Below, one piece after another: positions 1 to 64,000 of a stretch of DNA of 64,000 nt (its first letter is position 1; every line of letters begins with the position of its first letter). The DNA comes from a candidate division WOR-3 bacterium. Lineage in GTDB: Bacteria > Hydrothermota > Hydrothermia > LBFQ01 > DSFT01. Location of the stretch: contig CBFGJN010000001.1 in the NCBI GenBank assembly GCA_965649115.1, forward strand, positions 568 through 64,567. The letters run 5' to 3'. The notes beneath the pieces were generated by a model. It searched no databases and was not told the origin of the DNA. It was given only the letters and a program-made list of their open reading frames with translations. A program made the position numbers and the translations under genes.

Positions 1-276
1 GTTTCGCCCCCATTAAAACCTCCTAAAACAAAGATTTCTAATAAATTTTCGCAAGTTATTAACAATCAATTACAAAGCTTCGCTTTATAAATTCCCATAT
101 TTAGGCTATGGGTGTCAAAGCCCCCCCCAATAATTCATCACACAAAATCAATAACCTTAAATTAACACTAATAATAAGCCTACAACTTATAAACACCCCA
201 ACTTTTACCTTTGGAGGATTTTCCACCATTAACACTCAATAAAATCAAGTCTTCAAAATTCATTATTGGACAAAGC
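1..276 (+). repeat. MITE-like structured interspersed repeat copy, cut by the window edge. Variant subfamily with the CCTCCTAAAACAAAGATTTCTAATAAATTTTC interior.
   Basis: Ends with the family 3' terminus ATTATTGGACAAAGCA at 262-276. The interior shares TTCGGCTATGGG and CAAAGCCCCCCC boxes with other copies, for example 18484-18560. Confidence 0.6.
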
Positions 277-286
277 AATTATCAAT

Positions 287-448
287 TACTTGATGCTGTA
301 TTTAGTAATCCTAAAAGTATTTATTTTATTATGTTCTCCAATCAGTCCTGAATTTAAGCCTTCGGCTTACAAATCTTCGCTCCCCGTTAGAACCTCCTAA
401 AATCAATGGTTTCATTGACAATTGCTTAACATTATTTACTAAACAAAG
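287..448 (+). repeat. Degenerate copy of the same repeat family
   Basis: Contains the TATTTATTTTATTAT, AAGCCTTCGGCTT hairpin, AAAATCAATGGTTTCATTGA and AACAAAGCA boxes in family order. Confidence 0.55.
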
Positions 449-451
449 CAA

Positions 452-1036
452 TTACTTGACACCTTTATCTGAATAAAATTTTTTGGCAATTTCGTATTTC
501 CCTTCCTCTTTGTTTTTGTGTTTTATTTCCAAAATTAAATCATCACCAATAAATAAACTAAATTTGTACTGATCCTCAAATTTCTCAACTTTTATTTTTG
601 AGTTTGGATATTCTCTTTTTAATCTGCTAATGAAATCATCAAAATTACTTAACAAAAATTTTCTTTTTGACCAAAGAACATTTTCTAAAAATTCAAATAG
701 CTTATTAAAGCCATAATCAAAATAAATTCCACAACAATATGCTTCAAAAATTGTTGCCAATAAATAATCTGAAAATTTTATACTTCCAACATAAATTAAT
801 TCTTTATCCAAATTTAATTCTTTTGAAATATAACTTAAACTTCTTTTACTTGCTAATATCCCTCTTTCAATAGATGCATATTTTAAGTCATCAAAGTAAA
901 TTTGAAATAACTTTTGTCTTAAATACAAATCAATTAAGCTATCGCCAATAAATGCATATATTCTTTGAAACTTTCCACCTGCTGAACTATGTCTAAATAC
1001 TCTATCTCTTGTTTTAGAATTTAATTCAACCTTCAA
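452..1036 (-). CDS. rnc: Ribonuclease III-like protein (divergent)
   Basis: Has an AFIGDS motif resembling the RNase III signature LEFLGDS and an [12 protein letters not shown] block resembling ALEALIGAIYLD. The C-terminus is dsRBD-like, and the gene sits immediately downstream of fabF and acpP in the conserved acpP-fabF-rnc order. Some catalytic acidic residues appear substituted. Confidence 0.55.
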
Positions 1037-2273
1037 ATTTTTTGAAAATTAAACTAACATTATGACCACCAAAACCAAAAGAATTTTTAAGAGCGTATTT
1101 CACCTGTTTAGTTCTTTTTATATTTGGAACATAATCTAAATCACATTCAGGGTCAGGAACTTCATAATTTATTGTAGGATGAATAATTCCTGTTTCAATA
1201 GTTTTTATAACCGCTATACTCTCTACAACGCCAGCAGCACCAAGTAAATGACCAATCATAGATTTTGTAGAGCTTATTGGTATTTTATAAGCATATTCTT
1301 TAAATACACTTTTTATTGCAAGTGTTTCTGATTTGTCATTTAATTCAGTAGATGTTCCATGAGCATTAATATAATCAATTTGTGAAATATCAATTTGAGC
1401 ATCTTTTAAAGCATTTAACATACACTTAATAGCACCTTCTCCATCAGAACAAGGAGCTGTTATATGATAAGCATCAGCACTTTGACCATAACCTACAATT
1501 TCAGCATAAATTTTAGCACCTCTTTTTAAAGCATGTTCAAGCTCTTCAAGAACAATAATGCCTGCACCTTCTCCCATTACAAAACCATCTCTTAGCTTAT
1601 CAAATGGCCTTGAAGCTTTTTCTGGTTCATCATTTCTTGTTGATAATGCCCTAATTTGATTAAACCCTGAAATAGCAATAGGAATAATAGGAGCTTCTGC
1701 ACCTCCTGCCAATATAACATCAGCATCACCGTACTTTATTAATCTATAAGCTTCTCCAATAGCATGAGCAGAAGATGAACAAGCAGAAACAGTACAAAAG
1801 TTTGGACCCTTAAAACCAAACTTTATAGATACTAAACCACTTGCCATATCAGGTATCATCATAGGAACAAGATAAGGGCTAACTCTATCATAACCTTTAT
1901 CAAAGGCAACTTTAATTTCCCCAACTAATGTTTCAATCCCACCAATTCCACTCGCTATAATAACACCAACTCTATCAGGATTTACATTATATAATTTCGC
2001 ATCTTCAACAGCTTCAACCGAACAGTACAAAGCATATATGGAAAATCTATCAAGTTTATTTAATGGAACACCTGCTTCCTTCTTTTGTAATTTTTCAAAT
2101 GGATCAAAATCTTTTGGTAATAATCCTGCAATTTGCGTTTTTAGATTAGATACATCAAATCTATCTATTCTTCTAATACCACTTTTCCCTTCAATTAAAT
2201 TTTTCCAAAATTCATTTACATTTTTTCCAAGGGGCGTTAATGCCCCCATTCCCGTTATTACTACTCTCCTCAT
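1026..2273 (-). CDS. fabF: 3-oxoacyl-[acyl-carrier-protein] synthase II (KAS II)
   Basis: Full-length thiolase-fold condensing enzyme with active-site Cys in the CSSS context and HGTST and GHLLGAAG motifs. It is adjacent to acpP. Confidence 0.95.
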
Positions 2274-2509
2274 GTTCCCAACTTGCTCTTTATATAATTT
2301 ATTGCATCTCCGACAGTTCTAATTTTTTCAATATCTTCATCAGGTATCTTTATGCCATATTCTTCCTCAAACTTCATTACAAGCTCCATAAGTCCAATAG
2401 AGTCAGCACCAAGGTCTTCTATAAATCTTGCCTCTTCCTTTACTTGAGAGGGATCTATTGAAAGCTCATCTGCTATAAGTTTTTTGAACTTTTCAACATC
2501 AAAATTCAT
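2270..2509 (-). CDS. acpP: Acyl carrier protein
   Basis: 79 aa with the phosphopantetheine attachment motif [12 protein letters not shown] strong AAAGGAGG Shine-Dalgarno sequence precedes it. The stop overlaps the fabF start. Confidence 0.95.
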
Positions 2510-2537
2510 AACCTTTTCCTCCTTTTTGAATTTTAGA

Positions 2538-2554
2538 TTTGAAAATTTTAAAGG
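2538..2554 (-). promoter_or_regulatory. Palindromic promoter-like motif CTTTAAAATTTTCAAA upstream of acpP
   Basis: An instance of the recurrent 16-bp palindrome, about 30 nt upstream of the acpP start. Confidence 0.5.
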
Positions 2555-2572
2555 ATAGTTGATTAAAGATTT

Positions 2573-2777
2573 GCTGTGTCCAATAATTCTAAAACTATTT
2601 ATTTTATTATATTTTTCCCACCCACCCTATATTTAAGCCTTCGGCTTATAAATACCCATATTTCGGCTATGGGGGGCGAAGCCCCCCTAATAATCCCCCC
2701 GATAAATCAATAGTTTCATTAAAACTTTAATAAGTTATTGATATTCAAGGACTTAACAATAATTATTGGACAAAGCA
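2573..2777 (+). repeat. Full-length MITE-like repeat unit (205 bp) with terminal inverted repeats
   Basis: Starts GCTGTGTCCAATAATTCT and ends AATTATTGGACAAAGCA. It is flanked by perfect 10-bp direct repeats TTAAAGATTT at 2563-2572 and 2778-2787. The interior carries the CCCACCCACCC, AAGCCTTCGGCTT, GGGGGGCGAAGCCCCCC and TTGATATTCAAGG boxes. Confidence 0.8.
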
Positions 2778-2787
2778 TTAAAGATTT

Positions 2788-2935
2788 GCCTTGTCTAGTA
2801 ATTCTGAAAATATATTCATTTCTTTATTTTACCCACCCACCTATCCTGAAAATAAAGGTGGAGCCTTATAAATACCCAATTTTTTGCCTTTGGAGGGCAG
2901 AGTTCCCCTTAAATTCCCCCTGAAAATTTATGCTT
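2788..2935 (+). repeat. Degenerate tandem second copy of the repeat
   Basis: GCCTTGTCTAGTAATTCTGAAAA start, then CCCACCCACC and GGAGCCTTATAAATACCC boxes. The 3' end is missing. Confidence 0.6.
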
Positions 2936-2964
2936 TATAATTTTCAACTAACGGGAGGTGGAAC

Positions 2965-3252
2965 ATGTGGTTAATAATTATAAGTCAAATAAATCCCTTT
3001 ACAATACAAAGGGATATAAATAGAATGAGTGTTGAAATATATGATACATCCTGGACAAATCATCCTGAAAAAATCCAATCACTTATGGAATATCTCAAAA
3101 ATGCTCTTAGTAATAATCTCGTTTATATATCCTATGACAATTTCAAAACAGCTATATATATGAAATTCAGAAATTGGACTGAAAATGATTCCTTAACTAT
3201 TGAAAAAATTTTAATAGAAAAGGGGGTAAATGGCTATGTTGTTCGTCATTGA
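2965..3252 (+). CDS. Hypothetical small protein
   Basis: ORF preceded by a GGGAGGTGG RBS. No recognisable motif. Confidence 0.35.
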   Translation: MWLIIISQINPFTIQRDINRMSVEIYDTSWTNHPEKIQSLMEYLKNALSNNLVYISYDNFKTAIYMKFRNWTENDSLTIEKILIEKGVNGYVVRH

Positions 3253-4828
3253 GCTTCAAATCTGGGCAGGTTTAAAAACTTATGGTGGTTCTAATTGGGA
3301 TCAATTGTGGGGTGTTGATTTTAATGCACCTGGCAATAATATCGTTGCGAACTTATTCTCTATGACATATAAAATTGATGCTTCTACTGGTGCTGATTTT
3401 GTTGTTATCGTCTCTACACAATCTGGAACTCCTGTTTGGGAAAGAATTGTAGGAAGGTCAAATATGAATGAATGGTCTTATAAAATTGCTTATGATAATG
3501 CTGGAAATCCAATTATAGGAGGAGCAAGTTGTGTTCCAAATGGTGGTCCTTCAAATTGTCAATTATCTACGAGTGATAGGGCGTTTGCTATTAAACTTAA
3601 TGGTTCAAGTGGTGCTTTCATATCTGCAAGAGATTTAGCTTCAAGCTGGGGAAGTTCTGATTGGATAAGGATAATGTCAATTAACGCTACAAGTGATGGT
3701 GGATTTGTAGTAGCAGGAGATATATATTACGATTCTTGGGCTGGCGATATTGATGGCTTTGTTGCTAAGTTTGATGCAAGCATGAACTTACAATGGAGGA
3801 GAATTCTTGGAACGACTGGTGCTGAATGGCTAACTACTGCTTTTCAAACAACAGATGGTAATATTGTTGTTGTTGGAACACCATTTAATGAGATTTTTAT
3901 AGCAAAACTAAATGTTTCTAATGGTAATATTATATGGCAAAGAAGGTATCCAAGAACCTATTATGATGATGGGTCTGGAAAGTACTTTACTTGGGCTAAA
4001 CCTTCTTCTGATGGAGGGATTATTATTGCAGATGAGATAAGTGGTGGCACTAATAGAGATGTCCTTTTTGCAAAGTTAAATGGTAGTGGTAATGTTGTTT
4101 GTGCAAGAAGGATAGGTGGTCCTGGTCATGATGTTGGAATTGATGTTGTAGAAGGAGCAAATTATTATTACTTAGCAGGATTTTGGAATGGTGGTGATTT
4201 ATTCTATGCAAAGTTTGATAAAACGAATTGTAATTTAGTAGGTAATGTCAGATATGTTCTATCATCTGGTGATGAATCTGCAAGGGCTATTGATATAAGG
4301 CCTTCCTCTGGAATTCCTTATGTTGCAGGTTATACAAATAGAGCGGGATGGACTGCTGGAAATTATGATGGATTATTAGCAGCAGATAGTGGAACACAAG
4401 ATACTTGTTATTGGAGAAGTTTAACACCAACGACGAATGTTTCTGTTTCATTTAGTAATAGTGGCTCTTGGAGTGATTATGGGAATACGGGAATAAATGT
4501 TTCAAGTGTTACTTATACAACTGTTTCAGTTAATACTAATAAAACTATTGCTTGTGGTTTATTAACACCTGTTTCTAATAATGAAAAATATGAGGATTGT
4601 TATATTTCAATAGCAAAAGATGGTTCATTTTTAACGATAAGGTCAAAGGACAAGCAGGATATAAGGTTAGTAATTTATAGCTCAGATGGTAAAGTGATTT
4701 ATAAGAATGAGTTTAGAAATGTTGAAGGTGTTTTAAATGAGAAAATTAAATTGAATAGTGGAATTTATATCGTTAAAGTTAATTATAAAAAAGGAGAGAT
4801 AAAAAATAAGTTTATAGTTAGGGATTAA
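3230..4828 (+). CDS. SBBP beta-propeller-repeat secreted protein with a T9SS C-terminal sorting domain
   Basis: Repeated DGG(F/I)VVAG and GNIVVVG blocks typical of PF06739-like beta-propeller repeats. The C-terminal approximately 80 aa (…SGIYIVKVNYKKGEIKNKFIV) match the Por secretion tail. The likely start is the second ATG at 3236 (MLFVIELQIW), 8 nt after an AAGGGGG RBS. Confidence 0.7.
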   Translation: MAMLFVIELQIWAGLKTYGGSNWDQLWGVDFNAPGNNIVANLFSMTYKIDASTGADFVVIVSTQSGTPVWERIVGRSNMNEWSYKIAYDNAGNPIIGGASCVPNGGPSNCQLSTSDRAFAIKLNGSSGAFISARDLASSWGSSDWIRIMSINATSDGGFVVAGDIYYDSWAGDIDGFVAKFDASMNLQWRRILGTTGAEWLTTAFQTTDGNIVVVGTPFNEIFIAKLNVSNGNIIWQRRYPRTYYDDGSGKYFTWAKPSSDGGIIIADEISGGTNRDVLFAKLNGSGNVVCARRIGGPGHDVGIDVVEGANYYYLAGFWNGGDLFYAKFDKTNCNLVGNVRYVLSSGDESARAIDIRPSSGIPYVAGYTNRAGWTAGNYDGLLAADSGTQDTCYWRSLTPTTNVSVSFSNSGSWSDYGNTGINVSSVTYTTVSVNTNKTIACGLLTPVSNNEKYEDCYISIAKDGSFLTIRSKDKQDIRLVIYSSDGKVIYKNEFRNVEGVLNEKIKLNSGIYIVKVNYKKGEIKNKFIVRD

Positions 4829-6767
4829 AGAGCATCCAAGCAAGTTTATCTTTTGCCTTCTTTTTAATAGCAATATTTTGATAAAATAGGCTTTTGAAAT
4901 TGTCATTTAAAATATAAAACATTGCAGATAATGTCCAATATGCATCTATTTCTAAAAGAAAAGTAGCAATTTTTGCTTTTTCAATTGCTAAATCATATTT
5001 TTTCAATTTGAAAAGACTTAATGCCCATAAATGATATAAATAACCATTTAAATAACATCTATCTGAAATAATTTTCATTAAACTATCTAATTTTTGATAT
5101 TCTTTCAATTCATAATAAAGAGCAGATTGAAGCTCTCTTATATTTCTATTACAAAACTCATAACTTAAAACTTCATTTATTTTATTTTCCAAAGCTTTGT
5201 AATTTGTAGTTTTTGTTAATTCCAAGAAATTGTACTTATAACTAACTTCATTAAAAAAATTATTATTTTTGTAAATTTTAAAAAAGCAAATTAAACTAAA
5301 TGATGAAAACAACAATAAAAATAAAAATTCATAAAATTTTTTTTGAATTGAAAGAATAAAACAAATAACTGAAAATAAAATTCCAACTAAAATGTTTATT
5401 TCTAAAATTTTTGAGATTATTATAAATGTTGAACTAGTTAAAATTGCCTGAATAAATTTTCCGAAATTTCCAAATAAAGTGTAAGCTGTAAATATAAGTC
5501 CTTTTTTATCGCCTTCAACATCAGATAAATCTTTAATTCCAAATCCAAGTGTTATGCCAATTATAACACTTAAAATAATTTTTTCATTTAAAATCAAAAT
5601 TGGATTTTCCTTATAAAAATAACTAATCCCAAGAACAATGCTCATTAGTGCAATAAAACTTAAATTTAATGTAGATAATAACCAAAATCTTTTAATCCTT
5701 ATAGGTTCAATTGAATAAATAATAGCTGATGATATAATAACAGCTAAAACAATAAAGACACTATAAGAAGTTAAAAATGAAAATAAAATTGAAAGAAGAG
5801 ATAAGGTAATAATAAAAGGTAAAAATTCCTTCTCATTTAAAATTCCATCATTAAAAACATTTTTTTTATTGTTAATTTTGTCAATTTCCCTATCGTAATA
5901 ATCATTTACAATTAAAGCGATTAAAAACGCCAAAAATAATGAAAAAATGATATTGAAAATTCCCGAATAATCAAATATATTTTCAAAAGCTCTAAAATAT
6001 GTGAATTTAACAACTTTAATTCCAACAAAAAATCCAAATATCAATAGTGGTAAATAATATAAAAATTTATAAATTCTCATTTTTAGAATTTTTAAAATAT
6101 ATTCAGGAAAAATCAAAATTAAAAATATCGTTAAAATATATAAATTTACAAGGGCGTACCGTTGAGTATCGGTTTCAATTAGTGAAAAAGAATTAAAATA
6201 AACTTTTGATATAAATCCTGGCATTGAGCCAATTATTGCTAAAATTATTAAAAATGAAATGGTTGTTGAAATTGATTTTAAAAAATTTTTTGAGATTGAT
6301 AGTGTCCATAATAGAATCCCAATAACTGCCAAAAAAATCTCAAATCTCATTCCAGGACTTAATGCCTTTAATTGGACGAATGGATTAAAAACATTCAAAA
6401 GACTAAATATAAATTCTTCAAATGTAAATATATAGCTTGGCCTAAAATTCCCTCCAAAAAATAAATCAATTATTGGTGGTGTTATGATAATAATTGAGGT
6501 TGAAAATATAAATGTTAAAGTTTTGATTATATCTTTTTTATGAATTAATTTGATTAAAAAAGCAAGTGCGAAATAAACTGAAAAATAAAATGTGTATTGA
6601 TGAAAAAATATAAATAAAAATGATTTGTATTCAATAGGATTTGTTAGCATTTTGTTGTGATCAATAGCACCTTCAAGAACACCTCTAATTATTGGACTAA
6701 TTAAAGCTATTATTAAAGCATTAATAAAATTTGTATTTTCAATATAATCAAAAATTTTTTTCATCAT
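4818..6767 (-). CDS. Large polytopic membrane protein with a UbiA-family prenyltransferase core and a C-terminal TPR-like soluble domain
   Basis: Asp-rich motifs NDYYDREID (NDxxDxxxD) and KDLSDVEGD (DxxDxxxD) are embedded in multi-TM segments. There are about 230 extra N-terminal TM residues and about 160 C-terminal helical-repeat residues. The start overlaps the upstream ORF in an ATGA arrangement. Confidence 0.6.
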   Translation of the reverse strand: MMKKIFDYIENTNFINALIIALISPIIRGVLEGAIDHNKMLTNPIEYKSFLFIFFHQYTFYFSVYFALAFLIKLIHKKDIIKTLTFIFSTSIIIITPPIIDLFFGGNFRPSYIFTFEEFIFSLLNVFNPFVQLKALSPGMRFEIFLAVIGILLWTLSISKNFLKSISTTISFLIILAIIGSMPGFISKVYFNSFSLIETDTQRYALVNLYILTIFLILIFPEYILKILKMRIYKFLYYLPLLIFGFFVGIKVVKFTYFRAFENIFDYSGIFNIIFSLFLAFLIALIVNDYYDREIDKINNKKNVFNDGILNEKEFLPFIITLSLLSILFSFLTSYSVFIVLAVIISSAIIYSIEPIRIKRFWLLSTLNLSFIALMSIVLGISYFYKENPILILNEKIILSVIIGITLGFGIKDLSDVEGDKKGLIFTAYTLFGNFGKFIQAILTSSTFIIISKILEINILVGILFSVICFILSIQKKFYEFLFLLLFSSFSLICFFKIYKNNNFFNEVSYKYNFLELTKTTNYKALENKINEVLSYEFCNRNIRELQSALYYELKEYQKLDSLMKIISDRCYLNGYLYHLWALSLFKLKKYDLAIEKAKIATFLLEIDAYWTLSAMFYILNDNFKSLFYQNIAIKKKAKDKLAWMLFNP

Positions 6768-7213
6768 TTAAAATTGTACTCTTTGAGAATAATTATTTTG
6801 TTTTTTATAACTTTTAGTTTATATGGGGCATTATTTAGTTTTTTATAAAAAAATTGTCCATCAATTAAATCAATGACACTATCATTTATCCATATACTAC
6901 TTGGCTTTTCGGTTATTCCAAAAGCATGCCAATTTTTCCTTTCAAAAAATATAATAAAATAATTAGCACTTTTCCCCTTTTCAAAATATATTTTTCCAAA
7001 ATTGGAATTATTATTTCTATCTAAAATCCTATAATTTTTTATTCCTGAAGTTGATTTCGTTGAAATTTTTAATGTTTCATTTTGGATTTTATAGTTATCA
7101 AACTCAAATAACTTGGCATTTAAGTTAAAAATTTTTAGACTATCAAGTGTTATGTTAAAAACAATTAAGCTATCTATTATGAAATTCATATATAACCTCT
7201 TTCTTTTAACCAA
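6764..7213 (-). CDS. Hypothetical protein, translationally coupled between the cysK-like and UbiA-like genes
   Basis: An alternative start at 7189 would overlap the cysK-like stop as ATGA. The stop overlaps the next gene's start. Confidence 0.4.
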   Translation of the reverse strand: MVKRKRLYMNFIIDSLIVFNITLDSLKIFNLNAKLFEFDNYKIQNETLKISTKSTSGIKNYRILDRNNNSNFGKIYFEKGKSANYFIIFFERKNWHAFGITEKPSSIWINDSVIDLIDGQFFYKKLNNAPYKLKVIKNKIIILKEYNFK

Positions 7214-8133
7214 TTTTCATTGAATGCTTTGCTTAAATATCTGCTTCCTCCATCGGGAAATAGAACAACAGCACGTTTTATTTCAGGATGCTCTTTTATG
7301 TACTTTAAAGCACCAACTAATGCCGCTCCTGATGATGGACCTACAAATAATCCCTCATATCTTAATAAATTTAAAGTCATTTCAAAAGCTTCCTTATCAT
7401 ATATTCTTACAAAATCATCAATTACTGAAAAATCTAAGGTTTTTGGTATGAAATCTTCTCCAATTCCTTCAACATCATAAACTCTTGCTTGAACAATTTC
7501 CTTTTTATAAAAATAATCATAGAGAATTGAACCATCAGGATCAATACCAACAATTTTTATTTTTGAATTCATATTTTTTAGAAATTTTCCAACACCAGAA
7601 ATTGTTCCACCTGTTCCAACACCTGCAAAGAAAGCATCAATTTTTCCATTCATTTGATACCAAATTTCAGGTCCCGTTGTTTCATAATGGGCTTTTGGAT
7701 TATTTGGATTTTCGTATTGATTAGGATAAAATGCATTTCTTTCTTTTGCTATTCTTTTTGAAACTTCATAATAACTATTTGGGTCATTTGGTGGCACATT
7801 TGTAGGACATATAACTACTTCTGCACCATAACTTCTTAACAAGTTTCTTTTTTCTTCTGAAACCTTATCTGGCATAACTGCTATAAATTTATAACCTTTT
7901 AGGTTGGAAATGAGTGCAAGACCAAGTCCTGTATTTCCACTTGTTGGTTCAACAATATAAGAGCCTTTTCTTAAAATCCCTTCTTTTTCAGCATGTTCTA
8001 TCATATAAAGTGCTATTCTATCTTTTACACTTCCTGTTGGGTTGTAAAATTCAAGTTTTGCGTATATTTCATAAGATGATGTTGAAAAACTCTTCAATTT
8101 ATAGATAGGTGTTTTGCCTATAAATTCAATCAT
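7186..8133 (-). CDS. cysK: Cysteine synthase family PLP-dependent enzyme (O-acetylserine sulfhydrylase-like)
   Basis: PLP-lysine motif SVKDRIA, the glycine-rich loop GVGTGGTISG, and a TSGNTG block. Confidence 0.85.
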   Translation of the reverse strand: MIEFIGKTPIYKLKSFSTSSYEIYAKLEFYNPTGSVKDRIALYMIEHAEKEGILRKGSYIVEPTSGNTGLGLALISNLKGYKFIAVMPDKVSEEKRNLLRSYGAEVVICPTNVPPNDPNSYYEVSKRIAKERNAFYPNQYENPNNPKAHYETTGPEIWYQMNGKIDAFFAGVGTGGTISGVGKFLKNMNSKIKIVGIDPDGSILYDYFYKKEIVQARVYDVEGIGEDFIPKTLDFSVIDDFVRIYDKEAFEMTLNLLRYEGLFVGPSSGAALVGALKYIKEHPEIKRAVVLFPDGGSRYLSKAFNENWLKERGYI

Positions 8134-8136
8134 AGT

Positions 8137-8152
8137 TTTGAAATTTTAAAGG
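8137..8152 (-). promoter_or_regulatory. Promoter-like palindrome motif immediately upstream of the cysK-like start
   Basis: CACCTTTAAAATTTCAAAACT-ATG in gene orientation. No Shine-Dalgarno sequence is present. Confidence 0.5.
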
Positions 8153-8162
8153 TGAATTAGAT

Positions 8163-8227
8163 GCTGTGCCCAAATAATTCTGAAAATCGGCACTTTTAAA
8201 ATACTCATTTTTTAATTATTTATCTTG
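8163..8227 (+). repeat. Fragment (5' end) of the repeat family
   Basis: GCTGTGCCCAAATAATTCTGAAAAT start box only. Confidence 0.5.
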
Positions 8228-9427
8228 TTATCTTTGTTCTTCCAGTTCAATATCAGGAAGATATTGACCGAAACCTTGAACATTTGAAAATAAAAGTTTA
8301 TAATCTCCTGTTCCAAGTTGGTCATAAAATTTAAATTTTTTATTTCCATTATAATAAATCCATATTACATAAGATTTCGTTCCAAGAGCAACTTCTTCCC
8401 TTCTTATATCATCTGGTTGTCCAAATAAAATGTAAATTTTGCCCATATCAGTATATCTTCCTTTTTTGAATGGTGTTGAAAATTTTAAATCTGCTTCAAT
8501 TACTCTTTGTCTAAATATAGGATAGAAAGAACCATCTGGATCTTTAATTTTCCAAAACTTTTCAATCCATAAATTTTTACTTTTTATATCCTTTATATTT
8601 CTAAATTCATTTAATTCACTTGGTGAAGCTATATAATCAATGAAATACCTTATCTCATCGTTGAGAACTATTCCTTCTCTTTGAATGATAAAGTAATGCT
8701 TTAAAACTTTTTTTATGTTTAAACCCAAATCAACAATTTCAAATTTTAAATTGTACTCTCCATCAGATATATTATTTAGTGGAATTTTTCCACTAACTAC
8801 AAGTTGTTCTTTATCCTTTATGATTAATTGAGGGCTTGATATTAAAATTACACTATCATTTTTATCTTCAATGATGTACCTTAAAAAAAGTTTTTGACTA
8901 TCCTTCTTAATATTGTAAATTTCAAAAAAGTAAAAAATTGTATCTTTGAAAATATTTGATGGATTTGGTAAAAATCCAATTCCATTTCTATAAAATGGAC
9001 TATTTAAGCTGTCTTCATAAAGTGAACTTGATAAGACAAGAGAAGAAAAATTCAAATTACTATCTTCTTGAATAATTAAAGGAAATTCAATTTTTGAAGA
9101 CTTACTTTTCGTTTTAACTTCAAATTTTATTGTATATTTCCCAGGTTTAGATAGAATTTCATAACTATCCACCATATAAATAGCATTTTTTGAAATTTTT
9201 TTGTCTTTTTTTTCTTCCATAAGTTTTTGCCTATCCAAGAAAACTCTTAAATATATTTGATAATTTTCAGAAATATCGTTTGGGTTTATTGAATAAACAA
9301 AATTTACAATATAAATATCACCTGATAGTTTAAAGTATATAGGTTCAACATAACCCCTAATAGCTCCATCTAAAACGTAACTTTTATTATCTAATGTAGT
9401 CAGTCCAACTAGAAGGAGCAAGTTCAT
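8228..9427 (-). CDS. GWxTD domain-containing protein
   Basis: C-terminal region contains FWKIKDP … GRYTDMGKIYILFGQPDDI … YVIWIY … LGTGDYKLLF, matching the GWxTD-domain architecture. Confidence 0.7.
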   Translation of the reverse strand: MNLLLLVGLTTLDNKSYVLDGAIRGYVEPIYFKLSGDIYIVNFVYSINPNDISENYQIYLRVFLDRQKLMEEKKDKKISKNAIYMVDSYEILSKPGKYTIKFEVKTKSKSSKIEFPLIIQEDSNLNFSSLVLSSSLYEDSLNSPFYRNGIGFLPNPSNIFKDTIFYFFEIYNIKKDSQKLFLRYIIEDKNDSVILISSPQLIIKDKEQLVVSGKIPLNNISDGEYNLKFEIVDLGLNIKKVLKHYFIIQREGIVLNDEIRYFIDYIASPSELNEFRNIKDIKSKNLWIEKFWKIKDPDGSFYPIFRQRVIEADLKFSTPFKKGRYTDMGKIYILFGQPDDIRREEVALGTKSYVIWIYYNGNKKFKFYDQLGTGDYKLLFSNVQGFGQYLPDIELEEQR

Positions 9428-10400
9428 AATCGCCTGTCCCGTACTTATCTATAAAAATAAACCTAAGATTTAAGCTTTCATAGTACCATATTTGATATGG
9501 TCTATCGTAAAGATTTAGTTCGCTTTTCTCTATATAATCAGGAGGTCCGTACCTTAAATAAACTAATCCCATAGCATTTATTTTGTTATTTTTAGTATAA
9601 TTTTTTATAACATAATGGTATCTTTGTAAAAATAATTCTTTCTCTTCGTTTAAATTTGTATTTGGAGTTGGGTCCTTATCTTTCCAAAAACTTTCCCACG
9701 CTTTCTTTAAGTCATTGTTGTTCTTTTTAAGATATTTACTAAATTCTCCTGAGTAAAGGTAGTTAAGAGCAAAGATAAGGTTTTTAAGTTCATCGGAAGT
9801 TAGGTTAAATAGTCCAAGCTTTTGAAATTCAAATGTTCTTGAAATTTTAAATTTTTTATATTTAAATTCTAATTTGCCTTCATATCTATCAAGTTTCAGG
9901 TTTTTAATTTCAAGAGGAATTTCTACTTCATTTTCACCATCTCTCAAATAAAATTTGTAGTTCTTCTTCGTTTTACTTTTTAAACTTTCAAATTTCATTT
10001 CAATATTTATAGTATCGTTAATTTTTGAATAGATTGGGACTTTTAATACTAAAAAACTATCATTTTCTTCATATTTATTTTTATTAGTTATAGGCTTTCC
10101 AAGAATAAAATAATCATTGCTTTGTGGTTTTAAGTTAAATGAAGTGTCATAAAGTGTAGCATCTGTTTTTTGGTTTTTAACTAAAAAATTAACTTTATAG
10201 CTTTCATTATATTTTAGGTTAATTTTTAAATTAAGAGAACTATCAAATTCAACAATTTCAGATTTAAAAATTTTTTTGTTTTCAAAAACATCATAAAGAG
10301 CTCTATAATTTCCTTTTTCATTTAAAACAAAATTAATAACTAATAAGTAGTTTTCTTTTTGAGGAATTTCTATGACTTGAATAAAATTAATAAGCCACAC
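9387..10400 (-). CDS. GWxTD domain-containing protein (paralog of 8228-9427)
   Basis: Same C-terminal block: FWKDKDP … GLVYLRYGPPDYI … YQIWYY … YGTGDYELAP. Confidence 0.7.
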   Translation of the reverse strand: MWLINFIQVIEIPQKENYLLVINFVLNEKGNYRALYDVFENKKIFKSEIVEFDSSLNLKINLKYNESYKVNFLVKNQKTDATLYDTSFNLKPQSNDYFILGKPITNKNKYEENDSFLVLKVPIYSKINDTINIEMKFESLKSKTKKNYKFYLRDGENEVEIPLEIKNLKLDRYEGKLEFKYKKFKISRTFEFQKLGLFNLTSDELKNLIFALNYLYSGEFSKYLKKNNNDLKKAWESFWKDKDPTPNTNLNEEKELFLQRYHYVIKNYTKNNKINAMGLVYLRYGPPDYIEKSELNLYDRPYQIWYYESLNLRFIFIDKYGTGDYELAPSSWTDYIR

Positions 10401-11235
10401 CTATCTCCCTCGCAAGTTGTTTTAGCCTCTTTATTCTTTCACTTGTTGGTGGGTGGGTTGAAAATAGTTTTTGTAATCCTTCCAAAACGGGAGGAATTAT
10501 AAACATATGACTTGTTGCTGGATTTGCTTGGAATTGATAATCATAAACACCCTTTTCAATTTTTTCAAGGGCATTTGCTAATGCTATTGGATCTCTTATA
10601 AATTTTGCTCCTGTCTCATCTGCTAGGAATTCTCTTGAACGGGATATAGCCATTTGTATTATTATAGCTGAGATTGGGGCAAGTAGAATTATTAATATAT
10701 CTAAAATTGGGTTATGATTTTGCCTTTCGTCTGAACTCCTAAAAATAAACATCCATCTTCCTATTTCAATTAAATATACAATAGCACTTGCCAAAACTGC
10801 GGAAATTGTAGATATTAAAATATCTCTATTTTTTATATGAGCTAACTCGTGAGCTATAACACCTTTTAATTCTCTTTCATCAAGTATTCTCAAAATACCA
10901 GTTGTGAATACAACTGCTGAATGATTAGGGTTTCTACCTGTTGCAAAGGCATTCGGAGCTGTTTCTTCTATTATATAGACCTTTGGCATAGGAAGATTTG
11001 CTTTTATTGCAACTTCCTTTACAAGTTCATATAACTTTGAACTTTTGTCAACTTCTTTTGCTCCGTACATTTTAAGGACAATTTTATCAGAGAACCAGTA
11101 AGAAAAGAAATTAAATATAATTGCAATAACGAGAGCAATCGTAAGTCCTATTTTCCCTCCAAAGTATCCACCAATCACAATTAAGAGAGCAGAAAGCAAC
11201 GTCAATAATATAAGTGTCTTTATTTGGTTAGTCAT
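10387..11235 (-). CDS. htpX: Zinc metalloprotease HtpX
   Basis: N-terminal TM helices, HEXXH motif AHELAHIKNRD, and M48 family length. Confidence 0.9.
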   Translation of the reverse strand: MTNQIKTLILLTLLSALLIVIGGYFGGKIGLTIALVIAIIFNFFSYWFSDKIVLKMYGAKEVDKSSKLYELVKEVAIKANLPMPKVYIIEETAPNAFATGRNPNHSAVVFTTGILRILDERELKGVIAHELAHIKNRDILISTISAVLASAIVYLIEIGRWMFIFRSSDERQNHNPILDILIILLAPISAIIIQMAISRSREFLADETGAKFIRDPIALANALEKIEKGVYDYQFQANPATSHMFIIPPVLEGLQKLFSTHPPTSERIKRLKQLAREIGVAY

Positions 11236-11237
11236 AT

Positions 11238-11252
11238 TGAAATTTTAAAGGA
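11238..11252 (-). promoter_or_regulatory. Promoter-like palindrome motif abutting the htpX start (leaderless arrangement)
   Basis: CTATCCTTTAAAATTTCAAT-ATG. TAAAAT lies 6 nt before the A of ATG. Confidence 0.5.
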
Positions 11253-11293
11253 TAGATTTTCTGTTTTAATTAAGCAAATAATCTGAGGCTTAT

Positions 11294-11372
11294 TGCTTTG
11301 TCCAATAAGAGGCATAAGAATGGTGATTTGTAAGCCGAAGGCTTGAATACAGGGTGAGTGGGAGAAATAAGA
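11294..11372 (-). repeat. Partial repeat copy in reverse orientation
   Basis: TGCTTTGTCCAATAAGA … AAGCCGAAGGCTT … AGGGTGAGTGGG, the reverse complements of the family boxes. Confidence 0.6.
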
Positions 11373-11433
11373 AATAATCTATTTGTCTAGTAAATTAAGG
11401 AAGGGTGAATGATTAAGCCTTTCTAAAAAATAA

Positions 11434-11612
11434 TGCTTTGTCCAGTAAATAATGTTAAGTAATTGACAATCAATAACTTATAAAAATCTACTTGAAACTA
11501 TTGATTTTATTGGGAGGAATTAAGGGGGCGAAGTTATAAGCGGAAGGCTTAATTTCAGTGGGGCTAGGAAAACAAAGAAAAATAAATACTTTCAGAATTT
11601 TCAGACACACCA
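11434..11612 (-). repeat. Repeat copy in reverse orientation
   Basis: TGCTTTGTCCAGTAAATAATG … TCAATAACTTATAAAA … GGGGGCGAAG … AAGCGGAAGGCTT … TTTCAGAATTTTCAGACACACCA. Confidence 0.7.
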
Positions 11613-11680
11613 GATAGTAAGGAAAGTTATGCTTTAAAATTTTCAAAGTTAGCTATGCTAACTAAAAAGGAGGTAAGGGT

Positions 11681-12109
11681 ATGAAGGTAAAAATGCTAAC
11701 AATAACAATAATCCTAGTAGGGGCAATATCTGCTGTAATGCTAATGGGACAATCTAAAACTAAACAGACTACTGACTTTACAGTATATATAAGAGCTTAT
11801 GATACGAATATACCAGAAGCTACGATAGAAGGTGTCCAAATAAAAAACGTAAGGCAATTCAATGTAATAAATGAACCATCTGACTTAGTTGTAAGAAAAG
11901 GAACCACTGTAAATGTAAGAATCATAAATGAATCTCCTATAAGTGAGAACTTTTCAATAGATGGTTATAATGATGTAAATTGGACACTGAAAGCAAAGGA
12001 AACCAAAGAATTTTCATTTGTTGCCAATAAAGTTGGTTCATATACTATATGGTGTAATCTACATCCTAAGAATATTCATCTTCCTGGAACATTTTCAGTA
12101 ATAGAATGA
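11681..12109 (+). CDS. Secreted cupredoxin-like (putative copper-binding) protein
   Basis: Signal peptide, then a C-terminal [10 protein letters not shown] block resembling a type-1 copper ligand set. Co-oriented and overlapping with the SCO1 gene. AAAGGAGGT RBS. Confidence 0.45.
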
Positions 12110-12642
12110 AAAAAATTATCATTTTTGGACTCCTTTTGGGGTCCTGCCAAAAAAATTTCAATGGAATGGTTTTGAAAGAACCAATTAAAGTAGAGCAAGA
12201 TTTCTTTTTGTTTGATTACAATGGAAATATAATTAATTTAAAAAACATTCTGAAAAGTTATAACTTAATTTTCTTCGGATATACAAGTTGTCCTGATGTA
12301 TGTTTTTTAGCTCTCAAAGATATTTCTGAAACTTTGAGATATGTCAAAAAGAAAGAAATAAATGTTATATTTATAAGTTTAGATTTAAAAAGGGATAAGC
12401 CTGAAATTGTAAAAAGTTATTTAAGCAAATTCAATAGTTCGTTTCTTGGATTTATTCCAAAGGATGAAAATGAATTGTATAAAATTTCAAAATTTTTCTC
12501 AGTTGCTTATGAAATAGATACTTTATCAGGTTATATTGGTCATAGTGCTTTTATTATATTCGTAAAAGGTAATAAAATTATTGAGTACTTTCCAATTGGG
12601 ATGAAACCTATTGATATAGCATCTGATATAAATAAATTCTAA
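12106..12642 (+). CDS. SCO1/SenC family copper chaperone (cytochrome oxidase CuA assembly)
   Basis: Thioredoxin-fold CxxxC motif [10 protein letters not shown]. Confidence 0.75.
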
Positions 12643-12694
12643 TAAGGATAAATCTTTATGAATTTTTAATGAAATTATTGAATTTGTAGGGGTT

Positions 12695-12880
12695 TGCCTT
12701 CCTATACCGAAAAAGTGTTAAGTTGTTGATTATTAATAATTTATAAATTTTTAAGAAAATCACTTATTTATTGGGGGGTTTTAAGGAGGACGAAGATTTT
12801 AAGCCATAGGCTAAGTTTTTATTTTTGTAAATCAAAACATTTGCCTCCATAAGTTATTGATAATCAGAAATTTATAAAAC
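12695..12880. repeat. Degenerate repeat-family remnant(s)
   Basis: GGGGGGTTTTAAGGAGGACGAAG, AAGCCATAGGCTAAG and TTATTGATAATCAG boxes. Confidence 0.45.
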
Positions 12881-12917
12881 TTGAAATGGTACCACATTAA
12901 ACTAAAAAATTTTCAGC

Positions 12918-14297
12918 ATGATTTTACTAACCTTTCATTTCATAAATGGTTATGGCGATAATGTAGATAACTACGCTTATTCTATAAGTATAACATCAGC
13001 TAATGAGATTATTGTTGTTGGTAAAGATGGTGGTGGTATGATAACGAAAATGGATTTAAATGGAAATATAAAATGGGCAAAGAGAGTAGGAGGACTATAT
13101 ACTATAAACGATATTGTAGAAACATTAGATGGTAAATATATTGTAGTTGGACAAACGGATGCAGGGAATATTTTTATATCTAAAATTGATACGAATGGAA
13201 TAGAAATTTGGAAAAAATCAATATATAATGGTGGGCTTGCTTCTGGTTATAAGATAGTAAAACTAGGAGATGGAAATTATTTAATTATTGATTATTTTAG
13301 GGGTATTGCAGTAATAGATGAGAGTGGAAATGTAATAAAAACTAGGAAAGAAAATACTTATTCCAATACGATATTTTACACTGGTTTGGCAAGAATTGAG
13401 GGTAGTTACTTAATAGCAGGCAATATCTCTTCACAAGGAATGGCTATTGTTCATACTGACTTTTCAATTGATTATTTTACAAAAGCAGATAATCCTAATG
13501 CTTCTATTTATCCTTACTTTATTTTTCAAGATGATGATAGTTCGTGCATTATTACTGGCTCTATTAACTCACAAGGCTTTATAATAAGACTTGATAAAAA
13601 TATAAATCCATTTCAATTAAAGTGGGCTAAAATTTATAATGGAACGAATAACATAAAATTTATTTCAAAAACTTCTGATGGAAATTATATTGCTATTGGA
13701 AACTATAAACCAAATAATGATTCTACTCAAATTGTCATATTTAAAACAGATACACTTGGAAATGTTATTTTCTCTAAAATTTTTAAGAGTCTTCATAATA
13801 AGTTCATCACATCAGCTATTTATAAAAATGGCTATGTCTATGTAATTTCAAATTTTAAGAATGTTAATAATAATGTCGATTTTTTGGTTATGAAAATAGA
13901 TGAGAACCTATCAGGAGATTGTAATTTCCAAAATCATAATTTAACATATAGTGATTTTCAGCTTAACAGGCAAGCTTTAACTCATTCTTACAATATATCA
14001 AATTCAATAAGTACTCCATCAACATCAATAAATGATTTGAATTATAATAGCTATAATTTTTGTACTACTCATAATCTTGAAAGTTGTCATTATAATATAT
14101 CAATCTCAATAAGTGGATACAATTTGAAAATTTATTCTCCATACAGAAATGAAATGTTTTATATTTACGATGTTTTAGGTAATCTTATAAAAAGAGGATA
14201 TTTAAAAGAAAATAATTTAATTAGTTTTAGTAAAGCGGGAATTTACATTTTAAAAGTTAAAGACAGAACTTATAAACTTTTCATAGGAAGGAGGTGA
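12918..14297 (+). CDS. SBBP beta-propeller-repeat protein with a T9SS C-terminal sorting domain
   Basis: Repeats of the DG(K/N)YI(V/A)(V/I)G type. C-terminus …AGIYILKVKDRTYKLFIGRR. N-terminus MILLTFHF, with no classical signal peptide. Confidence 0.7.
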   Translation: MILLTFHFINGYGDNVDNYAYSISITSANEIIVVGKDGGGMITKMDLNGNIKWAKRVGGLYTINDIVETLDGKYIVVGQTDAGNIFISKIDTNGIEIWKKSIYNGGLASGYKIVKLGDGNYLIIDYFRGIAVIDESGNVIKTRKENTYSNTIFYTGLARIEGSYLIAGNISSQGMAIVHTDFSIDYFTKADNPNASIYPYFIFQDDDSSCIITGSINSQGFIIRLDKNINPFQLKWAKIYNGTNNIKFISKTSDGNYIAIGNYKPNNDSTQIVIFKTDTLGNVIFSKIFKSLHNKFITSAIYKNGYVYVISNFKNVNNNVDFLVMKIDENLSGDCNFQNHNLTYSDFQLNRQALTHSYNISNSISTPSTSINDLNYNSYNFCTTHNLESCHYNISISISGYNLKIYSPYRNEMFYIYDVLGNLIKRGYLKENNLISFSKAGIYILKVKDRTYKLFIGRR

Positions 14298-14404
14298 GTT
14301 TATGTTAATGTTTATAATGAGCGAGATATTTCTTTGGAGAGGTGTAGCACAGGAACTAGAAAAAAGTTTCTATAAATTTAAAACTATAAAAAGGAGGTGA
14401 AAAT

Positions 14405-15520
14405 ATGATGCCCCTTATAATAACCACCATAACTCAAAACAACCCTGGAATGTGGGATGAATACATAAGAACCTACGAGAGGACAATAATAGAGAACAAA
14501 GGACAACTGAAAGACAGAGAAATAATCCTATACTCAAAAATAGACAAAAACCTAAACATATACCTAAAAGAGGACGGACTATACTTTGTAATATACTCAA
14601 ACGAAAAATATAACATAGTAAAGTACAATCTTATGTCATCAAGAATAAAAAAAGAGAACATAGTATATGAAGAAGAACTACCTGGATACAGAAATTACTA
14701 TTTATCAAATAGCCAAGGGGTGCTTTTTGTAAAGAGTTATAAGAAAGCCATAATAAAGGACATATATAACAACATAGATTGGGTATTAAAATTTGACGAA
14801 TATGGCAAATTTCATCACGAATTTATAGTAAAGAAAGGGGGGAGAGTTGAAGACATAAAGATAAGGATTGAAAATGGAAAAATCAGAATAGATGATAACA
14901 GAAAAAACATAATAATAACTACTGAACTTGGAGAGATAAAAGATGGAAACTTAATAGCATATCAAGAAGGCAAGGAAATTGAAGTAAAATTAAATTTGAG
15001 TAATAATAATGAAATAACTTATGAAGTTTCAAATTATGACAAGAACAAGGATTTAACAATTGACCCAAATACACTAATATGGTCTACTTACTTTGGAGGA
15101 AGTAGTGATGATTTTTCTTATTCCATTACAACAGATGCTAATGGTAATGTATATATAACGGGATACACTGCTTCAACAGACTTTCCATTAGCAAATCCAG
15201 GAGGAGGCGCTTATTTTGATAATACTCAAAATGGTTCTTACGATGCTTTCATTTCAAAATTTACTGGTTCAACTTCCATAAATGAAAAATATGAATATAC
15301 CTATATTAAAGATGGAATATATTTAAATCTACAAAAGACAGACAAGCCCATTAAAGTTATAATTTATAGCATAGATGGAAAGTTAATAAGAGAATATAAC
15401 TATTTAAAATCAGATGGGAAATTATTTATTAGAACCAAAGAATTAAAAAATGGCATTTATATTATAAAGGTTTATATTGATAGTAGAGAAGTTCTAAGTT
15501 TAAAAGCAATTAAAAATTAA
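14405..15520 (+). CDS. SBBP-repeat protein with an N-terminal DUF-type domain and a T9SS C-terminal domain
   Basis: Canonical SBBP block LIWSTYFGGSSDDFSYSITTDANGNVYITGYTASTDFP…YDAFISKF. C-terminus NGIYIIKVYIDSREVLSLKAIKN. AAGGAGGTG RBS. Confidence 0.75.
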   Translation: MMPLIITTITQNNPGMWDEYIRTYERTIIENKGQLKDREIILYSKIDKNLNIYLKEDGLYFVIYSNEKYNIVKYNLMSSRIKKENIVYEEELPGYRNYYLSNSQGVLFVKSYKKAIIKDIYNNIDWVLKFDEYGKFHHEFIVKKGGRVEDIKIRIENGKIRIDDNRKNIIITTELGEIKDGNLIAYQEGKEIEVKLNLSNNNEITYEVSNYDKNKDLTIDPNTLIWSTYFGGSSDDFSYSITTDANGNVYITGYTASTDFPLANPGGGAYFDNTQNGSYDAFISKFTGSTSINEKYEYTYIKDGIYLNLQKTDKPIKVIIYSIDGKLIREYNYLKSDGKLFIRTKELKNGIYIIKVYIDSREVLSLKAIKN

Positions 15521-15535
15521 AAAGGAGGTCAAGCT

Positions 15536-17002
15536 ATGCTCTTCTTTATCATAAATCAAACACTTCTTTGGATGGCGACTGAACAGGGTAATGGTCCAGG
15601 GGGTGCATCTATGAAGATTATCTATTATAATGATACACTCTTTTCTTTTGGAACGCTGAATATGAGTAATTTCTCAACCGACTACGATGTATGTAGTATA
15701 TCTTATAGCATGAATGGGACTAAACTTTGGCAAAATTGCTACGGTGGTAATGCTAATTCAAATGACCATTTTGGTGACGCTATAATAGGAATTGACGGAT
15801 ATATATATACTACCGCTGGGGTTAAGAATTTAAGTAGTGATTATGATATAGTTGTTTATAAGCACAATAGGGCTAATCTTATACCTGTATGGAGTTATTT
15901 GTATAACAGCTCTCAAAATAGGTGGGATGAAAGTAGTGTTATTGTCCAGGATAATAGTGGGAATCTGTATGTAGGGGGCTATTCTGATACAATTGTTAAT
16001 AACACTACAAGTCAAAAGCATATTGTTTTAAGCCTTAATCAAAATGGAAATTTAAGATGGATTTATAAGAATTATGTAGGTAATAATTGGGGATATTCTC
16101 AAGGTGTTCGATCAATAGCTTATGTTAATAATGCTGTTTATGCTTCTGGAACATTTAATTCTTCAACAATTTTTTCATTAAATGCTAATAATGGTTCTTT
16201 GAAGTGGTACAATTCGCAAGTTTTGCCTAATGATAATATAATTTACGATAATGGTTATTTATATGTTTCTGGTGTTAAATGGTTTGCTGGCGTACCAAAA
16301 TTAACAGTTGATAAAGTTGATACGATAAATGGTAGTTCTATATGGGGGACGATAGTATCAGATTCTATAGCAACTGGGAGCACACGGATTACAAAAGGAA
16401 CTGATGGATATATTTATTTTATTGGTTGTGCAAGTTATAATAATGTTTATCAATATATTATTTCAAAAATTGATCCTCAAAATGGGCAGAAAATTTTTGC
16501 TTCAAATTATTCAATATTGAATTCTTCTTGTCCTGGTTCTACGCCTGTTATTTATGGCAATAATGGTAGTTTATATTTTGGTGGAAAAAGAGCTGATTCA
16601 CTTGTTATTTATAAAATAAATTCACAAAATGGAAACTTAATATGGAAATGGACTTATCCCCAATCTATGGTTTATTCAATCGTTTATGTTAATTCAAATC
16701 CTCCAAAAATATGTGGCTCTGGGTATTTAGGGAATAACTTTCTAACATTTTGTATTCAAGATAATTCAACTCAAATTTTAGAGAAGAGTAATTTAATAAT
16801 AAAGGATAACAAGATAATTGTAAAGTTGTCTGGAGTTTCAAAAAACAATTTAAAAATTGCTTTATATTCTGTTGATGGAAGGAAAATCTATGAAAGTAGT
16901 TTTGAAATTAAGAATGGGGAAGTTTCTCTTAATAAACCTGATAGAAGAGGTATTTACATTATAAAAATTGAATCCATAGGAAGCATGAGGGTTATTTTTT
17001 AA
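15536..17002 (+). CDS. SBBP beta-propeller-repeat protein with a T9SS C-terminal sorting domain
   Basis: Repeats GNLYVGGYSD and NAVYASGTF. C-terminus KIALYSVDGRKIY…RGIYIIKIESIGSMRVIF. AAAGGAGGT RBS. Confidence 0.75.
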   Translation: MLFFIINQTLLWMATEQGNGPGGASMKIIYYNDTLFSFGTLNMSNFSTDYDVCSISYSMNGTKLWQNCYGGNANSNDHFGDAIIGIDGYIYTTAGVKNLSSDYDIVVYKHNRANLIPVWSYLYNSSQNRWDESSVIVQDNSGNLYVGGYSDTIVNNTTSQKHIVLSLNQNGNLRWIYKNYVGNNWGYSQGVRSIAYVNNAVYASGTFNSSTIFSLNANNGSLKWYNSQVLPNDNIIYDNGYLYVSGVKWFAGVPKLTVDKVDTINGSSIWGTIVSDSIATGSTRITKGTDGYIYFIGCASYNNVYQYIISKIDPQNGQKIFASNYSILNSSCPGSTPVIYGNNGSLYFGGKRADSLVIYKINSQNGNLIWKWTYPQSMVYSIVYVNSNPPKICGSGYLGNNFLTFCIQDNSTQILEKSNLIIKDNKIIVKLSGVSKNNLKIALYSVDGRKIYESSFEIKNGEVSLNKPDRRGIYIIKIESIGSMRVIF

Positions 17003-17004
17003 AA

Positions 17005-17020
17005 AGGGGCTCTTGCCCCT
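17005..17020. terminator. Bidirectional intrinsic terminator hairpin between convergent genes
   Basis: AGGGGCTCTTGCCCCT GC-rich hairpin flanked by T-run and A-run. Confidence 0.6.
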
Positions 17021-17023
17021 AAA

Positions 17024-18469
17024 TTAAGAGCTTTTTACTTGTACATTTAAAAATACATCGTTGTAATTTTTTGAAATAATTTCAAATCCAAATTTTTTAT
17101 TTAAATAGTTTATAATTCGCTTGACTTCTTTTTTTCTAAAATAATAGTAGCTATTTAGGTTAATGTGGCATTGCGATTTTATTAAACTTAATAAAAATTT
17201 ACAAGCTTTGCTATTCTTTCTCAATTTTATTAATTTATTATCAATTTTGAAGTTGATGAATGTTTTTTCTTCAATTAAACTTAAACTTTTTGGAAGTTTC
17301 AAGTATCTTGAAATAATTTTTAAGAATTTTAAATTTTTCTGTGCTTTTGGAATTTTTCTAAATAAAATCATATTTAAATATAAATGAGTTAAAACTTTAT
17401 GCTTCTTCGCCAACTGAAATGCATTATTGAACCTACCTTTCAAAAAATAATAAGTAATTTTATCCTTAATTCTTAAAGAATTTTTAAAAGAATTTAAGTC
17501 AATTTTAGGTTTTAAGTTATCGTATATTGCTTTTTTTAGGTTTATAAGCATTTCGTAATTACTATAAGCAATTTTGTATTTATGACATAAAAATGAGATT
17601 TTTCTTAAATTAATCTCAAATAAAACTTGCTGATCTGTCATTAAGTAGGCAATAGCTTTTTTTACTAAATATGCTATTTGTTCTCCATCATATTTACTTT
17701 TAAAGCCAAAAGTCAAGAATTTTCTGAAATTTCCTTCATAAAAGTAAATATCAGGGTCTTGTGGATTAATTTTTTCAAGCTTGTCAATAGTTCCAATTGA
17801 AACATAAATGCTTTTTAATAAATTATATATCCAGTTTTCTTGTTGTTTTCTATAAAGTTTTTCAAATAATTTCAAGAGTTTATTTAAAACTTCTTTTCTA
17901 TCCCACAAGGAATTTAGAATCATACCGAAAATTCTATATTTCAGCCAATTAGGCAGTTTTATGATATTACCTTTTTCGTTATTGTAAATTTCAAAAATTT
18001 CATCTTTTTTCCCTAAGTTTCTCAAAATCTCAAGTTTTACAAGTAAAAATTTATAGTAGGAAAATTTATAACTTGATTTTATACATATCTCCATATATTC
18101 TTCAACTTTTTTTAAGGCTAAGTGAAAGTCAATTTTTCCAAATGATATTAAATGATTATATTTATGTGGTAGATGAAATAGTGGAAGATACTTATCATCA
18201 ATGCTTTCATAAAGATATGTCCATTCTTGTTTTAATAAATTATATTTCAAAATTTCTTTTATTGATTTAAAGTCCTTTTGCTCTATTAATTTTGTTATAA
18301 TTTTTAAAAACTCATTGCTTGGATATTCAAATGAATAAACACCGTATCTTGATAGTTTTTCATTTATTGTTGAGATTGGTAATTTGAAATGTTTTGAGAT
18401 TTTTTTATGATGAAAAATTAAATTTTTTTCCACATACAAGTAAATTTTATAAGCAATTTCATCTATCAT
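17024..18469 (-). CDS. Hypothetical lysine-rich helical protein
   Basis: Long ORF with a promoter palindrome directly at its start. No recognisable motif. Confidence 0.4.
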   Translation of the reverse strand: MIDEIAYKIYLYVEKNLIFHHKKISKHFKLPISTINEKLSRYGVYSFEYPSNEFLKIITKLIEQKDFKSIKEILKYNLLKQEWTYLYESIDDKYLPLFHLPHKYNHLISFGKIDFHLALKKVEEYMEICIKSSYKFSYYKFLLVKLEILRNLGKKDEIFEIYNNEKGNIIKLPNWLKYRIFGMILNSLWDRKEVLNKLLKLFEKLYRKQQENWIYNLLKSIYVSIGTIDKLEKINPQDPDIYFYEGNFRKFLTFGFKSKYDGEQIAYLVKKAIAYLMTDQQVLFEINLRKISFLCHKYKIAYSNYEMLINLKKAIYDNLKPKIDLNSFKNSLRIKDKITYYFLKGRFNNAFQLAKKHKVLTHLYLNMILFRKIPKAQKNLKFLKIISRYLKLPKSLSLIEEKTFINFKIDNKLIKLRKNSKACKFLLSLIKSQCHINLNSYYYFRKKEVKRIINYLNKKFGFEIISKNYNDVFLNVQVKSS

Positions 18470-18483
18470 AGTAAAATTTTAAA

Positions 18484-18737
18484 GCTGTGTCTAATAATTC
18501 TGGAATTATTTATTTTCCTCCTAAAACAAGGATTTCTAATAAATTTTCATAAGTTAAAGCATAATTCTAAAAATATAATCATTCCTATTTAAGGCTTCAC
18601 AATTCATCAACCCTCCATTGTCTTGAAATGCTTGAAGTAATAGGGAATTAAAAAGGCTTAGAACCGAAGGCTCAATTCGTAGGGTGAGTGGTAAAAGTAT
18701 AGAAATAATTATACTCTCAGAATTTTTGGACACAGCA
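18484..18737. repeat. Repeat element with perfect inverted ends (head-to-head arrangement of family termini)
   Basis: Starts GCTGTGTCTAATAATTCTGG and ends CAGAATTTTTGGACACAGCA. The interior has AACCGAAGGCTC and AGGGTGAGTGG boxes in reverse orientation. Confidence 0.7.
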
Positions 18738-18757
18738 AAAACCATTTATTTTTTAGC

Positions 18758-18774
18758 TTTAAAATTTTCAAAGT
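18758..18774 (+). promoter_or_regulatory. Promoter-like palindrome CTTTAAAATTTTCAAAG upstream of serS
   Basis: Ends 4 nt before the serS ATG. No Shine-Dalgarno sequence. Confidence 0.5.
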
Positions 18775-18778
18775 TTTT

Positions 18779-20047
18779 ATGCTTGATTTAAGTTATCTAA
18801 AGGGAGAAAAACTTGAAAAATTAAAAAGTAGTTTAATAAATAGAGGATATAGCTTAGATATTCTTGAAAAGATTTTGGATATTGATGGAAAAAGAAGGAA
18901 ATTAATTAAGGAAGTGGATGATTTAAGAGCAAAGAAAAATGAGAAATCAAAAATTATTTCTCAAATGATATCAAAAGGAGAAAATGTAGATGATTTATTA
19001 AAGGAGGCAAGGGAAATTGATAATATGCTTGAACATTTGGAAGAAGAAAGAAGAAAAATTGAAAATGAATTTAATTATTATTGGAGTTTAATTCCAAACA
19101 TTCCCCATCAAAGTGTTCCTATTGGTAAAGATAGTTCTGATAATGTAGTAGTTAGAGAATGGGGTAGAATTCCAGAATTTGAATTTGAACCCAAACCACA
19201 CTGGGAAATATGCGAAAAACTTGATATTATAGATTTTAATATGGGAGGGGAATTAGCAGGTTCAAGATTTGTTGTTTATAAAGGAATTGGAGCAGAGCTT
19301 GAATGGGCTTTGATAAACTATTTTAGAGAATTTGCTAAAAAGCATGGATATAAAGAAATTATTCCACCATTTTTGGTAAATGAAAGAGTTATGTTCAATA
19401 GTGGCCAATTACCAAAATTTAAGGATGAAATGTACTATATTGAAAAAGATGAGTTATATCTCGTTCCTACAGCAGAAGTTCCACTAACAAGTTTATTTAT
19501 GAATAAAACATTAGATGAAGAAGAATTACCTATATATTACTTTGCCTATACACCTTGTTTTAGGAGAGAAGCTGGCGCTTATGGTAAAGATGTTAGAGGA
19601 ATTAAAAGAATGCATCAATTTAATAAAGTTGAATTATATAAATTTACACTTCCTGAAAATTCATATGAGGAACATGAAAAAATGGTAAGAGATGTTGAGG
19701 AAATTTTACAAAGTTTGAATATTCCTTATAGAGTTGTTTTGCTATGTACTGGTGATATGGGCTTTGCATCAGCTAAAACTTATGATATTGAGGTTTATTG
19801 TGCAGGGCAAGGTGGTTATTTGGAAGCAAGTTCAATTAGTAATGTAGAAGATTTTCAAAGTAGAAGAGCTAATATAAAAGTTAAAAGAAAAAGTGGAAAG
19901 AAGGATTTTGTTCATACACTTAATGGTTCAGGTCTTGCAACACCAAGAGTCCTAATAAGTATTATTGAAAATAATCAAACAAAGGAAGGTTATGTTGTTA
20001 TTCCTGAACCTTTAAGAAAATATATTGGAGTTGATATTATTAAATGA
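18779..20047 (+). CDS. serS: Seryl-tRNA synthetase
   Basis: N-terminal coiled-coil arm and class II aaRS motifs (…FRREAG…, GSGLATPR). Confidence 0.95.
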   Translation: MLDLSYLKGEKLEKLKSSLINRGYSLDILEKILDIDGKRRKLIKEVDDLRAKKNEKSKIISQMISKGENVDDLLKEAREIDNMLEHLEEERRKIENEFNYYWSLIPNIPHQSVPIGKDSSDNVVVREWGRIPEFEFEPKPHWEICEKLDIIDFNMGGELAGSRFVVYKGIGAELEWALINYFREFAKKHGYKEIIPPFLVNERVMFNSGQLPKFKDEMYYIEKDELYLVPTAEVPLTSLFMNKTLDEEELPIYYFAYTPCFRREAGAYGKDVRGIKRMHQFNKVELYKFTLPENSYEEHEKMVRDVEEILQSLNIPYRVVLLCTGDMGFASAKTYDIEVYCAGQGGYLEASSISNVEDFQSRRANIKVKRKSGKKDFVHTLNGSGLATPRVLISIIENNQTKEGYVVIPEPLRKYIGVDIIK

Positions 20048-20897
20048 AATTTTTAAGAAGTTTTCTTTCAATTTTTTCAATTATCCTATTTTTTTTGATG
20101 GTTTATTTTGCATTTAAAGATATTGATAAAATCAAGGAGATTTTAAAATTCTCAAATAAATTCTATCTTCTTTTATCAGGGATTTTTTTTTAGCGTTTAA
20201 TTTATTTTCAATTTATATTGTTAAGTTTATCTATCATTTTTTTTCACTTGAATTATCATTTAAGAGAGCTTTTTATATTTCATTTATTTCAATTCTTGGA
20301 AGATACCTACCTGGAAGGTTTTGGACATTTACATTACTTTTAGCATTCTCAAAAGCTTTAAATTTAGATTTGAAAGCAATTACAAAAGGTGCAATTTTAA
20401 ATCAATTTTTCTTAATTTTTTCAGCAATTCCTGCGTTGTGTTTTTATTTTTTGGAAATAAAAAATTACTTACTATTTTTTATTTTTTTAATTTTTTTCCT
20501 TATCTTTCCATTAACATTACATTTTTTGTCTTTAAAGTACGAAATAAAATTAAATGTCTTTGTGTTTTTAAAAATTTTTTTAATGTTTTTAGTTCTTTGG
20601 TTTCTTGTGGGTTTTTCTTTATTTTTCTTTATTTTATCATTTTCAAAATCAATAAATTTATTTTATACAATTTTAATTTTTCCGATAGCTTATAACATTG
20701 GGATATTGTCTTTAATATCACCTGCGGGAATTGGTATAAGAGAGGGAGTTATGACATTTATGTTATTAAAGTTTTTTGATTTGGAATTTTCAAATAAAAT
20801 TAGTGTTCTTTTTAGAATTTTTAATTTGATTATTGAATTGTTTCTTTCACTAATAGCTTATATTTTGTATAAATTAGATAAACTAAGTAGAATTTAA
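20044..20897 (+). pseudogene. Flippase-like / UPF0104 (LPG-synthase TM-type) membrane protein gene interrupted by a frameshift at a T9 homopolymer
   Basis: ATG at 20044 overlaps the serS stop. The frame breaks at TTTTTTTTT (20173-20181). Inserting one T joins it to the 20370-20897 frame (…ILGRYLPGRFW…SPAGIGIREGV…), giving an approximately 284-aa protein. Confidence 0.55.
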
Positions 20898-21449
20898 CAG
20901 ATTTACTAAATTTTCCTTGCTTAATGTATTCAGCTCAAAATTACCAAAATTTACTATAATTGCCCTATTTTTAATTTTAATAATCATAGGAAGAGCATAA
21001 TAAGGCTCAATTCTTTTTAAAAAACTATAAATTTTTTCATTAAAGTCAAGAATCCCATCGTTTTCATCGTGAAGTTTTCCCTCGGGAAAAATAAAGAAGT
21101 AAAATTTATTTGGAAATTCGTTAAGAAGTCTAATTGTTTTAATAATTGAAGCAGTTCTAATATGTTTTTCTTTAAATGGTAAAGTTAATGCAAATTTTGA
21201 AAAAAATGGATATTTTTCATATTCTTCCATCCAAATAATTATTTTTCTATCTTTAAGGATTGTTTTTCTTAACCTATTTAAAATATGAACATCATAAATA
21301 TAAAAGTGATTGGAATAAATAATAATTTTTTTATCTTTGTATTCACTAAAATTTGGAATGTTCAATAAAATTAACTTTCCAATCATTTTTAATTGAATTT
21401 CAAGAACAAGATCAACAAGAAACTTAGGATAATAACTTTTAATACTCAT
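20883..21449 (-). CDS. Lysophospholipid (1-acylglycerol-3-phosphate) acyltransferase family protein
   Basis: HxxxxD block (NHFYIYD) and FPEG block of PlsC-type acyltransferases. Confidence 0.6.
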   Translation of the reverse strand: MSIKSYYPKFLVDLVLEIQLKMIGKLILLNIPNFSEYKDKKIIIYSNHFYIYDVHILNRLRKTILKDRKIIIWMEEYEKYPFFSKFALTLPFKEKHIRTASIIKTIRLLNEFPNKFYFFIFPEGKLHDENDGILDFNEKIYSFLKRIEPYYALPMIIKIKNRAIIVNFGNFELNTLSKENLVNLLNST

Positions 21450-21540
21450 ATCAATAGAAAATGTTAAAGATTAGGTAAAAATAGACTTTATTTATTAAGC
21501 AAAACACAAATTTTTCATTTACTTTAAAATTTCAAACTTT

Positions 21541-22485
21541 ATGAAAACAATTGATTATCTTTTGAAATTTGACGGTAAAATTGTTTTAATTGTTCATAAA
21601 AATCCTGACCCTGATTGTATTGGTAGTGCATTAGCACTTTACAAATTTTTAAAAAATTTTAAAAGTGATGTTAAAATTGTTTCAAAAGATGAACCACCTC
21701 AAAACTTGGATTATTTGAAAGGATTTAATGAGATTATTGTTAATAATTTTCAGGATGCTAATTTATATGTCTTAATTGATACACCTAATATAAAAAGAAC
21801 AGGTTTTGATAATTTTAATTTTAATAATAAAAATATAATAAAAATTGACCATCATATTTCTGATGATAAATATAGTGAATTTGATTATGTTAAGATTGAG
21901 GCTCCTTCAACAACATATCTGATTTTAGAACTTATAAGAAATTATAATGAAAATTATTTAGATGAAGATATGGCTGAGTGTATTTTTATAGGACTTGTAG
22001 GTGATACGGGTAGCTTTTCATATTCAAACTTGAAGTTAGCATTTGAAGCAGCTTTGTATTTAGCAAATAAAGGTTATGATTTATCTAAATTTTCAGAGAG
22101 ATATTCAAGAAATAATTCAATAAGTAGATTTTGTTTAATTAGGAAGGCTCTTGAAACATTAAAGCAAGATGGTGAGATTGCTTATATTGTAATAAGAAAG
22201 CATTTTTATGATGATTGTAGTGCTAAAAAATATGAAAATTTTGGAATTGTTGATTATCCACTTTCAATAAAAGGTGTAAAGGTTGCTTTGAAATTTGAAG
22301 AAATAGAAAATAATAAATGGAAAATAAATTTAAGAAGTAAAAAGGAAATAGATGTTCAAAAATTTGCTTCGCTTCATGGTGGTGGAGGACATAAGAATGC
22401 TTCTGCATTTGAAAAGTTAGGAACAGAAGAAGAGGTTATAAATGAGGTTATTTCTGATTTGAAGGAATATCTAAAAAGCTTTTGA
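21541..22485 (+). CDS. DHH-family phosphoesterase (NrnA-like oligoribonuclease/pAp phosphatase)
   Basis: DPDCIGSALAL, KIDHHISDD (DHH) and GGGH motifs. Confidence 0.8.
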   Translation: MKTIDYLLKFDGKIVLIVHKNPDPDCIGSALALYKFLKNFKSDVKIVSKDEPPQNLDYLKGFNEIIVNNFQDANLYVLIDTPNIKRTGFDNFNFNNKNIIKIDHHISDDKYSEFDYVKIEAPSTTYLILELIRNYNENYLDEDMAECIFIGLVGDTGSFSYSNLKLAFEAALYLANKGYDLSKFSERYSRNNSISRFCLIRKALETLKQDGEIAYIVIRKHFYDDCSAKKYENFGIVDYPLSIKGVKVALKFEEIENNKWKINLRSKKEIDVQKFASLHGGGGHKNASAFEKLGTEEEVINEVISDLKEYLKSF

Positions 22486-23590
22486 TTTCATCAATTTCAG
22501 ATTTTTTGTTTACTTTTAAAATTTCTAAAAGTTGATTAAAATCTTTATTGGTTAATTCATATAAGAATTGGATAATAGAAGCAAATCCACTTCCAATTAA
22601 AAATTTTAATTGCTCGTAATCTATATTTTTAAAATTGAGAACCATAAGTTTCAAGTAATAGTCAGCAATTTTCAAATTATAATTCTCATCAAATTGTTCA
22701 GTTATATGTTTTGGTAAATTTTCAAATTTTAGAACTTTATTATCTAAGGATAATGCATATTTTATAGCATTTTCAATTTCGCTAAAATTTCCAAACCAAG
22801 GATAAGTTAAGAATGCTTTATAAAAGTTATCTTCAATCTCAATAAAATCATTTGAAATTTTCCTTAAAAAGTGTTCTAAAATTAGTAATTTTTCTTTATT
22901 GTTTCTTTCACTTATTGAGGGAATATAAATTGAAGGGATTGTCAATAAATTTTGTGGAGGAGATATTTTATCAGTAATAAAAATAATTCTCTGACCACGT
23001 TTATAAATTTCATTTATAGCAAAATTCAAATCATATTCGTTTTCAAATAAATCTATATTTAGTATAATGATTGATTTTTCAGTTTTTTTATTATCAGTTT
23101 TGAATCCAGCATGTTTTTCCTCAATCTCAAAATAATCAATAGCATTTTCAAGAATTGATCTAATAATTGTTAATTTGCCAACACCTCTTTGACCATATAT
23201 TAATATCCAAGGATTATAAGGACTTTTTAGTAATGTTTCAAGTTTTTCGTAAGTCTCCATTGTTTGACCATAATAGCAAACAAATTTAACATTTGCAGGT
23301 TTTAGGCTGTCTAAGTTGTAAAATTTATTATAAAAATCAGAAATTCTTTGTCTTATTGTCTTCTTTGAATAATCATTTAAGAAATTTTTAATTTCATCTT
23401 TATTTTCAAATGACCAATCTACTGATTTAAAATTCGTTTTACCAATTGTAATAGTTAGATAATTTAAGGATAATTCATATAATTTTTTATGGTTGTTAGG
23501 AATTATTACAATATCGGGAATATCAGTTATAGATTTTGCTAATTCGTATTGTTCAATTTTTAGATCCTTTACTAAATTAAGAATTTTCAA
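22448..23590 (-). CDS. AAA+ ATPase resembling the sigma-54 interaction domain but lacking a canonical GAFTGA
   Basis: Walker A GQRGVGKLT. A FGNFSEIENAIKYAL block matches the GNVRELEN sensor-II region of enhancer-binding proteins. The GAFTGA position reads HAGFKTD. Confidence 0.5.
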   Translation of the reverse strand: MKILNLVKDLKIEQYELAKSITDIPDIVIIPNNHKKLYELSLNYLTITIGKTNFKSVDWSFENKDEIKNFLNDYSKKTIRQRISDFYNKFYNLDSLKPANVKFVCYYGQTMETYEKLETLLKSPYNPWILIYGQRGVGKLTIIRSILENAIDYFEIEEKHAGFKTDNKKTEKSIIILNIDLFENEYDLNFAINEIYKRGQRIIFITDKISPPQNLLTIPSIYIPSISERNNKEKLLILEHFLRKISNDFIEIEDNFYKAFLTYPWFGNFSEIENAIKYALSLDNKVLKFENLPKHITEQFDENYNLKIADYYLKLMVLNFKNIDYEQLKFLIGSGFASIIQFLYELTNKDFNQLLEILKVNKKSEIDEIKSFLDIPSNQK

Positions 23591-23597
23591 TAATAAG

Positions 23598-23670
23598 AGC
23601 GAGCGACGGGACTCGAACCCGCAACCCCCAGCTTGGAAGGCTGGCGCTCTACCAATTGAGCTACGCTCGC
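23598..23670 (-). tRNA. tRNA-Gly (anticodon UCC)
   Basis: Reverse complement GCGAGCGTAGCTCAATTGGTAGAGCGCCAGCCTTCCAAGCTGGGGGTTGCGGGTTCGAGTCCCGTCGCTCGCT folds as a cloverleaf. The anticodon loop is CTTCCAA and the discriminator is U. CCA is not encoded. Confidence 0.85.
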
Positions 23671-23674
23671 AAGG

Positions 23675-23689
23675 TTTAAAATTTTAAAG
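23675..23689. promoter_or_regulatory. Perfect palindrome TTTAAAATTTTAAAG shared by divergent tRNA-Gly and truB
   Basis: Lies 5 nt upstream of the tRNA 5' end on the minus strand and 9 nt upstream of the truB ATG on the plus strand. Confidence 0.55.
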
Positions 23690-23698
23690 CATAAGTTT

Positions 23699-24535
23699 AT
23701 GGATGGTTTTATCCTCATAAACAAACCAAAGGGTTGGACATCTTACGATGTTATTAGGGTTTTAAAGAAGTTATTTAATGTTAAAAAAATAGGACACTCT
23801 GGGACATTAGACCCTTTTGCAGAAGGACTTTTAATTATTGGGATAAATAAAGCTACAAAATTTATTGAATTCTTGATGAATTTACCAAAGGAGTACATTG
23901 CTAAAATTAAACTTGGTGCTGAAACGGATACACTTGATATAGATGGTGAAATTGTAAATTACGATAATAACTTTAAATTAAATAGAGAAATTCTTGAAAT
24001 GGTTATTAATGATTTTCCAAGAGATTATGAGCAAATTCCACCAAAATTCTCTGCTAAGAAAATTGATGGAAAAAGGGCTTATGAATTAGCAAGGGAAGGT
24101 AAGGAATTTGAATTAAAACCAAAACTTGTAAGTATATATGATTTGAAAATTGAAGATATTGATGAGGTTAATAATGAAGCTATTTTTTATCTTAAAGTTA
24201 GTTCTGGGTTTTATGTTAGAAGTTTTGCAAGAGATTTAGCCAATAAAATGGGAACATTTGGATATTTATTAGAATTAAAAAGGATAGCAATTGGTAATTT
24301 TAAAATAGAAAAAGCACATAGTATAAATGATAAAGAATTTAAACTTATTCAAATTGATACTGCTCTTGATTTTATAGAAAAAATTGAAATTCTTGATTGT
24401 AGAAAATTCAAAAATGGCCAGATTACAACTTATAAATACAAAGATGGAATTTATAGAGTTTACTGTGATAGTAATTTTTTAGGAATAGGAAAAATTGAAA
24501 ATAATTTATTAAAACCATTAAAAGTTTTGACTTAA
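23699..24535 (+). CDS. truB: tRNA pseudouridine(55) synthase
   Basis: GHSGTLDPFAEGLL catalytic Asp motif and TruB length. Confidence 0.9.
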   Translation: MDGFILINKPKGWTSYDVIRVLKKLFNVKKIGHSGTLDPFAEGLLIIGINKATKFIEFLMNLPKEYIAKIKLGAETDTLDIDGEIVNYDNNFKLNREILEMVINDFPRDYEQIPPKFSAKKIDGKRAYELAREGKEFELKPKLVSIYDLKIEDIDEVNNEAIFYLKVSSGFYVRSFARDLANKMGTFGYLLELKRIAIGNFKIEKAHSINDKEFKLIQIDTALDFIEKIEILDCRKFKNGQITTYKYKDGIYRVYCDSNFLGIGKIENNLLKPLKVLT

Positions 24536-24555
24536 ATAGTTTTAAATTGCTTGGT

Positions 24556-24640
24556 ATCGGGTGGCTTTTTGGCTTTAAAAACTCCATTTTTTGGCATTGG
24601 GGGTTCGCCTTTATAAATACTTTGGGTGAGAAATTCCAAA
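24556..24640 (+). repeat. Degenerate repeat fragment
   Basis: GGGTGGC … GGGGGTTCGCCTTTATAAATAC boxes. Confidence 0.4.
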
Positions 24641-24645
24641 TTACC

Positions 24646-24828
24646 TGCTTTGTCCAATAAATAATGTTAAATGCCTAATAATCAATAACTTATAAAATTT
24701 TTAAGGAAATTATTGAATTTTAGCCCCCCATAACCGAAAAATGGGTATTTTTAAGCCGAAGGCTTAATTTCAGGGTGGGTGGGAAAAATATAGAAAAATA
24801 AATAATTTCAGAATTATTAGACACAGCA
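24646..24828 (-). repeat. Repeat copy in reverse orientation
   Basis: TGCTTTGTCCAATAAATAATG … AATCAATAACTTATAAAA … GCCCCCCATAACCGAAAAATGGG … AAGCCGAAGGCTT … AGGGTGGGTGGG … CAGAATTATTAGACACAGCA. Confidence 0.8.
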
Positions 24829-24863
24829 TAATTTCAGGAAATTTATCCTTTAAACTTTTCATA

Positions 24864-26327
24864 GTGGAAAAATTGTCTATTGAAATTTCTAATGGTGCTA
24901 TTGGTTTTTCGCTTCCAGAGTTAGATGTGCCAGAAGTTAAAATTGATGAGAGAATTCCAAGTCATTTATTAAGAAAAACAGAATTGAATTTACCTCAAAT
25001 TTCTGAAAATGAAACATTTAGACATTTTTTGAGATTATCTCAATTGAATTATAACATTGATAAAGGAATTTATCCACTTGGTTCTTGTACTATGAAATAT
25101 AATCCTAAAATAAATGAGGAATTGGCAAGGCACTATAAATTCGTTAATATCCACCCTCATACACCTATTGAATTTTCACAAGGTTGTTTAGCAATAATAT
25201 ATGAGTTATCTGAATTATTAAAAGAAATATCGGGAATGGATGCTGTTAGCTTACAAGCGGTAGCAGGTGCTCAGGGAGAATTGGCGGGTGTTTTAATTAT
25301 TTCAAAGTATCATAAAATGAAAAATGAAAAACGAGACATTATATTAGTTCCCGATTCAGCACATGGAACTAATCCAGCAACTGCTACACTTGCAGGTTTA
25401 AATACTATTGAAATTAAAACTATTGAAACAAATGGAATTTTAAGGGCTAAATTGGTTAAGAAAGAAGTTGAAAATTATGGAGAAAGAATAGCAGGTTTAA
25501 TGATTACAAATCCAAATACACTTGGTATATTTGAAGAAGAAATATATGAAATTTCGCAAATGCTTCATCAAATAGATGCACAAATATATATGGATGGAGC
25601 AAATATGAATGCATTAGTAGGGAATATAAAGCCTTCAAAATTTGGTATTGATGTAATGCACTTTAATTTACATAAAACATTTTCAACACCTCATGGAGGT
25701 GGTGGTCCTGGTAGTGGAGCAATTGCTGTTAAAAAACATCTTGAAAAATTTTTGCCAAATCCAAGAATTAGGAAAATTGGTGAGAAGTACGAGTTAGTTT
25801 ATGAAGATGAAGAATATAGCATTGGAAGATTACATAGTTTTTATGGAAATTTTGGAATGTTCATTAGAGCATTAGTATATATAAGAATGCTTTCAAGTGA
25901 AGGATTGAAAATGATTTCATATTTGGCGGTTTTAAATGCTAATTATTTGAGGAAAAGACTTGAAGAAATAGGATTTAAGATATCTTTTGATATGCCAACA
26001 ATGCATGAATTCGTTTTAACATTAAAAGATATAAAAGAAAAATATAATGTAAAAGCGTTAGATTTTGCTAAAAGAATTCTAGATTATGGTTATCATGCAC
26101 CTACAATTTATTTCCCTCTAATCGTTGAAGAAGCATTTATGATAGAACCGACTGAAAGTGAAAGTAAAATTTCACTTGATAATTATATTGAAGTTTATAG
26201 AAAAATTTTAAATGAGATAAGAGAAAACCCTGAAATTGTCCTTTCTGCTCCATTAAATACTCCTGTATCAAGACTTGATGAAGTTAAGGCAGCAAAAGAT
26301 TTAATTGTAAAATGGCAAGATATTTAA
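24864..26327 (+). CDS. gcvPB: Glycine dehydrogenase (decarboxylating) subunit 2
   Basis: GTG start. N-terminal LPQISENETFRHF block, a PLP-binding NLHKTFSTPHGGGGPG block, and approximately 487 aa. Confidence 0.9.
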   Translation: MEKLSIEISNGAIGFSLPELDVPEVKIDERIPSHLLRKTELNLPQISENETFRHFLRLSQLNYNIDKGIYPLGSCTMKYNPKINEELARHYKFVNIHPHTPIEFSQGCLAIIYELSELLKEISGMDAVSLQAVAGAQGELAGVLIISKYHKMKNEKRDIILVPDSAHGTNPATATLAGLNTIEIKTIETNGILRAKLVKKEVENYGERIAGLMITNPNTLGIFEEEIYEISQMLHQIDAQIYMDGANMNALVGNIKPSKFGIDVMHFNLHKTFSTPHGGGGPGSGAIAVKKHLEKFLPNPRIRKIGEKYELVYEDEEYSIGRLHSFYGNFGMFIRALVYIRMLSSEGLKMISYLAVLNANYLRKRLEEIGFKISFDMPTMHEFVLTLKDIKEKYNVKALDFAKRILDYGYHAPTIYFPLIVEEAFMIEPTESESKISLDNYIEVYRKILNEIRENPEIVLSAPLNTPVSRLDEVKAAKDLIVKWQDI

Positions 26328-26836
26328 TGCTATTTTTTATTTTTGGTTGTTTAAATGCCCAAAACTCTCTAAAATTAAATGAAGAGAAATTAAATGAATT
26401 TATTAAAAAAAATTTTAAAAATTATCAGCTCTTTGAAAAGCCTATTATAAGAAAACAATATAAAAATTTTATTCTTGTTGATTTTGCTTATGCTGGTGCA
26501 ACAGGAAATTATTCGGTTTTGATTATAAATAAAAACAATAATTTTCAAATTGCAAAACTTAAAAATAAAGAAATTAAAAATGCTATATTTCTAATTGCTT
26601 CAGGAGGAGCTGGAAGATATAGTTCTTATGTGGAACTTGATGATAAATTAAAAGTTTTTGAATATTCAATTTATGGAGAGGATAATGATTATTGTAGGGT
26701 TGAAGTTTATAGTTTTCAAAAAGGTTATTTTATTTACGACAAAACTTTAAGTGATATAGAAAGGAAAAATTATTGTAAAAAAATTTGTGAAATGCTTTCA
26801 ATTGAAAGTAAAGTTTGTAAAACCTTGGAAAAATAA
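26312..26836 (+). CDS. Hypothetical secreted protein or lipoprotein
   Basis: N-terminal signal peptide LMLFFIFGCLNAQ. Confidence 0.4.
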   Translation: MARYLMLFFIFGCLNAQNSLKLNEEKLNEFIKKNFKNYQLFEKPIIRKQYKNFILVDFAYAGATGNYSVLIINKNNNFQIAKLKNKEIKNAIFLIASGGAGRYSSYVELDDKLKVFEYSIYGEDNDYCRVEVYSFQKGYFIYDKTLSDIERKNYCKKICEMLSIESKVCKTLEK

Positions 26837-26900
26837 ATCATTATAAGGACTAATATAGGGTAATCTGCCCCCCATAAAAACTATATTTTCTTAAAATTTT

Positions 26901-27857
26901 TTAGTCACTTATTTCCATTACAATTTTTCCTCTAACATGACCGCTTTCTAATATCTTATGAGCTTTTTTAACACTTTCAACACTAAATGGTAAAACCTCT
27001 GAAATTATTGGTTTCACTAATCCCCTTTCAATAACTTCCTTCATTTCTTCAAGTCTTTTACTTTCTCTTGTTAAGAAAATCCCATATAGAGTTATATTAT
27101 TTCTATAAAGCAATGATAAATCTCCTTTCGGTGGTAATATACAAGCAACCCTTCCAAAAGGTTTAATTACAGGTAAAACTCTTGAAACGATGTTATCACC
27201 TTGAATATCAAAAGCACAGTCAACCCCTTTATTTTCAGTTATTTCCATAACAATTTTATTTACATCGTCATTATAGTCAATAACATAATCTGCTCCAATT
27301 TGCTTTAAGAAGTCAAAATTTCTTGGACTACTTGTTGCAATTACTCTTGCAGAAATCATTTTAGCAAACTGAACAGCAAAAGAACCAACACCACCTGCTC
27401 CCGAATGAATAAGAATTGTCTCGTAAGGCCTTATATTTAACCTTCTAACAATTGCTTCCCAGGCTGTTCCTCCTGCTAAGGGAACAGCTGATGCTTCAAT
27501 GAATGACAAATTTTTTGGTTTTTTTGAAACAATGTTTGCTTTAACAACATTATATTCTGCATAAGCACCATTTGGATTATTATATATTTCAGGAGTGTAA
27601 TAAACTTCATCACCGACTTTAAAATCTTTAACACCTTCCCCAACTTCTTCAACAATTCCACTTACATCATAACCTATTATAATAGGTGGCTTTAATCCAG
27701 CCCAAGTTCCATTTATTCTTATTTTATAATCAACAGGGTTAAAAGCAACTGCCTTAACCTTCACAAGTATTTCGCCAGCATTAGGTTTTGGTTTTTTCAT
27801 TTCAGTCATTTCAAAGTTTTCAACATCTCCAAACTCTTTAAGAACGATCGCACGCAT
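26901..27857 (-). CDS. Zinc-type alcohol dehydrogenase-like / NADPH:quinone oxidoreductase (MDR family)
   Basis: GroES-like N-terminal domain and Rossmann GxGxxG (GAGGVGSFAVQ) block. Confidence 0.85.
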   Translation of the reverse strand: MRAIVLKEFGDVENFEMTEMKKPKPNAGEILVKVKAVAFNPVDYKIRINGTWAGLKPPIIIGYDVSGIVEEVGEGVKDFKVGDEVYYTPEIYNNPNGAYAEYNVVKANIVSKKPKNLSFIEASAVPLAGGTAWEAIVRRLNIRPYETILIHSGAGGVGSFAVQFAKMISARVIATSSPRNFDFLKQIGADYVIDYNDDVNKIVMEITENKGVDCAFDIQGDNIVSRVLPVIKPFGRVACILPPKGDLSLLYRNNITLYGIFLTRESKRLEEMKEVIERGLVKPIISEVLPFSVESVKKAHKILESGHVRGKIVMEISD

Positions 27858-27896
27858 AGTTTGAAAATTTTAAAGCTTTTTAGAGACTTTCAATTG

Positions 27897-28032
27897 CTGT
27901 GTCTAGCCTAAAAATAAGGCTTCGCCTTATAAATGCCCATTTTTCGGCTATGGGAGGGCTTAAATTCAATAATTTCATTAAAAATTTTACAAGTTCTTGA
28001 TCGTCAAGGACTTAACACTATTTATTGGACAA
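27897..28032 (+). repeat. Compact repeat copy. Its 3' end overlaps the C-terminal codons of ORF 27987-28556.
   Basis: GCTGTGTCTAGCC … AAGGCTTCGCCTT (hairpin with swapped stem) … TTTTCGGCTATGGGAGGG … TCAAGGACTTAACACTATTTATTGGACAA. Confidence 0.7.
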
Positions 28033-28556
28033 TTGTATAATTGCAAATTTCTATTTATAATTTCTTTTAAATTTTTCAAAGTTTGACTTTTTTCAAAATT
28101 AGTGAAAATAATTTCTAAAACTTGTTCAAATTTAAATTCAGATTTGAGTTCCTTCAATTTGCCATAATTAGTTCCTTTTATTTCTTTATATATTTCATTT
28201 ACAAAACTTTCAATTGCTTTTGGTTTGACAATCCAAACTTGATGTTTGGGATTTTGTTTCTTTTTAAAAATTATCATTAAATCATTTTCGCATGAATTAT
28301 AATCTTCATGGAGTTTTAATTTTTTAGCGAGTTTATCAAAATGTTGTTCATTATCATAATCAAAAACTGCAATTATTAGTTTATTTTTATTATTATTTTT
28401 AATTCTTTTACAATAAGTTTTTATAACTCCATCATAACCACCTGTTTCTACTTCATCTGAGCAGTGTAAAACATCACAAACAGCATTTAGTTTTAAAAAA
28501 TCTCGTAATTTCTTAAAAAATGAGTAATCATTATTACATTCAACAATAAAAATCAT
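27987..28556 (-). CDS. Small TOPRIM-like protein (DUF4276/DUF4435-like), partner of the AAA_21 ATPase
   Basis: N-terminal IFIVEC (conserved Glu) followed by IIAVFDYDNE (DxD) about 60 aa later, the TOPRIM arrangement. Start overlaps the ATPase stop (ATGA). Confidence 0.5.
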   Translation of the reverse strand: MIFIVECNNDYSFFKKLRDFLKLNAVCDVLHCSDEVETGGYDGVIKTYCKRIKNNNKNKLIIAVFDYDNEQHFDKLAKKLKLHEDYNSCENDLMIIFKKKQNPKHQVWIVKPKAIESFVNEIYKEIKGTNYGKLKELKSEFKFEQVLEIIFTNFEKSQTLKNLKEIINRNLQLYNCPINSVKSLTIKNL

Positions 28557-29647
28557 TTTTTACTGAAATATTCAGTATTAAGGAAGGGGTCTAAATCTTC
28601 TTCTTGATAAATTTTTTCAGTTATATCAATAATTTTTGTTTCTTCATTCTCAAATTTAAATAGAAGAACTGCAACATCTTTATTTTCCTTACCTTCTCTA
28701 ACAAGTTTTCTAAATAGATAAGGATTATGAGTTGAAATGAAAAATTGGTTTTCACTATAATAAATATCTTTTGCCATTTCAAAAATAAATGGAGGGAAAA
28801 CTTTACTTTCAGGTTCTTCAAAAATTAAAGTTGAATTTTCTGATGAATGAATTGCTGATAAATAAAAGATGTAGTTCCTCAAAGTATCTGCTAACAATAG
28901 ATAAGAAAGTCTTATAATTTTCCCTTCCTTTTTCTTAACGACATAGTACTCCTTATCATCTACATCTTCGTAAATTTCATACCCTATTTTTTGAAGATAA
29001 AGTCTAAATCTCTCATAAACTTCTCTGTTTCTATTTAAAATTCCAAATATATTTTTGCCATAAGGTGGAATAAGGGAAGGATAATAAAAATTGTATCTTT
29101 CTTTTTCTTCTAAATCCAAATGATAATATCTTTTTACAGAATTTAAGGGTTTTGGTACTTCAATTTCACCAAGGTATTCAATTCCAAAATTTCCTTTATA
29201 AAATTTAAATTCCAAATTTTTTGAAATGGAAAAACTATAAAAAATTTTTCCTTTCATTTTTTCTGTGAGTTCTAAAAGATTTTTTACTTGTTCCAATTCT
29301 TCTTCAAATTTTAATTTGTCTTGATACCTTATTAGAAATCCGCAAACTGATTCAACATAATCAAAAATAATAAGTGAAAATTCTTTGTTAATATCAATAT
29401 AAATTTTTTCTTGAATGTTCTTAAAATAAAAAAGTTCATAGGGGGAGTTAATACGAATAATTTTTTTGTCAATTAACATTGGTGATTTCGTTAATAAAAA
29501 ATTTATAGGGTTTAAAATAGTTAAGGCTTCTAAAAAGTTGCTTTTCCCTGAGTTTGGACTTCCAATAATTAGATTTATTCTTCTTATATTTTCCAACTTA
29601 ACATCTTTAAGGGTTTTGAAATTTCTTATACTGATTTCTCTAATCAT
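28553..29647 (-). CDS. AAA_21/ABC-type ATPase of the OLD/PARIS-AriA-like defense family
   Basis: N-terminal ISIRNFKTLKDVKLENIRRINLIIGSPNSGKSNFLEAL (SMC-like Walker A), a LIFEEPESKVFP Walker B/D-loop, and an STHNPYL H-loop. Confidence 0.65.
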   Translation of the reverse strand: MIREISIRNFKTLKDVKLENIRRINLIIGSPNSGKSNFLEALTILNPINFLLTKSPMLIDKKIIRINSPYELFYFKNIQEKIYIDINKEFSLIIFDYVESVCGFLIRYQDKLKFEEELEQVKNLLELTEKMKGKIFYSFSISKNLEFKFYKGNFGIEYLGEIEVPKPLNSVKRYYHLDLEEKERYNFYYPSLIPPYGKNIFGILNRNREVYERFRLYLQKIGYEIYEDVDDKEYYVVKKKEGKIIRLSYLLLADTLRNYIFYLSAIHSSENSTLIFEEPESKVFPPFIFEMAKDIYYSENQFFISTHNPYLFRKLVREGKENKDVAVLLFKFENEETKIIDITEKIYQEEDLDPFLNTEYFSKK

Positions 29648-29682
29648 ATTTAAAATTTTAAAGGAAAAAATTTTATTTATCT

Positions 29683-29800
29683 GCTGTGTCTAGGAATTCT
29701 AAAATCATTTATTTTTCACCCTTTAAATAAAGCTTCGCCCTAATAAAATCAATAATCTCAAAAAAGTTTTTATAAGTTTGTGTCTAATAATTAATACCCC
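29683..29800 (+). repeat. Compact or degenerate repeat copy plus a fragment
   Basis: GCTGTGTCTAGGAATTCTAAAATCATTTATTTTTCACCC … AAAGCTTCGCCCT … AAAATCAATAATC, then GTTTGTGTCTAATAATTAATACCCCCC. Confidence 0.6.
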
Positions 29801-29821
29801 CCGTCTTAGATAAAACGCAAT

Positions 29822-31219
29822 CTATTTAATTAAAGACCTTACAACTTCCTCATCATCAAAATGATATTTTATTCCCTTGATTTCTTGATATGTTTCATGA
29901 CCTTTTCCTGCAATTAAAATAACATCATCTTCATTTGAAATGGAAATTGCAAGTTCTATTGCTTTTTTTCTGTCTATTTCAATAATGTGAGCCTTATCAA
30001 TACCTTCTTCTATATCTCTAATAATATCCATAGGGTCTTCATCTCTTGGATTATCGCTTGTTAAAATAATAATATCAGCTATTTGTGAAACTTTTCCCAT
30101 AATTGGTCTTTTTAAATGATCTCTATTTCCACCTGCTCCAAAAACCAAAATAATTTTTTTATTATAAACACTTTTTAATGTTTTCAAAACCCTTTCAAGA
30201 GCATCAGGTGTATGAGCATAATCAATAAATACATTTTTTATTTTTTGTAATCTTCCTTTTGGTGGTTTAACGTTTCTTAAAACATCAATAATTTTATTAA
30301 TGTCAAATCCAATTGAATTCAATATGGAAAATGAGCAAAGTAAATTATAAGCATTAAATTCACCTATGAAGTTTTCATTTTCAATAATTTTATCAAAAAC
30401 TTTTATTTTTAAACCATTTTTTGAATTTTCAATAATCTCTCCTTTTATATTAGCATTTTTATAAAATCCATATGTTATTGCTTTACCCTTACAGGCATTT
30501 ATGAAATAAGGACTATTCTCATCATCTAAATTTATAATACCAATAGCATTTTCATTTAACATTCTAAATAATTTGAGTTTTGCTTCTCTGTAATTTTCAA
30601 ATGTTTTGTGAAAATCAAGATGATCTATCGTTAAATTTGTAAAAACTGCTATTTTGAAATTAACATCATCAACTCTATTTAGTGCTAATGAATGACTTGA
30701 AACTTCCATTACAAGAAATTCACCATTATTTTTTAGAATTTCAAACATGTACCTTTGTAAATCTAAGGATTGAGGCGTTGTTAATTTTGGCACTTCTTTT
30801 CTTGAAATTAAATCATTTATTATTGTTCCAAGAAGAGCAGTTTTATGTCCCAATAGATTTAAAGCTTGATAAGTTATATAGGTTGTTGTAGTTTTTCCAT
30901 TCGTTCCTGTAATTCCTATTACAAATAAATTTTTTGAGGGATAATTGTAAAATTTTGCTGAAATTTTTGAAAGTTCAATTCTTGAATTTTCAACAATTAC
31001 TTGATTAACCTTTACATCTAACTTTCTTTCAACAACAATAGCTTTTGCTCCATTATTGATTGCTTCATATACAAAATCATGACCATCAAACTTTTCTCCC
31101 TTTATTGCAAAAAAGACATAATTTTCTTTTACTTCTTTGCTATTATAGGCAATTCCTTCAACTATAAAATCTTCAAAGTTTTCAATTTTATAACCTTCAA
31201 ATAATTCTGAGAACTTCAA
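29822..31219 (-). CDS. murE: UDP-N-acetylmuramoyl-L-alanyl-D-glutamate--2,6-diaminopimelate ligase
   Basis: Mur ligase P-loop GITGTNGKTTTT and the MurE-specific DNPRDEDP (DNPR) motif. Confidence 0.9.
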   Translation of the reverse strand: MKFSELFEGYKIENFEDFIVEGIAYNSKEVKENYVFFAIKGEKFDGHDFVYEAINNGAKAIVVERKLDVKVNQVIVENSRIELSKISAKFYNYPSKNLFVIGITGTNGKTTTTYITYQALNLLGHKTALLGTIINDLISRKEVPKLTTPQSLDLQRYMFEILKNNGEFLVMEVSSHSLALNRVDDVNFKIAVFTNLTIDHLDFHKTFENYREAKLKLFRMLNENAIGIINLDDENSPYFINACKGKAITYGFYKNANIKGEIIENSKNGLKIKVFDKIIENENFIGEFNAYNLLCSFSILNSIGFDINKIIDVLRNVKPPKGRLQKIKNVFIDYAHTPDALERVLKTLKSVYNKKIILVFGAGGNRDHLKRPIMGKVSQIADIIILTSDNPRDEDPMDIIRDIEEGIDKAHIIEIDRKKAIELAISISNEDDVILIAGKGHETYQEIKGIKYHFDDEEVVRSLIK

Positions 31220-31470
31220 AGTTGTTTATAAAGAATTACAAGGATAAGCCCAAAAATTAACATTATTAAAGAAAATGAAAACATTAAGGAAAGTGAGAAA
31301 TTGAAAGCAACTAAATCAACTTTTAAGTTTTCTATTCCAAATCTGATTTTGTGAGTTAAAAATTCACTTGCAGGGTGAGGAGGAAAGTATCTGTTTATTG
31401 ACCAATCTAAGATAGTTCCTATAATAATACCGATTATAAATACAACAAAATAAGATTTTACTGATTTCAA
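31216..31470 (-). CDS. Small integral membrane protein upstream of murE. The start is uncertain.
   Basis: Two TM helices. The longest ORF would begin inside the tRNA-Leu gene, so the real start is probably internal or non-ATG. Confidence 0.4.
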   Translation of the reverse strand: MKSVKSYFVVFIIGIIIGTILDWSINRYFPPHPASEFLTHKIRFGIENLKVDLVAFNFSLSLMFSFSLIMLIFGLILVILYKQL

Positions 31471-31473
31471 AGA

Positions 31474-31559
31474 TGCCCGGGGAGGGACTCGAACCCTCAC
31501 GCCCCTTTCGGGGCCCAGGATTTTAAGTCCTGTGCGTCTTCCGATTCCGCCACCCGGGC
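31474..31559 (-). tRNA. tRNA-Leu (anticodon UAA)
   Basis: Reverse complement GCCCGGGTGGCGGAATCGGAAGACGCACAGGACTTAAAATCCTGGGCCCCGAAAGGGGCGTGAGGGTTCGAGTCCCTCCCCGGGCA. Long variable arm, anticodon loop CTTAAAA, discriminator A. Confidence 0.85.
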
Positions 31560-31562
31560 AAG

Positions 31563-31648
31563 TTTTAAAATTTTAAAGGATAGAGCTTAATTTATGAAAA
31601 ATTTAATGGGGGCGCCAGGAAGCTTAAATATCCTTTAAAATTTTAATT
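31563..31648. promoter_or_regulatory. Divergent pair of promoter-like palindromes (tRNA-Leu on the minus strand, kelch gene on the plus strand)
   Basis: TTTTAAAATTTTAAAGG at 31563-31579 lies 4 nt from the tRNA 5' end. CCTTTAAAATTTTAATT at 31632-31648 abuts the ATG at 31649. Confidence 0.55.
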
Positions 31649-32551
31649 ATGAGGAAGCCTTCTATATTATTAATTTTCGTTATATCCTGTGCTAAAAGTA
31701 GTATGGAGAAATTTTGGCAAGATGGGAATCCTTTACCTTACAGCGTTGCAAATTTTGGATGGACATCAGACTTAAATGGTTTTTATATATTTGGAGGAGA
31801 TACAAGCTTTAATGATTATTCAACTTCAAGAATGATTATTTATAATAATAATTCTTATCAAATTTCTGAAACTTTAATAGCTCCTATTCACTTAAAAAAT
31901 TCCTGTATCGCTATTTATAATAATAAAGTTTATATTTTTGGGGGTTATATTGCTAATAGTCCGACGAATTATTTCTTTTCTTATGATTTAAATACAAAAA
32001 CTTATCAAGATTTAGGAAATTTGCCTTTTGATGCAGGAGGATGTTTTGCTCTTACTTTGAATAATAAAATTTACATTATTGTTGGTGCAAATACTTCTTC
32101 GTTTTATGAATTCAATCCTACAAATAATTCGTTTAATCAAAAGGCATCATTAAAATATAGTAGAGATGGGGCTTGTGCAGTTGTTTTAAATGGACAAATT
32201 TATGTCATTGGAGGAGGAAATGATAAGCTTGAGGCTTATGATATTACAACGAACGCTTGGATTGAAAAGAAAAATTTAGATATTAGTTTAAAAAATCATA
32301 CATGTTCAGTTTTAGATAATAATGTATATGTTTTTGGAGGTCAAACATCTTCAAATACTATTTCTTCAAAGGTTTTTAAATACGATCCTAATAGTGATAC
32401 TTGGACATATATAACTGATATGAAAACACCAAGAAAAGGGCTTGGTTCAGCAGTAATAGGAAATGAAATTTATATATTTGGTGGTATTGATGATAACAAT
32501 AACTTTACAAATAAAGTAGAGATATTTAAGGTTTCTCCTATTGTTTTTTAA
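31649..32551 (+). CDS. Kelch-repeat beta-propeller lipoprotein
   Basis: Lipoprotein signal (VISCAKSS). Six repeats of the xYIFGG/IYVIGG type. Confidence 0.7.
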   Translation: MRKPSILLIFVISCAKSSMEKFWQDGNPLPYSVANFGWTSDLNGFYIFGGDTSFNDYSTSRMIIYNNNSYQISETLIAPIHLKNSCIAIYNNKVYIFGGYIANSPTNYFFSYDLNTKTYQDLGNLPFDAGGCFALTLNNKIYIIVGANTSSFYEFNPTNNSFNQKASLKYSRDGACAVVLNGQIYVIGGGNDKLEAYDITTNAWIEKKNLDISLKNHTCSVLDNNVYVFGGQTSSNTISSKVFKYDPNSDTWTYITDMKTPRKGLGSAVIGNEIYIFGGIDDNNNFTNKVEIFKVSPIVF

Positions 32552-33632
32552 TTCAGTTTTAAATTTAATTAATATCTTACTTGGTTTTTTAAATTTGAAA
32601 GTTCTTTTTACTTTTTTAGATTTAAAAACATTAGATAATTTCTTTTTAATTCAGTCAATATCACTTTCAATTTCAAGTATATTTGTTGTTAGTTTTGAAA
32701 CAACTTTTCAAAATTTCATTCCAAAGATGAATGATAAAGATAGTAAAATTTTACTTACAAAATCATTAATTTTGACTTTTTGTTTTTATATAATTTTTTC
32801 CATTTTTAATTTTAAAATTTTTCTTTTTTTCCCCTATGCTATTTTTCCAATTTTTTTAAGTTATCTTTATGCTATTAAAAAATTTACAATCTCTAATATA
32901 ATAAATGCCCTTTCAATTATTTCAACAACTTTTTTCATTTTCCTTATCAAACCAAAAGAAATAAAATTAGTTATTCTTATATATTTCTTCGTTTATTTAG
33001 TGTTTTGCTTATTTTTGATTGTCTTAATAAGACCACCTTTGACTTTTAAAAAAGAAATTATAATTCAAATAAAAGATTATTATAAATTCTCATTCCTTTC
33101 ATCACTAACAAGCCCTATATATAGATATTTAGATAGATTTATTCTTGGATTTTTTGGGAATGTTGGTGATGTTTCAGGATTTGTGCTAATCAGAAGAATT
33201 GATAATTTCATTAGGCAAGTTTTAAATGCACCATTATCAATAGCGCTTGTAAATATAAGTTCAAATCCAAATTATTTCAATAATTTTTTTAGAAAGTATT
33301 TAATTTTTTCATTTTTTCTCTTTATTGTTGAATTAGTTTTAGGATATTTTATTCTTCTCATTATTGGAGGTAAAATTTTTTTAAAATTTTATTTTTCATT
33401 AATTTTGTTCTCTTTTTCATTTCTAATTTCTGCTATTTTTTCAGTTTTCATATTAAAAGAAAGAGTTCTTAACAATCCAAAACCATTTTTCATTTATAAT
33501 ATCTCATTTGTAGTTTTTTACTTTCTTTTCTCTATAATTTTATTTAAATTTTTTAATTATAATGGTATTGCATTAGCTTTTCTTTTAAGCACAGTAATTT
33601 CAAGTTTAATTAGTATGAGCTTTAAAATTTAA
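32541..33632 (+). CDS. Polytopic membrane protein (possible polysaccharide flippase-like)
   Basis: About 10 predicted TM helices. No specific motif. Confidence 0.35.
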   Translation: MFFNSVLNLINILLGFLNLKVLFTFLDLKTLDNFFLIQSISLSISSIFVVSFETTFQNFIPKMNDKDSKILLTKSLILTFCFYIIFSIFNFKIFLFFPYAIFPIFLSYLYAIKKFTISNIINALSIISTTFFIFLIKPKEIKLVILIYFFVYLVFCLFLIVLIRPPLTFKKEIIIQIKDYYKFSFLSSLTSPIYRYLDRFILGFFGNVGDVSGFVLIRRIDNFIRQVLNAPLSIALVNISSNPNYFNNFFRKYLIFSFFLFIVELVLGYFILLIIGGKIFLKFYFSLILFSFSFLISAIFSVFILKERVLNNPKPFFIYNISFVVFYFLFSIILFKFFNYNGIALAFLLSTVISSLISMSFKI

Positions 33633-33634
33633 AA

Positions 33635-34081
33635 ATGCCTATTTTAATCATAGTTCTTTTAATTTTAGGATGTAAAAAGAAAGATCTTGTAGAATCTTGT
33701 CAAGAACCATCCCAACAAAATATGTCAGGCGTTTGGAAGGGTTCATGGAAGCTACCACCTGATCCGCCTTACAATAGCCAAACAGGTCAGATCTGCTCTA
33801 AAATTAATCAAAATGGAAATTTGTTAAATGGAAAATTGTACGATATGGACAATTCAAGTCAATTTTTTGATAGTATTGATATAAAAGGGACAATATGTGG
33901 TTCTTCATTGAAATTGCAAACTGATACGATGACATTTATAATTAAAATTGTTGCTAAGTTTAATGGAAGTGTAATAAATGATAGCTCATATGGAACATTT
34001 AGAATATATTCAGAAAATAATTATGAAAGTCAAGATGGAACTTGGTGGATGAAAAAAGATACTGCCAATGCTTGTAAATGA
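33635..34081 (+). CDS. Hypothetical lipoprotein
   Basis: Lipobox LLILGC. Confidence 0.4.
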   Translation: MPILIIVLLILGCKKKDLVESCQEPSQQNMSGVWKGSWKLPPDPPYNSQTGQICSKINQNGNLLNGKLYDMDNSSQFFDSIDIKGTICGSSLKLQTDTMTFIIKIVAKFNGSVINDSSYGTFRIYSENNYESQDGTWWMKKDTANACK

Positions 34082-35088
34082 TATTTATTATAATTCAACA
34101 AGTTTTGGAAGGTGCTAAACCACTATTTGAAATAAAGAACACTAATCCATATAATTTATTTGAAAAAAAACCGAATTATATTCAGTTTTTCAAATATAAA
34201 AACAATTACATAATGGAAGGTTATTTTTTCAACGATGAAAATCATTTTTTAAAGCAATTAATTATTTTGGATAGTTTAAGTTATTTTAAAATTGTTCAAA
34301 ACTATTCAAGAAAACAAAGTTTTTTAATACACTATTTAACTTCGCAAGCTTTAATTTCTTATATATTTTATTCTGATTTTGCTAATGTTATTGAAATTCC
34401 TGAAAGTTTTGTAAAACCTTTAAGAGTTTATTTTCCTTTAATTTGGACGAGTTTTAGTTATATTTTAAGCTTGAAGTTTTCACCAATTACTTCTTCTATG
34501 GTTTATTCTTCAACTTCTTGTGCAATTATTTCTTATTTAAAAAACTATTTAGTTCTTGATATTTATGACAGAATTGTTTGGAGTATGATTGAAAATAACT
34601 TTTGTTTTATCACTTCGTACTACATAAAACCTAAAATACCAAATATAACGCGTGGAATTTTTTTAATATTTTTGTTTTATTATAATTATTATAGCTTTGA
34701 AAACAATTTATTTGATATAAAGAGTTCTTTTAATAGTTCTCTAATAAATGCTTTGAATTTGTTTTTATCTTATTTTGAAAGAAAATCAACAAATGGTGAT
34801 GTTTTTTTTGAAGGTTTCTCATCATTTTCTTTTGGTTATAGCTTTTATAATTTAACAAAGAATTATAGGTATTCAGCAATAGCATCTAATTTAGGTTATT
34901 TAACAGGCTTTATTCTTTCCCAAAAGAATGATTTATCACTTTCAAAATCATTAGCAATTATTATTTCAACTTTAATTTTTACTTATACAATTTCAGGAAC
35001 ACTAAGTAATTATGAAAAAGAAGTTTATAACTTCTTGCCTGTTATTCTTTATTTAGATTACTTTCTATTTAGCAAAATTAAAATTTAA
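34078..35088 (+). CDS. Hypothetical membrane protein
   Basis: Hydrophobic ORF overlapping the previous stop. Confidence 0.35.
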   Translation: MIFIIIQQVLEGAKPLFEIKNTNPYNLFEKKPNYIQFFKYKNNYIMEGYFFNDENHFLKQLIILDSLSYFKIVQNYSRKQSFLIHYLTSQALISYIFYSDFANVIEIPESFVKPLRVYFPLIWTSFSYILSLKFSPITSSMVYSSTSCAIISYLKNYLVLDIYDRIVWSMIENNFCFITSYYIKPKIPNITRGIFLIFLFYYNYYSFENNLFDIKSSFNSSLINALNLFLSYFERKSTNGDVFFEGFSSFSFGYSFYNLTKNYRYSAIASNLGYLTGFILSQKNDLSLSKSLAIIISTLIFTYTISGTLSNYEKEVYNFLPVILYLDYFLFSKIKI

Positions 35089-35115
35089 ATGCTCTGTCCC
35101 ATAAAATCAATAATT

Positions 35116-36756
35116 TTATTCTAAATTCAATATCTTTTTTATTATTTCATAGTGATTTTTAATTTCGTTATCATCAGGTTTCTTTTCATAGGCTTGCTTG
35201 ATGTACTTAAAAGCTTCTTCGTATTGACCTTTTTTAAATAATGCCCAGCCATAAGAATCTAATATAGATGCATCGTTTGGATTTAAAGAAATTGCCTTCT
35301 TTATTAATTCAAATCCTTTATTTATGTCTATATTTTCATTAACTAACATATATCCATAATTATTATAAACCATTGAAGCAAAAATGATAAACTGTTTATC
35401 AGTTGTTGTATCAATTATTTCCTGAATGATTTTTATCGTTTCTTCATAATAATATTGTGCTTTTTGGAAATCACCTTCTTTATTATATTCTTCTGCCAAT
35501 TCAAAATATGCTGAATAATCTTCTGGTTTTCTTTTAGTATATTCAATTAGAACCTCCTTTGCTTTTTTTTGAAATCCTATCCTTTTATAAAAATTTGAAA
35601 GTTCTCTATATCTTGATAAATTATCTTTATCATAATCAACTGCAAGTTTATAGTATTTTTCAGCAAGTTTAAGTTTGTTTTCATTTTCAAAGATGTTTGC
35701 CAGTGCAGAGAATAATGAGGGTTTTTTTGATTTAACACCTAATGCTAAATTTTTAGCTTCTTCATATCTCTTATCTTCTACTAACCAATGAATTTTTAAA
35801 ATTTTATAGTCATCTTTGAAATCTAAAATTTTATCAATAACTTTATAAGCTCTTTCCTTCATTTTAAGTTTATAATATGAGTAAGCAATAAAAAAGTCAT
35901 TGTCAGTTGAATAAGATAAACTATTTGCTAATTGTAAATTTTCTATCACTTTTGAGTAAAGACTATCTTGTTTTTTATCCTCTGCTATTTTATAATAAGA
36001 AAAACCCTTATATTTCCAACAATAATCTTCATCAGGGTAAGTCTTTAACAAATCTTCACATATCTCAATAACCCTTTCATATTCTTTATATCCAAATAGC
36101 ATACTCACAAGAAATTTATTAAATTCTTTTTTTTCTTTTAAAGAATAAATATATGCTCTAACACCCGTTAAAATTGCATTTTCTTTATCTCCTTTTTTGT
36201 TATAAATAGATGACAATGCAGCAAGAACTCTAAAATGTAATTCTTGATTTTTTAAAAAAACATCAATTGAACCTTTTATCTCAAAATTACTTAAAATACT
36301 ATCTGCTTTTTTTAGATAAAGTAAAGCTTGGTCATAATTCTTTTTTCTAAATAAAATTATTCCATAATTTACAAGATTTTCTAAATTTGATGTATCCATT
36401 TCATAAAGCTTTTTAAAAATACTATAAGCCTCTTCTATTTTATCCATATTATCTAAAAAAATTGCTTGATATTTGAGAAAGTTAGAATTTTCAGGAAATT
36501 TAAGATATGCTTTTTTTGACCAATTATAACCACCTTTTAAGTCTTTTAAACTTCCATGAATCCTTATTATTAAATCATAAGCTGAACTATCATCCACATA
36601 TTTAATATATTTTTTAAGTAATTTTAAAGCATTTTTGTAATCTTGTTTTTTTAAATAATAATTTGCTAATTCCTTTAAAGCAAATGTATCTTTTGATTTT
36701 ATTCTTTGTTTTAATTTAATTTCTGTTGTATCAATTAATAAAATTAAAAAAATCAC
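35116..36756 (-). CDS. TPR-repeat protein
   Basis: Multiple 34-residue repeats with W/LG/Y/A/F/A/P spacing ([20 protein letters not shown] and similar). Confidence 0.65.
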
Positions 36757-38138
36757 TCAGATGGTTTGTAAAACTTATCAAGGTACTCTTTTGAAATTCT
36801 AACTAATTCGCTTCTTGGTAGTATTGAGAGTAATTTCCAGCCAACTTCAAATGTTTGTTCTATCGTTCTACCTTCAAATCCTTGATTTATCATAACTTTT
36901 TCAAATTCGTCAGCGAATTTAATGTACTTTCTATCTATTTCAGATAAAGCATCTTCTCCTACAATTGCAGCAAGTCTTCTATTATCTTTTCCTCTTGCAT
37001 AAGCGGCAAAAATTTGATCTGCCCATTGTCTGTGATACTTTTCAGTTTTACCTTCACCAATTCCATTATTCATTAATCTTGAAAGTGAAGGTAATATGTC
37101 AATTGGTGGGAATATACCTAATCTATGTAATTCTCTTGATAGAACAATTTGTCCTTCTGTAATATAACCTGTTAAGTCTGGTATTGGATGAGTAATATCA
37201 TCATCAGGCATGGTTAAAATTGGAATTTGTGTAACTGAACCTTTTTTACCTTTAATTCTTCCTGCTCTCTCATATATACTTGCTAAATCGGTGTACATAT
37301 AACCAGGATAACCTCTTCTTCCTGGAACTTCCTCTCTTGCTGAGGAAATTTCTCTCAGTGCTTCACAATAATTTGTAATATCAGTTAAGATAACAAGGAC
37401 ATGGTAATCTAATTCAAATGCAAAGTATTCAGCAACAGTTAGGGCAAATCTTGGTGTTAAAATTCTTTCAATAGTAGGGTCATCAGCTAAGTTTATAAAT
37501 GCTATTAATCTATTACTTGCTCCCATTTCTTCAAATTGTTGTTTAAAATAAGCATATTCTCTTTGGGTTATACCAATTGCACCAAATACAATTAAGAATT
37601 GCTCACCTTCTCCTCTAACGGTAGCATATCTCATAATCATTGCTGCTATTTCATTTGCAGGAAGTCCTGAACCAGAAAATATAGGTAATTTTTGGCCTCT
37701 TACTAATGTGTTAAAACCATCAATAGCAGAAATTCCTGTTTGTATAAAGTCAGATGGTTTTTCCCTTGCGACAGGGTTTATTGGAGAACCTATGATTGGT
37801 AGCTTCTTTTCGGGTATAACTGGACCAAGGTCATCAATTGGTTCTCCTCTTCCATTGAATATTCTTCCAATCATATTTCTACTTACTCCAAAACGAATAA
37901 CATCTTCAACTAATTTTATTTTACATGTTTTAACATCAAGTCCAAGTGTTCCTTCAAGAACTTGAATGACTGCAAATTCTTCTGTAACTTCAAGAACTTG
38001 ACCACTTCTTTTAATACCCGTTTCAGTTTCTATTTCAACTAAAGCTCCATAAGAAAGTTCCTTAGCATTTTTTACTATTAATAGAGGTCCAGATATGTAA
38101 TCAACGGATGTCCATTCTTTAATAGATAAGTCAGTCAT
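36753..38138 (-). CDS. atpB: V/A-type ATP synthase subunit B (non-catalytic)
   Basis: High-confidence B-subunit blocks: [13 protein letters not shown] (degenerate P-loop), [25 protein letters not shown] and PSLSRLM. Confidence 0.9.
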
Positions 38139-38190
38139 ATTGAAAATTTTAAAGGGTAAATAATTTACTTTTCAGCTAAATCGGTTTTTT

Positions 38191-38350
38191 ACCACTTACC
38201 TGCTTTGTTTAATAATTCTAAAATTATTTATTTTTCTTTATTTCCCCACCCACCCTAAAAATAAGCCTTCGGCTTATAAAAGCCCCTATTTTTTTTCAGG
38301 AGGCTTTGCCCCCTTATTAACCCCCATAAAATCAATAGGGACTTAAAATA
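38191..38350 (+). repeat. Repeat copy (3'-truncated)
   Basis: TGCTTTGTTTAATAATTCTAAAATTATTTATTTTT … CCCACCCACCCTAAAAATAAGCCTTCGGCTTATAAAAGCCCC … CCCCCATAAAATCAATAGGGACTTAAAA. Confidence 0.75.
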
Positions 38351-38351
38351 T

Positions 38352-38996
38352 CTATAAAAAATTATCTATGCTAACTTCAAAAACTTCTTTAAAAATTCTT
38401 TCATTAAGAAGTGTTGAATAAATTTTTCCATTTTTCATAATAATAAAATCTTTAAAATACTTAATTGCTAAATGAATATCGTGAATTGTTAAAATAACTG
38501 TCTTGTTAATTTGATTTAGGTAATTTAAGAGTTTTATTTGGAAGTAAGGATCCAAGTGAGATAATGGTTCGTCAAGTATTAAAATTTTTGAATCTGAATT
38601 AATAACTCTACTTAACCTAACTCTTTGAATTTCTCCACTTGAAAGTTCATCTAATTTTTTGTTTAATAGGTTTGATATTTCAAAAATATCATATTTTAGT
38701 TTTATATTTGCTAAATTTAAATATGTTTTAACTTTTATGCTTGGGCAATATTCAACTTGTAATAAAAAAGAACAAAGTCTTGTAAGTTCTTTTTGACTAA
38801 TTTCACTTAATTCTTTATTAAATAATTTTATAGAGCCTTCATAATTTAACATTTTTAGTAGGGTTTTTATAAGTGTGCTTTTACCACTTCCATTCGGACC
38901 TAAAATGGCAATTTTCTGTCCTTCGTAAATTTCTAAATTACCTATATGAATTTTAAAATTTTTATAACCTGAAATAACATTTTTTAATTTTAACAA
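38352..38996 (-). CDS. ABC transporter ATP-binding protein (short, single-domain)
   Basis: Walker A GPNGSGKST, signature LSSGE, Walker B ILILDEP. Confidence 0.8.
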   Translation of the reverse strand: MLKLKNVISGYKNFKIHIGNLEIYEGQKIAILGPNGSGKSTLIKTLLKMLNYEGSIKLFNKELSEISQKELTRLCSFLLQVEYCPSIKVKTYLNLANIKLKYDIFEISNLLNKKLDELSSGEIQRVRLSRVINSDSKILILDEPLSHLDPYFQIKLLNYLNQINKTVILTIHDIHLAIKYFKDFIIMKNGKIYSTLLNERIFKEVFEVSIDNFL

Positions 38997-38999
38997 TGC

Positions 39000-39620
39000 T
39001 TATATTTCTTTTCCGTGTTTAAAAATTTTACCTTCCATAAGAAAAATAACATCTTCACATATATTAGTACATAAATCTGCTATTCTTTCAAGATTTTGAA
39101 TAATGTTTATTGTCTTTATACCACTATCAACAAGATTTGAATTTTCCGTCATTAAACTGACAATTTTGTTAATCAGCTCATTTCTTAAATTATCAATTTC
39201 TTTGTCACCATTTAAAACTTCTCTTGCTATAACTAAATCATTATTCCTATATGAATTTATTGATTTTTGAAAGACATTGAAAACCTTTTCAAACAATTCA
39301 TCAATACTAATAATAACATTATCCTTTATTAGATAAAAGTCTCTTGCTATATTTTCAATATGGTCTGCTATTCTCTCTAAATCATTATTTACTTTAATAG
39401 CGGTTATGATTTTTCTTAAATCCATGGCTTCTGGTTGATACAATGCTAATATCCTTATTGCGAAAAATTCAATTTCAATTTCACTTTGATTAACACTATC
39501 TTCAAGTTTTAAAATTTCTTCATAATTATGACAATGTAAAAACATATTTTTTATAATATCTGACATCTGAAAAATTTTCTCTTCAAGTTCTTTCAATTCA
39601 TCAGAAAGGGGTTTTCTCAT
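39000..39620 (-). CDS. phoU: Phosphate transport system regulator PhoU
   Basis: Two PhoU repeats with a (D/E)LERIADH(I/A)ENIA block. Confidence 0.8.
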
Positions 39621-40375
39621 CCAAACCTTCCTGTTATATAATCTTCTGTTAGCTTTTGTTTAGGTCTAGTAAATATATCATCGGTTTTTCCATATTCTAT
39701 AATTTCTCCAAGGTACATAAAAGCTGTCCAGTCAGATACCCTTGCTGCTTGTTGCATATTATGAGTTACAATAACGATTGTCATTTTTTTACCAAGTTCC
39801 CTTATAAGTTCTTCAATTTTGGCAGTAGATATTGGGTCAAGGGCACTTGTTGGCTCATCAAATAATAAGACTTCTGGTTCAACCGCAATAGCCCTTGCTA
39901 TACATAGTCTTTGTTGTTGTCCGCCTGATAATGATAAGGCATTTTTGTTTAATTTGTCTTTTACCTCATCAAATAAATATGCGTCTTTTAGTGCTTTTTC
40001 AACCCTATCTTTAATTTCAGTTTTATTTTTTATTCCTTTAAGTTTAAGACCAAATGCGACATTATCAAAAATTGACATATTAAAAGGGGTTGGTTTTTGA
40101 AAAACCATTCCTATTCTCATTCTTAAACTTATGACATTTATATTATTTTTTAAAATATTTTCATTATCAAAAATAATTTCACCTTCATATTTCGTATTTG
40201 GATATAAATCGTGTATCCTATTTAAACATCTTAAAAATGTAGTTTTACCACATCCTGATGGACCAATTAGAGCGGTTATTTTGTTCTCAAAAATTTTCAA
40301 ATTTATGTTTTTAAGAACTTTTAAATTACCATAATAAAAATTTAAATTTTTGACCTCTATTTTGATATTTTCCAT
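39617..40375 (-). CDS. pstB: Phosphate ABC transporter ATP-binding protein PstB-like
   Basis: Walker [10 protein letters not shown], an [14 protein letters not shown] signature, and characteristic PstB length and C-terminus. Confidence 0.85.
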
Positions 40376-40380
40376 AAAGC

Positions 40381-40469
40381 TGAAATTTTAAAGGACTTTC
40401 TAAAATATGTGTATAATAAATTTTGAAACTATTCAAGGCGTATTAAAATAGACTTTAAAATTTTCGTCT
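40381..40469. promoter_or_regulatory. Divergent promoter-like palindromes for pstB (minus strand) and coxB (plus strand)
   Basis: GTCCTTTAAAATTTCAG at 40381-40394 in minus orientation and GACTTTAAAATTTTCGTCT at 40451-40469 abutting the coxB ATG. Confidence 0.55.
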
Positions 40470-41423
40470 ATGCTTTGGATAACCAACCTTTTTCCAAAGA
40501 TAGGTTCATCTTATGGCAAAGAAGTAGATAATTTATTTTGGTTTATTTTTTGGATTTCACTATTTTTCTTTTTAATTGTTCAAATTGCTATGATTTACTT
40601 TGTAATTAAGTATAGAAATAAAAAGGAGGAGGAAGTTAGCACTGTTGAAGGAAACAATTTTCTTGAAATAACTTGGACAATTATTCCAACGATTATTCTT
40701 GTTATTATATTCTTTTATGGAGTTTATGTTTTTGATAACTTCCAAAGAAGACCTCCCGCTAATAGTATAGAGATAAAAGTTATTGGTCATCAGTGGTGGT
40801 GGGAATTTCAATATCCAAATGGTTATACTACAAGAGATACACTTATTGTTCCTACTAATAAACCAGTAAAACTCATTATGACATCAACTGATGTAATTCA
40901 TAGTTTTTATGTAAGAAGTTTTAGAATTAAAGAAGATGCTGTTCCTGGAAGATATACTTGGACTTGGTTTAAAGTAGTTGAACCTGGTGTTTATGATATT
41001 CAATGTGCGGAATATTGTGGTTCAAGACATTCAAAAATGATAGGATATATTAAGGCTGTAAATAGAAGTGATTTTGAAACGTGGCTGGCAAGTGTTTCCA
41101 AAGAAACTGATTTATCTTCATTATCTCCTGTTGAGAAAGGTAAGAAATTATCTCAAATTAAAGGTTGTACAAGTTGTCATTCAGTTGATGGTTCTCAACT
41201 TGTAGGACCAACTTGGAAAGGATTATATAACCATGAAGTAGTTGTTTTAGAGAATGGAAAAGAAAAGAAGATATTAGCAGATGAAAATTATTTGAGAGAA
41301 AGCATATTAAATCCAAATGCTAAAATTGTCAAAGGTTTTCAAAATATAATGCCTTCTTATCAGGGTCAATTAAGTGAAGATGAGATTTTAGCAATCATAG
41401 AATATATAAAAAGTTTGAAGTAA
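40470..41423 (+). CDS. coxB: Cytochrome c oxidase subunit II with fused C-terminal cytochrome c (caa3-type)
   Basis: CuA ligands H…CAEYCGSRHSKM and a heme-c CTSCH motif. Confidence 0.9.
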   Translation: MLWITNLFPKIGSSYGKEVDNLFWFIFWISLFFFLIVQIAMIYFVIKYRNKKEEEVSTVEGNNFLEITWTIIPTIILVIIFFYGVYVFDNFQRRPPANSIEIKVIGHQWWWEFQYPNGYTTRDTLIVPTNKPVKLIMTSTDVIHSFYVRSFRIKEDAVPGRYTWTWFKVVEPGVYDIQCAEYCGSRHSKMIGYIKAVNRSDFETWLASVSKETDLSSLSPVEKGKKLSQIKGCTSCHSVDGSQLVGPTWKGLYNHEVVVLENGKEKKILADENYLRESILNPNAKIVKGFQNIMPSYQGQLSEDEILAIIEYIKSLK

Positions 41424-41439
41424 AAGGAGGGATTTAGAT

Positions 41440-43047
41440 ATGCTAAATAAACTTTTAAGCCATGAACCAAGACCTGGGATATTAGGTTGGTTGTTTTCAA
41501 CAGATCATAAGAGAATTGCCCTTCTTTATTTTTGGACAATAATTTTCATTTTCTTAATAGCGGGTATTTTCGCACTCTTAATAAGAACTGAACTTTTCTT
41601 ACCTGGAAAGCAAATTGTTGATTCTGATACTTATAATAGATTATTCACACTACATGGTGTAATGATGGTTTTCTTAGTTATTGTTCCTTTAATACCTGCG
41701 GTCATGGGCAATTATTTAATTCCGCTTATGATAGGAGCAAGAGATGTTGCATTTCCAAAATTAAATCTTTTGAGTTATTGGATATTTTTAACAGGTGTTA
41801 TTATTATCCTATCTTCACTTATATTTGGTGCTATTGATACAGGTTGGACATTTTATACACCATATAGTCTTAAGACAGGCGGTGGTGTTTTATTGGCGCT
41901 ATTTGGTGTTTTTGTTGTTGGTTTTTCATCTATTTTAACAGGTCTGAATTTTGTCGTTACAATTCATAGGTTAAGAGCACCTGGAATGACATGGAGCAAA
42001 TTACCCCTTTTCGTTTGGGCTTTATATGCTACTTCACTAATGAATGTTATTTCAACACCTGTTATTGGTATAACATTATTACTATTAATTTTGGAAAGGG
42101 TTTTTGGTGTTGGCTTCTTTGATCCTACAAAAGGTGGAGATCCTTTAATGTTTCAACATTTCTTTTGGTTTTATTCTCATCCCGTTGTTTATATAATGAT
42201 ACTTCCAGGAATGGGTATAATTTCTGAATTAATTGCAGTTCATTCAAGAAAAAGGATATTTGGTTATTGGGCAATGGCTGCTGCCATTTTTGGAATTGCT
42301 TTTATTGGTTTTATTGTTTGGGCTCATCATATGTTCGTTAGTGGTATGTCTGATGTTGCAAGGTGGGTATTTTCATTCTTAACATTTTTTGTTGCTGTTC
42401 CAACAGGTGTTAAAATTTTTAATTGGGTAGCTACACTTTATAAAGGTTCAATTAGATTAACAACACCTATGTTATTTGCTTTGTCATTCTTATTCCTTTT
42501 TACAATTGGTGGATTAACGGGATTATGGCTTGCTACTATTGCTACTGATGTTTATTTACATGACACATATTTTGTAGTAGCACACTTTCATTATGTAATG
42601 GTTGGAGGTGCTATAACTGCATTCTTTGGTGGATTGTTCCATTGGTTTCCTAAAATTACAGGTAGAATGTACAACGAAAATTGGGGTAGGTTAGGAGCGA
42701 TTCTTATATTTATAGGTTTTAATCTAACATTCTTCCCACAATTTCTCTTGGGTATGCAAGGTATGCCAAGAAGATATTGGGATTATTTACCTGAATTTAC
42801 ATTATTAAATCAAATATCTACAATTGGTGCATATACAATAGCTCTTGGTGTTTTCATTTCACTAATAACATTACTTATAGCTTGGAGAAGAGGACAAAAA
42901 GCTTCTGAAAATCCTTGGGGTGGTGCAACACTTGAATGGAAGACTTCATCTCCACCACCATATTATAATTTTGAAGAAATACCACATGTAGAACACGGAC
43001 CTTATGATTTTGAACATTTATTAAAGAAAGAAAAAGTTTCTCAATAA
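41440..43047 (+). CDS. coxA: Cytochrome c oxidase subunit I
   Basis: 12-TM heme-copper oxidase with WAHHMF and HFHYV blocks. AAGGAGGG RBS. Confidence 0.95.
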   Translation: MLNKLLSHEPRPGILGWLFSTDHKRIALLYFWTIIFIFLIAGIFALLIRTELFLPGKQIVDSDTYNRLFTLHGVMMVFLVIVPLIPAVMGNYLIPLMIGARDVAFPKLNLLSYWIFLTGVIIILSSLIFGAIDTGWTFYTPYSLKTGGGVLLALFGVFVVGFSSILTGLNFVVTIHRLRAPGMTWSKLPLFVWALYATSLMNVISTPVIGITLLLLILERVFGVGFFDPTKGGDPLMFQHFFWFYSHPVVYIMILPGMGIISELIAVHSRKRIFGYWAMAAAIFGIAFIGFIVWAHHMFVSGMSDVARWVFSFLTFFVAVPTGVKIFNWVATLYKGSIRLTTPMLFALSFLFLFTIGGLTGLWLATIATDVYLHDTYFVVAHFHYVMVGGAITAFFGGLFHWFPKITGRMYNENWGRLGAILIFIGFNLTFFPQFLLGMQGMPRRYWDYLPEFTLLNQISTIGAYTIALGVFISLITLLIAWRRGQKASENPWGGATLEWKTSSPPPYYNFEEIPHVEHGPYDFEHLLKKEKVSQ

Positions 43048-43059
43048 GGAGGCTTAGAA

Positions 43060-43686
43060 ATGGAGCATATTTTAGAACATAAACATATTGAAACTACTCA
43101 TAGAGATGATTTTTCTGCTAAACTTGGAATGTGGCTATTCCTTGCAACTGAATTACTTCTTTTTGCAGGTCTATTCACACTTTATTTTTTATTTAGAGGA
43201 ATATACTTACCATTTTTTCATGAAGGTCAAAAGGAACTTCAACCAATTATAGGACTTATAAATAGTATTGTTTTATTTATTGGAGGATTAACAGCAGTTT
43301 TATCTATATCAGCAGCAAGAAAAGATAATAAAAACCACTTAATTCTATTTCTTTTTATTACAATTCTAACGGGATTAACATTTCTTGGAATAAAAGCTTA
43401 TGAATATGGTTTGAAGTTTGAGCATGGTTTATTCTTTAATATGGAACACTTTAAAAGTTTGCCAAATGGTGAAAAAATTTTCTTTTCTTTATATTTTGTA
43501 ATGACTGGTATTCATGCTTTACACGTTTTAATAGGTGTTATATTATTTTCATTTTTGTTATTTTTTGCCATTAGAGGAGATTATAATTCAAAAAACTACA
43601 TTCAAGTAGAAATAGGGGGATTATATTGGTGTCTTGTTGATTTAATATGGATGTATCTTTTTCCTCTTTTATATTTAATTAAGTAA
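43060..43686 (+). CDS. coxC: Cytochrome c oxidase subunit III
   Basis: Five to seven TM helices. The MWLFLATE and GIHALHVLIG blocks are typical of subunit III. Confidence 0.8.
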   Translation: MEHILEHKHIETTHRDDFSAKLGMWLFLATELLLFAGLFTLYFLFRGIYLPFFHEGQKELQPIIGLINSIVLFIGGLTAVLSISAARKDNKNHLILFLFITILTGLTFLGIKAYEYGLKFEHGLFFNMEHFKSLPNGEKIFFSLYFVMTGIHALHVLIGVILFSFLLFFAIRGDYNSKNYIQVEIGGLYWCLVDLIWMYLFPLLYLIK

Positions 43687-44444
43687 TGGATTTTTTAAAA
43701 AAATTTTTTGAAGTTTTATATAATTTTAATGCTTTTAAGGAAATTTCAAGTAAGAACTACATTTTGCCATCTATATTATTTTTTATAATTTCCACGATAA
43801 CATTCAATAGCTTGAAAATTTCACTAAATTACGATAAATATAGAGAACTTATGTTAAATCAAATGGATACTAATCTTAATGAAATAAAGAAAAATTTGAA
43901 AAAGCAGGATTTAACTACACAAGAGATTGAAAAACGCCTTGAAAATTATAAAAATGTTTATTTGGCTTCAATATCACTTGAAATTATTATTCTTTCTGAA
44001 ATAGCAAAGGGAATTTTTATCCAACCTATTATTCTTTTAATTCAGTCTCTTGCTTTCAGTTTGATATTTTTAATTTTTTCAAAAGTTCAAATAAAATTAG
44101 AATTTAAGAAATTATTTTCAATTTTAATTTATTCAAAATCTCCAATTATTATAGGCTCATTTATTGTTTTTATTTTATCAGTTATTCTACAAAATCCATT
44201 CTTTTCTTTAAATTTTTCAAATTTTATTCCTTATGAGATTGTTTCAAATAATGATTATTTAAAGGCTTTAAGAAATACACTTTATCATGTTGAACCATTT
44301 TCAATTTTAAGTTTAATTTTGCTTTCTTTTGGAATAAATAAAGCTTTTGAATTTCCACTAAAAAGTGTTATTTATGGTGTTTTTGTTATATATTTTTCAT
44401 TTTTGATTTTAAATGCTTTGTTCTATCTAATTTTTTTTAAATGA
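43686..44444 (+). CDS. Hypothetical membrane protein co-transcribed with the cox operon
   Basis: Overlapping start/stop with coxC. Multi-TM. Confidence 0.4.
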   Translation: MDFLKKFFEVLYNFNAFKEISSKNYILPSILFFIISTITFNSLKISLNYDKYRELMLNQMDTNLNEIKKNLKKQDLTTQEIEKRLENYKNVYLASISLEIIILSEIAKGIFIQPIILLIQSLAFSLIFLIFSKVQIKLEFKKLFSILIYSKSPIIIGSFIVFILSVILQNPFFSLNFSNFIPYEIVSNNDYLKALRNTLYHVEPFSILSLILLSFGINKAFEFPLKSVIYGVFVIYFSFLILNALFYLIFFK

Positions 44445-45424
44445 AACGGATAATTTTTTTATTTTTGTTATCTTGTTCAAAAGTTGATATTATTCCAAAA
44501 ATTTCAATTAGTCCAAATCCTTCCCAATCAAATAGTTATGTAAATATATTACTTGACATTCCTGATACTTTAAAAAAATTTGATAAGTACTTGGTTGTCC
44601 ATTTCATTTATAAAAATAGTAAGGAAAGGAAAGTTATTAAATTAAATGATGAAAAAATTTATCAGATTTATCTTCCTGAAAGTTTGATTAATTATTCAGT
44701 TTATTTAATTGTTGATACATTTAATGCAAAAGTTGAAGGTATTAGGGTTTATGATGGTTCAAAACCGAAAGAAGGAACATTTTTTATTTCTTCAAGTTAT
44801 ACAAAAAATGATAGTGAAAAATTAGCTCTTATTGAAAAAGAATTAACATTTTATCCTAATAACATTAAAGCAAGAGCATATTATGATTGTTTGAAAGGAA
44901 TTAAAAATAATGTTAGTGAAATTTATGAAATTTATTATAATATATGTAAAAATGAAAATGATTATCAAAGCATTTATAAAGCGCTATATTATGGTGATAG
45001 TTCTTATGAATTTTTATTGAAATTGGCAAGTGTTTCAGATACTATTCTTGAAATTGCATCAAAAAAATTTCCTGATGATATTCAAATTCAAATGATGAAA
45101 TTAAAAAAGTTAAATGAAAAAAATAGATTTAACGAAGCTATTATTTATTCCGACTTTATATTACAGAACTTAAATATTGAGTGGTTATATAAATTTTTTC
45201 CAAATTTAAATTATATTGAGAGAAACAGAAAGTTTTTTGAAAATTTTTCAAATGTTTATAAATTAAGAGCAATGGCATATTTGAAATTGAACGATAGTTT
45301 AAAATATAAAGAAAATTTTTTACTTTATTGCCTAAATTATCCTAATGAAAGTGAAGTTTACGAAGAGTGTAAAAGTTTTGATAGATTTTTAAATAAAATA
45401 AAGAAAAAGGAGAAGAAAAAATGA
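44441..45424 (+). CDS. Hypothetical lipoprotein (TPR-like)
   Basis: Lipobox FLLSCSK. Confidence 0.4.
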   Translation: MKRIIFLFLLSCSKVDIIPKISISPNPSQSNSYVNILLDIPDTLKKFDKYLVVHFIYKNSKERKVIKLNDEKIYQIYLPESLINYSVYLIVDTFNAKVEGIRVYDGSKPKEGTFFISSSYTKNDSEKLALIEKELTFYPNNIKARAYYDCLKGIKNNVSEIYEIYYNICKNENDYQSIYKALYYGDSSYEFLLKLASVSDTILEIASKKFPDDIQIQMMKLKKLNEKNRFNEAIIYSDFILQNLNIEWLYKFFPNLNYIERNRKFFENFSNVYKLRAMAYLKLNDSLKYKENFLLYCLNYPNESEVYEECKSFDRFLNKIKKKEKKK

Positions 45425-45972
45425 ATAGAGAGTGGGCTATAAATTTAGTTAAACAACATATAAAGAAACCTAATCTTATAAAGCATGTTATAGCGGTTGG
45501 AGGGTGTATGAGGAGACTTGCTAATTATTTTAATGAAAATGAAGAAAGATGGGAAATAGCAGGAATTTTACATGACTTGGATTATGAATATACAAATGAA
45601 GATCCTCAAAATCATCCTGAAATGGGTGTTAATATATTAAGGGCGTTAGGTTTTAATGATGAAGAAATTTTACATGCTATTTTAGCCCATAATAATAAAG
45701 TTCCTCTTGAAACACTAATGGACAAGGCACTTTATTTATCTGACCCAACAAGTGGATTTATTGTTGCTTGTGCTTTAATTTTACCTCAAAAAAATTTAGA
45801 TTATGTTGATGTTGATTTTATGTTAAGAAGGTTTAAAGAAAAGTCATTTGCAAAAGGAGCTAATAGAGAACAGATATTAAGGTGTAAAGAACTTTTAAAT
45901 TTGGAATTAAGTGAATTTCTTAATTTATGTCTTGAAGGTTTGAAACTTGTTAGAAGTGAGCTTGAATTATGA
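45421..45972 (+). CDS. HD-domain phosphohydrolase
   Basis: Metal-ligand motifs KH…ILHDLDY…AILAHN. Confidence 0.7.
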   Translation: MNREWAINLVKQHIKKPNLIKHVIAVGGCMRRLANYFNENEERWEIAGILHDLDYEYTNEDPQNHPEMGVNILRALGFNDEEILHAILAHNNKVPLETLMDKALYLSDPTSGFIVACALILPQKNLDYVDVDFMLRRFKEKSFAKGANREQILRCKELLNLELSEFLNLCLEGLKLVRSELEL

Positions 45973-46934
45973 TTGTTGATACAATTGTTTTTTCATTTGT
46001 AGGCGATATAATGATTACGAATAACTATCCATTTTCTGAAAAATTGCCATCTTACGAAGTTTTTAAAAATTCGGATATTGCTTTTGGAAATCTTGAAGGT
46101 CCAATAATTGAAAATGGTAAATCTACAAAATGTTCAGAAGAAAGTATAAAATTAAAAAAATGTTTTGCATTTAAGATGCCAAAAATTTCTGCAATTTATT
46201 TAAAAGAAATGGGTTTTAATGTTTTAGCATTAGCTAATAATCATATTTTAGATTATGGAATTGAAGGCATAGAATCAACAAAGAAAATGCTTGATAGTGT
46301 TAAAATTAACTATTGTGGAACTAATAAAGAAGATAATGCTTATGTAATTTTGAAAGTTAGGAACACGAAAATTGGTATTATTTGTTTTGACCATAATCCT
46401 ATTTCTCCCAGTGTAAATGATATTGAATATTCAAAAAAAATTGTTAGAGATTTAAGAAAAAATGTAGATATTTTGATTGTTTCATTTCATGGAGGAGCAG
46501 AAGGTTCAAATGCTCAAAGGGTTAAGGATGGAAATGAGTACTTTTATGGTGAAAATAGAGGAAATTTAAAATTGTTTTCAAGAATTGTAATTGATGAAGG
46601 TGCTGATTTAGTAATAGGTCATGGACCTCATGTTTTAAGAGGTATGGAAGTTTATAAAAATAAATTAATAGCTTATTCACTTGGTAATTTCTTGACTTAT
46701 GAACATTTTAATCTTTCGGGTAATCAATCAATTACTTGTGTTTTACAAGTTAAACTAACTTCAAAGGGTGAATTTGTTGAAGGCAAAATTTATCCTTTTA
46801 AACTTTTTGGCATTGGTTTATTAAGAGAAGATAATGATAAAAATGCAATAAAAATTATTAAGAAACTATCAGAATTGGATTTTCCAGAAACTAAACCTAT
46901 TATTCTTGATGATGGAACAATAAAATTAAAATAA
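45969..46934 (+). CDS. CapA/PgsA-family metallophosphatase (capsule biosynthesis protein-like)
   Basis: FGNLEGP, ALANNHILDYG and GHGPHVLRG blocks. Confidence 0.75.
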   Translation: MIVDTIVFSFVGDIMITNNYPFSEKLPSYEVFKNSDIAFGNLEGPIIENGKSTKCSEESIKLKKCFAFKMPKISAIYLKEMGFNVLALANNHILDYGIEGIESTKKMLDSVKINYCGTNKEDNAYVILKVRNTKIGIICFDHNPISPSVNDIEYSKKIVRDLRKNVDILIVSFHGGAEGSNAQRVKDGNEYFYGENRGNLKLFSRIVIDEGADLVIGHGPHVLRGMEVYKNKLIAYSLGNFLTYEHFNLSGNQSITCVLQVKLTSKGEFVEGKIYPFKLFGIGLLREDNDKNAIKIIKKLSELDFPETKPIILDDGTIKLK

Positions 46935-46937
46935 ATA

Positions 46938-47960
46938 ATGAAGTTAATTTTTCTTATTATCTTTTCTTTCCATTTATTTTCCTTAATCATTGCCATTTAT
47001 AAATTCTTCTCAATTAAAAAATTAAAAAGAAACTATCAAAATAACTTTAATAGAATCTCTATTTTAATTCCTGCGAGAAATGAAGAAAGAAACATAGAAA
47101 GAATTTTAAATTCTATTAAAAATTTAGATTATGAAAATTACGAAGTTTTAATTTATGATGATTTATCAGAAGATAGGACTTATGAAATTGCTAAAGGTTT
47201 TGAAAGTGAAAAAATAAGAGTTATAAAGGGATTTGATAAGCCAAAAGAATGGGTTGGTAAAAATTTTGCTCTTTATAATCTTGTAAAATTTTCAAGTGGA
47301 GAAATTTTATTATTTTTAGATGCAGATATTGAAATCAAAGATAAGGAGATTTTAAAAAAAATTTCAGAAAATATAAATGATGATGTTATTACAGGTTTTG
47401 GAAAATTTGAAGGATATGGAAAATTTATATTATCTATTGTTCCTTATTTATTTTCAATAATCCCAATAAATTTGGGTTTAAATGGTCAATTTTGGGCAAT
47501 TAAAAAAAACATTTATTTAAAATACAATCCTCATCTTTTATTTAAAAACGAAATTCTTGAAGATGTTAAAATTGGAAATTATCTAAAAATGAAGGGAATT
47601 AAGGTTAAGTTTTATGATTTGAAAGATGTGTTTGAAGTCAGAATGTACAATAATTTTAATGAATTACTTGAAGGTCTTACAAAAAATTCTTATAGAATGT
47701 TTGGAAAATTTTTAACACCAATTGCACTCATTTTTTATATTTTATTTTTCATATTACCATTTTTAAAATTTTGGAAAATTGGATTTATAGTTATCTTTGT
47801 AAAATTTATTTCGGATTTTAAGTTTGGCTTTTCAATTAAAGAAACAATTTTATCACCAATTGGTTTTATGATATTTGGAATAATTATTTTAAGGTCTTGG
47901 ATTTTTTCTATTTTAAATAGAATTTATTGGAAAGGTAGAAAATTGGAAACTAAATTGTGA
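46938..47960 (+). CDS. Glycosyltransferase family 2 (membrane-anchored)
   Basis: ISILIPARNEE, YDDLSEDRT and LDAD (DxD) motifs. C-terminal TM helices. Confidence 0.8.
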   Translation: MKLIFLIIFSFHLFSLIIAIYKFFSIKKLKRNYQNNFNRISILIPARNEERNIERILNSIKNLDYENYEVLIYDDLSEDRTYEIAKGFESEKIRVIKGFDKPKEWVGKNFALYNLVKFSSGEILLFLDADIEIKDKEILKKISENINDDVITGFGKFEGYGKFILSIVPYLFSIIPINLGLNGQFWAIKKNIYLKYNPHLLFKNEILEDVKIGNYLKMKGIKVKFYDLKDVFEVRMYNNFNELLEGLTKNSYRMFGKFLTPIALIFYILFFILPFLKFWKIGFIVIFVKFISDFKFGFSIKETILSPIGFMIFGIIILRSWIFSILNRIYWKGRKLETKL

Positions 47961-47984
47961 GTTAATGTTAAGTTTTTCATTATA

Positions 47985-48527
47985 AATAAGTTATTTTCGA
48001 GTGGGTGGGGAAAATAAAGTTGCTTTGTTCAATAAAAATTTTAAGAAAACTATTGATTTTAGCGGGTTTTTAAGGGGGGCAAAGCCCCCCATAACCGAAA
48101 TAGACACAGCAAATATATTTTGCTTTGTCCAGTAATTATTGTCAATCACTTGATAATCAATAACTTATAAAATTTTTAGGGAAATTATAGATTTCATTAG
48201 GGGGATTTTAGGGGGGCGAAGTCCCCCACAGCCTAAAAATGGGCATTTTAAAGCCGAAAGCTTTTATTTAGGGTGAGCGAGGAAAAATAGTAAAATAAAT
48301 AATTTTAGAATTATTAGACACAGCAAATATATTTAACTTTGTCTAGTAATTGGTGTTAAGTTATTGATAATCAATAATTTGTGAAAACTTAATAAAATTA
48401 TTGTCTTTATGGGGGTTTTAAGGGGGGCGAAGCCCCCCATAGCCGAAATATGGGTATTTTAAAGCCGAAGGCTTAATTTTAGGGTGGGTGGGAAAAATAA
48501 ATGGTTTTAGAATTACTAGACACAGCA
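47985..48527 (-). repeat. Array of three reverse-orientation repeat units plus a leading fragment, separated by a constant AATATATTT(T/A) spacer
   Basis: Units approximately 48011-48111, 48122-48325 and 48336-48527. Each starts (T)GCTTTGTYYARTAA and ends AGACACAGCA. The GGGGGGC(A/G)AAG(C/T)CCCCC hairpin is present in all. Confidence 0.8.
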
Positions 48528-48561
48528 AATATATTTATCAATTCTACTTTAAAATTTCATT

Positions 48562-48747
48562 ATGAAAAAAATTTTAATAATTATAATTTTTTTACTTTCT
48601 TGTGAGAAAGAAGCTGATATTATAATAGAAAAAAATGGCTCTGTAATTATAAAAAGTAAAAGAATTAAATGCGAAAAAGAAAAATTCCTTTTTTGGGAAA
48701 CAGGTAGATTGAAATGTTATATTGTAGAGGAAAAAGGGAGAAAATAA
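48562..48747 (+). CDS. Small hypothetical lipoprotein
   Basis: Lipobox FLLSCEK. The promoter palindrome CTTTAAAATTTCATT abuts the ATG. Confidence 0.4.
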   Translation: MKKILIIIIFLLSCEKEADIIIEKNGSVIIKSKRIKCEKEKFLFWETGRLKCYIVEEKGRK

Positions 48748-48749
48748 AA

Positions 48750-50207
48750 ATGTTGCTTTTATTTCTTTTTGGAAGTTTTTCATTAATTTTAACTCAATAT
48801 CCATTTTATTTTTTTCCAGCAAGCTTATTTGCTTTTGTTCCACTGCTTATTATAACGAAAAATTTTGATAATAAAAGGACATTTTTTATAAGTTTTCTTT
48901 ATACCTTTCCATTTTTTTTTATTCATTTAAATTGGTTGTACAATTTAGATGTAGGTAAAAGTCTTGGGGTTTTATTAGTGATTGGTGTTAGTTTTATGAT
49001 AATTTTAAGAACAATTTTATTTTGTATTTGGTTTTTATTATTTAGAAAATCAAAAAGTCCTATTATTTTTGGACTTTCATTTACAGTCTATGAATGGATT
49101 ATTTCATATTGGTTATTTGATTTATCACTTCCTTGGGCAAATTATTATTATTCATCACTTGGTTTTTTAATATATGCTCAAATTAGTTCAGTTTTTGGTC
49201 CTCATTTCATAACATTTTCTCTTATTACATTCAATTATGCACTTTATCTCTCAATTGAAAGAAGGATTAATATATTGCCATATTCATTTTTTATACTAAT
49301 TATAGTAATTTTTGGTATCTTTTGGAAGAATTTTAAAATTAAAGAAAATGATTATTTAAGAGTTGCTATTATTCAACCAAATGTCCTTCCAAGATATGCT
49401 TATGACCCGATGGAATGGAAAGAGACAAGAGAAGCATTTTCAATTCTATTAGATTCCATAAAAAATAAAAATTATGATATTTTAGTTTTGTCTGAATCAG
49501 CAATACCTGGAATTTATCCTCAAAATTATTGGAATTTTGAACTTGTTAATAAAATTTTAAAAGAAACAAAAAGGCCAATTCTAATGGGAAGTGCTCGTGA
49601 GGAAGATGGTAATTATTATAATACAGCTCTTTTAATTGATACAACTGGAAAAATTGTTGATTTTTATGATAAAGTTCATATTGTTCCTTTTGGTGAAAAT
49701 CTACCATTTTATGAATATCTTCCAAATTTTATTAAAAATTTAGATTTAGGTCAAGGCAATTACAAGAAGGGAAAATTTTTCAAACCTATTAATTTTAATG
49801 AACAAAAAATTGGTGTTATGATATGTTATGAAAGTATATTTCCTGAAATTTCAAGAAGCTTAGTTAGGAATGGTTCAAATGTTCTTTTTGTTATAACGAA
49901 TGACGGATGGTTTGGTCCTTCAACAGGACCAAGAGAACATTATTTATTTTCAAAATTGAGAGCTATTGAAACAGGAAAATTCATTGTTAGGAGTGCAAAG
50001 ACTGGTATTTCTGCTATTATAAATGATAAGGGAGAGACAATTAAGGAGATAGATTTATTTAAAAGAGGATATTTAATTGAAAATGTTCCAACTAATGACT
50101 ATAAAACATTATATTCTTATATTGGAGAATCTTGGATTTTCGTTATTTTCTTGCTTTTAGTGATTTTAAAATTTCTTCAAATTTTCCATAAAAATTCTCA
50201 TAACTAA
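48750..50207 (+). CDS. lnt: Apolipoprotein N-acyltransferase
   Basis: N-terminal TM domain plus a C-N hydrolase domain (ICYESIFPE with catalytic Cys; E…K…C triad). The likely start is at 48750 after an AAGGGAG RBS rather than at 48714. Confidence 0.85.
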   Translation: MLLLFLFGSFSLILTQYPFYFFPASLFAFVPLLIITKNFDNKRTFFISFLYTFPFFFIHLNWLYNLDVGKSLGVLLVIGVSFMIILRTILFCIWFLLFRKSKSPIIFGLSFTVYEWIISYWLFDLSLPWANYYYSSLGFLIYAQISSVFGPHFITFSLITFNYALYLSIERRINILPYSFFILIIVIFGIFWKNFKIKENDYLRVAIIQPNVLPRYAYDPMEWKETREAFSILLDSIKNKNYDILVLSESAIPGIYPQNYWNFELVNKILKETKRPILMGSAREEDGNYYNTALLIDTTGKIVDFYDKVHIVPFGENLPFYEYLPNFIKNLDLGQGNYKKGKFFKPINFNEQKIGVMICYESIFPEISRSLVRNGSNVLFVITNDGWFGPSTGPREHYLFSKLRAIETGKFIVRSAKTGISAIINDKGETIKEIDLFKRGYLIENVPTNDYKTLYSYIGESWIFVIFLLLVILKFLQIFHKNSHN

Positions 50208-51057
50208 ATAATTTAATAAATAATTCTTTTTGATTGAAATCTTCAATTTCAGAGTTTTTAATATAATTTGCGATTTGTTCTATACTATCAAAACACCATT
50301 CATATTTACTAACTAATTGTAAAATCTCAAAAGCTCCACCTGCACTACTTAGGGTTAAAACAGGAACACCATAATAGAGTGATTCTAAACAAACAAAAGG
50401 AAATGCTTCATAATAACTTGTTATTATAATTGCTTTTGCCTTATTAATAAATTCATAAACATTATTGACATATCCAAAAAATTTAATGTTATTATAATTT
50501 TTTCCTTCAACACCTAAAACCCATCCCTCATAATTAGGCAATAATTTCATAAGCTCTAAGAATCTATTTAGTCCTTTAATCCAAGCATTTCTTCCAATCC
50601 AAAGCAAAACATTCTCATTTTTATTTCTTTCCATTTTTGGTAATGAATCAAAATCCAAAGGAGAATGTAAAATAAAGCTATTAACATTATAAAATTTTTT
50701 AGCCATAAAACTCATAGAAAATGAAACACTTATAAAATAATCAAAGTTTTTAAGCCAATTTCTAAATTTGATAAGTTTTAGGATATGATAAGGATTAAAT
50801 TCAAATTTATTTAGAATCATTCTTTTAGAAACTTCTCTTAAGCCTTGAAAGTAATAAATTTTTATTTTATTTTTAAAAGGTTCAAAATTAAAATTAGAAA
50901 TATAGCCGTGTAAAATAATAGTATCAACTTCATCTAGGTTTAAAGGTGGTTCTTTTTGTTTTTTCATTTCCCAAATAATTTCACCTTTCCTTTCAAGAAT
51001 TTTTAAGAATGTTCCTATTCCACCTCCTTTTATGTTTGTAATATGAAGAACTTTCAT
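50143..51057 (-). CDS. Glycosyltransferase family 1 (GT4-like)
   Basis: C-terminal GT-B motif EAFPFVCLESLYYGVPVL. Confidence 0.7.
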   Translation of the reverse strand: MKVLHITNIKGGGIGTFLKILERKGEIIWEMKKQKEPPLNLDEVDTIILHGYISNFNFEPFKNKIKIYYFQGLREVSKRMILNKFEFNPYHILKLIKFRNWLKNFDYFISVSFSMSFMAKKFYNVNSFILHSPLDFDSLPKMERNKNENVLLWIGRNAWIKGLNRFLELMKLLPNYEGWVLGVEGKNYNNIKFFGYVNNVYEFINKAKAIIITSYYEAFPFVCLESLYYGVPVLTLSSAGGAFEILQLVSKYEWCFDSIEQIANYIKNSEIEDFNQKELFIKLFSYENFYGKFEEILKSLKARK

Positions 51058-51992
51058 TATTTTAATATAAATTCAGGATTATCCAAAATTCTTTTAATTC
51101 CTTCTTCTATGCTAATAAATTCTTTCTTGTAAAACATTCTTAACTTTGAAATATCAGGGCATCTTCTTTTCATATCACCCTCTTGGAGGGGTGGAAGAAA
51201 AACGATTTGCGATTTTGAATTTGATAAATTTTTAATGATATTAGCAAGTTCTAAAATTGTTATTTCATTATCTGAACCTATATTAACAATTTCATTCATA
51301 AAAATATCTTTTTCAATTGTAAAAATAATTATATCTATTAAATCATTTATGTAAAGAAATGTTCTCGTTTGTTTTCCATCTCCATATATTGTAATTGGTT
51401 CATTCTTTAAAGCTTGTTTTATAAATTTAGAAATTACAAAATCGGGTCTTTGAAGCTCTCCATATATATTGAATAATCTAAAAATTGTCCAAGATAAATT
51501 ATGTTGTCTTGAAAAATGTCTTATATAAGTTTCTCCAAAGACTTTTACAACAGCATAAGGTAATTTTGAATTTAATGGTGTTGATTCCTCATCTTGTGGA
51601 ATTTTAAATGGTTCTCCATAAACTTCTGATGATGATGAAAAAAATAATCTTTTAACATTTGTATAATATGAAAGATGAACAATGTTCTTTATCCCTTCAA
51701 TATCCTTAAAAACAAGCATAGGATTTTCTAATGTTTGTTTGACACCTACAACAGCAGCAAAATGAAAAACATAATCAAATGAATAAGTGTAAAAAATTGA
51801 TGATATTGAATTAAAATCATTTACATCGCAATTTATAAATTTGATATTATCTGCTTTTTTAATTCTTCTTAAATCCCCAAATAGTAAATTATCAACACAC
51901 ACAATAAACCAATTTGGAAACTTTTCAGATAAAGCGTTTGCTAATGATGCACCTATAAAACCTGCTACACCTGTTATAAGAACTTTTTTCAT
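51057..51992 (-). CDS. NAD-dependent epimerase/dehydratase (extended SDR)
   Basis: N-terminal Rossmann VLITGVAGFIGASL and a YAVVK (YxxxK) catalytic motif. Confidence 0.85.
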   Translation of the reverse strand: MKKVLITGVAGFIGASLANALSEKFPNWFIVCVDNLLFGDLRRIKKADNIKFINCDVNDFNSISSIFYTYSFDYVFHFAAVVGVKQTLENPMLVFKDIEGIKNIVHLSYYTNVKRLFFSSSSEVYGEPFKIPQDEESTPLNSKLPYAVVKVFGETYIRHFSRQHNLSWTIFRLFNIYGELQRPDFVISKFIKQALKNEPITIYGDGKQTRTFLYINDLIDIIIFTIEKDIFMNEIVNIGSDNEITILELANIIKNLSNSKSQIVFLPPLQEGDMKRRCPDISKLRMFYKKEFISIEEGIKRILDNPEFILK

Positions 51993-52054
51993 AGTATGAA
52001 ATTTTAAACGAGGTAAAAGATGAAAAATTATTTTAATGAGACTTTTGATTTCAT

Positions 52055-52180
52055 GGGGGGATTGAAGGGGGTGGTAGCCCCCTACTGCTGAAAAATGTGT
52101 ATTTTAAAGGTTCCACCTTGGTGGATGGGTAAAATAAAGAAATAATCTATATTTTAGAATTACTAGACAAAGAAAATAAT
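52055..52180 (-). repeat. Degenerate repeat copy in reverse orientation
   Basis: GGGGGGATTGAAGGGGGTGGTAGCCCCC … GGTGGATGGG … TTTAGAATTACTAGACAAAG. Confidence 0.55.
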
Positions 52181-52212
52181 TTTAAATAATTTTCCTTAAA
52201 ATTTTAAGTTTA

Positions 52213-53100
52213 ATGAAATTTCCAATTTCTTTAATTTTTTTAATCGTTTCATTATTTTTTTATTTTTTGAAAACTGATTTTTCTCTATTTTTTCTTTCAG
52301 TTCATAAATTGATGATAATTTTTATTGTTGGTTCATCGTTGTCAATTTCAGGTCTTATTTTACAAAATTTGTTAAAAAATCCACTTGTTGAACCATATAT
52401 TCTTGGTATATCTTCAGTTTCTGCGCTTGGTTATGTTTTATCAATTATTCTAAACTTAAATGTTGTTTTATCGAATATCTTAATGCTAATTTTTGTTTTT
52501 ATCTGTTTTTTTATTATTATGCTAAGTTATGATAATTCATTTAAGCTTATATTGGTCGGTATAGCAATAAATATGCTATCTTCAAGTTTAATAAATTTTT
52601 TGATGGCAATTTCAAAACAAGATATATTCAAAACAATTTTTATTCTTTGGGGAAATGTTGATAGAATTTTGAAAAAATCAGAAGTTATATTTCTATATTT
52701 CTGTTTTGTAGTAGTTATAATAATTATATTTTGGTTATTTTTAAATCGTAAAAAGCTTTTATTGTTATCACTTTCAGATGAAGAAGCATTAAGTTTTGGT
52801 TTTGATATAAAAAGATATAAAAAAATTTTTTTAATAATAAGCTTTTTCTTAACATCAATTAGTGTGTATTTTGCAGGAATTATTGGTTTTATAGGTTTGA
52901 TTGTTCCACATATTTCAAGGATGTTAAATGATGATAATTATAATTCTATAATTATTGATTGTATAGGTTTTTCAGTATCATTTATTATTCTTTCTTTTCT
53001 AATTTTTAAGTTTCTAAATTTATCTTTACCAATAGGAATTATAACTTCAATCATTGGAACACCAATTTTTATTATAATTCTTTTAAGATATTTTAGGTGA
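52213..53100 (+). CDS. FecCD/BtuC-family ABC permease (vitamin B12/siderophore type)
   Basis: Close block matches to BtuC: LQNLLKNPLVEPYILG, LWGNVDR, AGIIGFIGLIVPHISRML and LPIGIITSIIGTPIF. Confidence 0.8.
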   Translation: MKFPISLIFLIVSLFFYFLKTDFSLFFLSVHKLMIIFIVGSSLSISGLILQNLLKNPLVEPYILGISSVSALGYVLSIILNLNVVLSNILMLIFVFICFFIIMLSYDNSFKLILVGIAINMLSSSLINFLMAISKQDIFKTIFILWGNVDRILKKSEVIFLYFCFVVVIIIIFWLFLNRKKLLLLSLSDEEALSFGFDIKRYKKIFLIISFFLTSISVYFAGIIGFIGLIVPHISRMLNDDNYNSIIIDCIGFSVSFIILSFLIFKFLNLSLPIGIITSIIGTPIFIIILLRYFR

Positions 53101-53130
53101 TAATAAGAGGCAATGCTTTAAAATTAACAT

Positions 53131-55053
53131 ATGATTTTCATAACAACTTCTCTAATAACTTTTAAAGTTAGAGATGCTTTTACATTCTTTGGGGTGAGTG
53201 ATTATAGTGTCGTCGTTAGAGATCCGAATGGTTCTATTTTAAGCTACAAATCTAACAATCCTATATTCAAATTCCAAGGTGATAAGAAAGGTAAATATGA
53301 ATTTGAATTTTACGCTGATGGTTATCAGACATTAAGTACTTATTTTATGATAGACGATACTACCAATTTGGATGTTGATATTTTACTTTCTTCAAAGGCT
53401 TCTAAATTAGATGATGTTAAATTAATGCCTGATGAAGTTCTTATTGAAGGTTATGTTTCGGATAATGATAATTTAAAACCTCTTCCTAATGTAAAAATTA
53501 AAGTTGGAAATTTAACGACTTTTACTAATGAAAAGGGATACTTTTCGATAAGGCTAATTACTTTTAGTCCTTATGAAGATGAAAATTCAAGAGAATATAG
53601 AGTTATATCTGACAGAAAAGATATGTCGTTTTCAAAATTTGGTTATAAGGATTACATTTTAAAAAATGTTTTAATAGTTCCTGGAAGAAAAATTATAAGA
53701 ATTGCTTTGGAAAAGGGTCAAGGCTTTGTTATTAAGGAATATAAACATGGACTTATTGACAGAAAAACTGATGAATATCTTATAAAGGATGGCATCAATT
53801 CAAGTGAAAATGGTATTTATCAAAAAGATAAATTAGAAAAAATTAAAAGTGATAATGTTATTAATGAGACTGATGTTATACCGTTGCCATTTTTTGATCC
53901 ACCAAGTTCAATAAGAGTAGGGACGAATTGTTCTTGTACAAGTTGTTCAAGTGTTTCAGTAATGAGTCTAGAAAATTATGTAGGAACTGGATTAGATGAT
54001 GAGTGGATAGCTGGTTGGAATGCGCAGTCTTTAAGAGCTGGTGCTCTTGCTTATAGGGCTTATGGTTCTTGGTACGTTTTAAATCCTATATCTAATAATT
54101 ACGATATATGTTCTACTGCTTGTTGTCAAGTTTGGAATGCTGATCAATATCAAAGTACAATGAATGCAGCTATTTATACTTCTGGTTTTGCTATTTCGCC
54201 GTCTTCTAATTCGGTTGCAAGGGCCGAGTATTCTGCTGAAAATAATGGACTTGTTGGTCAATTAAATTGTGTTAATAGTTGTCCTTGTGGAGATGGTAAA
54301 GCAGGTTCTCCTTGTGCAGGTTGGCCTTGTATAAGTGATAATGTTTGTTCTGGGCAGGCTTGTTTTGGACATGGAAGAGGAATGTGTCAGTGGGGAACTT
54401 ATAGATGGGGTAATAACGGGAAGTTTTGGGACTGGATGGCGATTCATTATTATTCTCCCAAAGGTTGGCATATTTCAACACCTATGGGATTTACAAATTT
54501 ATCTGCTAATCCAACCAATGTCCAACCTGGTCAAACATTTACAATATATGCAAGTATTTATTCTGGTGCTCAAAATTCACATAATCAAATTATGCTTGGA
54601 GCTAGCTTATATGATGGTGCTAATTGGATAAGTGATCCTGCTCATGATGTAAAGATAAATATAACGCCAGGAAATGGAACTTATCAAAGACAGTTTACAA
54701 CACCAAGCAATATAGCAACTAAGTGTTATGATTTGGTAGTTATGATATGGTTTGATATTGATGAAAATAATCAAATAAACTCTCCTGCTGACTTGCCAAT
54801 AGATAAGATAACTAAAACTAATTATATATGTGTTACTGCTGTTAATCAAAATGAAGTTTCAATAGGAGATTTGAAGTTTTATTTGAAGGATTCAAAACTA
54901 ATTTTTAGTGGTTATGGTAGATTTAACTTATACTCCACTGATGGAAAAGTTATAATATCTGATGAAGTAAGGGGTAAAAAGATTTTAAACTTGAAAAGGG
55001 GGCTTTATATTTTAAAGGTAGAAAAAATTATCAAAGTTATCTTAATACCATAA
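53131..55053 (+). CDS. SpoIID/LytB-domain cell-wall protein with N-terminal CarbopepD-like domains and a T9SS C-terminal sorting domain
   Basis: SLRAGALAYRAYGSW…YDICSTACCQVW…MNAAIYTSGFAI…FGHGRGMCQWGTYRW matches the SpoIID/LytB domain. C-terminus RGLYILKVEK. Confidence 0.7.
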   Translation: MIFITTSLITFKVRDAFTFFGVSDYSVVVRDPNGSILSYKSNNPIFKFQGDKKGKYEFEFYADGYQTLSTYFMIDDTTNLDVDILLSSKASKLDDVKLMPDEVLIEGYVSDNDNLKPLPNVKIKVGNLTTFTNEKGYFSIRLITFSPYEDENSREYRVISDRKDMSFSKFGYKDYILKNVLIVPGRKIIRIALEKGQGFVIKEYKHGLIDRKTDEYLIKDGINSSENGIYQKDKLEKIKSDNVINETDVIPLPFFDPPSSIRVGTNCSCTSCSSVSVMSLENYVGTGLDDEWIAGWNAQSLRAGALAYRAYGSWYVLNPISNNYDICSTACCQVWNADQYQSTMNAAIYTSGFAISPSSNSVARAEYSAENNGLVGQLNCVNSCPCGDGKAGSPCAGWPCISDNVCSGQACFGHGRGMCQWGTYRWGNNGKFWDWMAIHYYSPKGWHISTPMGFTNLSANPTNVQPGQTFTIYASIYSGAQNSHNQIMLGASLYDGANWISDPAHDVKINITPGNGTYQRQFTTPSNIATKCYDLVVMIWFDIDENNQINSPADLPIDKITKTNYICVTAVNQNEVSIGDLKFYLKDSKLIFSGYGRFNLYSTDGKVIISDEVRGKKILNLKRGLYILKVEKIIKVILIP

Positions 55054-55060
55054 TTTAAAA

Positions 55061-56203
55061 ATGTCCCTTAAACTTTTGAGTATGAAGAAACTAACCTTAG
55101 CCACTTTGTTGAGCATAGGGGTTGCTTTTGCAACAGAAACGAGAGTAAATGTTCTAACTCAAAACTCAAATAGATTCGGCTATGCGAACTTCCTCTTGGA
55201 TGATGAGTACATAATTCAATTCTATCCTTCTGCTCTCTTCAAATTCCCAGCCCACTTCACTATTGAAGTTCCTAATATACCAAGAAATACAGTTTATGGT
55301 AATTATGATTATGCTTCTGCTTTTGGTAAATATCAAAATTATGGATTTGGTGCGTATCTTGGAAGAGATAGGGTAGGTATTGATTTAGATTTAAATGGTA
55401 ATGTTGATTTTACTGTTGTTCCTATTGATCTTGTAGGAGCTATAAACTTAACAAGTGCTTCCTTTGGTCTAAATTTAAGATTTGGAAATGCCTCAATTGA
55501 TGATAAACAGAATCCTGCAACTGTTAATAGTGCAACTGTAATTGGTTTAAATCCATCCTTAACATTTAATATAGCTGAGAATAGTGCTTTTAACCTTGGT
55601 ATTCCTTTACAATTTGTTAATGGTTCAAGCAAAACTGGTAATACTAAAAACTTTGATTATAAAGATAATAGATTTGGTTTCTTTGGAAGATTTTACAATT
55701 CAAAATTTATAGCTTATGCTTTATATTTAAATAGAAGTCAAAGTTCTGATAATCCAGCGACAAATGCTAACCCTGATATAAAAATTACTACTAATACATT
55801 TTCAGCAGGAGGAGGCTTGAATTTACCAATTTCTGATATTGGATTTGGTATTATTGGTCTTACAGCAAATGTTGAAAGTCAAAATAGGACTGTTGGTAAT
55901 CAAGAAACAAAAACCTCTGATTTCTTCTTAGGATTTCTAATTGGTGGTGAAGTGAAGGCATTAAGAGATAATTTCAAATTGAGAAGTTCATTTACTTATG
56001 ATTTCCTTAGGAATGTAGATGCTAATGTTAAAGCAAGTGGAATTGGTAGTGTTGGTGATTTAACACTTGGTTTTGGATATGAAATTGGATTTATAAGATT
56101 TGATGCATCTGTCTCAACTGAATTAATATATAATGGTCCATATTTCTTAACAGGTGTTCCATCAGGATTTATTCCAAGTATTTCTATTCTCGGAAAATTT
56201 TAA
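55061..56203 (+). CDS. Outer-membrane beta-barrel protein (porin-like)
   Basis: Clear signal peptide (…LLSIGVAFA). Alternating amphipathic beta strands. C-terminal aromatic (…ILGKF). Confidence 0.6.
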   Translation: MSLKLLSMKKLTLATLLSIGVAFATETRVNVLTQNSNRFGYANFLLDDEYIIQFYPSALFKFPAHFTIEVPNIPRNTVYGNYDYASAFGKYQNYGFGAYLGRDRVGIDLDLNGNVDFTVVPIDLVGAINLTSASFGLNLRFGNASIDDKQNPATVNSATVIGLNPSLTFNIAENSAFNLGIPLQFVNGSSKTGNTKNFDYKDNRFGFFGRFYNSKFIAYALYLNRSQSSDNPATNANPDIKITTNTFSAGGGLNLPISDIGFGIIGLTANVESQNRTVGNQETKTSDFFLGFLIGGEVKALRDNFKLRSSFTYDFLRNVDANVKASGIGSVGDLTLGFGYEIGFIRFDASVSTELIYNGPYFLTGVPSGFIPSISILGKF

Positions 56204-56222
56204 GGGGCTTTTGCCCCTTTTT
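56203..56222 (+). terminator. Intrinsic terminator
   Basis: AGGGGCTTTTGCCCCT hairpin followed by a TTTTT run. Confidence 0.65.
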
Positions 56223-56226
56223 CAAA

Positions 56227-57138
56227 ATGATAATTGTTCATGGTGGTGCAGGTGAATGGAATGAAGAAAAATTTAAAATTGCTGAAAAAATTTTAATTAA
56301 AGCAGTAGAAGAAGCATTAGAAATTTTAAGAAAAGATGATGACCCTATAACTGCTTGTGAAACAGCTATTAAAATTCTTGAAGATGAACCTATCTTTAAT
56401 GCAGGAACGGGAAGTGTTTTGAATATATTTGGTGAGGTTGAAATGGATGCAAGCATTATGCGTGGAGATAATTTAAAAGCAGGGGCTGTTGCAGGTATTA
56501 AAAATATTAAAAATCCAATCAGTTTAGCAAGGAAAATTATGGAAGAAACTGAACATGTTTTAATAATTTCAGAAGGCGCTCAAAAACTTGCTAAAACCTT
56601 TGGATTTGAAGAATATAATCCTATTACAGATGAAAGTATTGAAAAGTACAAAAAGGCAAAAGAAAATTTTGATAAAATTAATAGTTTGAAACATATTAAA
56701 GAATTTATGGAAAAATATCCAAATTATTTCATTGGAACTGTTGGAGCAGTTGTTGTAAATAGTAAGGGAGTTATTGTAAGTGGTTCTTCAACAGGTGGGA
56801 CAATTTTAAAATTAAAGGGTAGAGTTGGAGATACACCCTTAATTGGTGCAGGAATATATGCTAATGATGTTTGTGGAGCAAGTGCAACAGGAATAGGAGA
56901 GGGCATAATTAGAGTAAATTTAAGTTCATTTGTTTGTTATTTAGTTAAATTTGGAGTTTCAGTTGAAAATGCTACAAAAAGTGCTATTGATTATTTAACT
57001 CAAAAAGTAAATTTGCCAGCAGGTATTATTGCTGTTGATAAATATGGAAATGTAGGATTTTATCATAATACAAAATATATGCCTGTTGCCTACTATAAAG
57101 ATGGTGAAATTCAAACAAAATTTAGTTGTTTTGTCTAG
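56227..57138 (+). CDS. Isoaspartyl peptidase / L-asparaginase (Ntn-hydrolase)
   Basis: Autoproteolytic GTVGAVVVN site (Thr nucleophile) and GAGI/GGT blocks. Confidence 0.85.
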   Translation: MIIVHGGAGEWNEEKFKIAEKILIKAVEEALEILRKDDDPITACETAIKILEDEPIFNAGTGSVLNIFGEVEMDASIMRGDNLKAGAVAGIKNIKNPISLARKIMEETEHVLIISEGAQKLAKTFGFEEYNPITDESIEKYKKAKENFDKINSLKHIKEFMEKYPNYFIGTVGAVVVNSKGVIVSGSSTGGTILKLKGRVGDTPLIGAGIYANDVCGASATGIGEGIIRVNLSSFVCYLVKFGVSVENATKSAIDYLTQKVNLPAGIIAVDKYGNVGFYHNTKYMPVAYYKDGEIQTKFSCFV

Positions 57139-57250
57139 TAATTCCAATTTCGGTTATGGGGGGCAAAGCCCTCTTAACCCCCGATAAATCAACTATTTTA
57201 AGGACTTAACAATAATTACTGAACAAATAGTTCGGCTGTGGGGCTGAGCA
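57139..57250 (+). repeat. Partial repeat copy (3' portion)
   Basis: TTCGGTTATGGGGGGCAAAGCCC … CCCCCGATAAATCAAC … AAGGACTTAACAATAATTACTGAACAAA. Confidence 0.6.
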
Positions 57251-57262
57251 ATTTAAAGAACT

Positions 57263-58660
57263 TTATATTTTTTCTTCTTCAAGATTAATAAATTTTAAAT
57301 TTTTAGATTTTATTTCTTTTAATATACTTCCAAGTGATTTTAGTGTGTTTTTTCTTTCGTGAAATAGAATTATTGAACCTCCTCTTAATTGGTTAATTAC
57401 TTTAAAATAAATTCCATTTGGACTTAAAAGTTTCCAATCTTCTGAATCATCGTTCCATAAAACTACTTTCATATTTAAGTCTCTTATTACTGAATCCATA
57501 GTGTAGGAATATCTTCCATAAGGTGGTCTAAAAAGGAAGGGTTTAAAACCTGTTAATTTCTCTATTAATTTATTTGTAGTATCAATCTCTTTTCTTATCG
57601 TTTTATAATCTTTAAAAATTAAAACAGGTGAGTGTGAATATGAATGATTTCCAATTATGTGTCCCCTCTTATAAATTTCTAAAACTTCATTTGGATATTT
57701 TTCTATATTCTTTCCAACTAGAAAGAAAACAGCTTTTATTTGGTATTTATCTAAGGTATCAAGTATTTGTTTTGTCCATGGACTTGGTCCATCATCAAAT
57801 GTTATTAAAACTTCGTCTTTGCTATTTAATTGATATATAATATATGGCTTTTTAAGTAATTTTTTGTTTAGTTGAGCATGGACTTCAAAGTACGAAAATG
57901 TAATTAGTATAATAGCAAAAACTACAAATGCTAAAATGTTTCTTCTTTTTATCTCTCTAATTGGTGGTAAGTTCTTCATAATAGGTTTTTTAAAAACATT
58001 TAAAAAGATGTAATTTAGTAAAATATATACAAATAAAGATTTAAAAAGACCCATTTTAAATCTCCTACTTGATGTAATAACAGGATTGTTAATGGTTTTT
58101 ACTTTGCCTATTTTCTTTAAACGATTGCCAAGGTCAATATCTTCGCCTGTTATAAAATTTAAATTAAATCCACCCACTTTCAAAAATGCTGATTTTTTAA
58201 CTGCAAAATTACAACCTGCAAAACTATTATTTCCTTTTATCATTCTTTCAATTTTTAAGACAATTGGTGTAAAAATTTTAAAAATTAATGATGTAAAATT
58301 AAAGACCTCTTTAAATTTTACTTCTCCATTTAAAGCAATTATATTTTCATCTTTTTTAAATTCCTCAACATATTTACTTATCCAATTTCTTGGAACAATA
58401 GTGTCAGCATCTGTTGATAAAATAATATCCCCACTTGCATTTAAAAATCCTGTTTGTCTTGCAAAGGCAGTTCCTTTTCTATTTTCAACAATTACTTTAA
58501 CAGGATAATTTTTTAAAATTTCTAATGTTCTATCAGTAGAACCATTATCAACAACAATAATTTCATATTCTTCTTCATAATCTTGATTTAGCAAAGATTC
58601 TATACAATTTTTTATATATTTTTCTTCATTATAAACAGGAATAACGATAGAAACTTTCAT
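57263..58660 (-). CDS. Bifunctional GT2 glycosyltransferase / polysaccharide deacetylase (PgaC-PgaB-like fusion)
   Basis: N-terminal VSIVIPVYNEE…DADT GT2 motifs, central TM helices, and a C-terminal NodB domain (ITFDDGP, GNHSYSH). The start at 58660 (MKVSIVIP) is preferred over the longer ORF that runs into the repeat. Confidence 0.75.
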   Translation of the reverse strand: MKVSIVIPVYNEEKYIKNCIESLLNQDYEEEYEIIVVDNGSTDRTLEILKNYPVKVIVENRKGTAFARQTGFLNASGDIILSTDADTIVPRNWISKYVEEFKKDENIIALNGEVKFKEVFNFTSLIFKIFTPIVLKIERMIKGNNSFAGCNFAVKKSAFLKVGGFNLNFITGEDIDLGNRLKKIGKVKTINNPVITSSRRFKMGLFKSLFVYILLNYIFLNVFKKPIMKNLPPIREIKRRNILAFVVFAIILITFSYFEVHAQLNKKLLKKPYIIYQLNSKDEVLITFDDGPSPWTKQILDTLDKYQIKAVFFLVGKNIEKYPNEVLEIYKRGHIIGNHSYSHSPVLIFKDYKTIRKEIDTTNKLIEKLTGFKPFLFRPPYGRYSYTMDSVIRDLNMKVVLWNDDSEDWKLLSPNGIYFKVINQLRGGSIILFHERKNTLKSLGSILKEIKSKNLKFINLEEEKI

Positions 58661-58699
58661 AATATATAAAATTTTAAAGTTTAATGTTGATTTTTTTGT

Positions 58700-58903
58700 G
58701 CCTTGTCCAATAATTCTGGAAATATAATTATTTCTATATTTTCCCACCCGCCCTAAAAATAAGCCTTCGGCTTTAAAAAACCCCATCTTTTGCTATGGGG
58801 GGCTCTGCCCCCCATAAAGTGCCCCCATTATTTCAAGTATTTCAATTAATACTTAATAAGTAGTTGATTATCAATCACTTAGCAATAATTATTGGACAAA
58901 GCA
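58700..58903 (+). repeat. Full-length repeat unit
   Basis: GCCTTGTCCAATAATTCTGG … CCCACCCGCCC … AAGCCTTCGGCTT … GGGGGGCTCTGCCCCCC … TTGATTATCAATCA … AATTATTGGACAAAGCA. Preceded by ATTTTTTTGT. Confidence 0.8.
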
Positions 58904-58913
58904 AGAGTTAGTT

Positions 58914-59116
58914 GCTGTGTCTAAGAATTCTGAAAGTATTTATTTTTCTTATTTTGCCCACCCGCCCTGAAATAAAGGCTACGCCTTTAAAATGCCCATT
59001 TTTCGGCTGTGGGGGGCTCCGCCCCCCATTAGATCCCCCATAAAATCAATAGTTTTATTGAAATTTTCGTAAGTCATTGATAATCAAGGATTTAACAATA
59101 ATTATTGGACAAAGCA
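58914..59116 (+). repeat. Full-length repeat unit (tandem to the previous one)
   Basis: GCTGTGTCTAAGAATTCTGAAA … CCCACCCGCCC … AAAGGCTACGCCTTT (stem-swapped hairpin) … GGGGGGCTCCGCCCCCC … AATTATTGGACAAAGCA. Followed by ATTTTTTTGT. Confidence 0.8.
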
Positions 59117-59126
59117 ATTTTTTTGT

Positions 59127-59200
59127 GCTGTGTCCAGTAATTCTGAAATATAAAATAATTCTTTTTCCCCCGAAAAATCAAGAGTTTTAATTAACAATAT
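59127..59200 (+). repeat. 5' fragment of a third tandem repeat unit
   Basis: GCTGTGTCCAGTAATTCTGAAATATAAAATAATTC. Confidence 0.6.
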
Positions 59201-59207
59201 TTTTCAT

Positions 59208-59225
59208 GCTTTAAAATTTTCAAAC
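59208..59225 (+). promoter_or_regulatory. Promoter-like palindrome GCTTTAAAATTTTCAAAC immediately upstream of the riboswitch
   Basis: The riboswitch P1 stem begins 1-2 nt after the motif. Confidence 0.55.
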
Positions 59226-59226
59226 A

Positions 59227-59366
59227 TGCAGGCGACAGGGAAGAGGGGTGAAATTCCCCCGCTGTCCCAGCAGCCGTGATGGGCATAAAAATTGCCCCTG
59301 AAAGCCACTGCCGAAAGGTGGGAAGGCTCAGGGGTTTTTAGCCCTAAGCCGGAAGACCTGCCTGCA
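59227..59366 (+). promoter_or_regulatory. Cobalamin (AdoCbl) riboswitch
   Basis: P1 TGCAGGC…GCCTGCA. Conserved AGGGAAGAGGGGTGAAATTCCCC, GCCACTG and GGGAAGGC elements. B12 box AAGCCGGAAGACCTGCC. A downstream hairpin CCCTTCCTG…CAGGAAGGGG can sequester the GGAGG RBS. Confidence 0.85.
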
Positions 59367-60841
59367 TGCTTCAAAACCCTTCCTGCTGGGGTTCAGGAAG
59401 GGGGGAGGTTGTAAGCTTGCTTGATACTATAATTGTTATAGATACTTTTAGATTTTTTTATAAAATTGATAGTTTAAGTAAATTTTCAGATTTTAGGGAA
59501 GTTTTTAGACAGAATAGTTCTATTATTTTTAGAGAACTTTCTAATAGGATTGTAGTTTCAATAAGAGGACTTGAAGATAAGCAAAATGAAGTTTATTTAA
59601 ATGGTGTAAAATTGAATAATCCAATTTGGGGATTTTTTTATGCTAATGCTTTACCTTTAAATTTAATAAGTTCTTCAAACGTTATTCTGAATAATTATAG
59701 AGTAAATTTTGAAATTTCAGGGGAGAAAGAAATTGGATTTTTTATTGGCTCATATAATAAATTTTCAATGTACTATAAAAATGGAACTTTTGGAATTGAA
59801 AGAACATATAATGAAAATAATTACAGATATTGGGATAGTTTTAATAGGGAATATCAAAGAAAAAATAATTTTGAAGATAAAATTGGAGGATTTTTAAATT
59901 TTAAGAATTTAAGCATCATTTTTTATGATGGAATTTTTGGAATGCCATTAAGAGGATATGGTAATGAAGGAAGCGATTTTGAAATTTATAAAGGTTTAAT
60001 TTTAAGTTATAAAAATCATTATTTTAATTATCAATTCTATCGCTATAATTATGAAAAACCCTATGAAAGCTATATATTGGATCTCAATTATTTCCAAGTA
60101 GTTTTTTCAAATATGGAAGAATTTCACAAAAGATTTATTTTCAAAATGCCTTTCAAATATCTTGGTTATTTTTCAATAGTTTTAGATGAAAACAATTTCA
60201 AATTTGACTATTTAATTTCAAAAGCTTTTAGGTATCATAATTTTATTTTTGAATTAGCACTAAAAAGAAGAATTCCAAATTTTTCTGAATTATATTATAA
60301 AAGTAATTATGCAATTGGAAATCAAAGCTTAACCCCTGAAAATTTTTACACATTACAAATGAAATATAAACTTTTTGACATTTTTATAACTTATATTCAA
60401 AATCCTATTTTATGGCTACCTGATGAAAATTATTGGAAAGCTCAAAACTTAAATTATTTATTTTTATATGGTTTTGAAATGGATTATAATTATAGATTTT
60501 TAGAGTTTTCAGTTTCTTATATCAAAAATAAGCTTTCAAATAACATGATATTGCCATATAGACCAAATTTAACAATTTCAGCCTCTATAAATTACAATTT
60601 TAGCTCTTTCTTGAAAGATAAATTAGTTTTTATATATTATTCAAAAAGACCAAGCTATTATTATCCTTCAAGTTTTTATTTAGAACCAATTTTAATAATA
60701 GATTATTATAAATTCTTTGAGTTTAAAAAGTTTTTCTTCTACATTTACTTTAAAAATCTTTTAAATAAATCTTATGAGTTTATAAAAGGCTATCCTATGG
60801 AAAGCTTTTCTTTAAACATAAAAGGAGGTTTAAAGTGGTAG
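59366..60841 (+). CDS. TonB-dependent outer-membrane receptor, BtuB-like (start uncertain; no recognisable signal peptide)
   Basis: The TonB-box-like DTIIVIDTFRF aligns with BtuB DTLVVTANRF. Plug motif VSIRGLEDKQNEVYLNGVKLNN. C-terminal aromatic (…GGLKW). A candidate TTG start at 59417 lies 8 nt after GGAGG. Confidence 0.6.
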   Translation: MLQNPSCWGSGRGEVVSLLDTIIVIDTFRFFYKIDSLSKFSDFREVFRQNSSIIFRELSNRIVVSIRGLEDKQNEVYLNGVKLNNPIWGFFYANALPLNLISSSNVILNNYRVNFEISGEKEIGFFIGSYNKFSMYYKNGTFGIERTYNENNYRYWDSFNREYQRKNNFEDKIGGFLNFKNLSIIFYDGIFGMPLRGYGNEGSDFEIYKGLILSYKNHYFNYQFYRYNYEKPYESYILDLNYFQVVFSNMEEFHKRFIFKMPFKYLGYFSIVLDENNFKFDYLISKAFRYHNFIFELALKRRIPNFSELYYKSNYAIGNQSLTPENFYTLQMKYKLFDIFITYIQNPILWLPDENYWKAQNLNYLFLYGFEMDYNYRFLEFSVSYIKNKLSNNMILPYRPNLTISASINYNFSSFLKDKLVFIYYSKRPSYYYPSSFYLEPILIIDYYKFFEFKKFFFYIYFKNLLNKSYEFIKGYPMESFSLNIKGGLKW

Positions 60842-61920
60842 CTTGGATAGATACAATATACTTATTTTCACACGGAGATGGTCAATGGTATGGTCAAAAT
60901 AACTATCCTTATATTGTTTATAATTCTCCACCTAATTCTGCTACACCTACTAATCCTTCACTTGATGTTTTATCGCTTGGAAAATATGGATTTATTATTT
61001 TTGGATTTAAAAATAAATTTACAAATTCGGAGATAAGAGTTTTTGAAAATGCTTTTATAACATCTACAAATCCTGACACGCAAGTTTTTGCTGAACCTGG
61101 ACTTCTTTACTATTCTAAAAATGGAAAATTATTTTTTATTTATCCTTTTGATACAAGCTCAAATAACATATACTATTGGAAAGGTCTTGCTGGAATAAAA
61201 CCAACGAATTATGGAGCGAATACAAATGATCCGAATGTTTGGATGGGTGATAAATTTCTATTTAATGATACTGTAAGATTTGTTTTAATAGCGGATTGGA
61301 TAGAGAAGTGTAAAAGTCAATTGTGTTCAGGTTTTGATTTAGATGCAACTGCTTGTTTAAATTGTCAAAACGATAATTATAATTATCAATTGCCTGAAAT
61401 TATTTATGCAGTAGGAATTGGTGGAGATACAAATGATTGGGAAAATAAATTAAAATTTGTAGATGGCAATTGTTTAAATATAGGTGAAAATGGGATTGTT
61501 ATTTTTAGAAATTTAAATATCATTAACAAAAATGGAATTGATTTTAAAATTAAAACAAATAAACCTGTCAGAATATATGGTGGAAATGGAAAACTGAATT
61601 TTATAAATGCTTTTTATAGTGATTCAAGAGTGGATAGTATTGGTGAAATAGATTCACTAAAATCAAGACAAATTTTAAGTCCATTTATTGTTTCTGATAC
61701 TATTAATATAATTGCTATAAGAAGCAAAGAAAATGCTTGTATTGATGGAATTGAGATTTATAACGCAAAATTAAATGAAGAAATAAAAAATTATGATATT
61801 GTAGAAATTTATAATTTAAGTGGTAAAAGGGTTTTTTATGGAAAGTATATGGATTTTAAATCAAAGGGTGTTTTTATAATAAGAAAAGGGAAACTTATCA
61901 AAAAGGAGGTAAAAAAATGA
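60835..61920 (+). CDS. Hypothetical cell-surface protein with a T9SS-like C-terminal domain, co-transcribed with the BtuB-like gene
   Basis: Overlaps the btuB-like stop. C-terminus IVEIYNLSGKRVFYGKYMDFKSKGVFIIRKGKLIKK. Confidence 0.4.
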   Translation: MVAWIDTIYLFSHGDGQWYGQNNYPYIVYNSPPNSATPTNPSLDVLSLGKYGFIIFGFKNKFTNSEIRVFENAFITSTNPDTQVFAEPGLLYYSKNGKLFFIYPFDTSSNNIYYWKGLAGIKPTNYGANTNDPNVWMGDKFLFNDTVRFVLIADWIEKCKSQLCSGFDLDATACLNCQNDNYNYQLPEIIYAVGIGGDTNDWENKLKFVDGNCLNIGENGIVIFRNLNIINKNGIDFKIKTNKPVRIYGGNGKLNFINAFYSDSRVDSIGEIDSLKSRQILSPFIVSDTINIIAIRSKENACIDGIEIYNAKLNEEIKNYDIVEIYNLSGKRVFYGKYMDFKSKGVFIIRKGKLIKKEVKK

Positions 61921-63074
61921 TAAACCTTATAGTTAGCTATGGAGCGTTTGTTATTGGTCAAAGTACAAAACAAGTTTATATTATATATCAAAATCAGATT
62001 GTTGATAGCTTTCCAACTGGAACAAGAGCTGTTCCAAATTATCTAATATCTTTTGGTGATACTTTTCTTATTGTGAATTCTGGTGGATTTTCAGATAATG
62101 GCTCAATTGCTTTTATAAAGAATAAAAACATCATATATGAACTTTTACTTCCAAGCTTTATGAATCCTATGGAAGCTGTTAAGGTAAACAACAAAATATA
62201 TTTTACTGATTTTGGAGATACTTTTAATGATAAAATTTACATTATTCAAAATTACCAAATTATTGATTCAATAAAGGTTTATAAAAGACCAAGTTCAATA
62301 GCTTATTGTTTTGGCTATATCTTTTCTACTTCAACGGGGATAAATAGTGATTATAGTTATGACGATTCGTCATTTGTTCATAAAATAAATCCTTCAAACA
62401 ATAGTGTTTTGAACTTAAAGCTTCGCTCAAATGCTAATGGTGTAAAATGTGATAATAATTATGTTTATGTAATGACAAGTGGAACTTATGATAATAATTT
62501 CAATCCTTTAAACAATTCAACAATTTATAAAATAAATCCACTGACATTTCAAATTATTGATTCTACAAAAAATTTAGAAAATGTTTCAAGTTTTGCTGTT
62601 GGTAATAATTATATTCTTGTTGGTGTTTGGAAATTTGATAGTGTAAAAGTTTATAAAATAAATAAAAATAATTTTAGTTTAATTGATAGTTTCAAATTAA
62701 ATTATGGTGGCCTTGGAGGGATTGATTTTGATGGTCAATTTTTTAAATTTTCACTTGGTGGATTTACAGGTGGTCCAAATGTAATTTATGTTTTAAAAGA
62801 AAGTGATAATACTTCATATTATTTTATTCATCATAATAGTGATGTTGGAAGTGGATTTATTAAAGGATTTATTAGTTTATCTAATTACGAGGTCGTTAAA
62901 AATAAAGTTGGAAACGGAATTATTCATTTCTCAAAAATTCAAGAAATCTATGTTTATGATATTTCAGGAAGAAAAATCCTTCATTTAAGAGATAATAAGT
63001 TAAATTTAAGAAGTTTAAATAATGGCGTTTATATTATTAAAACTGATGAAGGATATTTGAAAATTTTAAAATAA
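61917..63074 (+). CDS. Beta-propeller-like surface protein with a T9SS C-terminal domain (possible BtuG-like B12-binding protein)
   Basis: Overlapping ATGA start. Repeated (Y/F)x(T/V)D-type blade motifs (IYFTDFGD, YVYVMTSG). C-terminus NGVYIIKTDEGYLKILK. Confidence 0.4.
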   Translation: MINLIVSYGAFVIGQSTKQVYIIYQNQIVDSFPTGTRAVPNYLISFGDTFLIVNSGGFSDNGSIAFIKNKNIIYELLLPSFMNPMEAVKVNNKIYFTDFGDTFNDKIYIIQNYQIIDSIKVYKRPSSIAYCFGYIFSTSTGINSDYSYDDSSFVHKINPSNNSVLNLKLRSNANGVKCDNNYVYVMTSGTYDNNFNPLNNSTIYKINPLTFQIIDSTKNLENVSSFAVGNNYILVGVWKFDSVKVYKINKNNFSLIDSFKLNYGGLGGIDFDGQFFKFSLGGFTGGPNVIYVLKESDNTSYYFIHHNSDVGSGFIKGFISLSNYEVVKNKVGNGIIHFSKIQEIYVYDISGRKILHLRDNKLNLRSLNNGVYIIKTDEGYLKILK

Positions 63075-63089
63075 ATTGAGATAAACTTT

Positions 63090-63372
63090 ATTGGGGGTAG
63101 GGTTTTAAGGGAGTCCCCCCATAGCCTAAAAATGGACATTTAAAAGATGGATTTTTTAAAGCTGTGGGCTTAATTTTTAGGATAGGTAGGCAAAATATAG
63201 AAATACAATAACTTATAAATTTTTAAGGAAATTGTTAATTTATTGGGGGAAATTAAGGGGGGCGAAGCCCCCCACTGCCGAAAAATGGGTATTTTTAAGC
63301 CGAAGGCTTAATTATAGGGTGGGTGGGCAAAATATAGAAATGAATATATTTTTAGAATTATTGGACACAGCA
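63090..63372 (-). repeat. Two reverse-orientation repeat units
   Basis: GGGAGTCCCCCCATAGCCTAAAAATGG … and GGGGGGCGAAGCCCCCCACTGCCGAAAAATGGGTATTTTTAAGCCGAAGGCTTAATTATAGGGTGGGTGGGC … TTTTTAGAATTATTGGACACAGCA. Confidence 0.75.
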
Positions 63373-63407
63373 TTTGAACCTTTCTTATGCCCTTTAAAAT
63401 TTAAATT

Positions 63408-64000
63408 ATGCTATTTTTAAATTTTCAATTTACATGGAGTGGTTATTCAGATATTCATATAGCTGATGAGCAGATAAAAAGTGTGAAAGAAATTGGAAAT
63501 GGTTTTCTCATAACAGGATATTTCTATAATGATGATGGTTATGCTGATGTTATTATTATGAAAATTGATAAATTAGGTAATGTCGTTTGGGCTAAGTACT
63601 TTGGTGATTTTTATGTAGATGATGTTGGTTATGATATTTTAATTTTAAATGATGGTTTTTTGATTTTTGGGACAACAAATCAGGGTTCAATTGATGGCTA
63701 TAATGATTTATTTCTTGCAAAATTTACAAATAATGGAGATTTAATTTGGGCAAAAATTTATAAATATCCAGGTCAGGTTTATGCTAATGAAATTATAAGA
63801 GATAGTAATAGTTACATTCTTGTTTCAAAAATAGCTCCTGGAAATGTTTCACTTCATCCATTTGTTATAAATGTGGATACTAATGGAAATATAATATGGG
63901 CTAAATTTTATGGTTATCCTTCTGATATTCAGGAATATAGTCCTGCTTATTATTTTGATAGAATAGCACTAAAAATAAATGATGGTTTCTTTATATTAGG
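63408..64000 (+). CDS. SBBP beta-propeller-repeat protein (5' part; continues beyond the window)
   Basis: ATG at 63408 directly after CCTTTAAAATTTAAATT. N-terminus MLFLNFQFTW is paralogous to the other SBBP genes. Repeats DGYADVIIMKIDKLGNVVWAKYFG and DLFLAKFTNNGDLIWAK. Confidence 0.6.
   Translation, partial: MLFLNFQFTWSGYSDIHIADEQIKSVKEIGNGFLITGYFYNDDGYADVIIMKIDKLGNVVWAKYFGDFYVDDVGYDILILNDGFLIFGTTNQGSIDGYNDLFLAKFTNNGDLIWAKIYKYPGQVYANEIIRDSNSYILVSKIAPGNVSLHPFVINVDTNGNIIWAKFYGYPSDIQEYSPAYYFDRIALKINDGFFIL

Follow-up and report, generated by a model that had tools for sequence, protein, structure and literature searches.

Head-to-tail stacks of a small non-autonomous transposon in a candidate division WOR-3 bacterium point to serial insertion at a fixed distance from host promoters

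The array considered here is intergenic: it is preceded by a family-2 glycosyltransferase gene (46938-47960, +) and followed by a 61-codon open reading frame (48562-48747, +) and then by lnt (48750-50207, +). All positions refer to the window, the whole 64-kb stretch of DNA that was analysed, which comes from an uncultured bacterium of hot springs and has a G+C content of about 27%. A previous sequence-only reading had described reverse-orientation units lying head-to-tail at this locus, each followed by the same short sequence, and direct reading of the DNA confirms this description. Positions 47992-48536 hold four minus-strand copies of an approximately 205-bp element with terminal inverted repeats. 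The oldest of these, U0 (47992-48016), is a 5'-truncated fragment covering approximately consensus positions 35-62, identified by an nhmmer match and by reading the sequence, and it adjoins U1 without a spacer. U1 (48021-48111, from sequence reading and the profile search) is an internally deleted copy of 91 bp with both termini intact. U2 (48121-48325) is full length at 205 bp and 86% identical to the family consensus, and the promoter-proximal copy U3 (48335-48527) measures 193 bp, is 90% identical to the consensus and has a mutated right terminus that reads GTT, not GCA.

The constant spacer that had been claimed is likewise present, with a length of exactly 9 bp. At 48112-48120, 48326-48334 and 48528-48536, all read directly, the sequence is AATATATTT (AAATATATT in the orientation of the element), in each case coming after the ...AGACACAGCA end of a minus-strand unit. 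These 9-mers are copies of a target-site duplication, the last being the copy on the promoter side; the chance of two identical 9-mers at the base composition of the window is 2.1e-5. Beyond it, a 10-bp linker, ATCAATTCTA, leads to the host promoter motif CTTTAAAATTTCA (together 48537-48559, +), which ends 2 nt ahead of the ATG of the 61-codon open reading frame. The junction formed by U1, the spacer and U2 is identical in two independent assemblies (L016, NCBI GCA_965648865.1; L017, Logan SRR27730029), both of whose contigs break inside the array, past this junction. L016, a short-read MAG contig (CBFGIO010000030.1) that was compared with window positions 38340-48220, is 10.2 kb long, approximately the distance from the array to the previous element at 38201-38340. 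This suggests that, in this lineage, short-read assemblies break up at the elements.

A profile built from four units and searched against the window located the family at approximately 14 loci on both strands, with many copies truncated or internally deleted. Full copies are about 205 bp long, contain no open reading frame, start with TGCTGTGTCYAATAATT and finish with AATTATTGGACAAAGCA. Their terminal inverted repeats are 17 bp in length; the ends pair at 15 of 18 positions, and across copies 87% of cells pair. In RNA folding, the terminal repeats of a copy pair to close a stem that encloses internal hairpins. Of these hairpins, AAGCC-N3-GGCTT is retained in 98% of cells and GGGGGGC-N3-GCCCCCC in 91%, some of the changes being compensatory. 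Five different perfect 9-mer duplications were found at five loci (the window together with the sister-taxon contig L056), and none at several older copies. As terminal repeats and locus-specific direct repeats of a constant 9 bp flank these small, non-coding and dispersed copies, the element is a MITE, a non-autonomous DNA transposon, with a 9-bp target-site duplication. The variation of the 9-mer between loci rules out both its being part of the element and site-specific recombination with a common core. An Rfam search of the array returned no match at gathering score or E-value thresholds.

Two further features of the element sequence were observed. All copies concentrate G/C runs (CCCACCCACCC, the G6/C6 hairpin and CCCCC) in an otherwise A+T-rich genome, as at 48411-48499, and their reverse strand, with at least four G-runs, could adopt a G-quadruplex. 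At element positions of approximately 146-161, many copies (for example 24690-24705 of the window) hold the near-palindromic, promoter-like sequence TTAAAAATTTTATAAG, whose reverse strand includes TAAAAT. This sequence, which only about half of the copies have conserved, might drive transcription towards the adjoining gene.

Two origins had been put forward for the array: repeated insertion into the regenerated target-site duplication of an earlier copy, or amplification by slippage or recombination. In the latter case a block of one unit plus spacer would be amplified locally in tandem, by slippage or unequal recombination, and diverge later, which would fit the head-to-tail order and the constant period of approximately 213 bp. 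Alignment of the units argues strongly against this. Neighbours are 69-77% identical (U2-U3 and U1-U2 77% each, A-B of a second array described below 75%, 2572-2787 69% and 63372-63205 72%), and identity to distant units reaches 85-90%, as serial insertion predicts; many non-neighbour pairs are 80-90% identical. Neighbours are thus no closer to each other than to unrelated copies, and are never sisters: in neighbour-joining (NJ) bootstraps they paired in 0.3% (U2-U3), 10% (A-B), 0% and 3% (the other pairs) of replicates. There are no private variants common to U1, U2 and U3, and the internal deletions are independent between units. A and B do have two private variants in common, which is a point in favour of local amplification, with unrelated pairs reaching a maximum of four; the inner spacer of A-B, however, is unlike its flanks. 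The spacers of the reported array are identical at 27 of 27 bases while its units differ at 23% of sites, and duplication followed by 23% divergence would leave both extra spacers intact with p ~0.009. Finally, all six unit-unit junctions with intact termini measure exactly 9 bp; five of these come from the window and the sixth from a contig of the sister taxon.

On the basis of neighbour identity, bootstraps, private variants, spacer identity and the 9-bp junctions, local amplification is rejected, and we consider it a very improbable origin for the array. Neither are these loci tandem duplications or satellites, in which neighbours are most alike and have private mutations in common. The divergence of the units also rules out formation of an IS circle or an (IS)2 dimer. 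Insertion into the regenerated duplication, as the sequence-only reading proposed, is therefore supported, with two amendments: the site is re-used mainly for its fixed distance to a promoter motif, rather than through attraction by the 9-mer or by the earlier copy, and a second array is better explained by insertion of a two-unit composite in one piece.

This second array (58690-59125) had been said to show the same pattern. The spacer length bears this out, as all three are 9 bp long; the sequence does not, since the spacers are not all alike (ATTTTTTTG at 58690-58698, AGAGTTAGT at 58904-58912 and ATTTTTTTG at 59117-59125). The promoter motif of the GT2/deacetylase gene (gene start 58660), a 10-bp linker and the first ATTTTTTTG together span 58667-58698 on the minus strand. 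They are followed on the plus strand by units A (58699-58903) and B (58913-59116), separated by the inner spacer, and then by the second ATTTTTTTG with a truncated and internally deleted unit C (59126 to ~59190), the two spanning 59117-59190 (+). The A-B dimer is therefore bounded on both sides by ATTTTTTTG. Because the outer 9-mers match and the inner spacer is AGAGTTAGT, the array is better explained by an A-B composite that inserted as one piece beside the older, truncated unit C and would have carried its inner spacer along from its former site.

A third array on the plus strand (2541-2924) repeats the arrangement of the first. It consists of the motif (2541-2553), TTAAAGATT (2563-2571), a full unit (2572-2777), TTAAAGATT again (2778-2786) and a truncated unit (2787-2924). 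The sister-taxon contig L056 holds a further stack with an identical spacer, in the order motif, TAGAGTACAT, ACTAATTCT, unit, ACTAATTCT and older unit. Two fused copies lie at 63063-63372 (-), the proximal one at 63206-63372 and the distal one at 63063-63205. The units at window positions 1-293 form an array of a different kind from these 9-bp-spaced stacks: they are 5'-truncated, fused head-to-tail without terminal repeats or spacers, and run off the start of the window.

To place these arrays in context, the motif beside them has to be considered. The window contains a very strongly conserved motif, CTTTAAAATTT(T/C), that includes a -10-like hexamer, TAAAAT. All 20 of its 20 exact CTTTAAAATTT sites precede an open reading frame start, a tRNA or a riboswitch, at 4-38 nt before the open reading frame start or, for tRNA-Gly and tRNA-Leu, with 7 nt left to the mature 5' end. 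At most genes the ATG follows 4-8 nt after the motif, and from these short gaps most genes appear to be leaderless. A fuller form, tatSCTTTAAAATTT(T/C), without a clear -35 element, is seen for example at 23677-23689 (-), 31566-31578 (-) and 40453-40465 (+). One motif stands just ahead of a cobalamin riboswitch (59213-59379; Rfam, 85.8 bits), which is G+C-rich, follows the motif directly and lies upstream of a TonB-dependent receptor-like gene (59366-60841). We take the motif to be a host promoter signal, since relatives in which no element copies were found, 74-85% identical at the protein level and named candidate division WOR-3, carry it at equal density, 3-4 per 10 kb. That it belongs to the element is ruled out by the same comparison, by the duplications, which lie between the motif and the element, and by the unrelated 10-bp linkers.

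Among the leading copies, 10 of 15 in the window and 4 of 6 in a sister taxon (contigs L052, L056 and L057) have their left end 18-19 bp from CTTTAAAATTT, and the left end always faces the motif. Both distance and orientation are read directly from the DNA. The window loci are 2572, 11612, 18737, 24828, 27896, 29682, 48527, 52174, 58699 and 63372, and the excess at 18-19 bp has a binomial p < 1e-16 even when only intergenic DNA is counted. From one locus to another, the 10 bp beside the motif show no relationship, and the duplication occupies the 9 bp that follow. Solo copies and arrays keep the same distance to the motif, and it is for this reason that we prefer promoter distance over attraction by the 9-mer or an earlier copy. 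Three minus-strand loci have a left end 19 bp from a motif: the copy at 11434-11612 (motif at 11632), which is accompanied by decayed distal remnants so that the whole spans 11312-11612; the copy at 24646-24828 beside the gcvP promoter motif, which is the nearest of all to the consensus (95%) and has no recognisable target duplication; and the fused pair at 63063-63372 (motif at 63392).

The sister taxon, represented by contigs from Yellowstone and other metagenomes, has a SerS 92% and a GT2/deacetylase 94% identical to those of the window. Of its contigs, L057 carries one copy 18 bp and another 19 bp from the motif, and on L052 the serS promoter is accompanied by a copy at 18 bp. This promoter bears an element in the window as well, but neither copy ranks among the eight closest relatives of the other, which makes it a case of recurrent use of one site. 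Within stacks, promoter-proximal units are closer to the consensus than distal ones (91 versus 74%, 88 versus 76% and 90 versus 86%) and usually more complete, and truncations fall at the distal end; the A-B dimer reverses this gradient, its proximal unit A being the more diverged (81 versus 88%). Based on the fixed distance, its repetition in the sister taxon, the occupancy of serS and the proximal-unit gradient, position with respect to the promoter appears to define the target, which lies at approximately -34 to -26.

A number of copies depart from this arrangement. A remnant at window 8162 and a copy at L052 position 105 lie at 10-11 bp, and copy 38201 lies at 46 bp. Two loci, 294-450 and 57127, are off promoters; the former (285-459 with its flanks, +) has a perfect 9-bp duplication, ATTACTTGA, at 285-293 and 451-459. 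At window 18483 and L057 position 125 the motif is fused to the left end and the terminal TG is lost, and several leading copies (11612, 24828, 27896 and L052 901) have no recognisable duplication. These exceptions are compatible in outline with age, deletions, composite moves and recombination. As separate observations, the shift of the minor 10-11 bp class (window 8162-8187 and L052 105) from 18-19 bp corresponds approximately to one duplication length or about one helical turn, and the fused junctions, AAAG|CTGTGTC and AAAG|CTTTGTC (window 18470-18484; L057 113-135), occur at unrelated loci in two taxa. Either a microhomology deletion that recurred or a third class of insertion may lie behind the AAAG|CTKTGTC junction.

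Comparison with the sister taxon was also used to look for sites before insertion. Remnants of the element at 57127-57262 (+), where the asparaginase and GT2/deacetylase genes face each other with their 3' ends, are absent from L056; there the convergent genes overlap, and the boundaries are not clean. The GT2/deacetylase promoter of the sister taxon is without an element; it has a divergent epimerase promoter 17 bp away and a different neighbouring gene. A clean empty site with a single 9-mer was recovered in neither of these window-sister comparisons. A search through Lnt homologues likewise gave no empty site for the reported array, as gene order is not conserved, and exact Lnt look-ups were without a match. 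Exact-pattern scans of genome and metagenome contigs with TGCTGTGTCYARTAATTCT yielded only chance single matches, the pattern being too strict, since sister-taxon copies read TGCCTTG or TGCTTTG.

Considering these results together, we think it probable that the stacks arose by promoter-directed serial insertion of a MITE mobilised by an IS903-like enzyme, with the newest copies nearest to the promoter. In this model, the approximately 205-bp MITE would be mobilised in trans by an IS5-family, IS903-like DDE transposase encoded outside the window. Insertion would take place into a 9-bp target 11-19 bp upstream of CTTTAAAATTT, that is at approximately -34 to -26 given the -10 hexamer TAAAAT within the motif, with the left end facing the promoter. 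The staggered cut would double the 9-mer and leave the promoter-side copy at the same distance from the motif, so that the site could be used again. Each new element would then enter between the promoter and the previous element, pushing the older ones away, and the expected outcome is a head-to-tail stack with identical 9-bp spacers in which the youngest copy sits beside the promoter and older copies decay distally. Adjacent copies may also move jointly as a composite, as proposed for the A-B dimer.

We infer that the fixed distance reflects a tether or ruler, either a promoter-bound protein or reading of the motif itself, rather than selection. More specifically, and as a tentative suggestion only, the transposase or a partner may read the host promoter (the -10 motif or the bound RNA polymerase holoenzyme) and insert the element upstream of it, always in the same orientation and at a distance of one to two helical turns. 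If so, this would be a bacterial DNA transposon with base-pair-precise, promoter-tethered integration, following a logic like that of Ty3, which integrates at Pol III start sites; the classes at approximately 0, 10-11 and 18-19 bp would then correspond to consecutive turns of the helix along one face of the DNA.

The main alternative explanation of the fixed distance, which we regard as unlikely, accepts serial insertion and attributes distance and orientation to selection. Landings would be near-random, and only those outside the core promoter would survive or be favoured, for example through termination of read-through by the element or through an AT-rich upstream region that it brings along. 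The -35 site is indeed the nearest point that spares the core promoter, and short intergenic regions leave few permissive sites. In addition, the promoter-ward strand of the element has hairpins followed by T-rich tails, the hairpins are maintained by compensatory changes, and selection of elements as, for example, upstream terminators or insulators could sharpen the distribution of distances. Random insertion plus selection would nevertheless hardly produce a distance that varies by a single base (18-19 bp) over 14 independent loci of the two taxa, or re-use of an identical 9-mer three times. A second or third insertion has no obvious benefit, and copy 294 and the remnants at 57127 indicate that other intergenic positions are tolerated.

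Another possibility is that the transposase is drawn to the left end of a resident element, as in IS30-type targeting of inverted repeats, with the promoter incidental. New units do always lie 9 bp from a resident left end, and copy 294 lies 16 bp from a resident right end. This explanation seems improbable to us, as it leaves unexplained both the first or solo copies at 18-19 bp from the motif and the growth of arrays on the promoter side only.

The parent element was sought within the available DNA. Pfam scans found no transposase domain in any window open reading frame of at least 100 aa, and neither the window nor approximately 60 kb of sister-taxon DNA contained a transposase, an autonomous copy or a long element bounded by the ends. 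For comparison, IS903 was taken from plasmid NZ_CP031809.1 (1057 bp, with the 18-bp repeat GGCTTTGTTGAATAAATC). In register, 13 of the 18 positions of this repeat agree with each of the two element ends, with an estimated, uncorrected p of ~3e-4 for a comparison that was picked after inspection of the ends; the ends may thus be related. IS903 makes 9-bp duplications (PMC2577343), as does the element. The element differs in its terminal bases (TGC, where IS903 has GGC), in a very distant host (WOR-3) and in the absence of the IS903 target consensus, WTTYA-N9-TRAAW (PMC2577343); by eye, the 5-bp flanks at 294, 2572, 48527 and 58699 match this consensus at 2-4 of 5 positions with no consistent pattern. 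From the ends and duplication length, we propose as parent an IS5-family, IS903-like element with a putative DDE transposase that would act in trans.

In terms of insertion architecture, the nearest precedent is the ISAba32 subgroup of the IS1202 family, whose members form tandems at Xer sites. They insert at XerCD sites at a fixed distance and in one orientation, and the conserved site survives (bioRxiv 10.1101/2022.12.17.520857), so that fixed distance, single orientation and a preserved landmark are features in common with the element described here. The likeness is one of architecture. Members of the subgroup are autonomous IS that make 5-6 bp duplications and abut the recombinase site, whereas the element of the window is a 205-bp MITE whose 9-bp duplication is set 10 bp away from a promoter -10 motif. 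Tandems of the Drosophila P element and R1, together with bacterial IS dimers, have been explained by "double insertion" at a preferred site (bioRxiv 10.1101/158386). These too have the target duplication in the junction, and P-element dimers occur at promoter hot spots; the P element and R1 tandems are, however, eukaryotic, mostly near-identical dimers, and lack base-pair-precise promoter spacing.

IS5 inserts recurrently at one position and in one orientation upstream of the E. coli promoters glpFK, bgl, flhDC and fucAO (PMC5493358), which is similar to the repeated upstream insertions seen here. The E. coli cases are, in contrast, single loci under selection, far upstream and with a 4-bp YTAR target, and have been put down to DNA destabilisation and regulator occupancy with no genome-wide distance rule (PMC5493358). 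Insertion of Tn7 at attTn7 is likewise oriented, occurs at a fixed distance from a recognised sequence and leaves that sequence intact, and Tn7 has TG...CA termini (PMC11014353). Tn7 makes a 5-bp duplication, uses a dedicated targeting protein and has a target immunity that blocks second insertions (PMC11014353), whereas here the duplication is 9 bp and repeated insertion at the same site is the rule. The element is therefore not Tn7-like.

Stacks with identical duplications, built by serial targeted insertion, have been described for a small number of autonomous IS, among them the IS1202 family at Xer sites (bioRxiv 10.1101/2022.12.17.520857), and stacking of this kind is not mentioned in a 2024 review of prokaryotic MITEs (PMC10969869). 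What is new here is that the stacked element is a MITE rather than an autonomous IS, that the duplication is 9 bp, that the landmark is the promoter -10 motif, and that approximately half of the strong promoters sampled in the window carry an element at the same base-pair distance, a rule that holds in two taxa. The interest of the system rests chiefly on this promoter-anchored, oriented and repeatable targeting. If the distance does reflect targeting, the system would offer a natural setting in which to study how a promoter or RNA polymerase positions a DDE transposase, an inbuilt chronology of the insertions at every promoter and a possible path to a compact promoter-directed integration tool.

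Two observations concern the neighbourhoods of the copies. At the serS, lnt and GT2/deacetylase loci, comparison of the window with L048, L052, L053 and L056 revealed that gene neighbours change exactly at the element-bearing intergenic regions, which suggests that the elements mark, or promote, rearrangement breakpoints. Between the copies at 27896-28036 and 29682-29782 lies a two-gene module (27987-29647, -) that encodes an AAA_15/AAA_21 ATPase and a DUF3226 protein and resembles an anti-phage defence pair.

What the first reader, a model, noticed from the sequence alone, without database searches (positions are those of the whole stretch)
58914..59116. Compensatory base changes in the repeat hairpins: selection on structure, not just sequence
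The hairpin AAGCC-TTCG-GGCTT (UUCG tetraloop-like) appears with swapped stem pairs as AAGGC-TAC-GCCTT at 58971-58985 and as AAGGC-TTC-GCCTT at 27917-27929. The G6C hairpin keeps its stem while the loop varies (CGAAG, CTCTG, CTCCG, CAAAG). Stem-preserving covariation implies the hairpins are functional. They could be RNA structures if transcribed, or DNA cruciform or transposase recognition sites. Either strand could be the functional one.
Basis: seen in the sequence. Interest (0 to 1): 0.7.

Follow-up and report, generated by a model that had tools for sequence, protein, structure and literature searches.

The report
Promoter-homing MITE with GC-rich hairpins
The "repeat hairpins" belong to a ~204-bp miniature transposon that inserts at a fixed distance upstream of gene promoters in an uncultured hot-spring bacterium, and the one swapped stem pair is real but too thin to show selection on an RNA structure.

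Summary
Window 58913-59116 is one full copy of a ~204-bp MITE. It has 17-bp terminal inverted repeats and 9-bp target-site duplications. The window holds about 26-30 copies or fragments. Related Hydrothermia (WOR-3) hot-spring contigs bring the total to 301 distinct insertion sites.

The swap is real. AAGCC-TTC-GGCTT becomes AAGGC-TTC-GCCTT, with 205 C:G copies, 39 G:C copies and only 7 half-changed C/G copies. The loop has 3 nt, so it is not a UUCG tetraloop. This is the only strongly covarying pair. The other stem pairs are invariant or simply decay. Measures that are robust to relatedness are not significant, and the RNAalifold covariation term is -0.26 kcal/mol.

The loop of the G6/C6 hairpin has been inverted repeatedly (CTTTG/CAAAG, CTTCG/CGAAG). 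That is the signature of DNA-level hairpin template switching, which can also produce a "compensatory" change in one step.

On the strand that reads towards the neighbouring gene, both hairpins are C-GAA-G. The 7-mers are GCGAAGC and CCGAAGG, the known ultra-stable DNA mini-hairpin motifs.

The more striking result is new. The element sits in one orientation, with its 9-bp target exactly 10 nt upstream of the promoter box CTTTAAAATTT. It shares its ends with a 1.5-kb element that encodes a TnpB-related protein.

The parts
58913..59116 (+). MITE copy B, the copy in the finding: full length, 204 bp, consensus columns 1-204.
   Evidence: nhmmer E 1.8e-61. TIR-to-TIR pattern match.
58913..58929 (+). 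Left terminal inverted repeat (TIR-L) of copy B, TGCTGTGTCTAAGAATT.
   Evidence: Read. Inverted complement of 59100-59116. Family consensus TGCCTTGTCCAATAATT.
58957..58967 (+). C-tract CCCACCCGCCC (GGGCGGGTGGG on the minus strand). It is conserved and has no pairing partner on the + strand.
   Evidence: Non-consensus rate 0.144.
58975..58987 (+). Hairpin H1, swapped form AAGGC-TAC-GCCTT. On the minus strand it reads AAGGC-GTA-GCCTT.
   Evidence: Folded as a stem with a triloop. Pair statistics.
59010..59028 (+). Hairpin H3, TGGGGGGC-TCC-GCCCCCCA. On the minus strand the loop is GGA, which is a GNA loop.
   Evidence: Loop statistics.
59100..59116 (+). Right terminal inverted repeat (TIR-R) of copy B, AATTATTGGACAAAGCA.
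58699..58903 (+). MITE copy A, head-to-tail with copy B. H1 is AAGCC-TTC-GGCTT at 58761-58773. H3 is ATGGGGGGC-TCT-GCCCCCCAT at 58795-58815.
   Evidence: nhmmer E 1.3e-51. Sequence read.
58904..58912 (.). 9-nt junction AGAGTTAGT between copies A and B.
58690..58698 (.). ATTTTTTTG, the left copy of the 9-bp target duplication that flanks the A+B dimer.
   Evidence: The identical 9-mer occurs at 59117-59125.
59117..59125 (.). ATTTTTTTG, the right copy of the target duplication.
59126..59155 (+). Remnant of a third, older copy. Only TIR-L and about 13 further nt remain.
   Evidence: nhmmer E 2.7e-4. Family D9.
58669..58679 (-). Promoter box CTTTAAAATTT of the glycosyltransferase/deacetylase gene, whose start codon is at 58660-58658 on the minus strand. 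The box lies exactly 10 nt from the target duplication.
   Evidence: Layout statistics. Gene family.
27903..28032 (+). 5'-deleted MITE copy carrying the swapped H1 AAGGC-TTC-GCCTT at 27916-27928. TIR-L at 27897-27908 faces the start of gene 26901-27857 (minus strand).
2572..2777 (+). Full MITE copy flanked by the perfect 9-bp duplication TTAAAGATT. Its H3 loop is flipped (CGAAG).
2787..2940 (+). Older, truncated copy directly beside 2572-2777. H1 is AAGGT-GGA-GCCTT.
48121..48325 (-). Full copy flanked by AAATATATT.
48337..48527 (-). Full copy flanked by the same AAATATATT, so the same target was hit twice.
24646..24828 (-). Copy lacking the 3' arm of H3. TIR-L lies 35 nt from the start of gene 24864.
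11434..11612 (-). Short-variant copy in which consensus columns ~80-104 are deleted.
63206..63372 (-). Copy truncated at consensus column 167, in tandem with the fragment at 63061-63207.
38201..38357 (+). Copy truncated at consensus column 160.
294..450 (+). Short-variant copy at the end of a four-member head-to-tail array (3-450).
52030..52172 (-). Truncated copy with H1 AAGGT-GGA-ACCTT, in which the closing pair has changed to T:A.

Best explanation
**What it is.** The finding lies inside one member of a family of non-autonomous DNA transposons (MITEs). The element is about 204 bp, with 17-bp terminal inverted repeats and a 9-bp target-site duplication. The host is a low-GC thermophile of the Hydrothermia/WOR-3 lineage.

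**Where it inserts.** The element inserts by a cut-and-paste type mechanism at a position measured from the lineage's core promoter box, (G/C)CTTTAAAATTT. The 9-bp target ends 10 nt upstream of the box, less often 2 nt. TIR-L always faces the promoter. Repeated hits on the same 9-mer build head-to-tail arrays such as the pair at 58699-59116.

**What the hairpins are.** H1 and H3 are internal modules of the element. On the strand that reads towards the promoter both are C-GAA-G triloop hairpins. H3 contains GCGAAGC. H1 contains CCGAAGG or, in the swapped form, GCGAAGC. These are the sequence motifs of the extraordinarily stable single-stranded DNA mini-hairpin.

**How they are maintained (inferred).** I infer that the hairpins form in single-stranded DNA. 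Two processes appear to maintain them.
- Constraint on the lineages of the element that keep proliferating. Stems are as conserved as the TIRs, yet rare-variant rates in inserted copies are the same in stems as elsewhere.
- Hairpin-templated replication errors (template switching) and gene conversion between copies. These invert loops and can change both arms in one event.

The C:G<->G:C swap is therefore a real stem-preserving change. It is most likely one, or a few, DNA-level events that spread as a short haplotype. It is not evidence of an RNA under structural selection.

**Shown versus inferred.**
- Shown: MITE anatomy, target duplications, promoter-linked position and orientation, pair and loop statistics.
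- Inferred: the single-stranded DNA nature of the hairpins, their role in propagation, and the mutational origin of the swap.
For: **Family and anatomy.**
- 26-30 hits in the window.
- 317 hits and 301 distinct sites once metagenome loci are added.
- TIRs are visible in the alignment.
- A perfect 9-bp duplication flanks 35 of 125 full copies, against 9 of 2,500 in shuffled pairings.
- A 1,533-bp element has the same TIRs and its own 9-bp duplication.

**Host.** The seryl-tRNA synthetase is 93% identical to that of a Candidatus Hydrothermia MAG, and that locus (L121) also carries the MITE.

**Targeting.**
- TIR-L faces a gene start in 122 of 133 cases.
- In co-directional intergenic regions the ratio is 99:8.
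- The 28:4 ratio holds among copies with a perfect duplication, which are probably young.
- Of 33 reconstructed empty sites, the target lies 10 nt (17), 9 nt (3) or 2 nt (4) upstream of CTTTAAAATTT, and the 9-mer itself has no consensus.
- Adjacent copies share orientation in 76 of 76 cases, with 9-nt junctions in 23 of 29.
- One MITE is nested in the selfish 1.5-kb element, 19 nt upstream of that element's own box.
- The box directly precedes two tRNA genes, the cobalamin riboswitch and many ATG codons: 17 hits against 1.4 expected.

**Hairpins.**
- MFE folds of both strands contain H1 and H3.
- The closing pair is never swapped to G:C: 0 of 267 for H1 and 0 of 217 for H3.
- Minus-strand loops are GNA in 73% (H1) and 61% (H3) of copies, against 2% on the plus strand.
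- For H3 the counts are GAA:TTC 132:4 but AAA:TTT 50:23, Fisher 1e-8.
- Minus-strand 7-mers are CCGAAGG and GCGAAGC.
- Published rules match: d(GCGAAGC) has Tm 76.5 C, GC-GC or CC-GG stems are allowed, and the RNA version is far less stable (PMC13037366).
- Loop flips are recurrent: 10 parsimony steps for 15 CAAAG copies and 4 for 4 CGAAG copies.
- Template switching is documented to give loop inversions and compensatory changes in single events (PMC8794818).

**Level of constraint.** Non-consensus rates are TIR 0.084, H1 stem 0.11, H3 stem 0.147, against 0.18-0.22 elsewhere. Rare-variant rates are equal, about 0.025-0.030.
Against: - No experiment shows that the hairpins extrude or fold in vivo, or on which strand.
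- The GAA polarity could be simple inheritance from the founder copy.
- The comparison of GAA/TTC with AAA/TTT counts copies, not independent events.
- The 1.5-kb partner does not contain H1 or H3. Only the TIRs are shared. So the hairpins are not obviously needed by the transposition machinery.
- No DDE transposase with these ends was found in the ~1.6 Mb of sequence held.
- The H1 stem is only 5-7 bp, and whether it survives at the growth temperature of a thermophile is unknown.
- H1 on the gene-sense strand is followed by a T-run. A terminator role therefore cannot be excluded.
- The rare-variant comparison is crude.
- The promoter identity of the box is inferred from its position only.
Confidence: 0.55

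Rival explanations
1. The hairpins are RNA secondary structures, either a cis-regulatory element or a small RNA carried by the repeat. Selection on RNA folding keeps them, and the swapped pair is classical compensatory evolution.
For: - Stems are about 3-fold better conserved than average columns.
- 89% of cells are paired, against 87.3% in shuffles.
- The 66-72 pair ranks 3rd of 20,100 column pairs by mutual information.
- Folding z-scores are -3.3 (+ strand) and -2.1 (- strand).
- In co-directional settings, read-through from the upstream gene would transcribe the element.
Against: - Only 1 of 13 pairs covaries. It is a transversion swap, not a G:U-mediated series.
- The relatedness-robust measures are not significant: 58/500 and 98/500 shuffles reach the observed values.
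- The covariation term is -0.26 kcal/mol.
- Rfam gives nothing better than E = 0.16, all far below gathering scores.
- A PWM built from 37 genuine promoter boxes finds no internal promoter in 131 full copies on either strand.
- Loop inversions are tolerated.
- The loop is a triloop, not UUCG.
- Rare-variant rates in stems are the same as elsewhere.
Confidence: 0.12
2. The element has been kept because it acts as a one-way transcription terminator or insulator. Read in the direction of the downstream gene, H1 (UUAAGCC-GAA-GGCUUAA) and H2 are each followed by a U-run. Read-through from the upstream gene would then stop just before the downstream promoter. Orientation bias and stem conservation would reflect host selection.
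For: - The terminator scan flags both hairpins on the minus strand of copy A.
- T-runs follow H1 and H2 only in the gene-sense direction (consensus).
- 99 of 195 copies with both neighbouring genes known lie between co-directional genes, in the 'terminating' orientation.
Against: - The strongest hairpin, H3, has no U-tract.
- H1 has only 3 G:C pairs, in a thermophile.
- Elements are rarest between convergent genes (19 of 195), where terminators are most needed, and common between divergent genes (69).
- The exact 10-nt spacing to the promoter box and the repeated use of the same 9-mer point to a targeting mechanism rather than to selection.
- A copy is nested in a selfish element at the same spacing.
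- There is no excess constraint on inserted copies.
- This role could still coexist with the best explanation.
Confidence: 0.15
3. There is no function at all. H1 and H3 are inherited from the founder of the family. The G:C form is a single historical double mutation that hitch-hiked as a short haplotype and was shuffled among copies by recombination. Conservation would only reflect a recent common origin.
For: - The swap is linked only to adjacent columns 58-62.
- The other top mutual-information pairs are also short-range and not complementary.
- The relatedness-robust statistics are not significant.
- Inserted copies decay uniformly.
Against: - Copies are old, with a median pairwise distance of 0.20. 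Even so, H1 stem columns are nearly as conserved as the TIRs.
- About half of the unascertained copies keep a perfect 5-bp H1, by my hand count of the 13-mers.
- The closing pair never swaps, and the GAA polarity is kept while AAA loops flip freely.
- By my estimate, the chance that two changes in a 13-mer fall on partner positions with complementary bases is about 1 in 36.
Confidence: 0.15
4. The GC-rich core is the scaffold of a guide RNA (omega-RNA-like) used by the TnpB-related protein of the partner element. The flank next to TIR-L, which is the promoter region, would serve as the guide. This would explain promoter homing.
For: - The partner's only ORF is TnpB-related: TIGR01766 E = 8e-16, guided_TnpB E = 6e-15.
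- The ORF runs into the end that abuts a promoter box in both L006 and L165.
- By eye, that end also holds a C-GAT-G hairpin followed by a G-rich tract, in the same order as the MITE minus strand.
Against: - No detectable sequence homology exists between the MITE core and the partner beyond the TIRs.
- No internal promoter is found.
- No omega-RNA family is matched.
- Canonical TnpB elements have neither TIRs nor target duplications (PMC3119063).
- The protein scores below the TnpB family cut-off (55 bits against 100) and, by eye, lacks the zinc finger.
Confidence: 0.05

Closest known systems
Bacterial and archaeal MITEs (for example Correia/NEMIS elements of Neisseria, and the MITEs of Haloquadratum and Sulfolobus)
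   Same: - Short and non-coding, with TIRs.
- A fixed-length target duplication.
- Many diverged copies in intergenic DNA.
- Only the terminal bases are shared with a larger element, and the duplication length is the same (definition as in PMC3119063).
- The whole element folds on itself.
   Different: - The insertion point is measured from a promoter box (10 nt) with a fixed orientation, and the same 9-mer is re-used.
- The internal modules are GC-rich triloop hairpins in a 27% GC genome.
- The larger partner found encodes a TnpB-related protein rather than a recognisable DDE transposase.
REP/BIME/REPIN elements and PATEs (IS200/IS605-derived palindromic elements)
   Same: - Abundant intergenic repeats built around GC-rich hairpins.
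- Hairpins thought to act as single-stranded DNA.
- A link to the IS200/IS605 world through a TnpB-like gene.
   Different: REP elements and PATEs have no terminal inverted repeats and make no target duplication (PMC3119063). This family has both. No Y1 (RAYT/TnpA) gene was seen.
d(GCGAAGC)/d(CCGAAGG) DNA mini-hairpins (GNA triloop with a sheared G.A pair)
   Same: - The exact 7-mers occur on the minus strand of H3 (GCGAAGC) and H1 (CCGAAGG, or GCGAAGC in the swapped form).
- The closing C:G pair is invariant.
- The loop variants GTA and GGA keep the GNA pattern (PMC13037366).
   Different: - Formation was not tested here.
- The known natural examples sit in phage and plasmid priming sites and in N4 promoters, not in transposons.
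- Many copies carry AAA or TTT loops, which break the motif.
Template-switch (quasi-palindrome) mutation at hairpins
   Same: Loop inversions without intermediates, and changes on both arms of a stem that arise in one event (PMC8794818).
   Different: It is a mutational process, not a functional class. It explains how the pattern arises, not why the hairpins exist.
Promoter-directed integration of Ty3/Ty1 and Dictyostelium TRE elements at RNA polymerase III genes (recalled from my own knowledge, not tested)
   Same: Insertion at a defined short distance upstream of a transcription start, independent of the local target sequence.
   Different: Those are eukaryotic retroelements tethered by transcription factors. 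This is a bacterial DNA element, and its tethering factor is unknown.

Membership tests
MITE (non-autonomous TIR transposon) | Short and without coding capacity | tested here: met
   204-bp consensus. The only ORF overlapping a copy is an over-extended call (57263-58786).
MITE (non-autonomous TIR transposon) | Terminal inverted repeats | tested here: met
   TGCCTTGTCCAATAATT and AATTATTGGACAAAGCA are conserved, with a non-consensus rate of 0.084.
MITE (non-autonomous TIR transposon) | Target-site duplication of fixed length | tested here: met
   A perfect 9-bp duplication flanks 35 of 125 copies, against 9 of 2,500 in the control.
MITE (non-autonomous TIR transposon) | Many dispersed copies | tested here: met
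   26-30 hits in 64 kb. 301 distinct sites in all the sequence held.
MITE (non-autonomous TIR transposon) | A larger element with the same TIRs and duplication length that supplies the transposase | tested here: inconclusive
   The 1,533-bp element L006:5706-7238 has the same TIRs and a 9-bp duplication. Its ORF is TnpB-related, not a known transposase. No DDE gene was found.
REP/REPIN or PATE (IS200/IS605-type) | No TIRs and no target duplication; subterminal palindromes only | tested here: not met
   Both TIRs and 9-bp duplications are present.
Structured RNA family (Rfam) | Match to a curated covariance model | tested here: not met
   No hit at gathering score. The best sub-threshold match has E = 0.16.
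Structured RNA (generic) | Statistically supported covariation in several pairs | tested here: not met
   One strongly covarying pair. 7 pairs against 5.0 in shuffles (58/500). Covariation term -0.26 kcal/mol.
Structured RNA (generic) | Transcribed from a defined strand | not testable with these tools
   No expression data. A PWM scan finds no internal promoter.
C(UUCG)G tetraloop hairpin | Four-nucleotide UUCG loop closed by C:G | tested here: not met
   The loop is 3 nt (C-UUC-G). The sequence is AAGCCTTCGGCTT, 13 nt.
DNA mini-hairpin GCGNAGC/CCGNAGG | 7-mer with a GNA loop, a C:G closing pair and a GC or CC second pair | tested here: met
   On the minus strand H3 is GCGAAGC in 55 copies. 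H1 is CCGAAGG in 41 and GCGAAGC in 11. The closing pair is never G:C.
DNA mini-hairpin GCGNAGC/CCGNAGG | Forms an unusually stable fold in single-stranded DNA | not testable with these tools
   This needs melting or NMR. I do not know that the nearest-neighbour DNA parameters used model this motif's extra stability.
Intrinsic terminator | GC-rich stem directly followed by a U-run | tested here: inconclusive
   H1 and H2 of copy A are flagged on the minus strand, but the region total equals the shuffle expectation (2 against 1.9). H3 lacks a U-run.
TnpB/omega-RNA system | Guide-RNA scaffold at the element end, next to a TnpB gene | not tested
   The MITE has no gene, and its core is not homologous to the partner's 3' end.

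The most novel reading that the evidence does not exclude
This is a bacterial transposon family (a MITE plus a 1.5-kb partner that encodes a divergent TnpB-related protein, with TIRs and 9-bp duplications) that homes to promoters. It inserts at a position measured to the base pair from the core promoter box, in one orientation, and re-hits the same site to build arrays. The tether could be RNA polymerase or sigma bound at the box, or an RNA guide of the TnpB-like protein. The strand-specific GCGAAGC-type DNA mini-hairpins would be part of that machinery. A TnpB-lineage protein working with a TIR/TSD element, or acting as its transposase, would itself be new.
Probability: 0.3. Interest if true: 0.85.

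Novelty: new variant of a known kind. Interest (0 to 1): 0.55.

Why it matters
**For the finding as written.** A stem-preserving double change in a repeated DNA palindrome is not by itself evidence of RNA-level selection. Copies share ancestry. The two sites are 6 nt apart. Hairpin-templated replication errors invert loops and repair stems without any selection.

**For biology.** The element is more interesting than its hairpins.
- It marks the promoters of an uncultured thermophilic lineage. The box CTTTAAAATTT lies 5-9 nt ahead of ATG codons, tRNAs and a riboswitch, which implies nearly leaderless mRNAs.
- It shows a spacing-defined, orientation-defined insertion preference that is rare for bacterial DNA transposons.
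- If the preference is mechanistic, it offers a natural system for promoter-directed DNA insertion. It also links a TnpB-related protein to a TIR/TSD element.
- It places the classic d(GCGAAGC) mini-hairpin motif in hundreds of genomic copies in a hot-spring organism, where only such unusually stable folds would survive.

Tried and rejected
1. **TIR-to-TIR pattern scans.** Scans of genome contigs and metagenome contigs found nothing. The source population itself is not in those collections. A looser internal pattern was needed.
2. **Exact-protein look-up** for a window protein: not on record.
3. **Intra-element conversion from H3 to H1.** The idea rested on the swapped H1 9-mer GGCTTCGCC being identical to the centre of H3. 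H1 and H3 loop types in the same copy are not associated, so the idea is not supported.
4. **Internal promoter or small-RNA gene.** By eye, CTTATAAAA(A)TTTTT in the element resembles the promoter box. A PWM from 37 real boxes finds no site in 131 full copies on either strand.
5. **The G:C form as a sub-family clade.** Rejected: 21 parsimony steps for 22 copies.
6. **Homology of the MITE interior to the 1.5-kb element.** Only the TIRs align.
7. **Rfam at permissive E-values:** chance-level hits only.
8. **G:T versus A:C asymmetry as a pointer to the functional strand.** Counts were 110 against 77 over the extended helices, which include flanking pairs that are not really paired. The comparison is confounded by strand-biased C->T mutation, so I did not use it.
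9. **A second hairpin H2 (CCCAT...ATGGG) and pairing of the C-tracts.** No consistent pairing or covariation was found. The high mutual-information values there reflect alternative sub-family haplotypes.
10. **A DDE transposase with these ends.** None is present in the sequence held.
Full report
**1. What is at the coordinates.**
The window has about 27% GC. Positions 58913-59116 hold one complete copy of a repeat of about 204 bp. Both ends carry the same 17 nt in inverted orientation: TGCTGTGTCTAAGAATT at the left and AATTATTGGACAAAGCA at the right.

An iterated nhmmer search finds 26-30 copies or fragments in the 64-kb window, on both strands. All lie between genes.

The 204-nt consensus has this order:
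- TIR-L
- an A/T-rich stretch
- CCCACCCACCC
- hairpin H1, AAGCC-TTC-GGCTT
- CCCAT-N8-ATGGG
- hairpin H3, (AT)GGGGGGC-TTC-GCCCCCC(AT)
- CCCCC
- an A/T-rich palindrome
- TIR-R

The copy in the finding (B) is the second member of a head-to-tail dimer. Copy A is at 58699-58903. The junction AGAGTTAGT is at 58904-58912. A remnant of a third copy follows at 59126-59155.

**2. Check of the observation.**
The three H1 sequences exist at 58761-58773, 58975-58987 and 27916-27928. The hairpin is a 5-bp stem with a 3-nt loop, so it is not a C(UUCG)G tetraloop.

One window + strand 'CAAAG' (about 48079-48095) belongs to a minus-oriented copy and is CTTTG in element orientation. The CAAAG at 57144-57227 is a true CAAAG in element orientation.

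**3. Origin and more copies.**
The source genome is not in the collections. A TIR-to-TIR pattern that matches the window four times found nothing in genome contigs or metagenome contigs.

A pattern over the C-tract and H1 was left degenerate at the two swapped positions. It returned 120 metagenome loci totalling 875 kb at about 27% GC.

The seryl-tRNA synthetase of the window is 93% identical to that of a 'Candidatus Hydrothermia bacterium' MAG. It is 82-86% identical to those of WOR-3 MAGs. The nearest MAG locus (L121) carries the repeat. The two more distant loci do not.

Type IX secretion sorting domains and TonB-receptor and CarboxypepD_reg domains fit the FCB group.

In all the sequence held there are 317 hits, 156 of them full length. 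After merging copies that share flanks, 301 distinct insertion sites remain. Of these, 133 were ascertained by the search pattern and 168 were not.

**4. It is a MITE.**
A perfect 9-bp direct duplication flanks 35 of 125 full-length copies. A further 14 have 7-8 of 9 matches. Shuffled pairings give 9 of 2,500.

In the window:
- TTAAAGATT flanks 2572-2777.
- AAATATATT flanks both 48121-48325 and 48337-48527.
- ATTTTTTTG flanks the A+B dimer, at 58690-58698 and 59117-59125.

Copies are old, with a median pairwise distance of 0.20.

A 1,533-bp element (L006:5706-7238) has the same TIRs and its own 9-bp duplication, AGCCTTAAA. A decayed relative lies in L071. nhmmer aligns only the TIRs between this element and the MITE. 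That is the usual relation between a MITE and its partner (definition in PMC3119063).

The partner's single ORF has 456 aa and is TnpB-related:
- TIGR01766, E = 8e-16, above the cut-off.
- guided_TnpB, E = 6e-15, 55 bits, below the cut-off of 100.
- Cas12f2, E = 3e-10.

It has more than 1,600 homologues annotated as 'IS605 OrfB family transposase', with the Pfam domain SSO2105_N. No DDE transposase was found in the sequence held.

**5. Where it sits. This is the main new result.**
TIR-L faces a gene start in 122 of 133 cases where a gene lies within 150 nt. TIR-R shows no such bias (55 stops, 36 starts). Between co-directional genes the orientation ratio is 99:8. Copies are common between divergent genes (69) and rare between convergent genes (19).

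Read in the direction of the downstream gene, the layout is:
- the element, ending with TIR-L
- a spacer of 17-18 nt (53 cases) or 10-12 nt (21 cases)
- the box (G/C)CTTTAAAATTT
- 5-9 nt
- ATG

The same box directly precedes tRNA-Gly, tRNA-Leu and the cobalamin riboswitch. It gives 17 hits in the window against 1.4 expected. I therefore take it to be the core promoter. Transcripts would be almost leaderless. This is an inference from position only.

I reconstructed the empty sites of 33 copies with perfect duplications. The 9-bp target has no consensus. It ends exactly 10 nt (17 cases), 9 nt (3) or 2 nt (4) before CTTTAAAATTT.

Adjacent copies always share orientation (76 of 76). They are separated by 9 nt in 23 of 29 cases. 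That is what repeated insertion into the same 9-mer would produce.

The bias is equally strong in copies with perfect duplications, which are presumably young: 28:4 overall and 14:1 in co-directional settings.

In L165 a MITE is nested inside the TnpB-like element. It has its own duplication (CTTCTCTTC) and sits 19 nt upstream of that element's own box-like CCTTTAAACTT. Host benefit is an unlikely explanation for that copy.

The partner element also abuts a promoter box with the end that follows its ORF, in both L006 and L165. I conclude that the position is set by the insertion mechanism. How it is measured is unknown.

**6. The covariation claim.**
Over 301 copies the H1 pair at columns 66/72 reads C:G 205, G:C 39, G:G 5, C:C 2, T:G 4 and C:A 4. 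In the unascertained set it reads C:G 90, G:C 24 and G:G 4. It ranks 3rd of 20,100 column pairs by APC-corrected mutual information.

Several observations limit what this shows:
- The other top pairs are also short-range and not complementary. They reflect alternative local haplotypes.
- The G:C state is linked only to columns 58-62.
- On a tree built from the other 187 columns, the G:C state needs 21 steps for 22 copies, the same as permutations. Comparable polymorphisms need only 11-18 steps for 35-68 copies. The state therefore behaves as a short block shuffled among copies, or as a recurrent concerted change.
- The other four H1 pairs are nearly invariant, with about 5 double changes against about 80 one-sided changes (my tally).
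- H3 shows mostly G->A and C->T decay, with 19 A:T cells against 95 one-sided cells (my tally).

On 120 long copies the tool gives these results:

| Measure | Observed | Shuffled | Shuffles reaching observed |
|---|---|---|---|
| Paired cells | 89.4% | 87.3% | 0/500 |
| Covariation score | 0.134 | 0.100 | 0/500 |
| Pairs with changes on both sides | 7 | 5.0 | 58/500 |
| Further pair types | 19 | 17.2 | 98/500 |

The first two measures count cells, and relatedness inflates them. The last two are robust to relatedness and are not significant. RNAalifold assigns a covariation term of -0.26 kcal/mol.

**7. Loops and strand.**
In element orientation the H3 loops are CTTCG (about 45), CTTTG (about 25), CAAAG (about 20) and CGAAG (about 4). 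The pairs CTCCG/CGGAG and CTCTG/CAGAG also occur.

These are reverse-complement pairs without intermediates, so they are loop inversions. They are recurrent: 10 steps for 15 CAAAG copies and 4 steps for 4 CGAAG copies.

Such inversions, and changes on both arms in a single event, are the documented products of template switching at hairpins during DNA replication (PMC8794818).

On the strand that reads towards the promoter:
- Loops are GNA in 73% (H1) and 61% (H3) of copies, against 2% for H3 on the other strand.
- GAA:TTC is 132:4, whereas AAA:TTT is 50:23 (Fisher 1e-8, counting copies rather than events).
- The loop-closing pair is never swapped to G:C (0 of 267 for H1, 0 of 217 for H3).
- The central 7-mers are GCGAAGC (H3) and CCGAAGG or GCGAAGC (H1).

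These are the sequences of the 'mini-hairpin' DNA. The published rules are as follows (PMC13037366):
- d(GCGAAGC) has Tm 76.5 C.
- GC-GC or CC-GG stems are allowed.
- CG-CG and GG-CC stems are not.
- The RNA version is far less stable.

This fits a single-stranded DNA fold on one strand. It is a sequence match, not a demonstration.

**8. At what level is there constraint?**

| Column class | Non-consensus rate | Rare-variant rate (<5%) |
|---|---|---|
| TIRs | 0.084 | 0.025 |
| H1 stem (the 66/72 swap accounts for much of this) | 0.11 | 0.028 |
| H3 stem | 0.147 | 0.030 |
| C-tract CCCACCCACCC | 0.144 | 0.029 |
| A/T columns outside the TIRs | 0.18 | 0.029 |
| Other G/C columns | 0.22 | 0.025 |

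The non-consensus rates differ between classes, but the rare-variant rates do not. I read this as constraint on the lineages that keep proliferating, together with neutral decay after insertion. The measure is crude.

**9. Alternatives.**
- **RNA structure under selection.** Evidence against: sections 6-7, no Rfam match, and no internal promoter by PWM.
- **A one-way terminator.** H1 and H2 are followed by T-runs only in the gene-sense direction, and the scan flags them. However, H3 has no T-run, convergent intergenic regions are depleted of copies, and the spacing is too exact for selection alone. A side role as a terminator remains possible.
- **Pure inheritance without function.** This remains possible. 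The scores for the alternatives are given with the rival explanations.
- **A guide-RNA scaffold for the TnpB-like protein.** This is the most novel reading and is unsupported so far.

**10. Verdict.**
The object is a MITE of a known kind. It has three unusual properties:
- promoter-measured, oriented insertion
- GNA-triloop mini-hairpin motifs on one strand
- a TnpB-related partner that has TIRs and target duplications

Noticed in passing
window 59213-59379 (+): A cobalamin riboswitch (Rfam RF00174, 85.8 bits) lies directly after a promoter box at 59208-59225. It sits upstream of ORF 59366-60841, which has a TonB-dependent receptor Plug domain. The MITE array lies just upstream of it.
   Followed up: partly
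window 11631-11648, 18756-18773, 23673-23690(-), 27859-27876(-), 31562-31579, 59208-59225 and others: The motif GCTTTAAAATTTTCAAAG gives 17 hits at up to 3 mismatches, against 1.4 expected. It lies 5-9 nt before ATG codons and directly before two tRNA genes and the riboswitch. It is probably the core promoter of this lineage, which would imply nearly leaderless mRNAs. In L122 a palindromic TTTAAAATTTTAAA is the whole 23-nt spacer between two divergent genes.
   Followed up: partly
L006:5706-7238 (same locus as L065:2079-3611); decayed copy at L071:604-2022: A 1,533-bp element has the MITE's TIRs and a 9-bp duplication. Its only ORF (456 aa) is a divergent TnpB-related protein. RuvC-like D/E/D motifs are visible by eye, and there is no CxxC zinc finger. 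Canonical TnpB elements have neither TIRs nor duplications. More than 1,600 homologues exist, including one in Thermocrinis ruber bounded by a 12-nt inverted repeat (L164).
   Followed up: partly
L165:1322-1527: A MITE is nested inside the left end of the TnpB-like element, with its own duplication CTTCTCTTC. It sits 19 nt upstream of that element's promoter-like CCTTTAAACTT.
   Followed up: yes
window 58957-58967 and the same columns (45-55) in all copies: A conserved CCCACCCACCC tract reads GGGTGGGTGGG on the gene-sense strand. Further G-runs occur on that strand (ATGGG, GGGGGG, GGGGG). There is no complementary partner, so G-quadruplex potential on one strand is conceivable.
   Followed up: no
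window 11434-11612, 294-450, 12711-12817; many metagenome loci: A short sub-family lacks consensus columns ~80-104, that is H2 and the 5' arm of H3. It still proliferated, so an intact H3 is not required in every lineage.
   Followed up: partly
window 57263-58786 (-): The mechanical ORF call runs 126 nt into MITE copy A. The real start is the ATG at 58660-58658, just after the promoter box. The protein is a GT2 glycosyltransferase fused to a polysaccharide deacetylase.
   Followed up: yes
window 3-450: A head-to-tail array of four decayed copies or fragments lies at the window edge, downstream of the stop of gene 452-1036 (minus strand).
   Followed up: no
window 18440-18790 versus L121:3150-3460: The serS promoter box and start are conserved between the window and the closest MAG. 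Only the window has MITE fragments upstream, and the 18 nt upstream of the box are unrelated in the two genomes. The insertion is therefore polymorphic between close relatives.
   Followed up: partly
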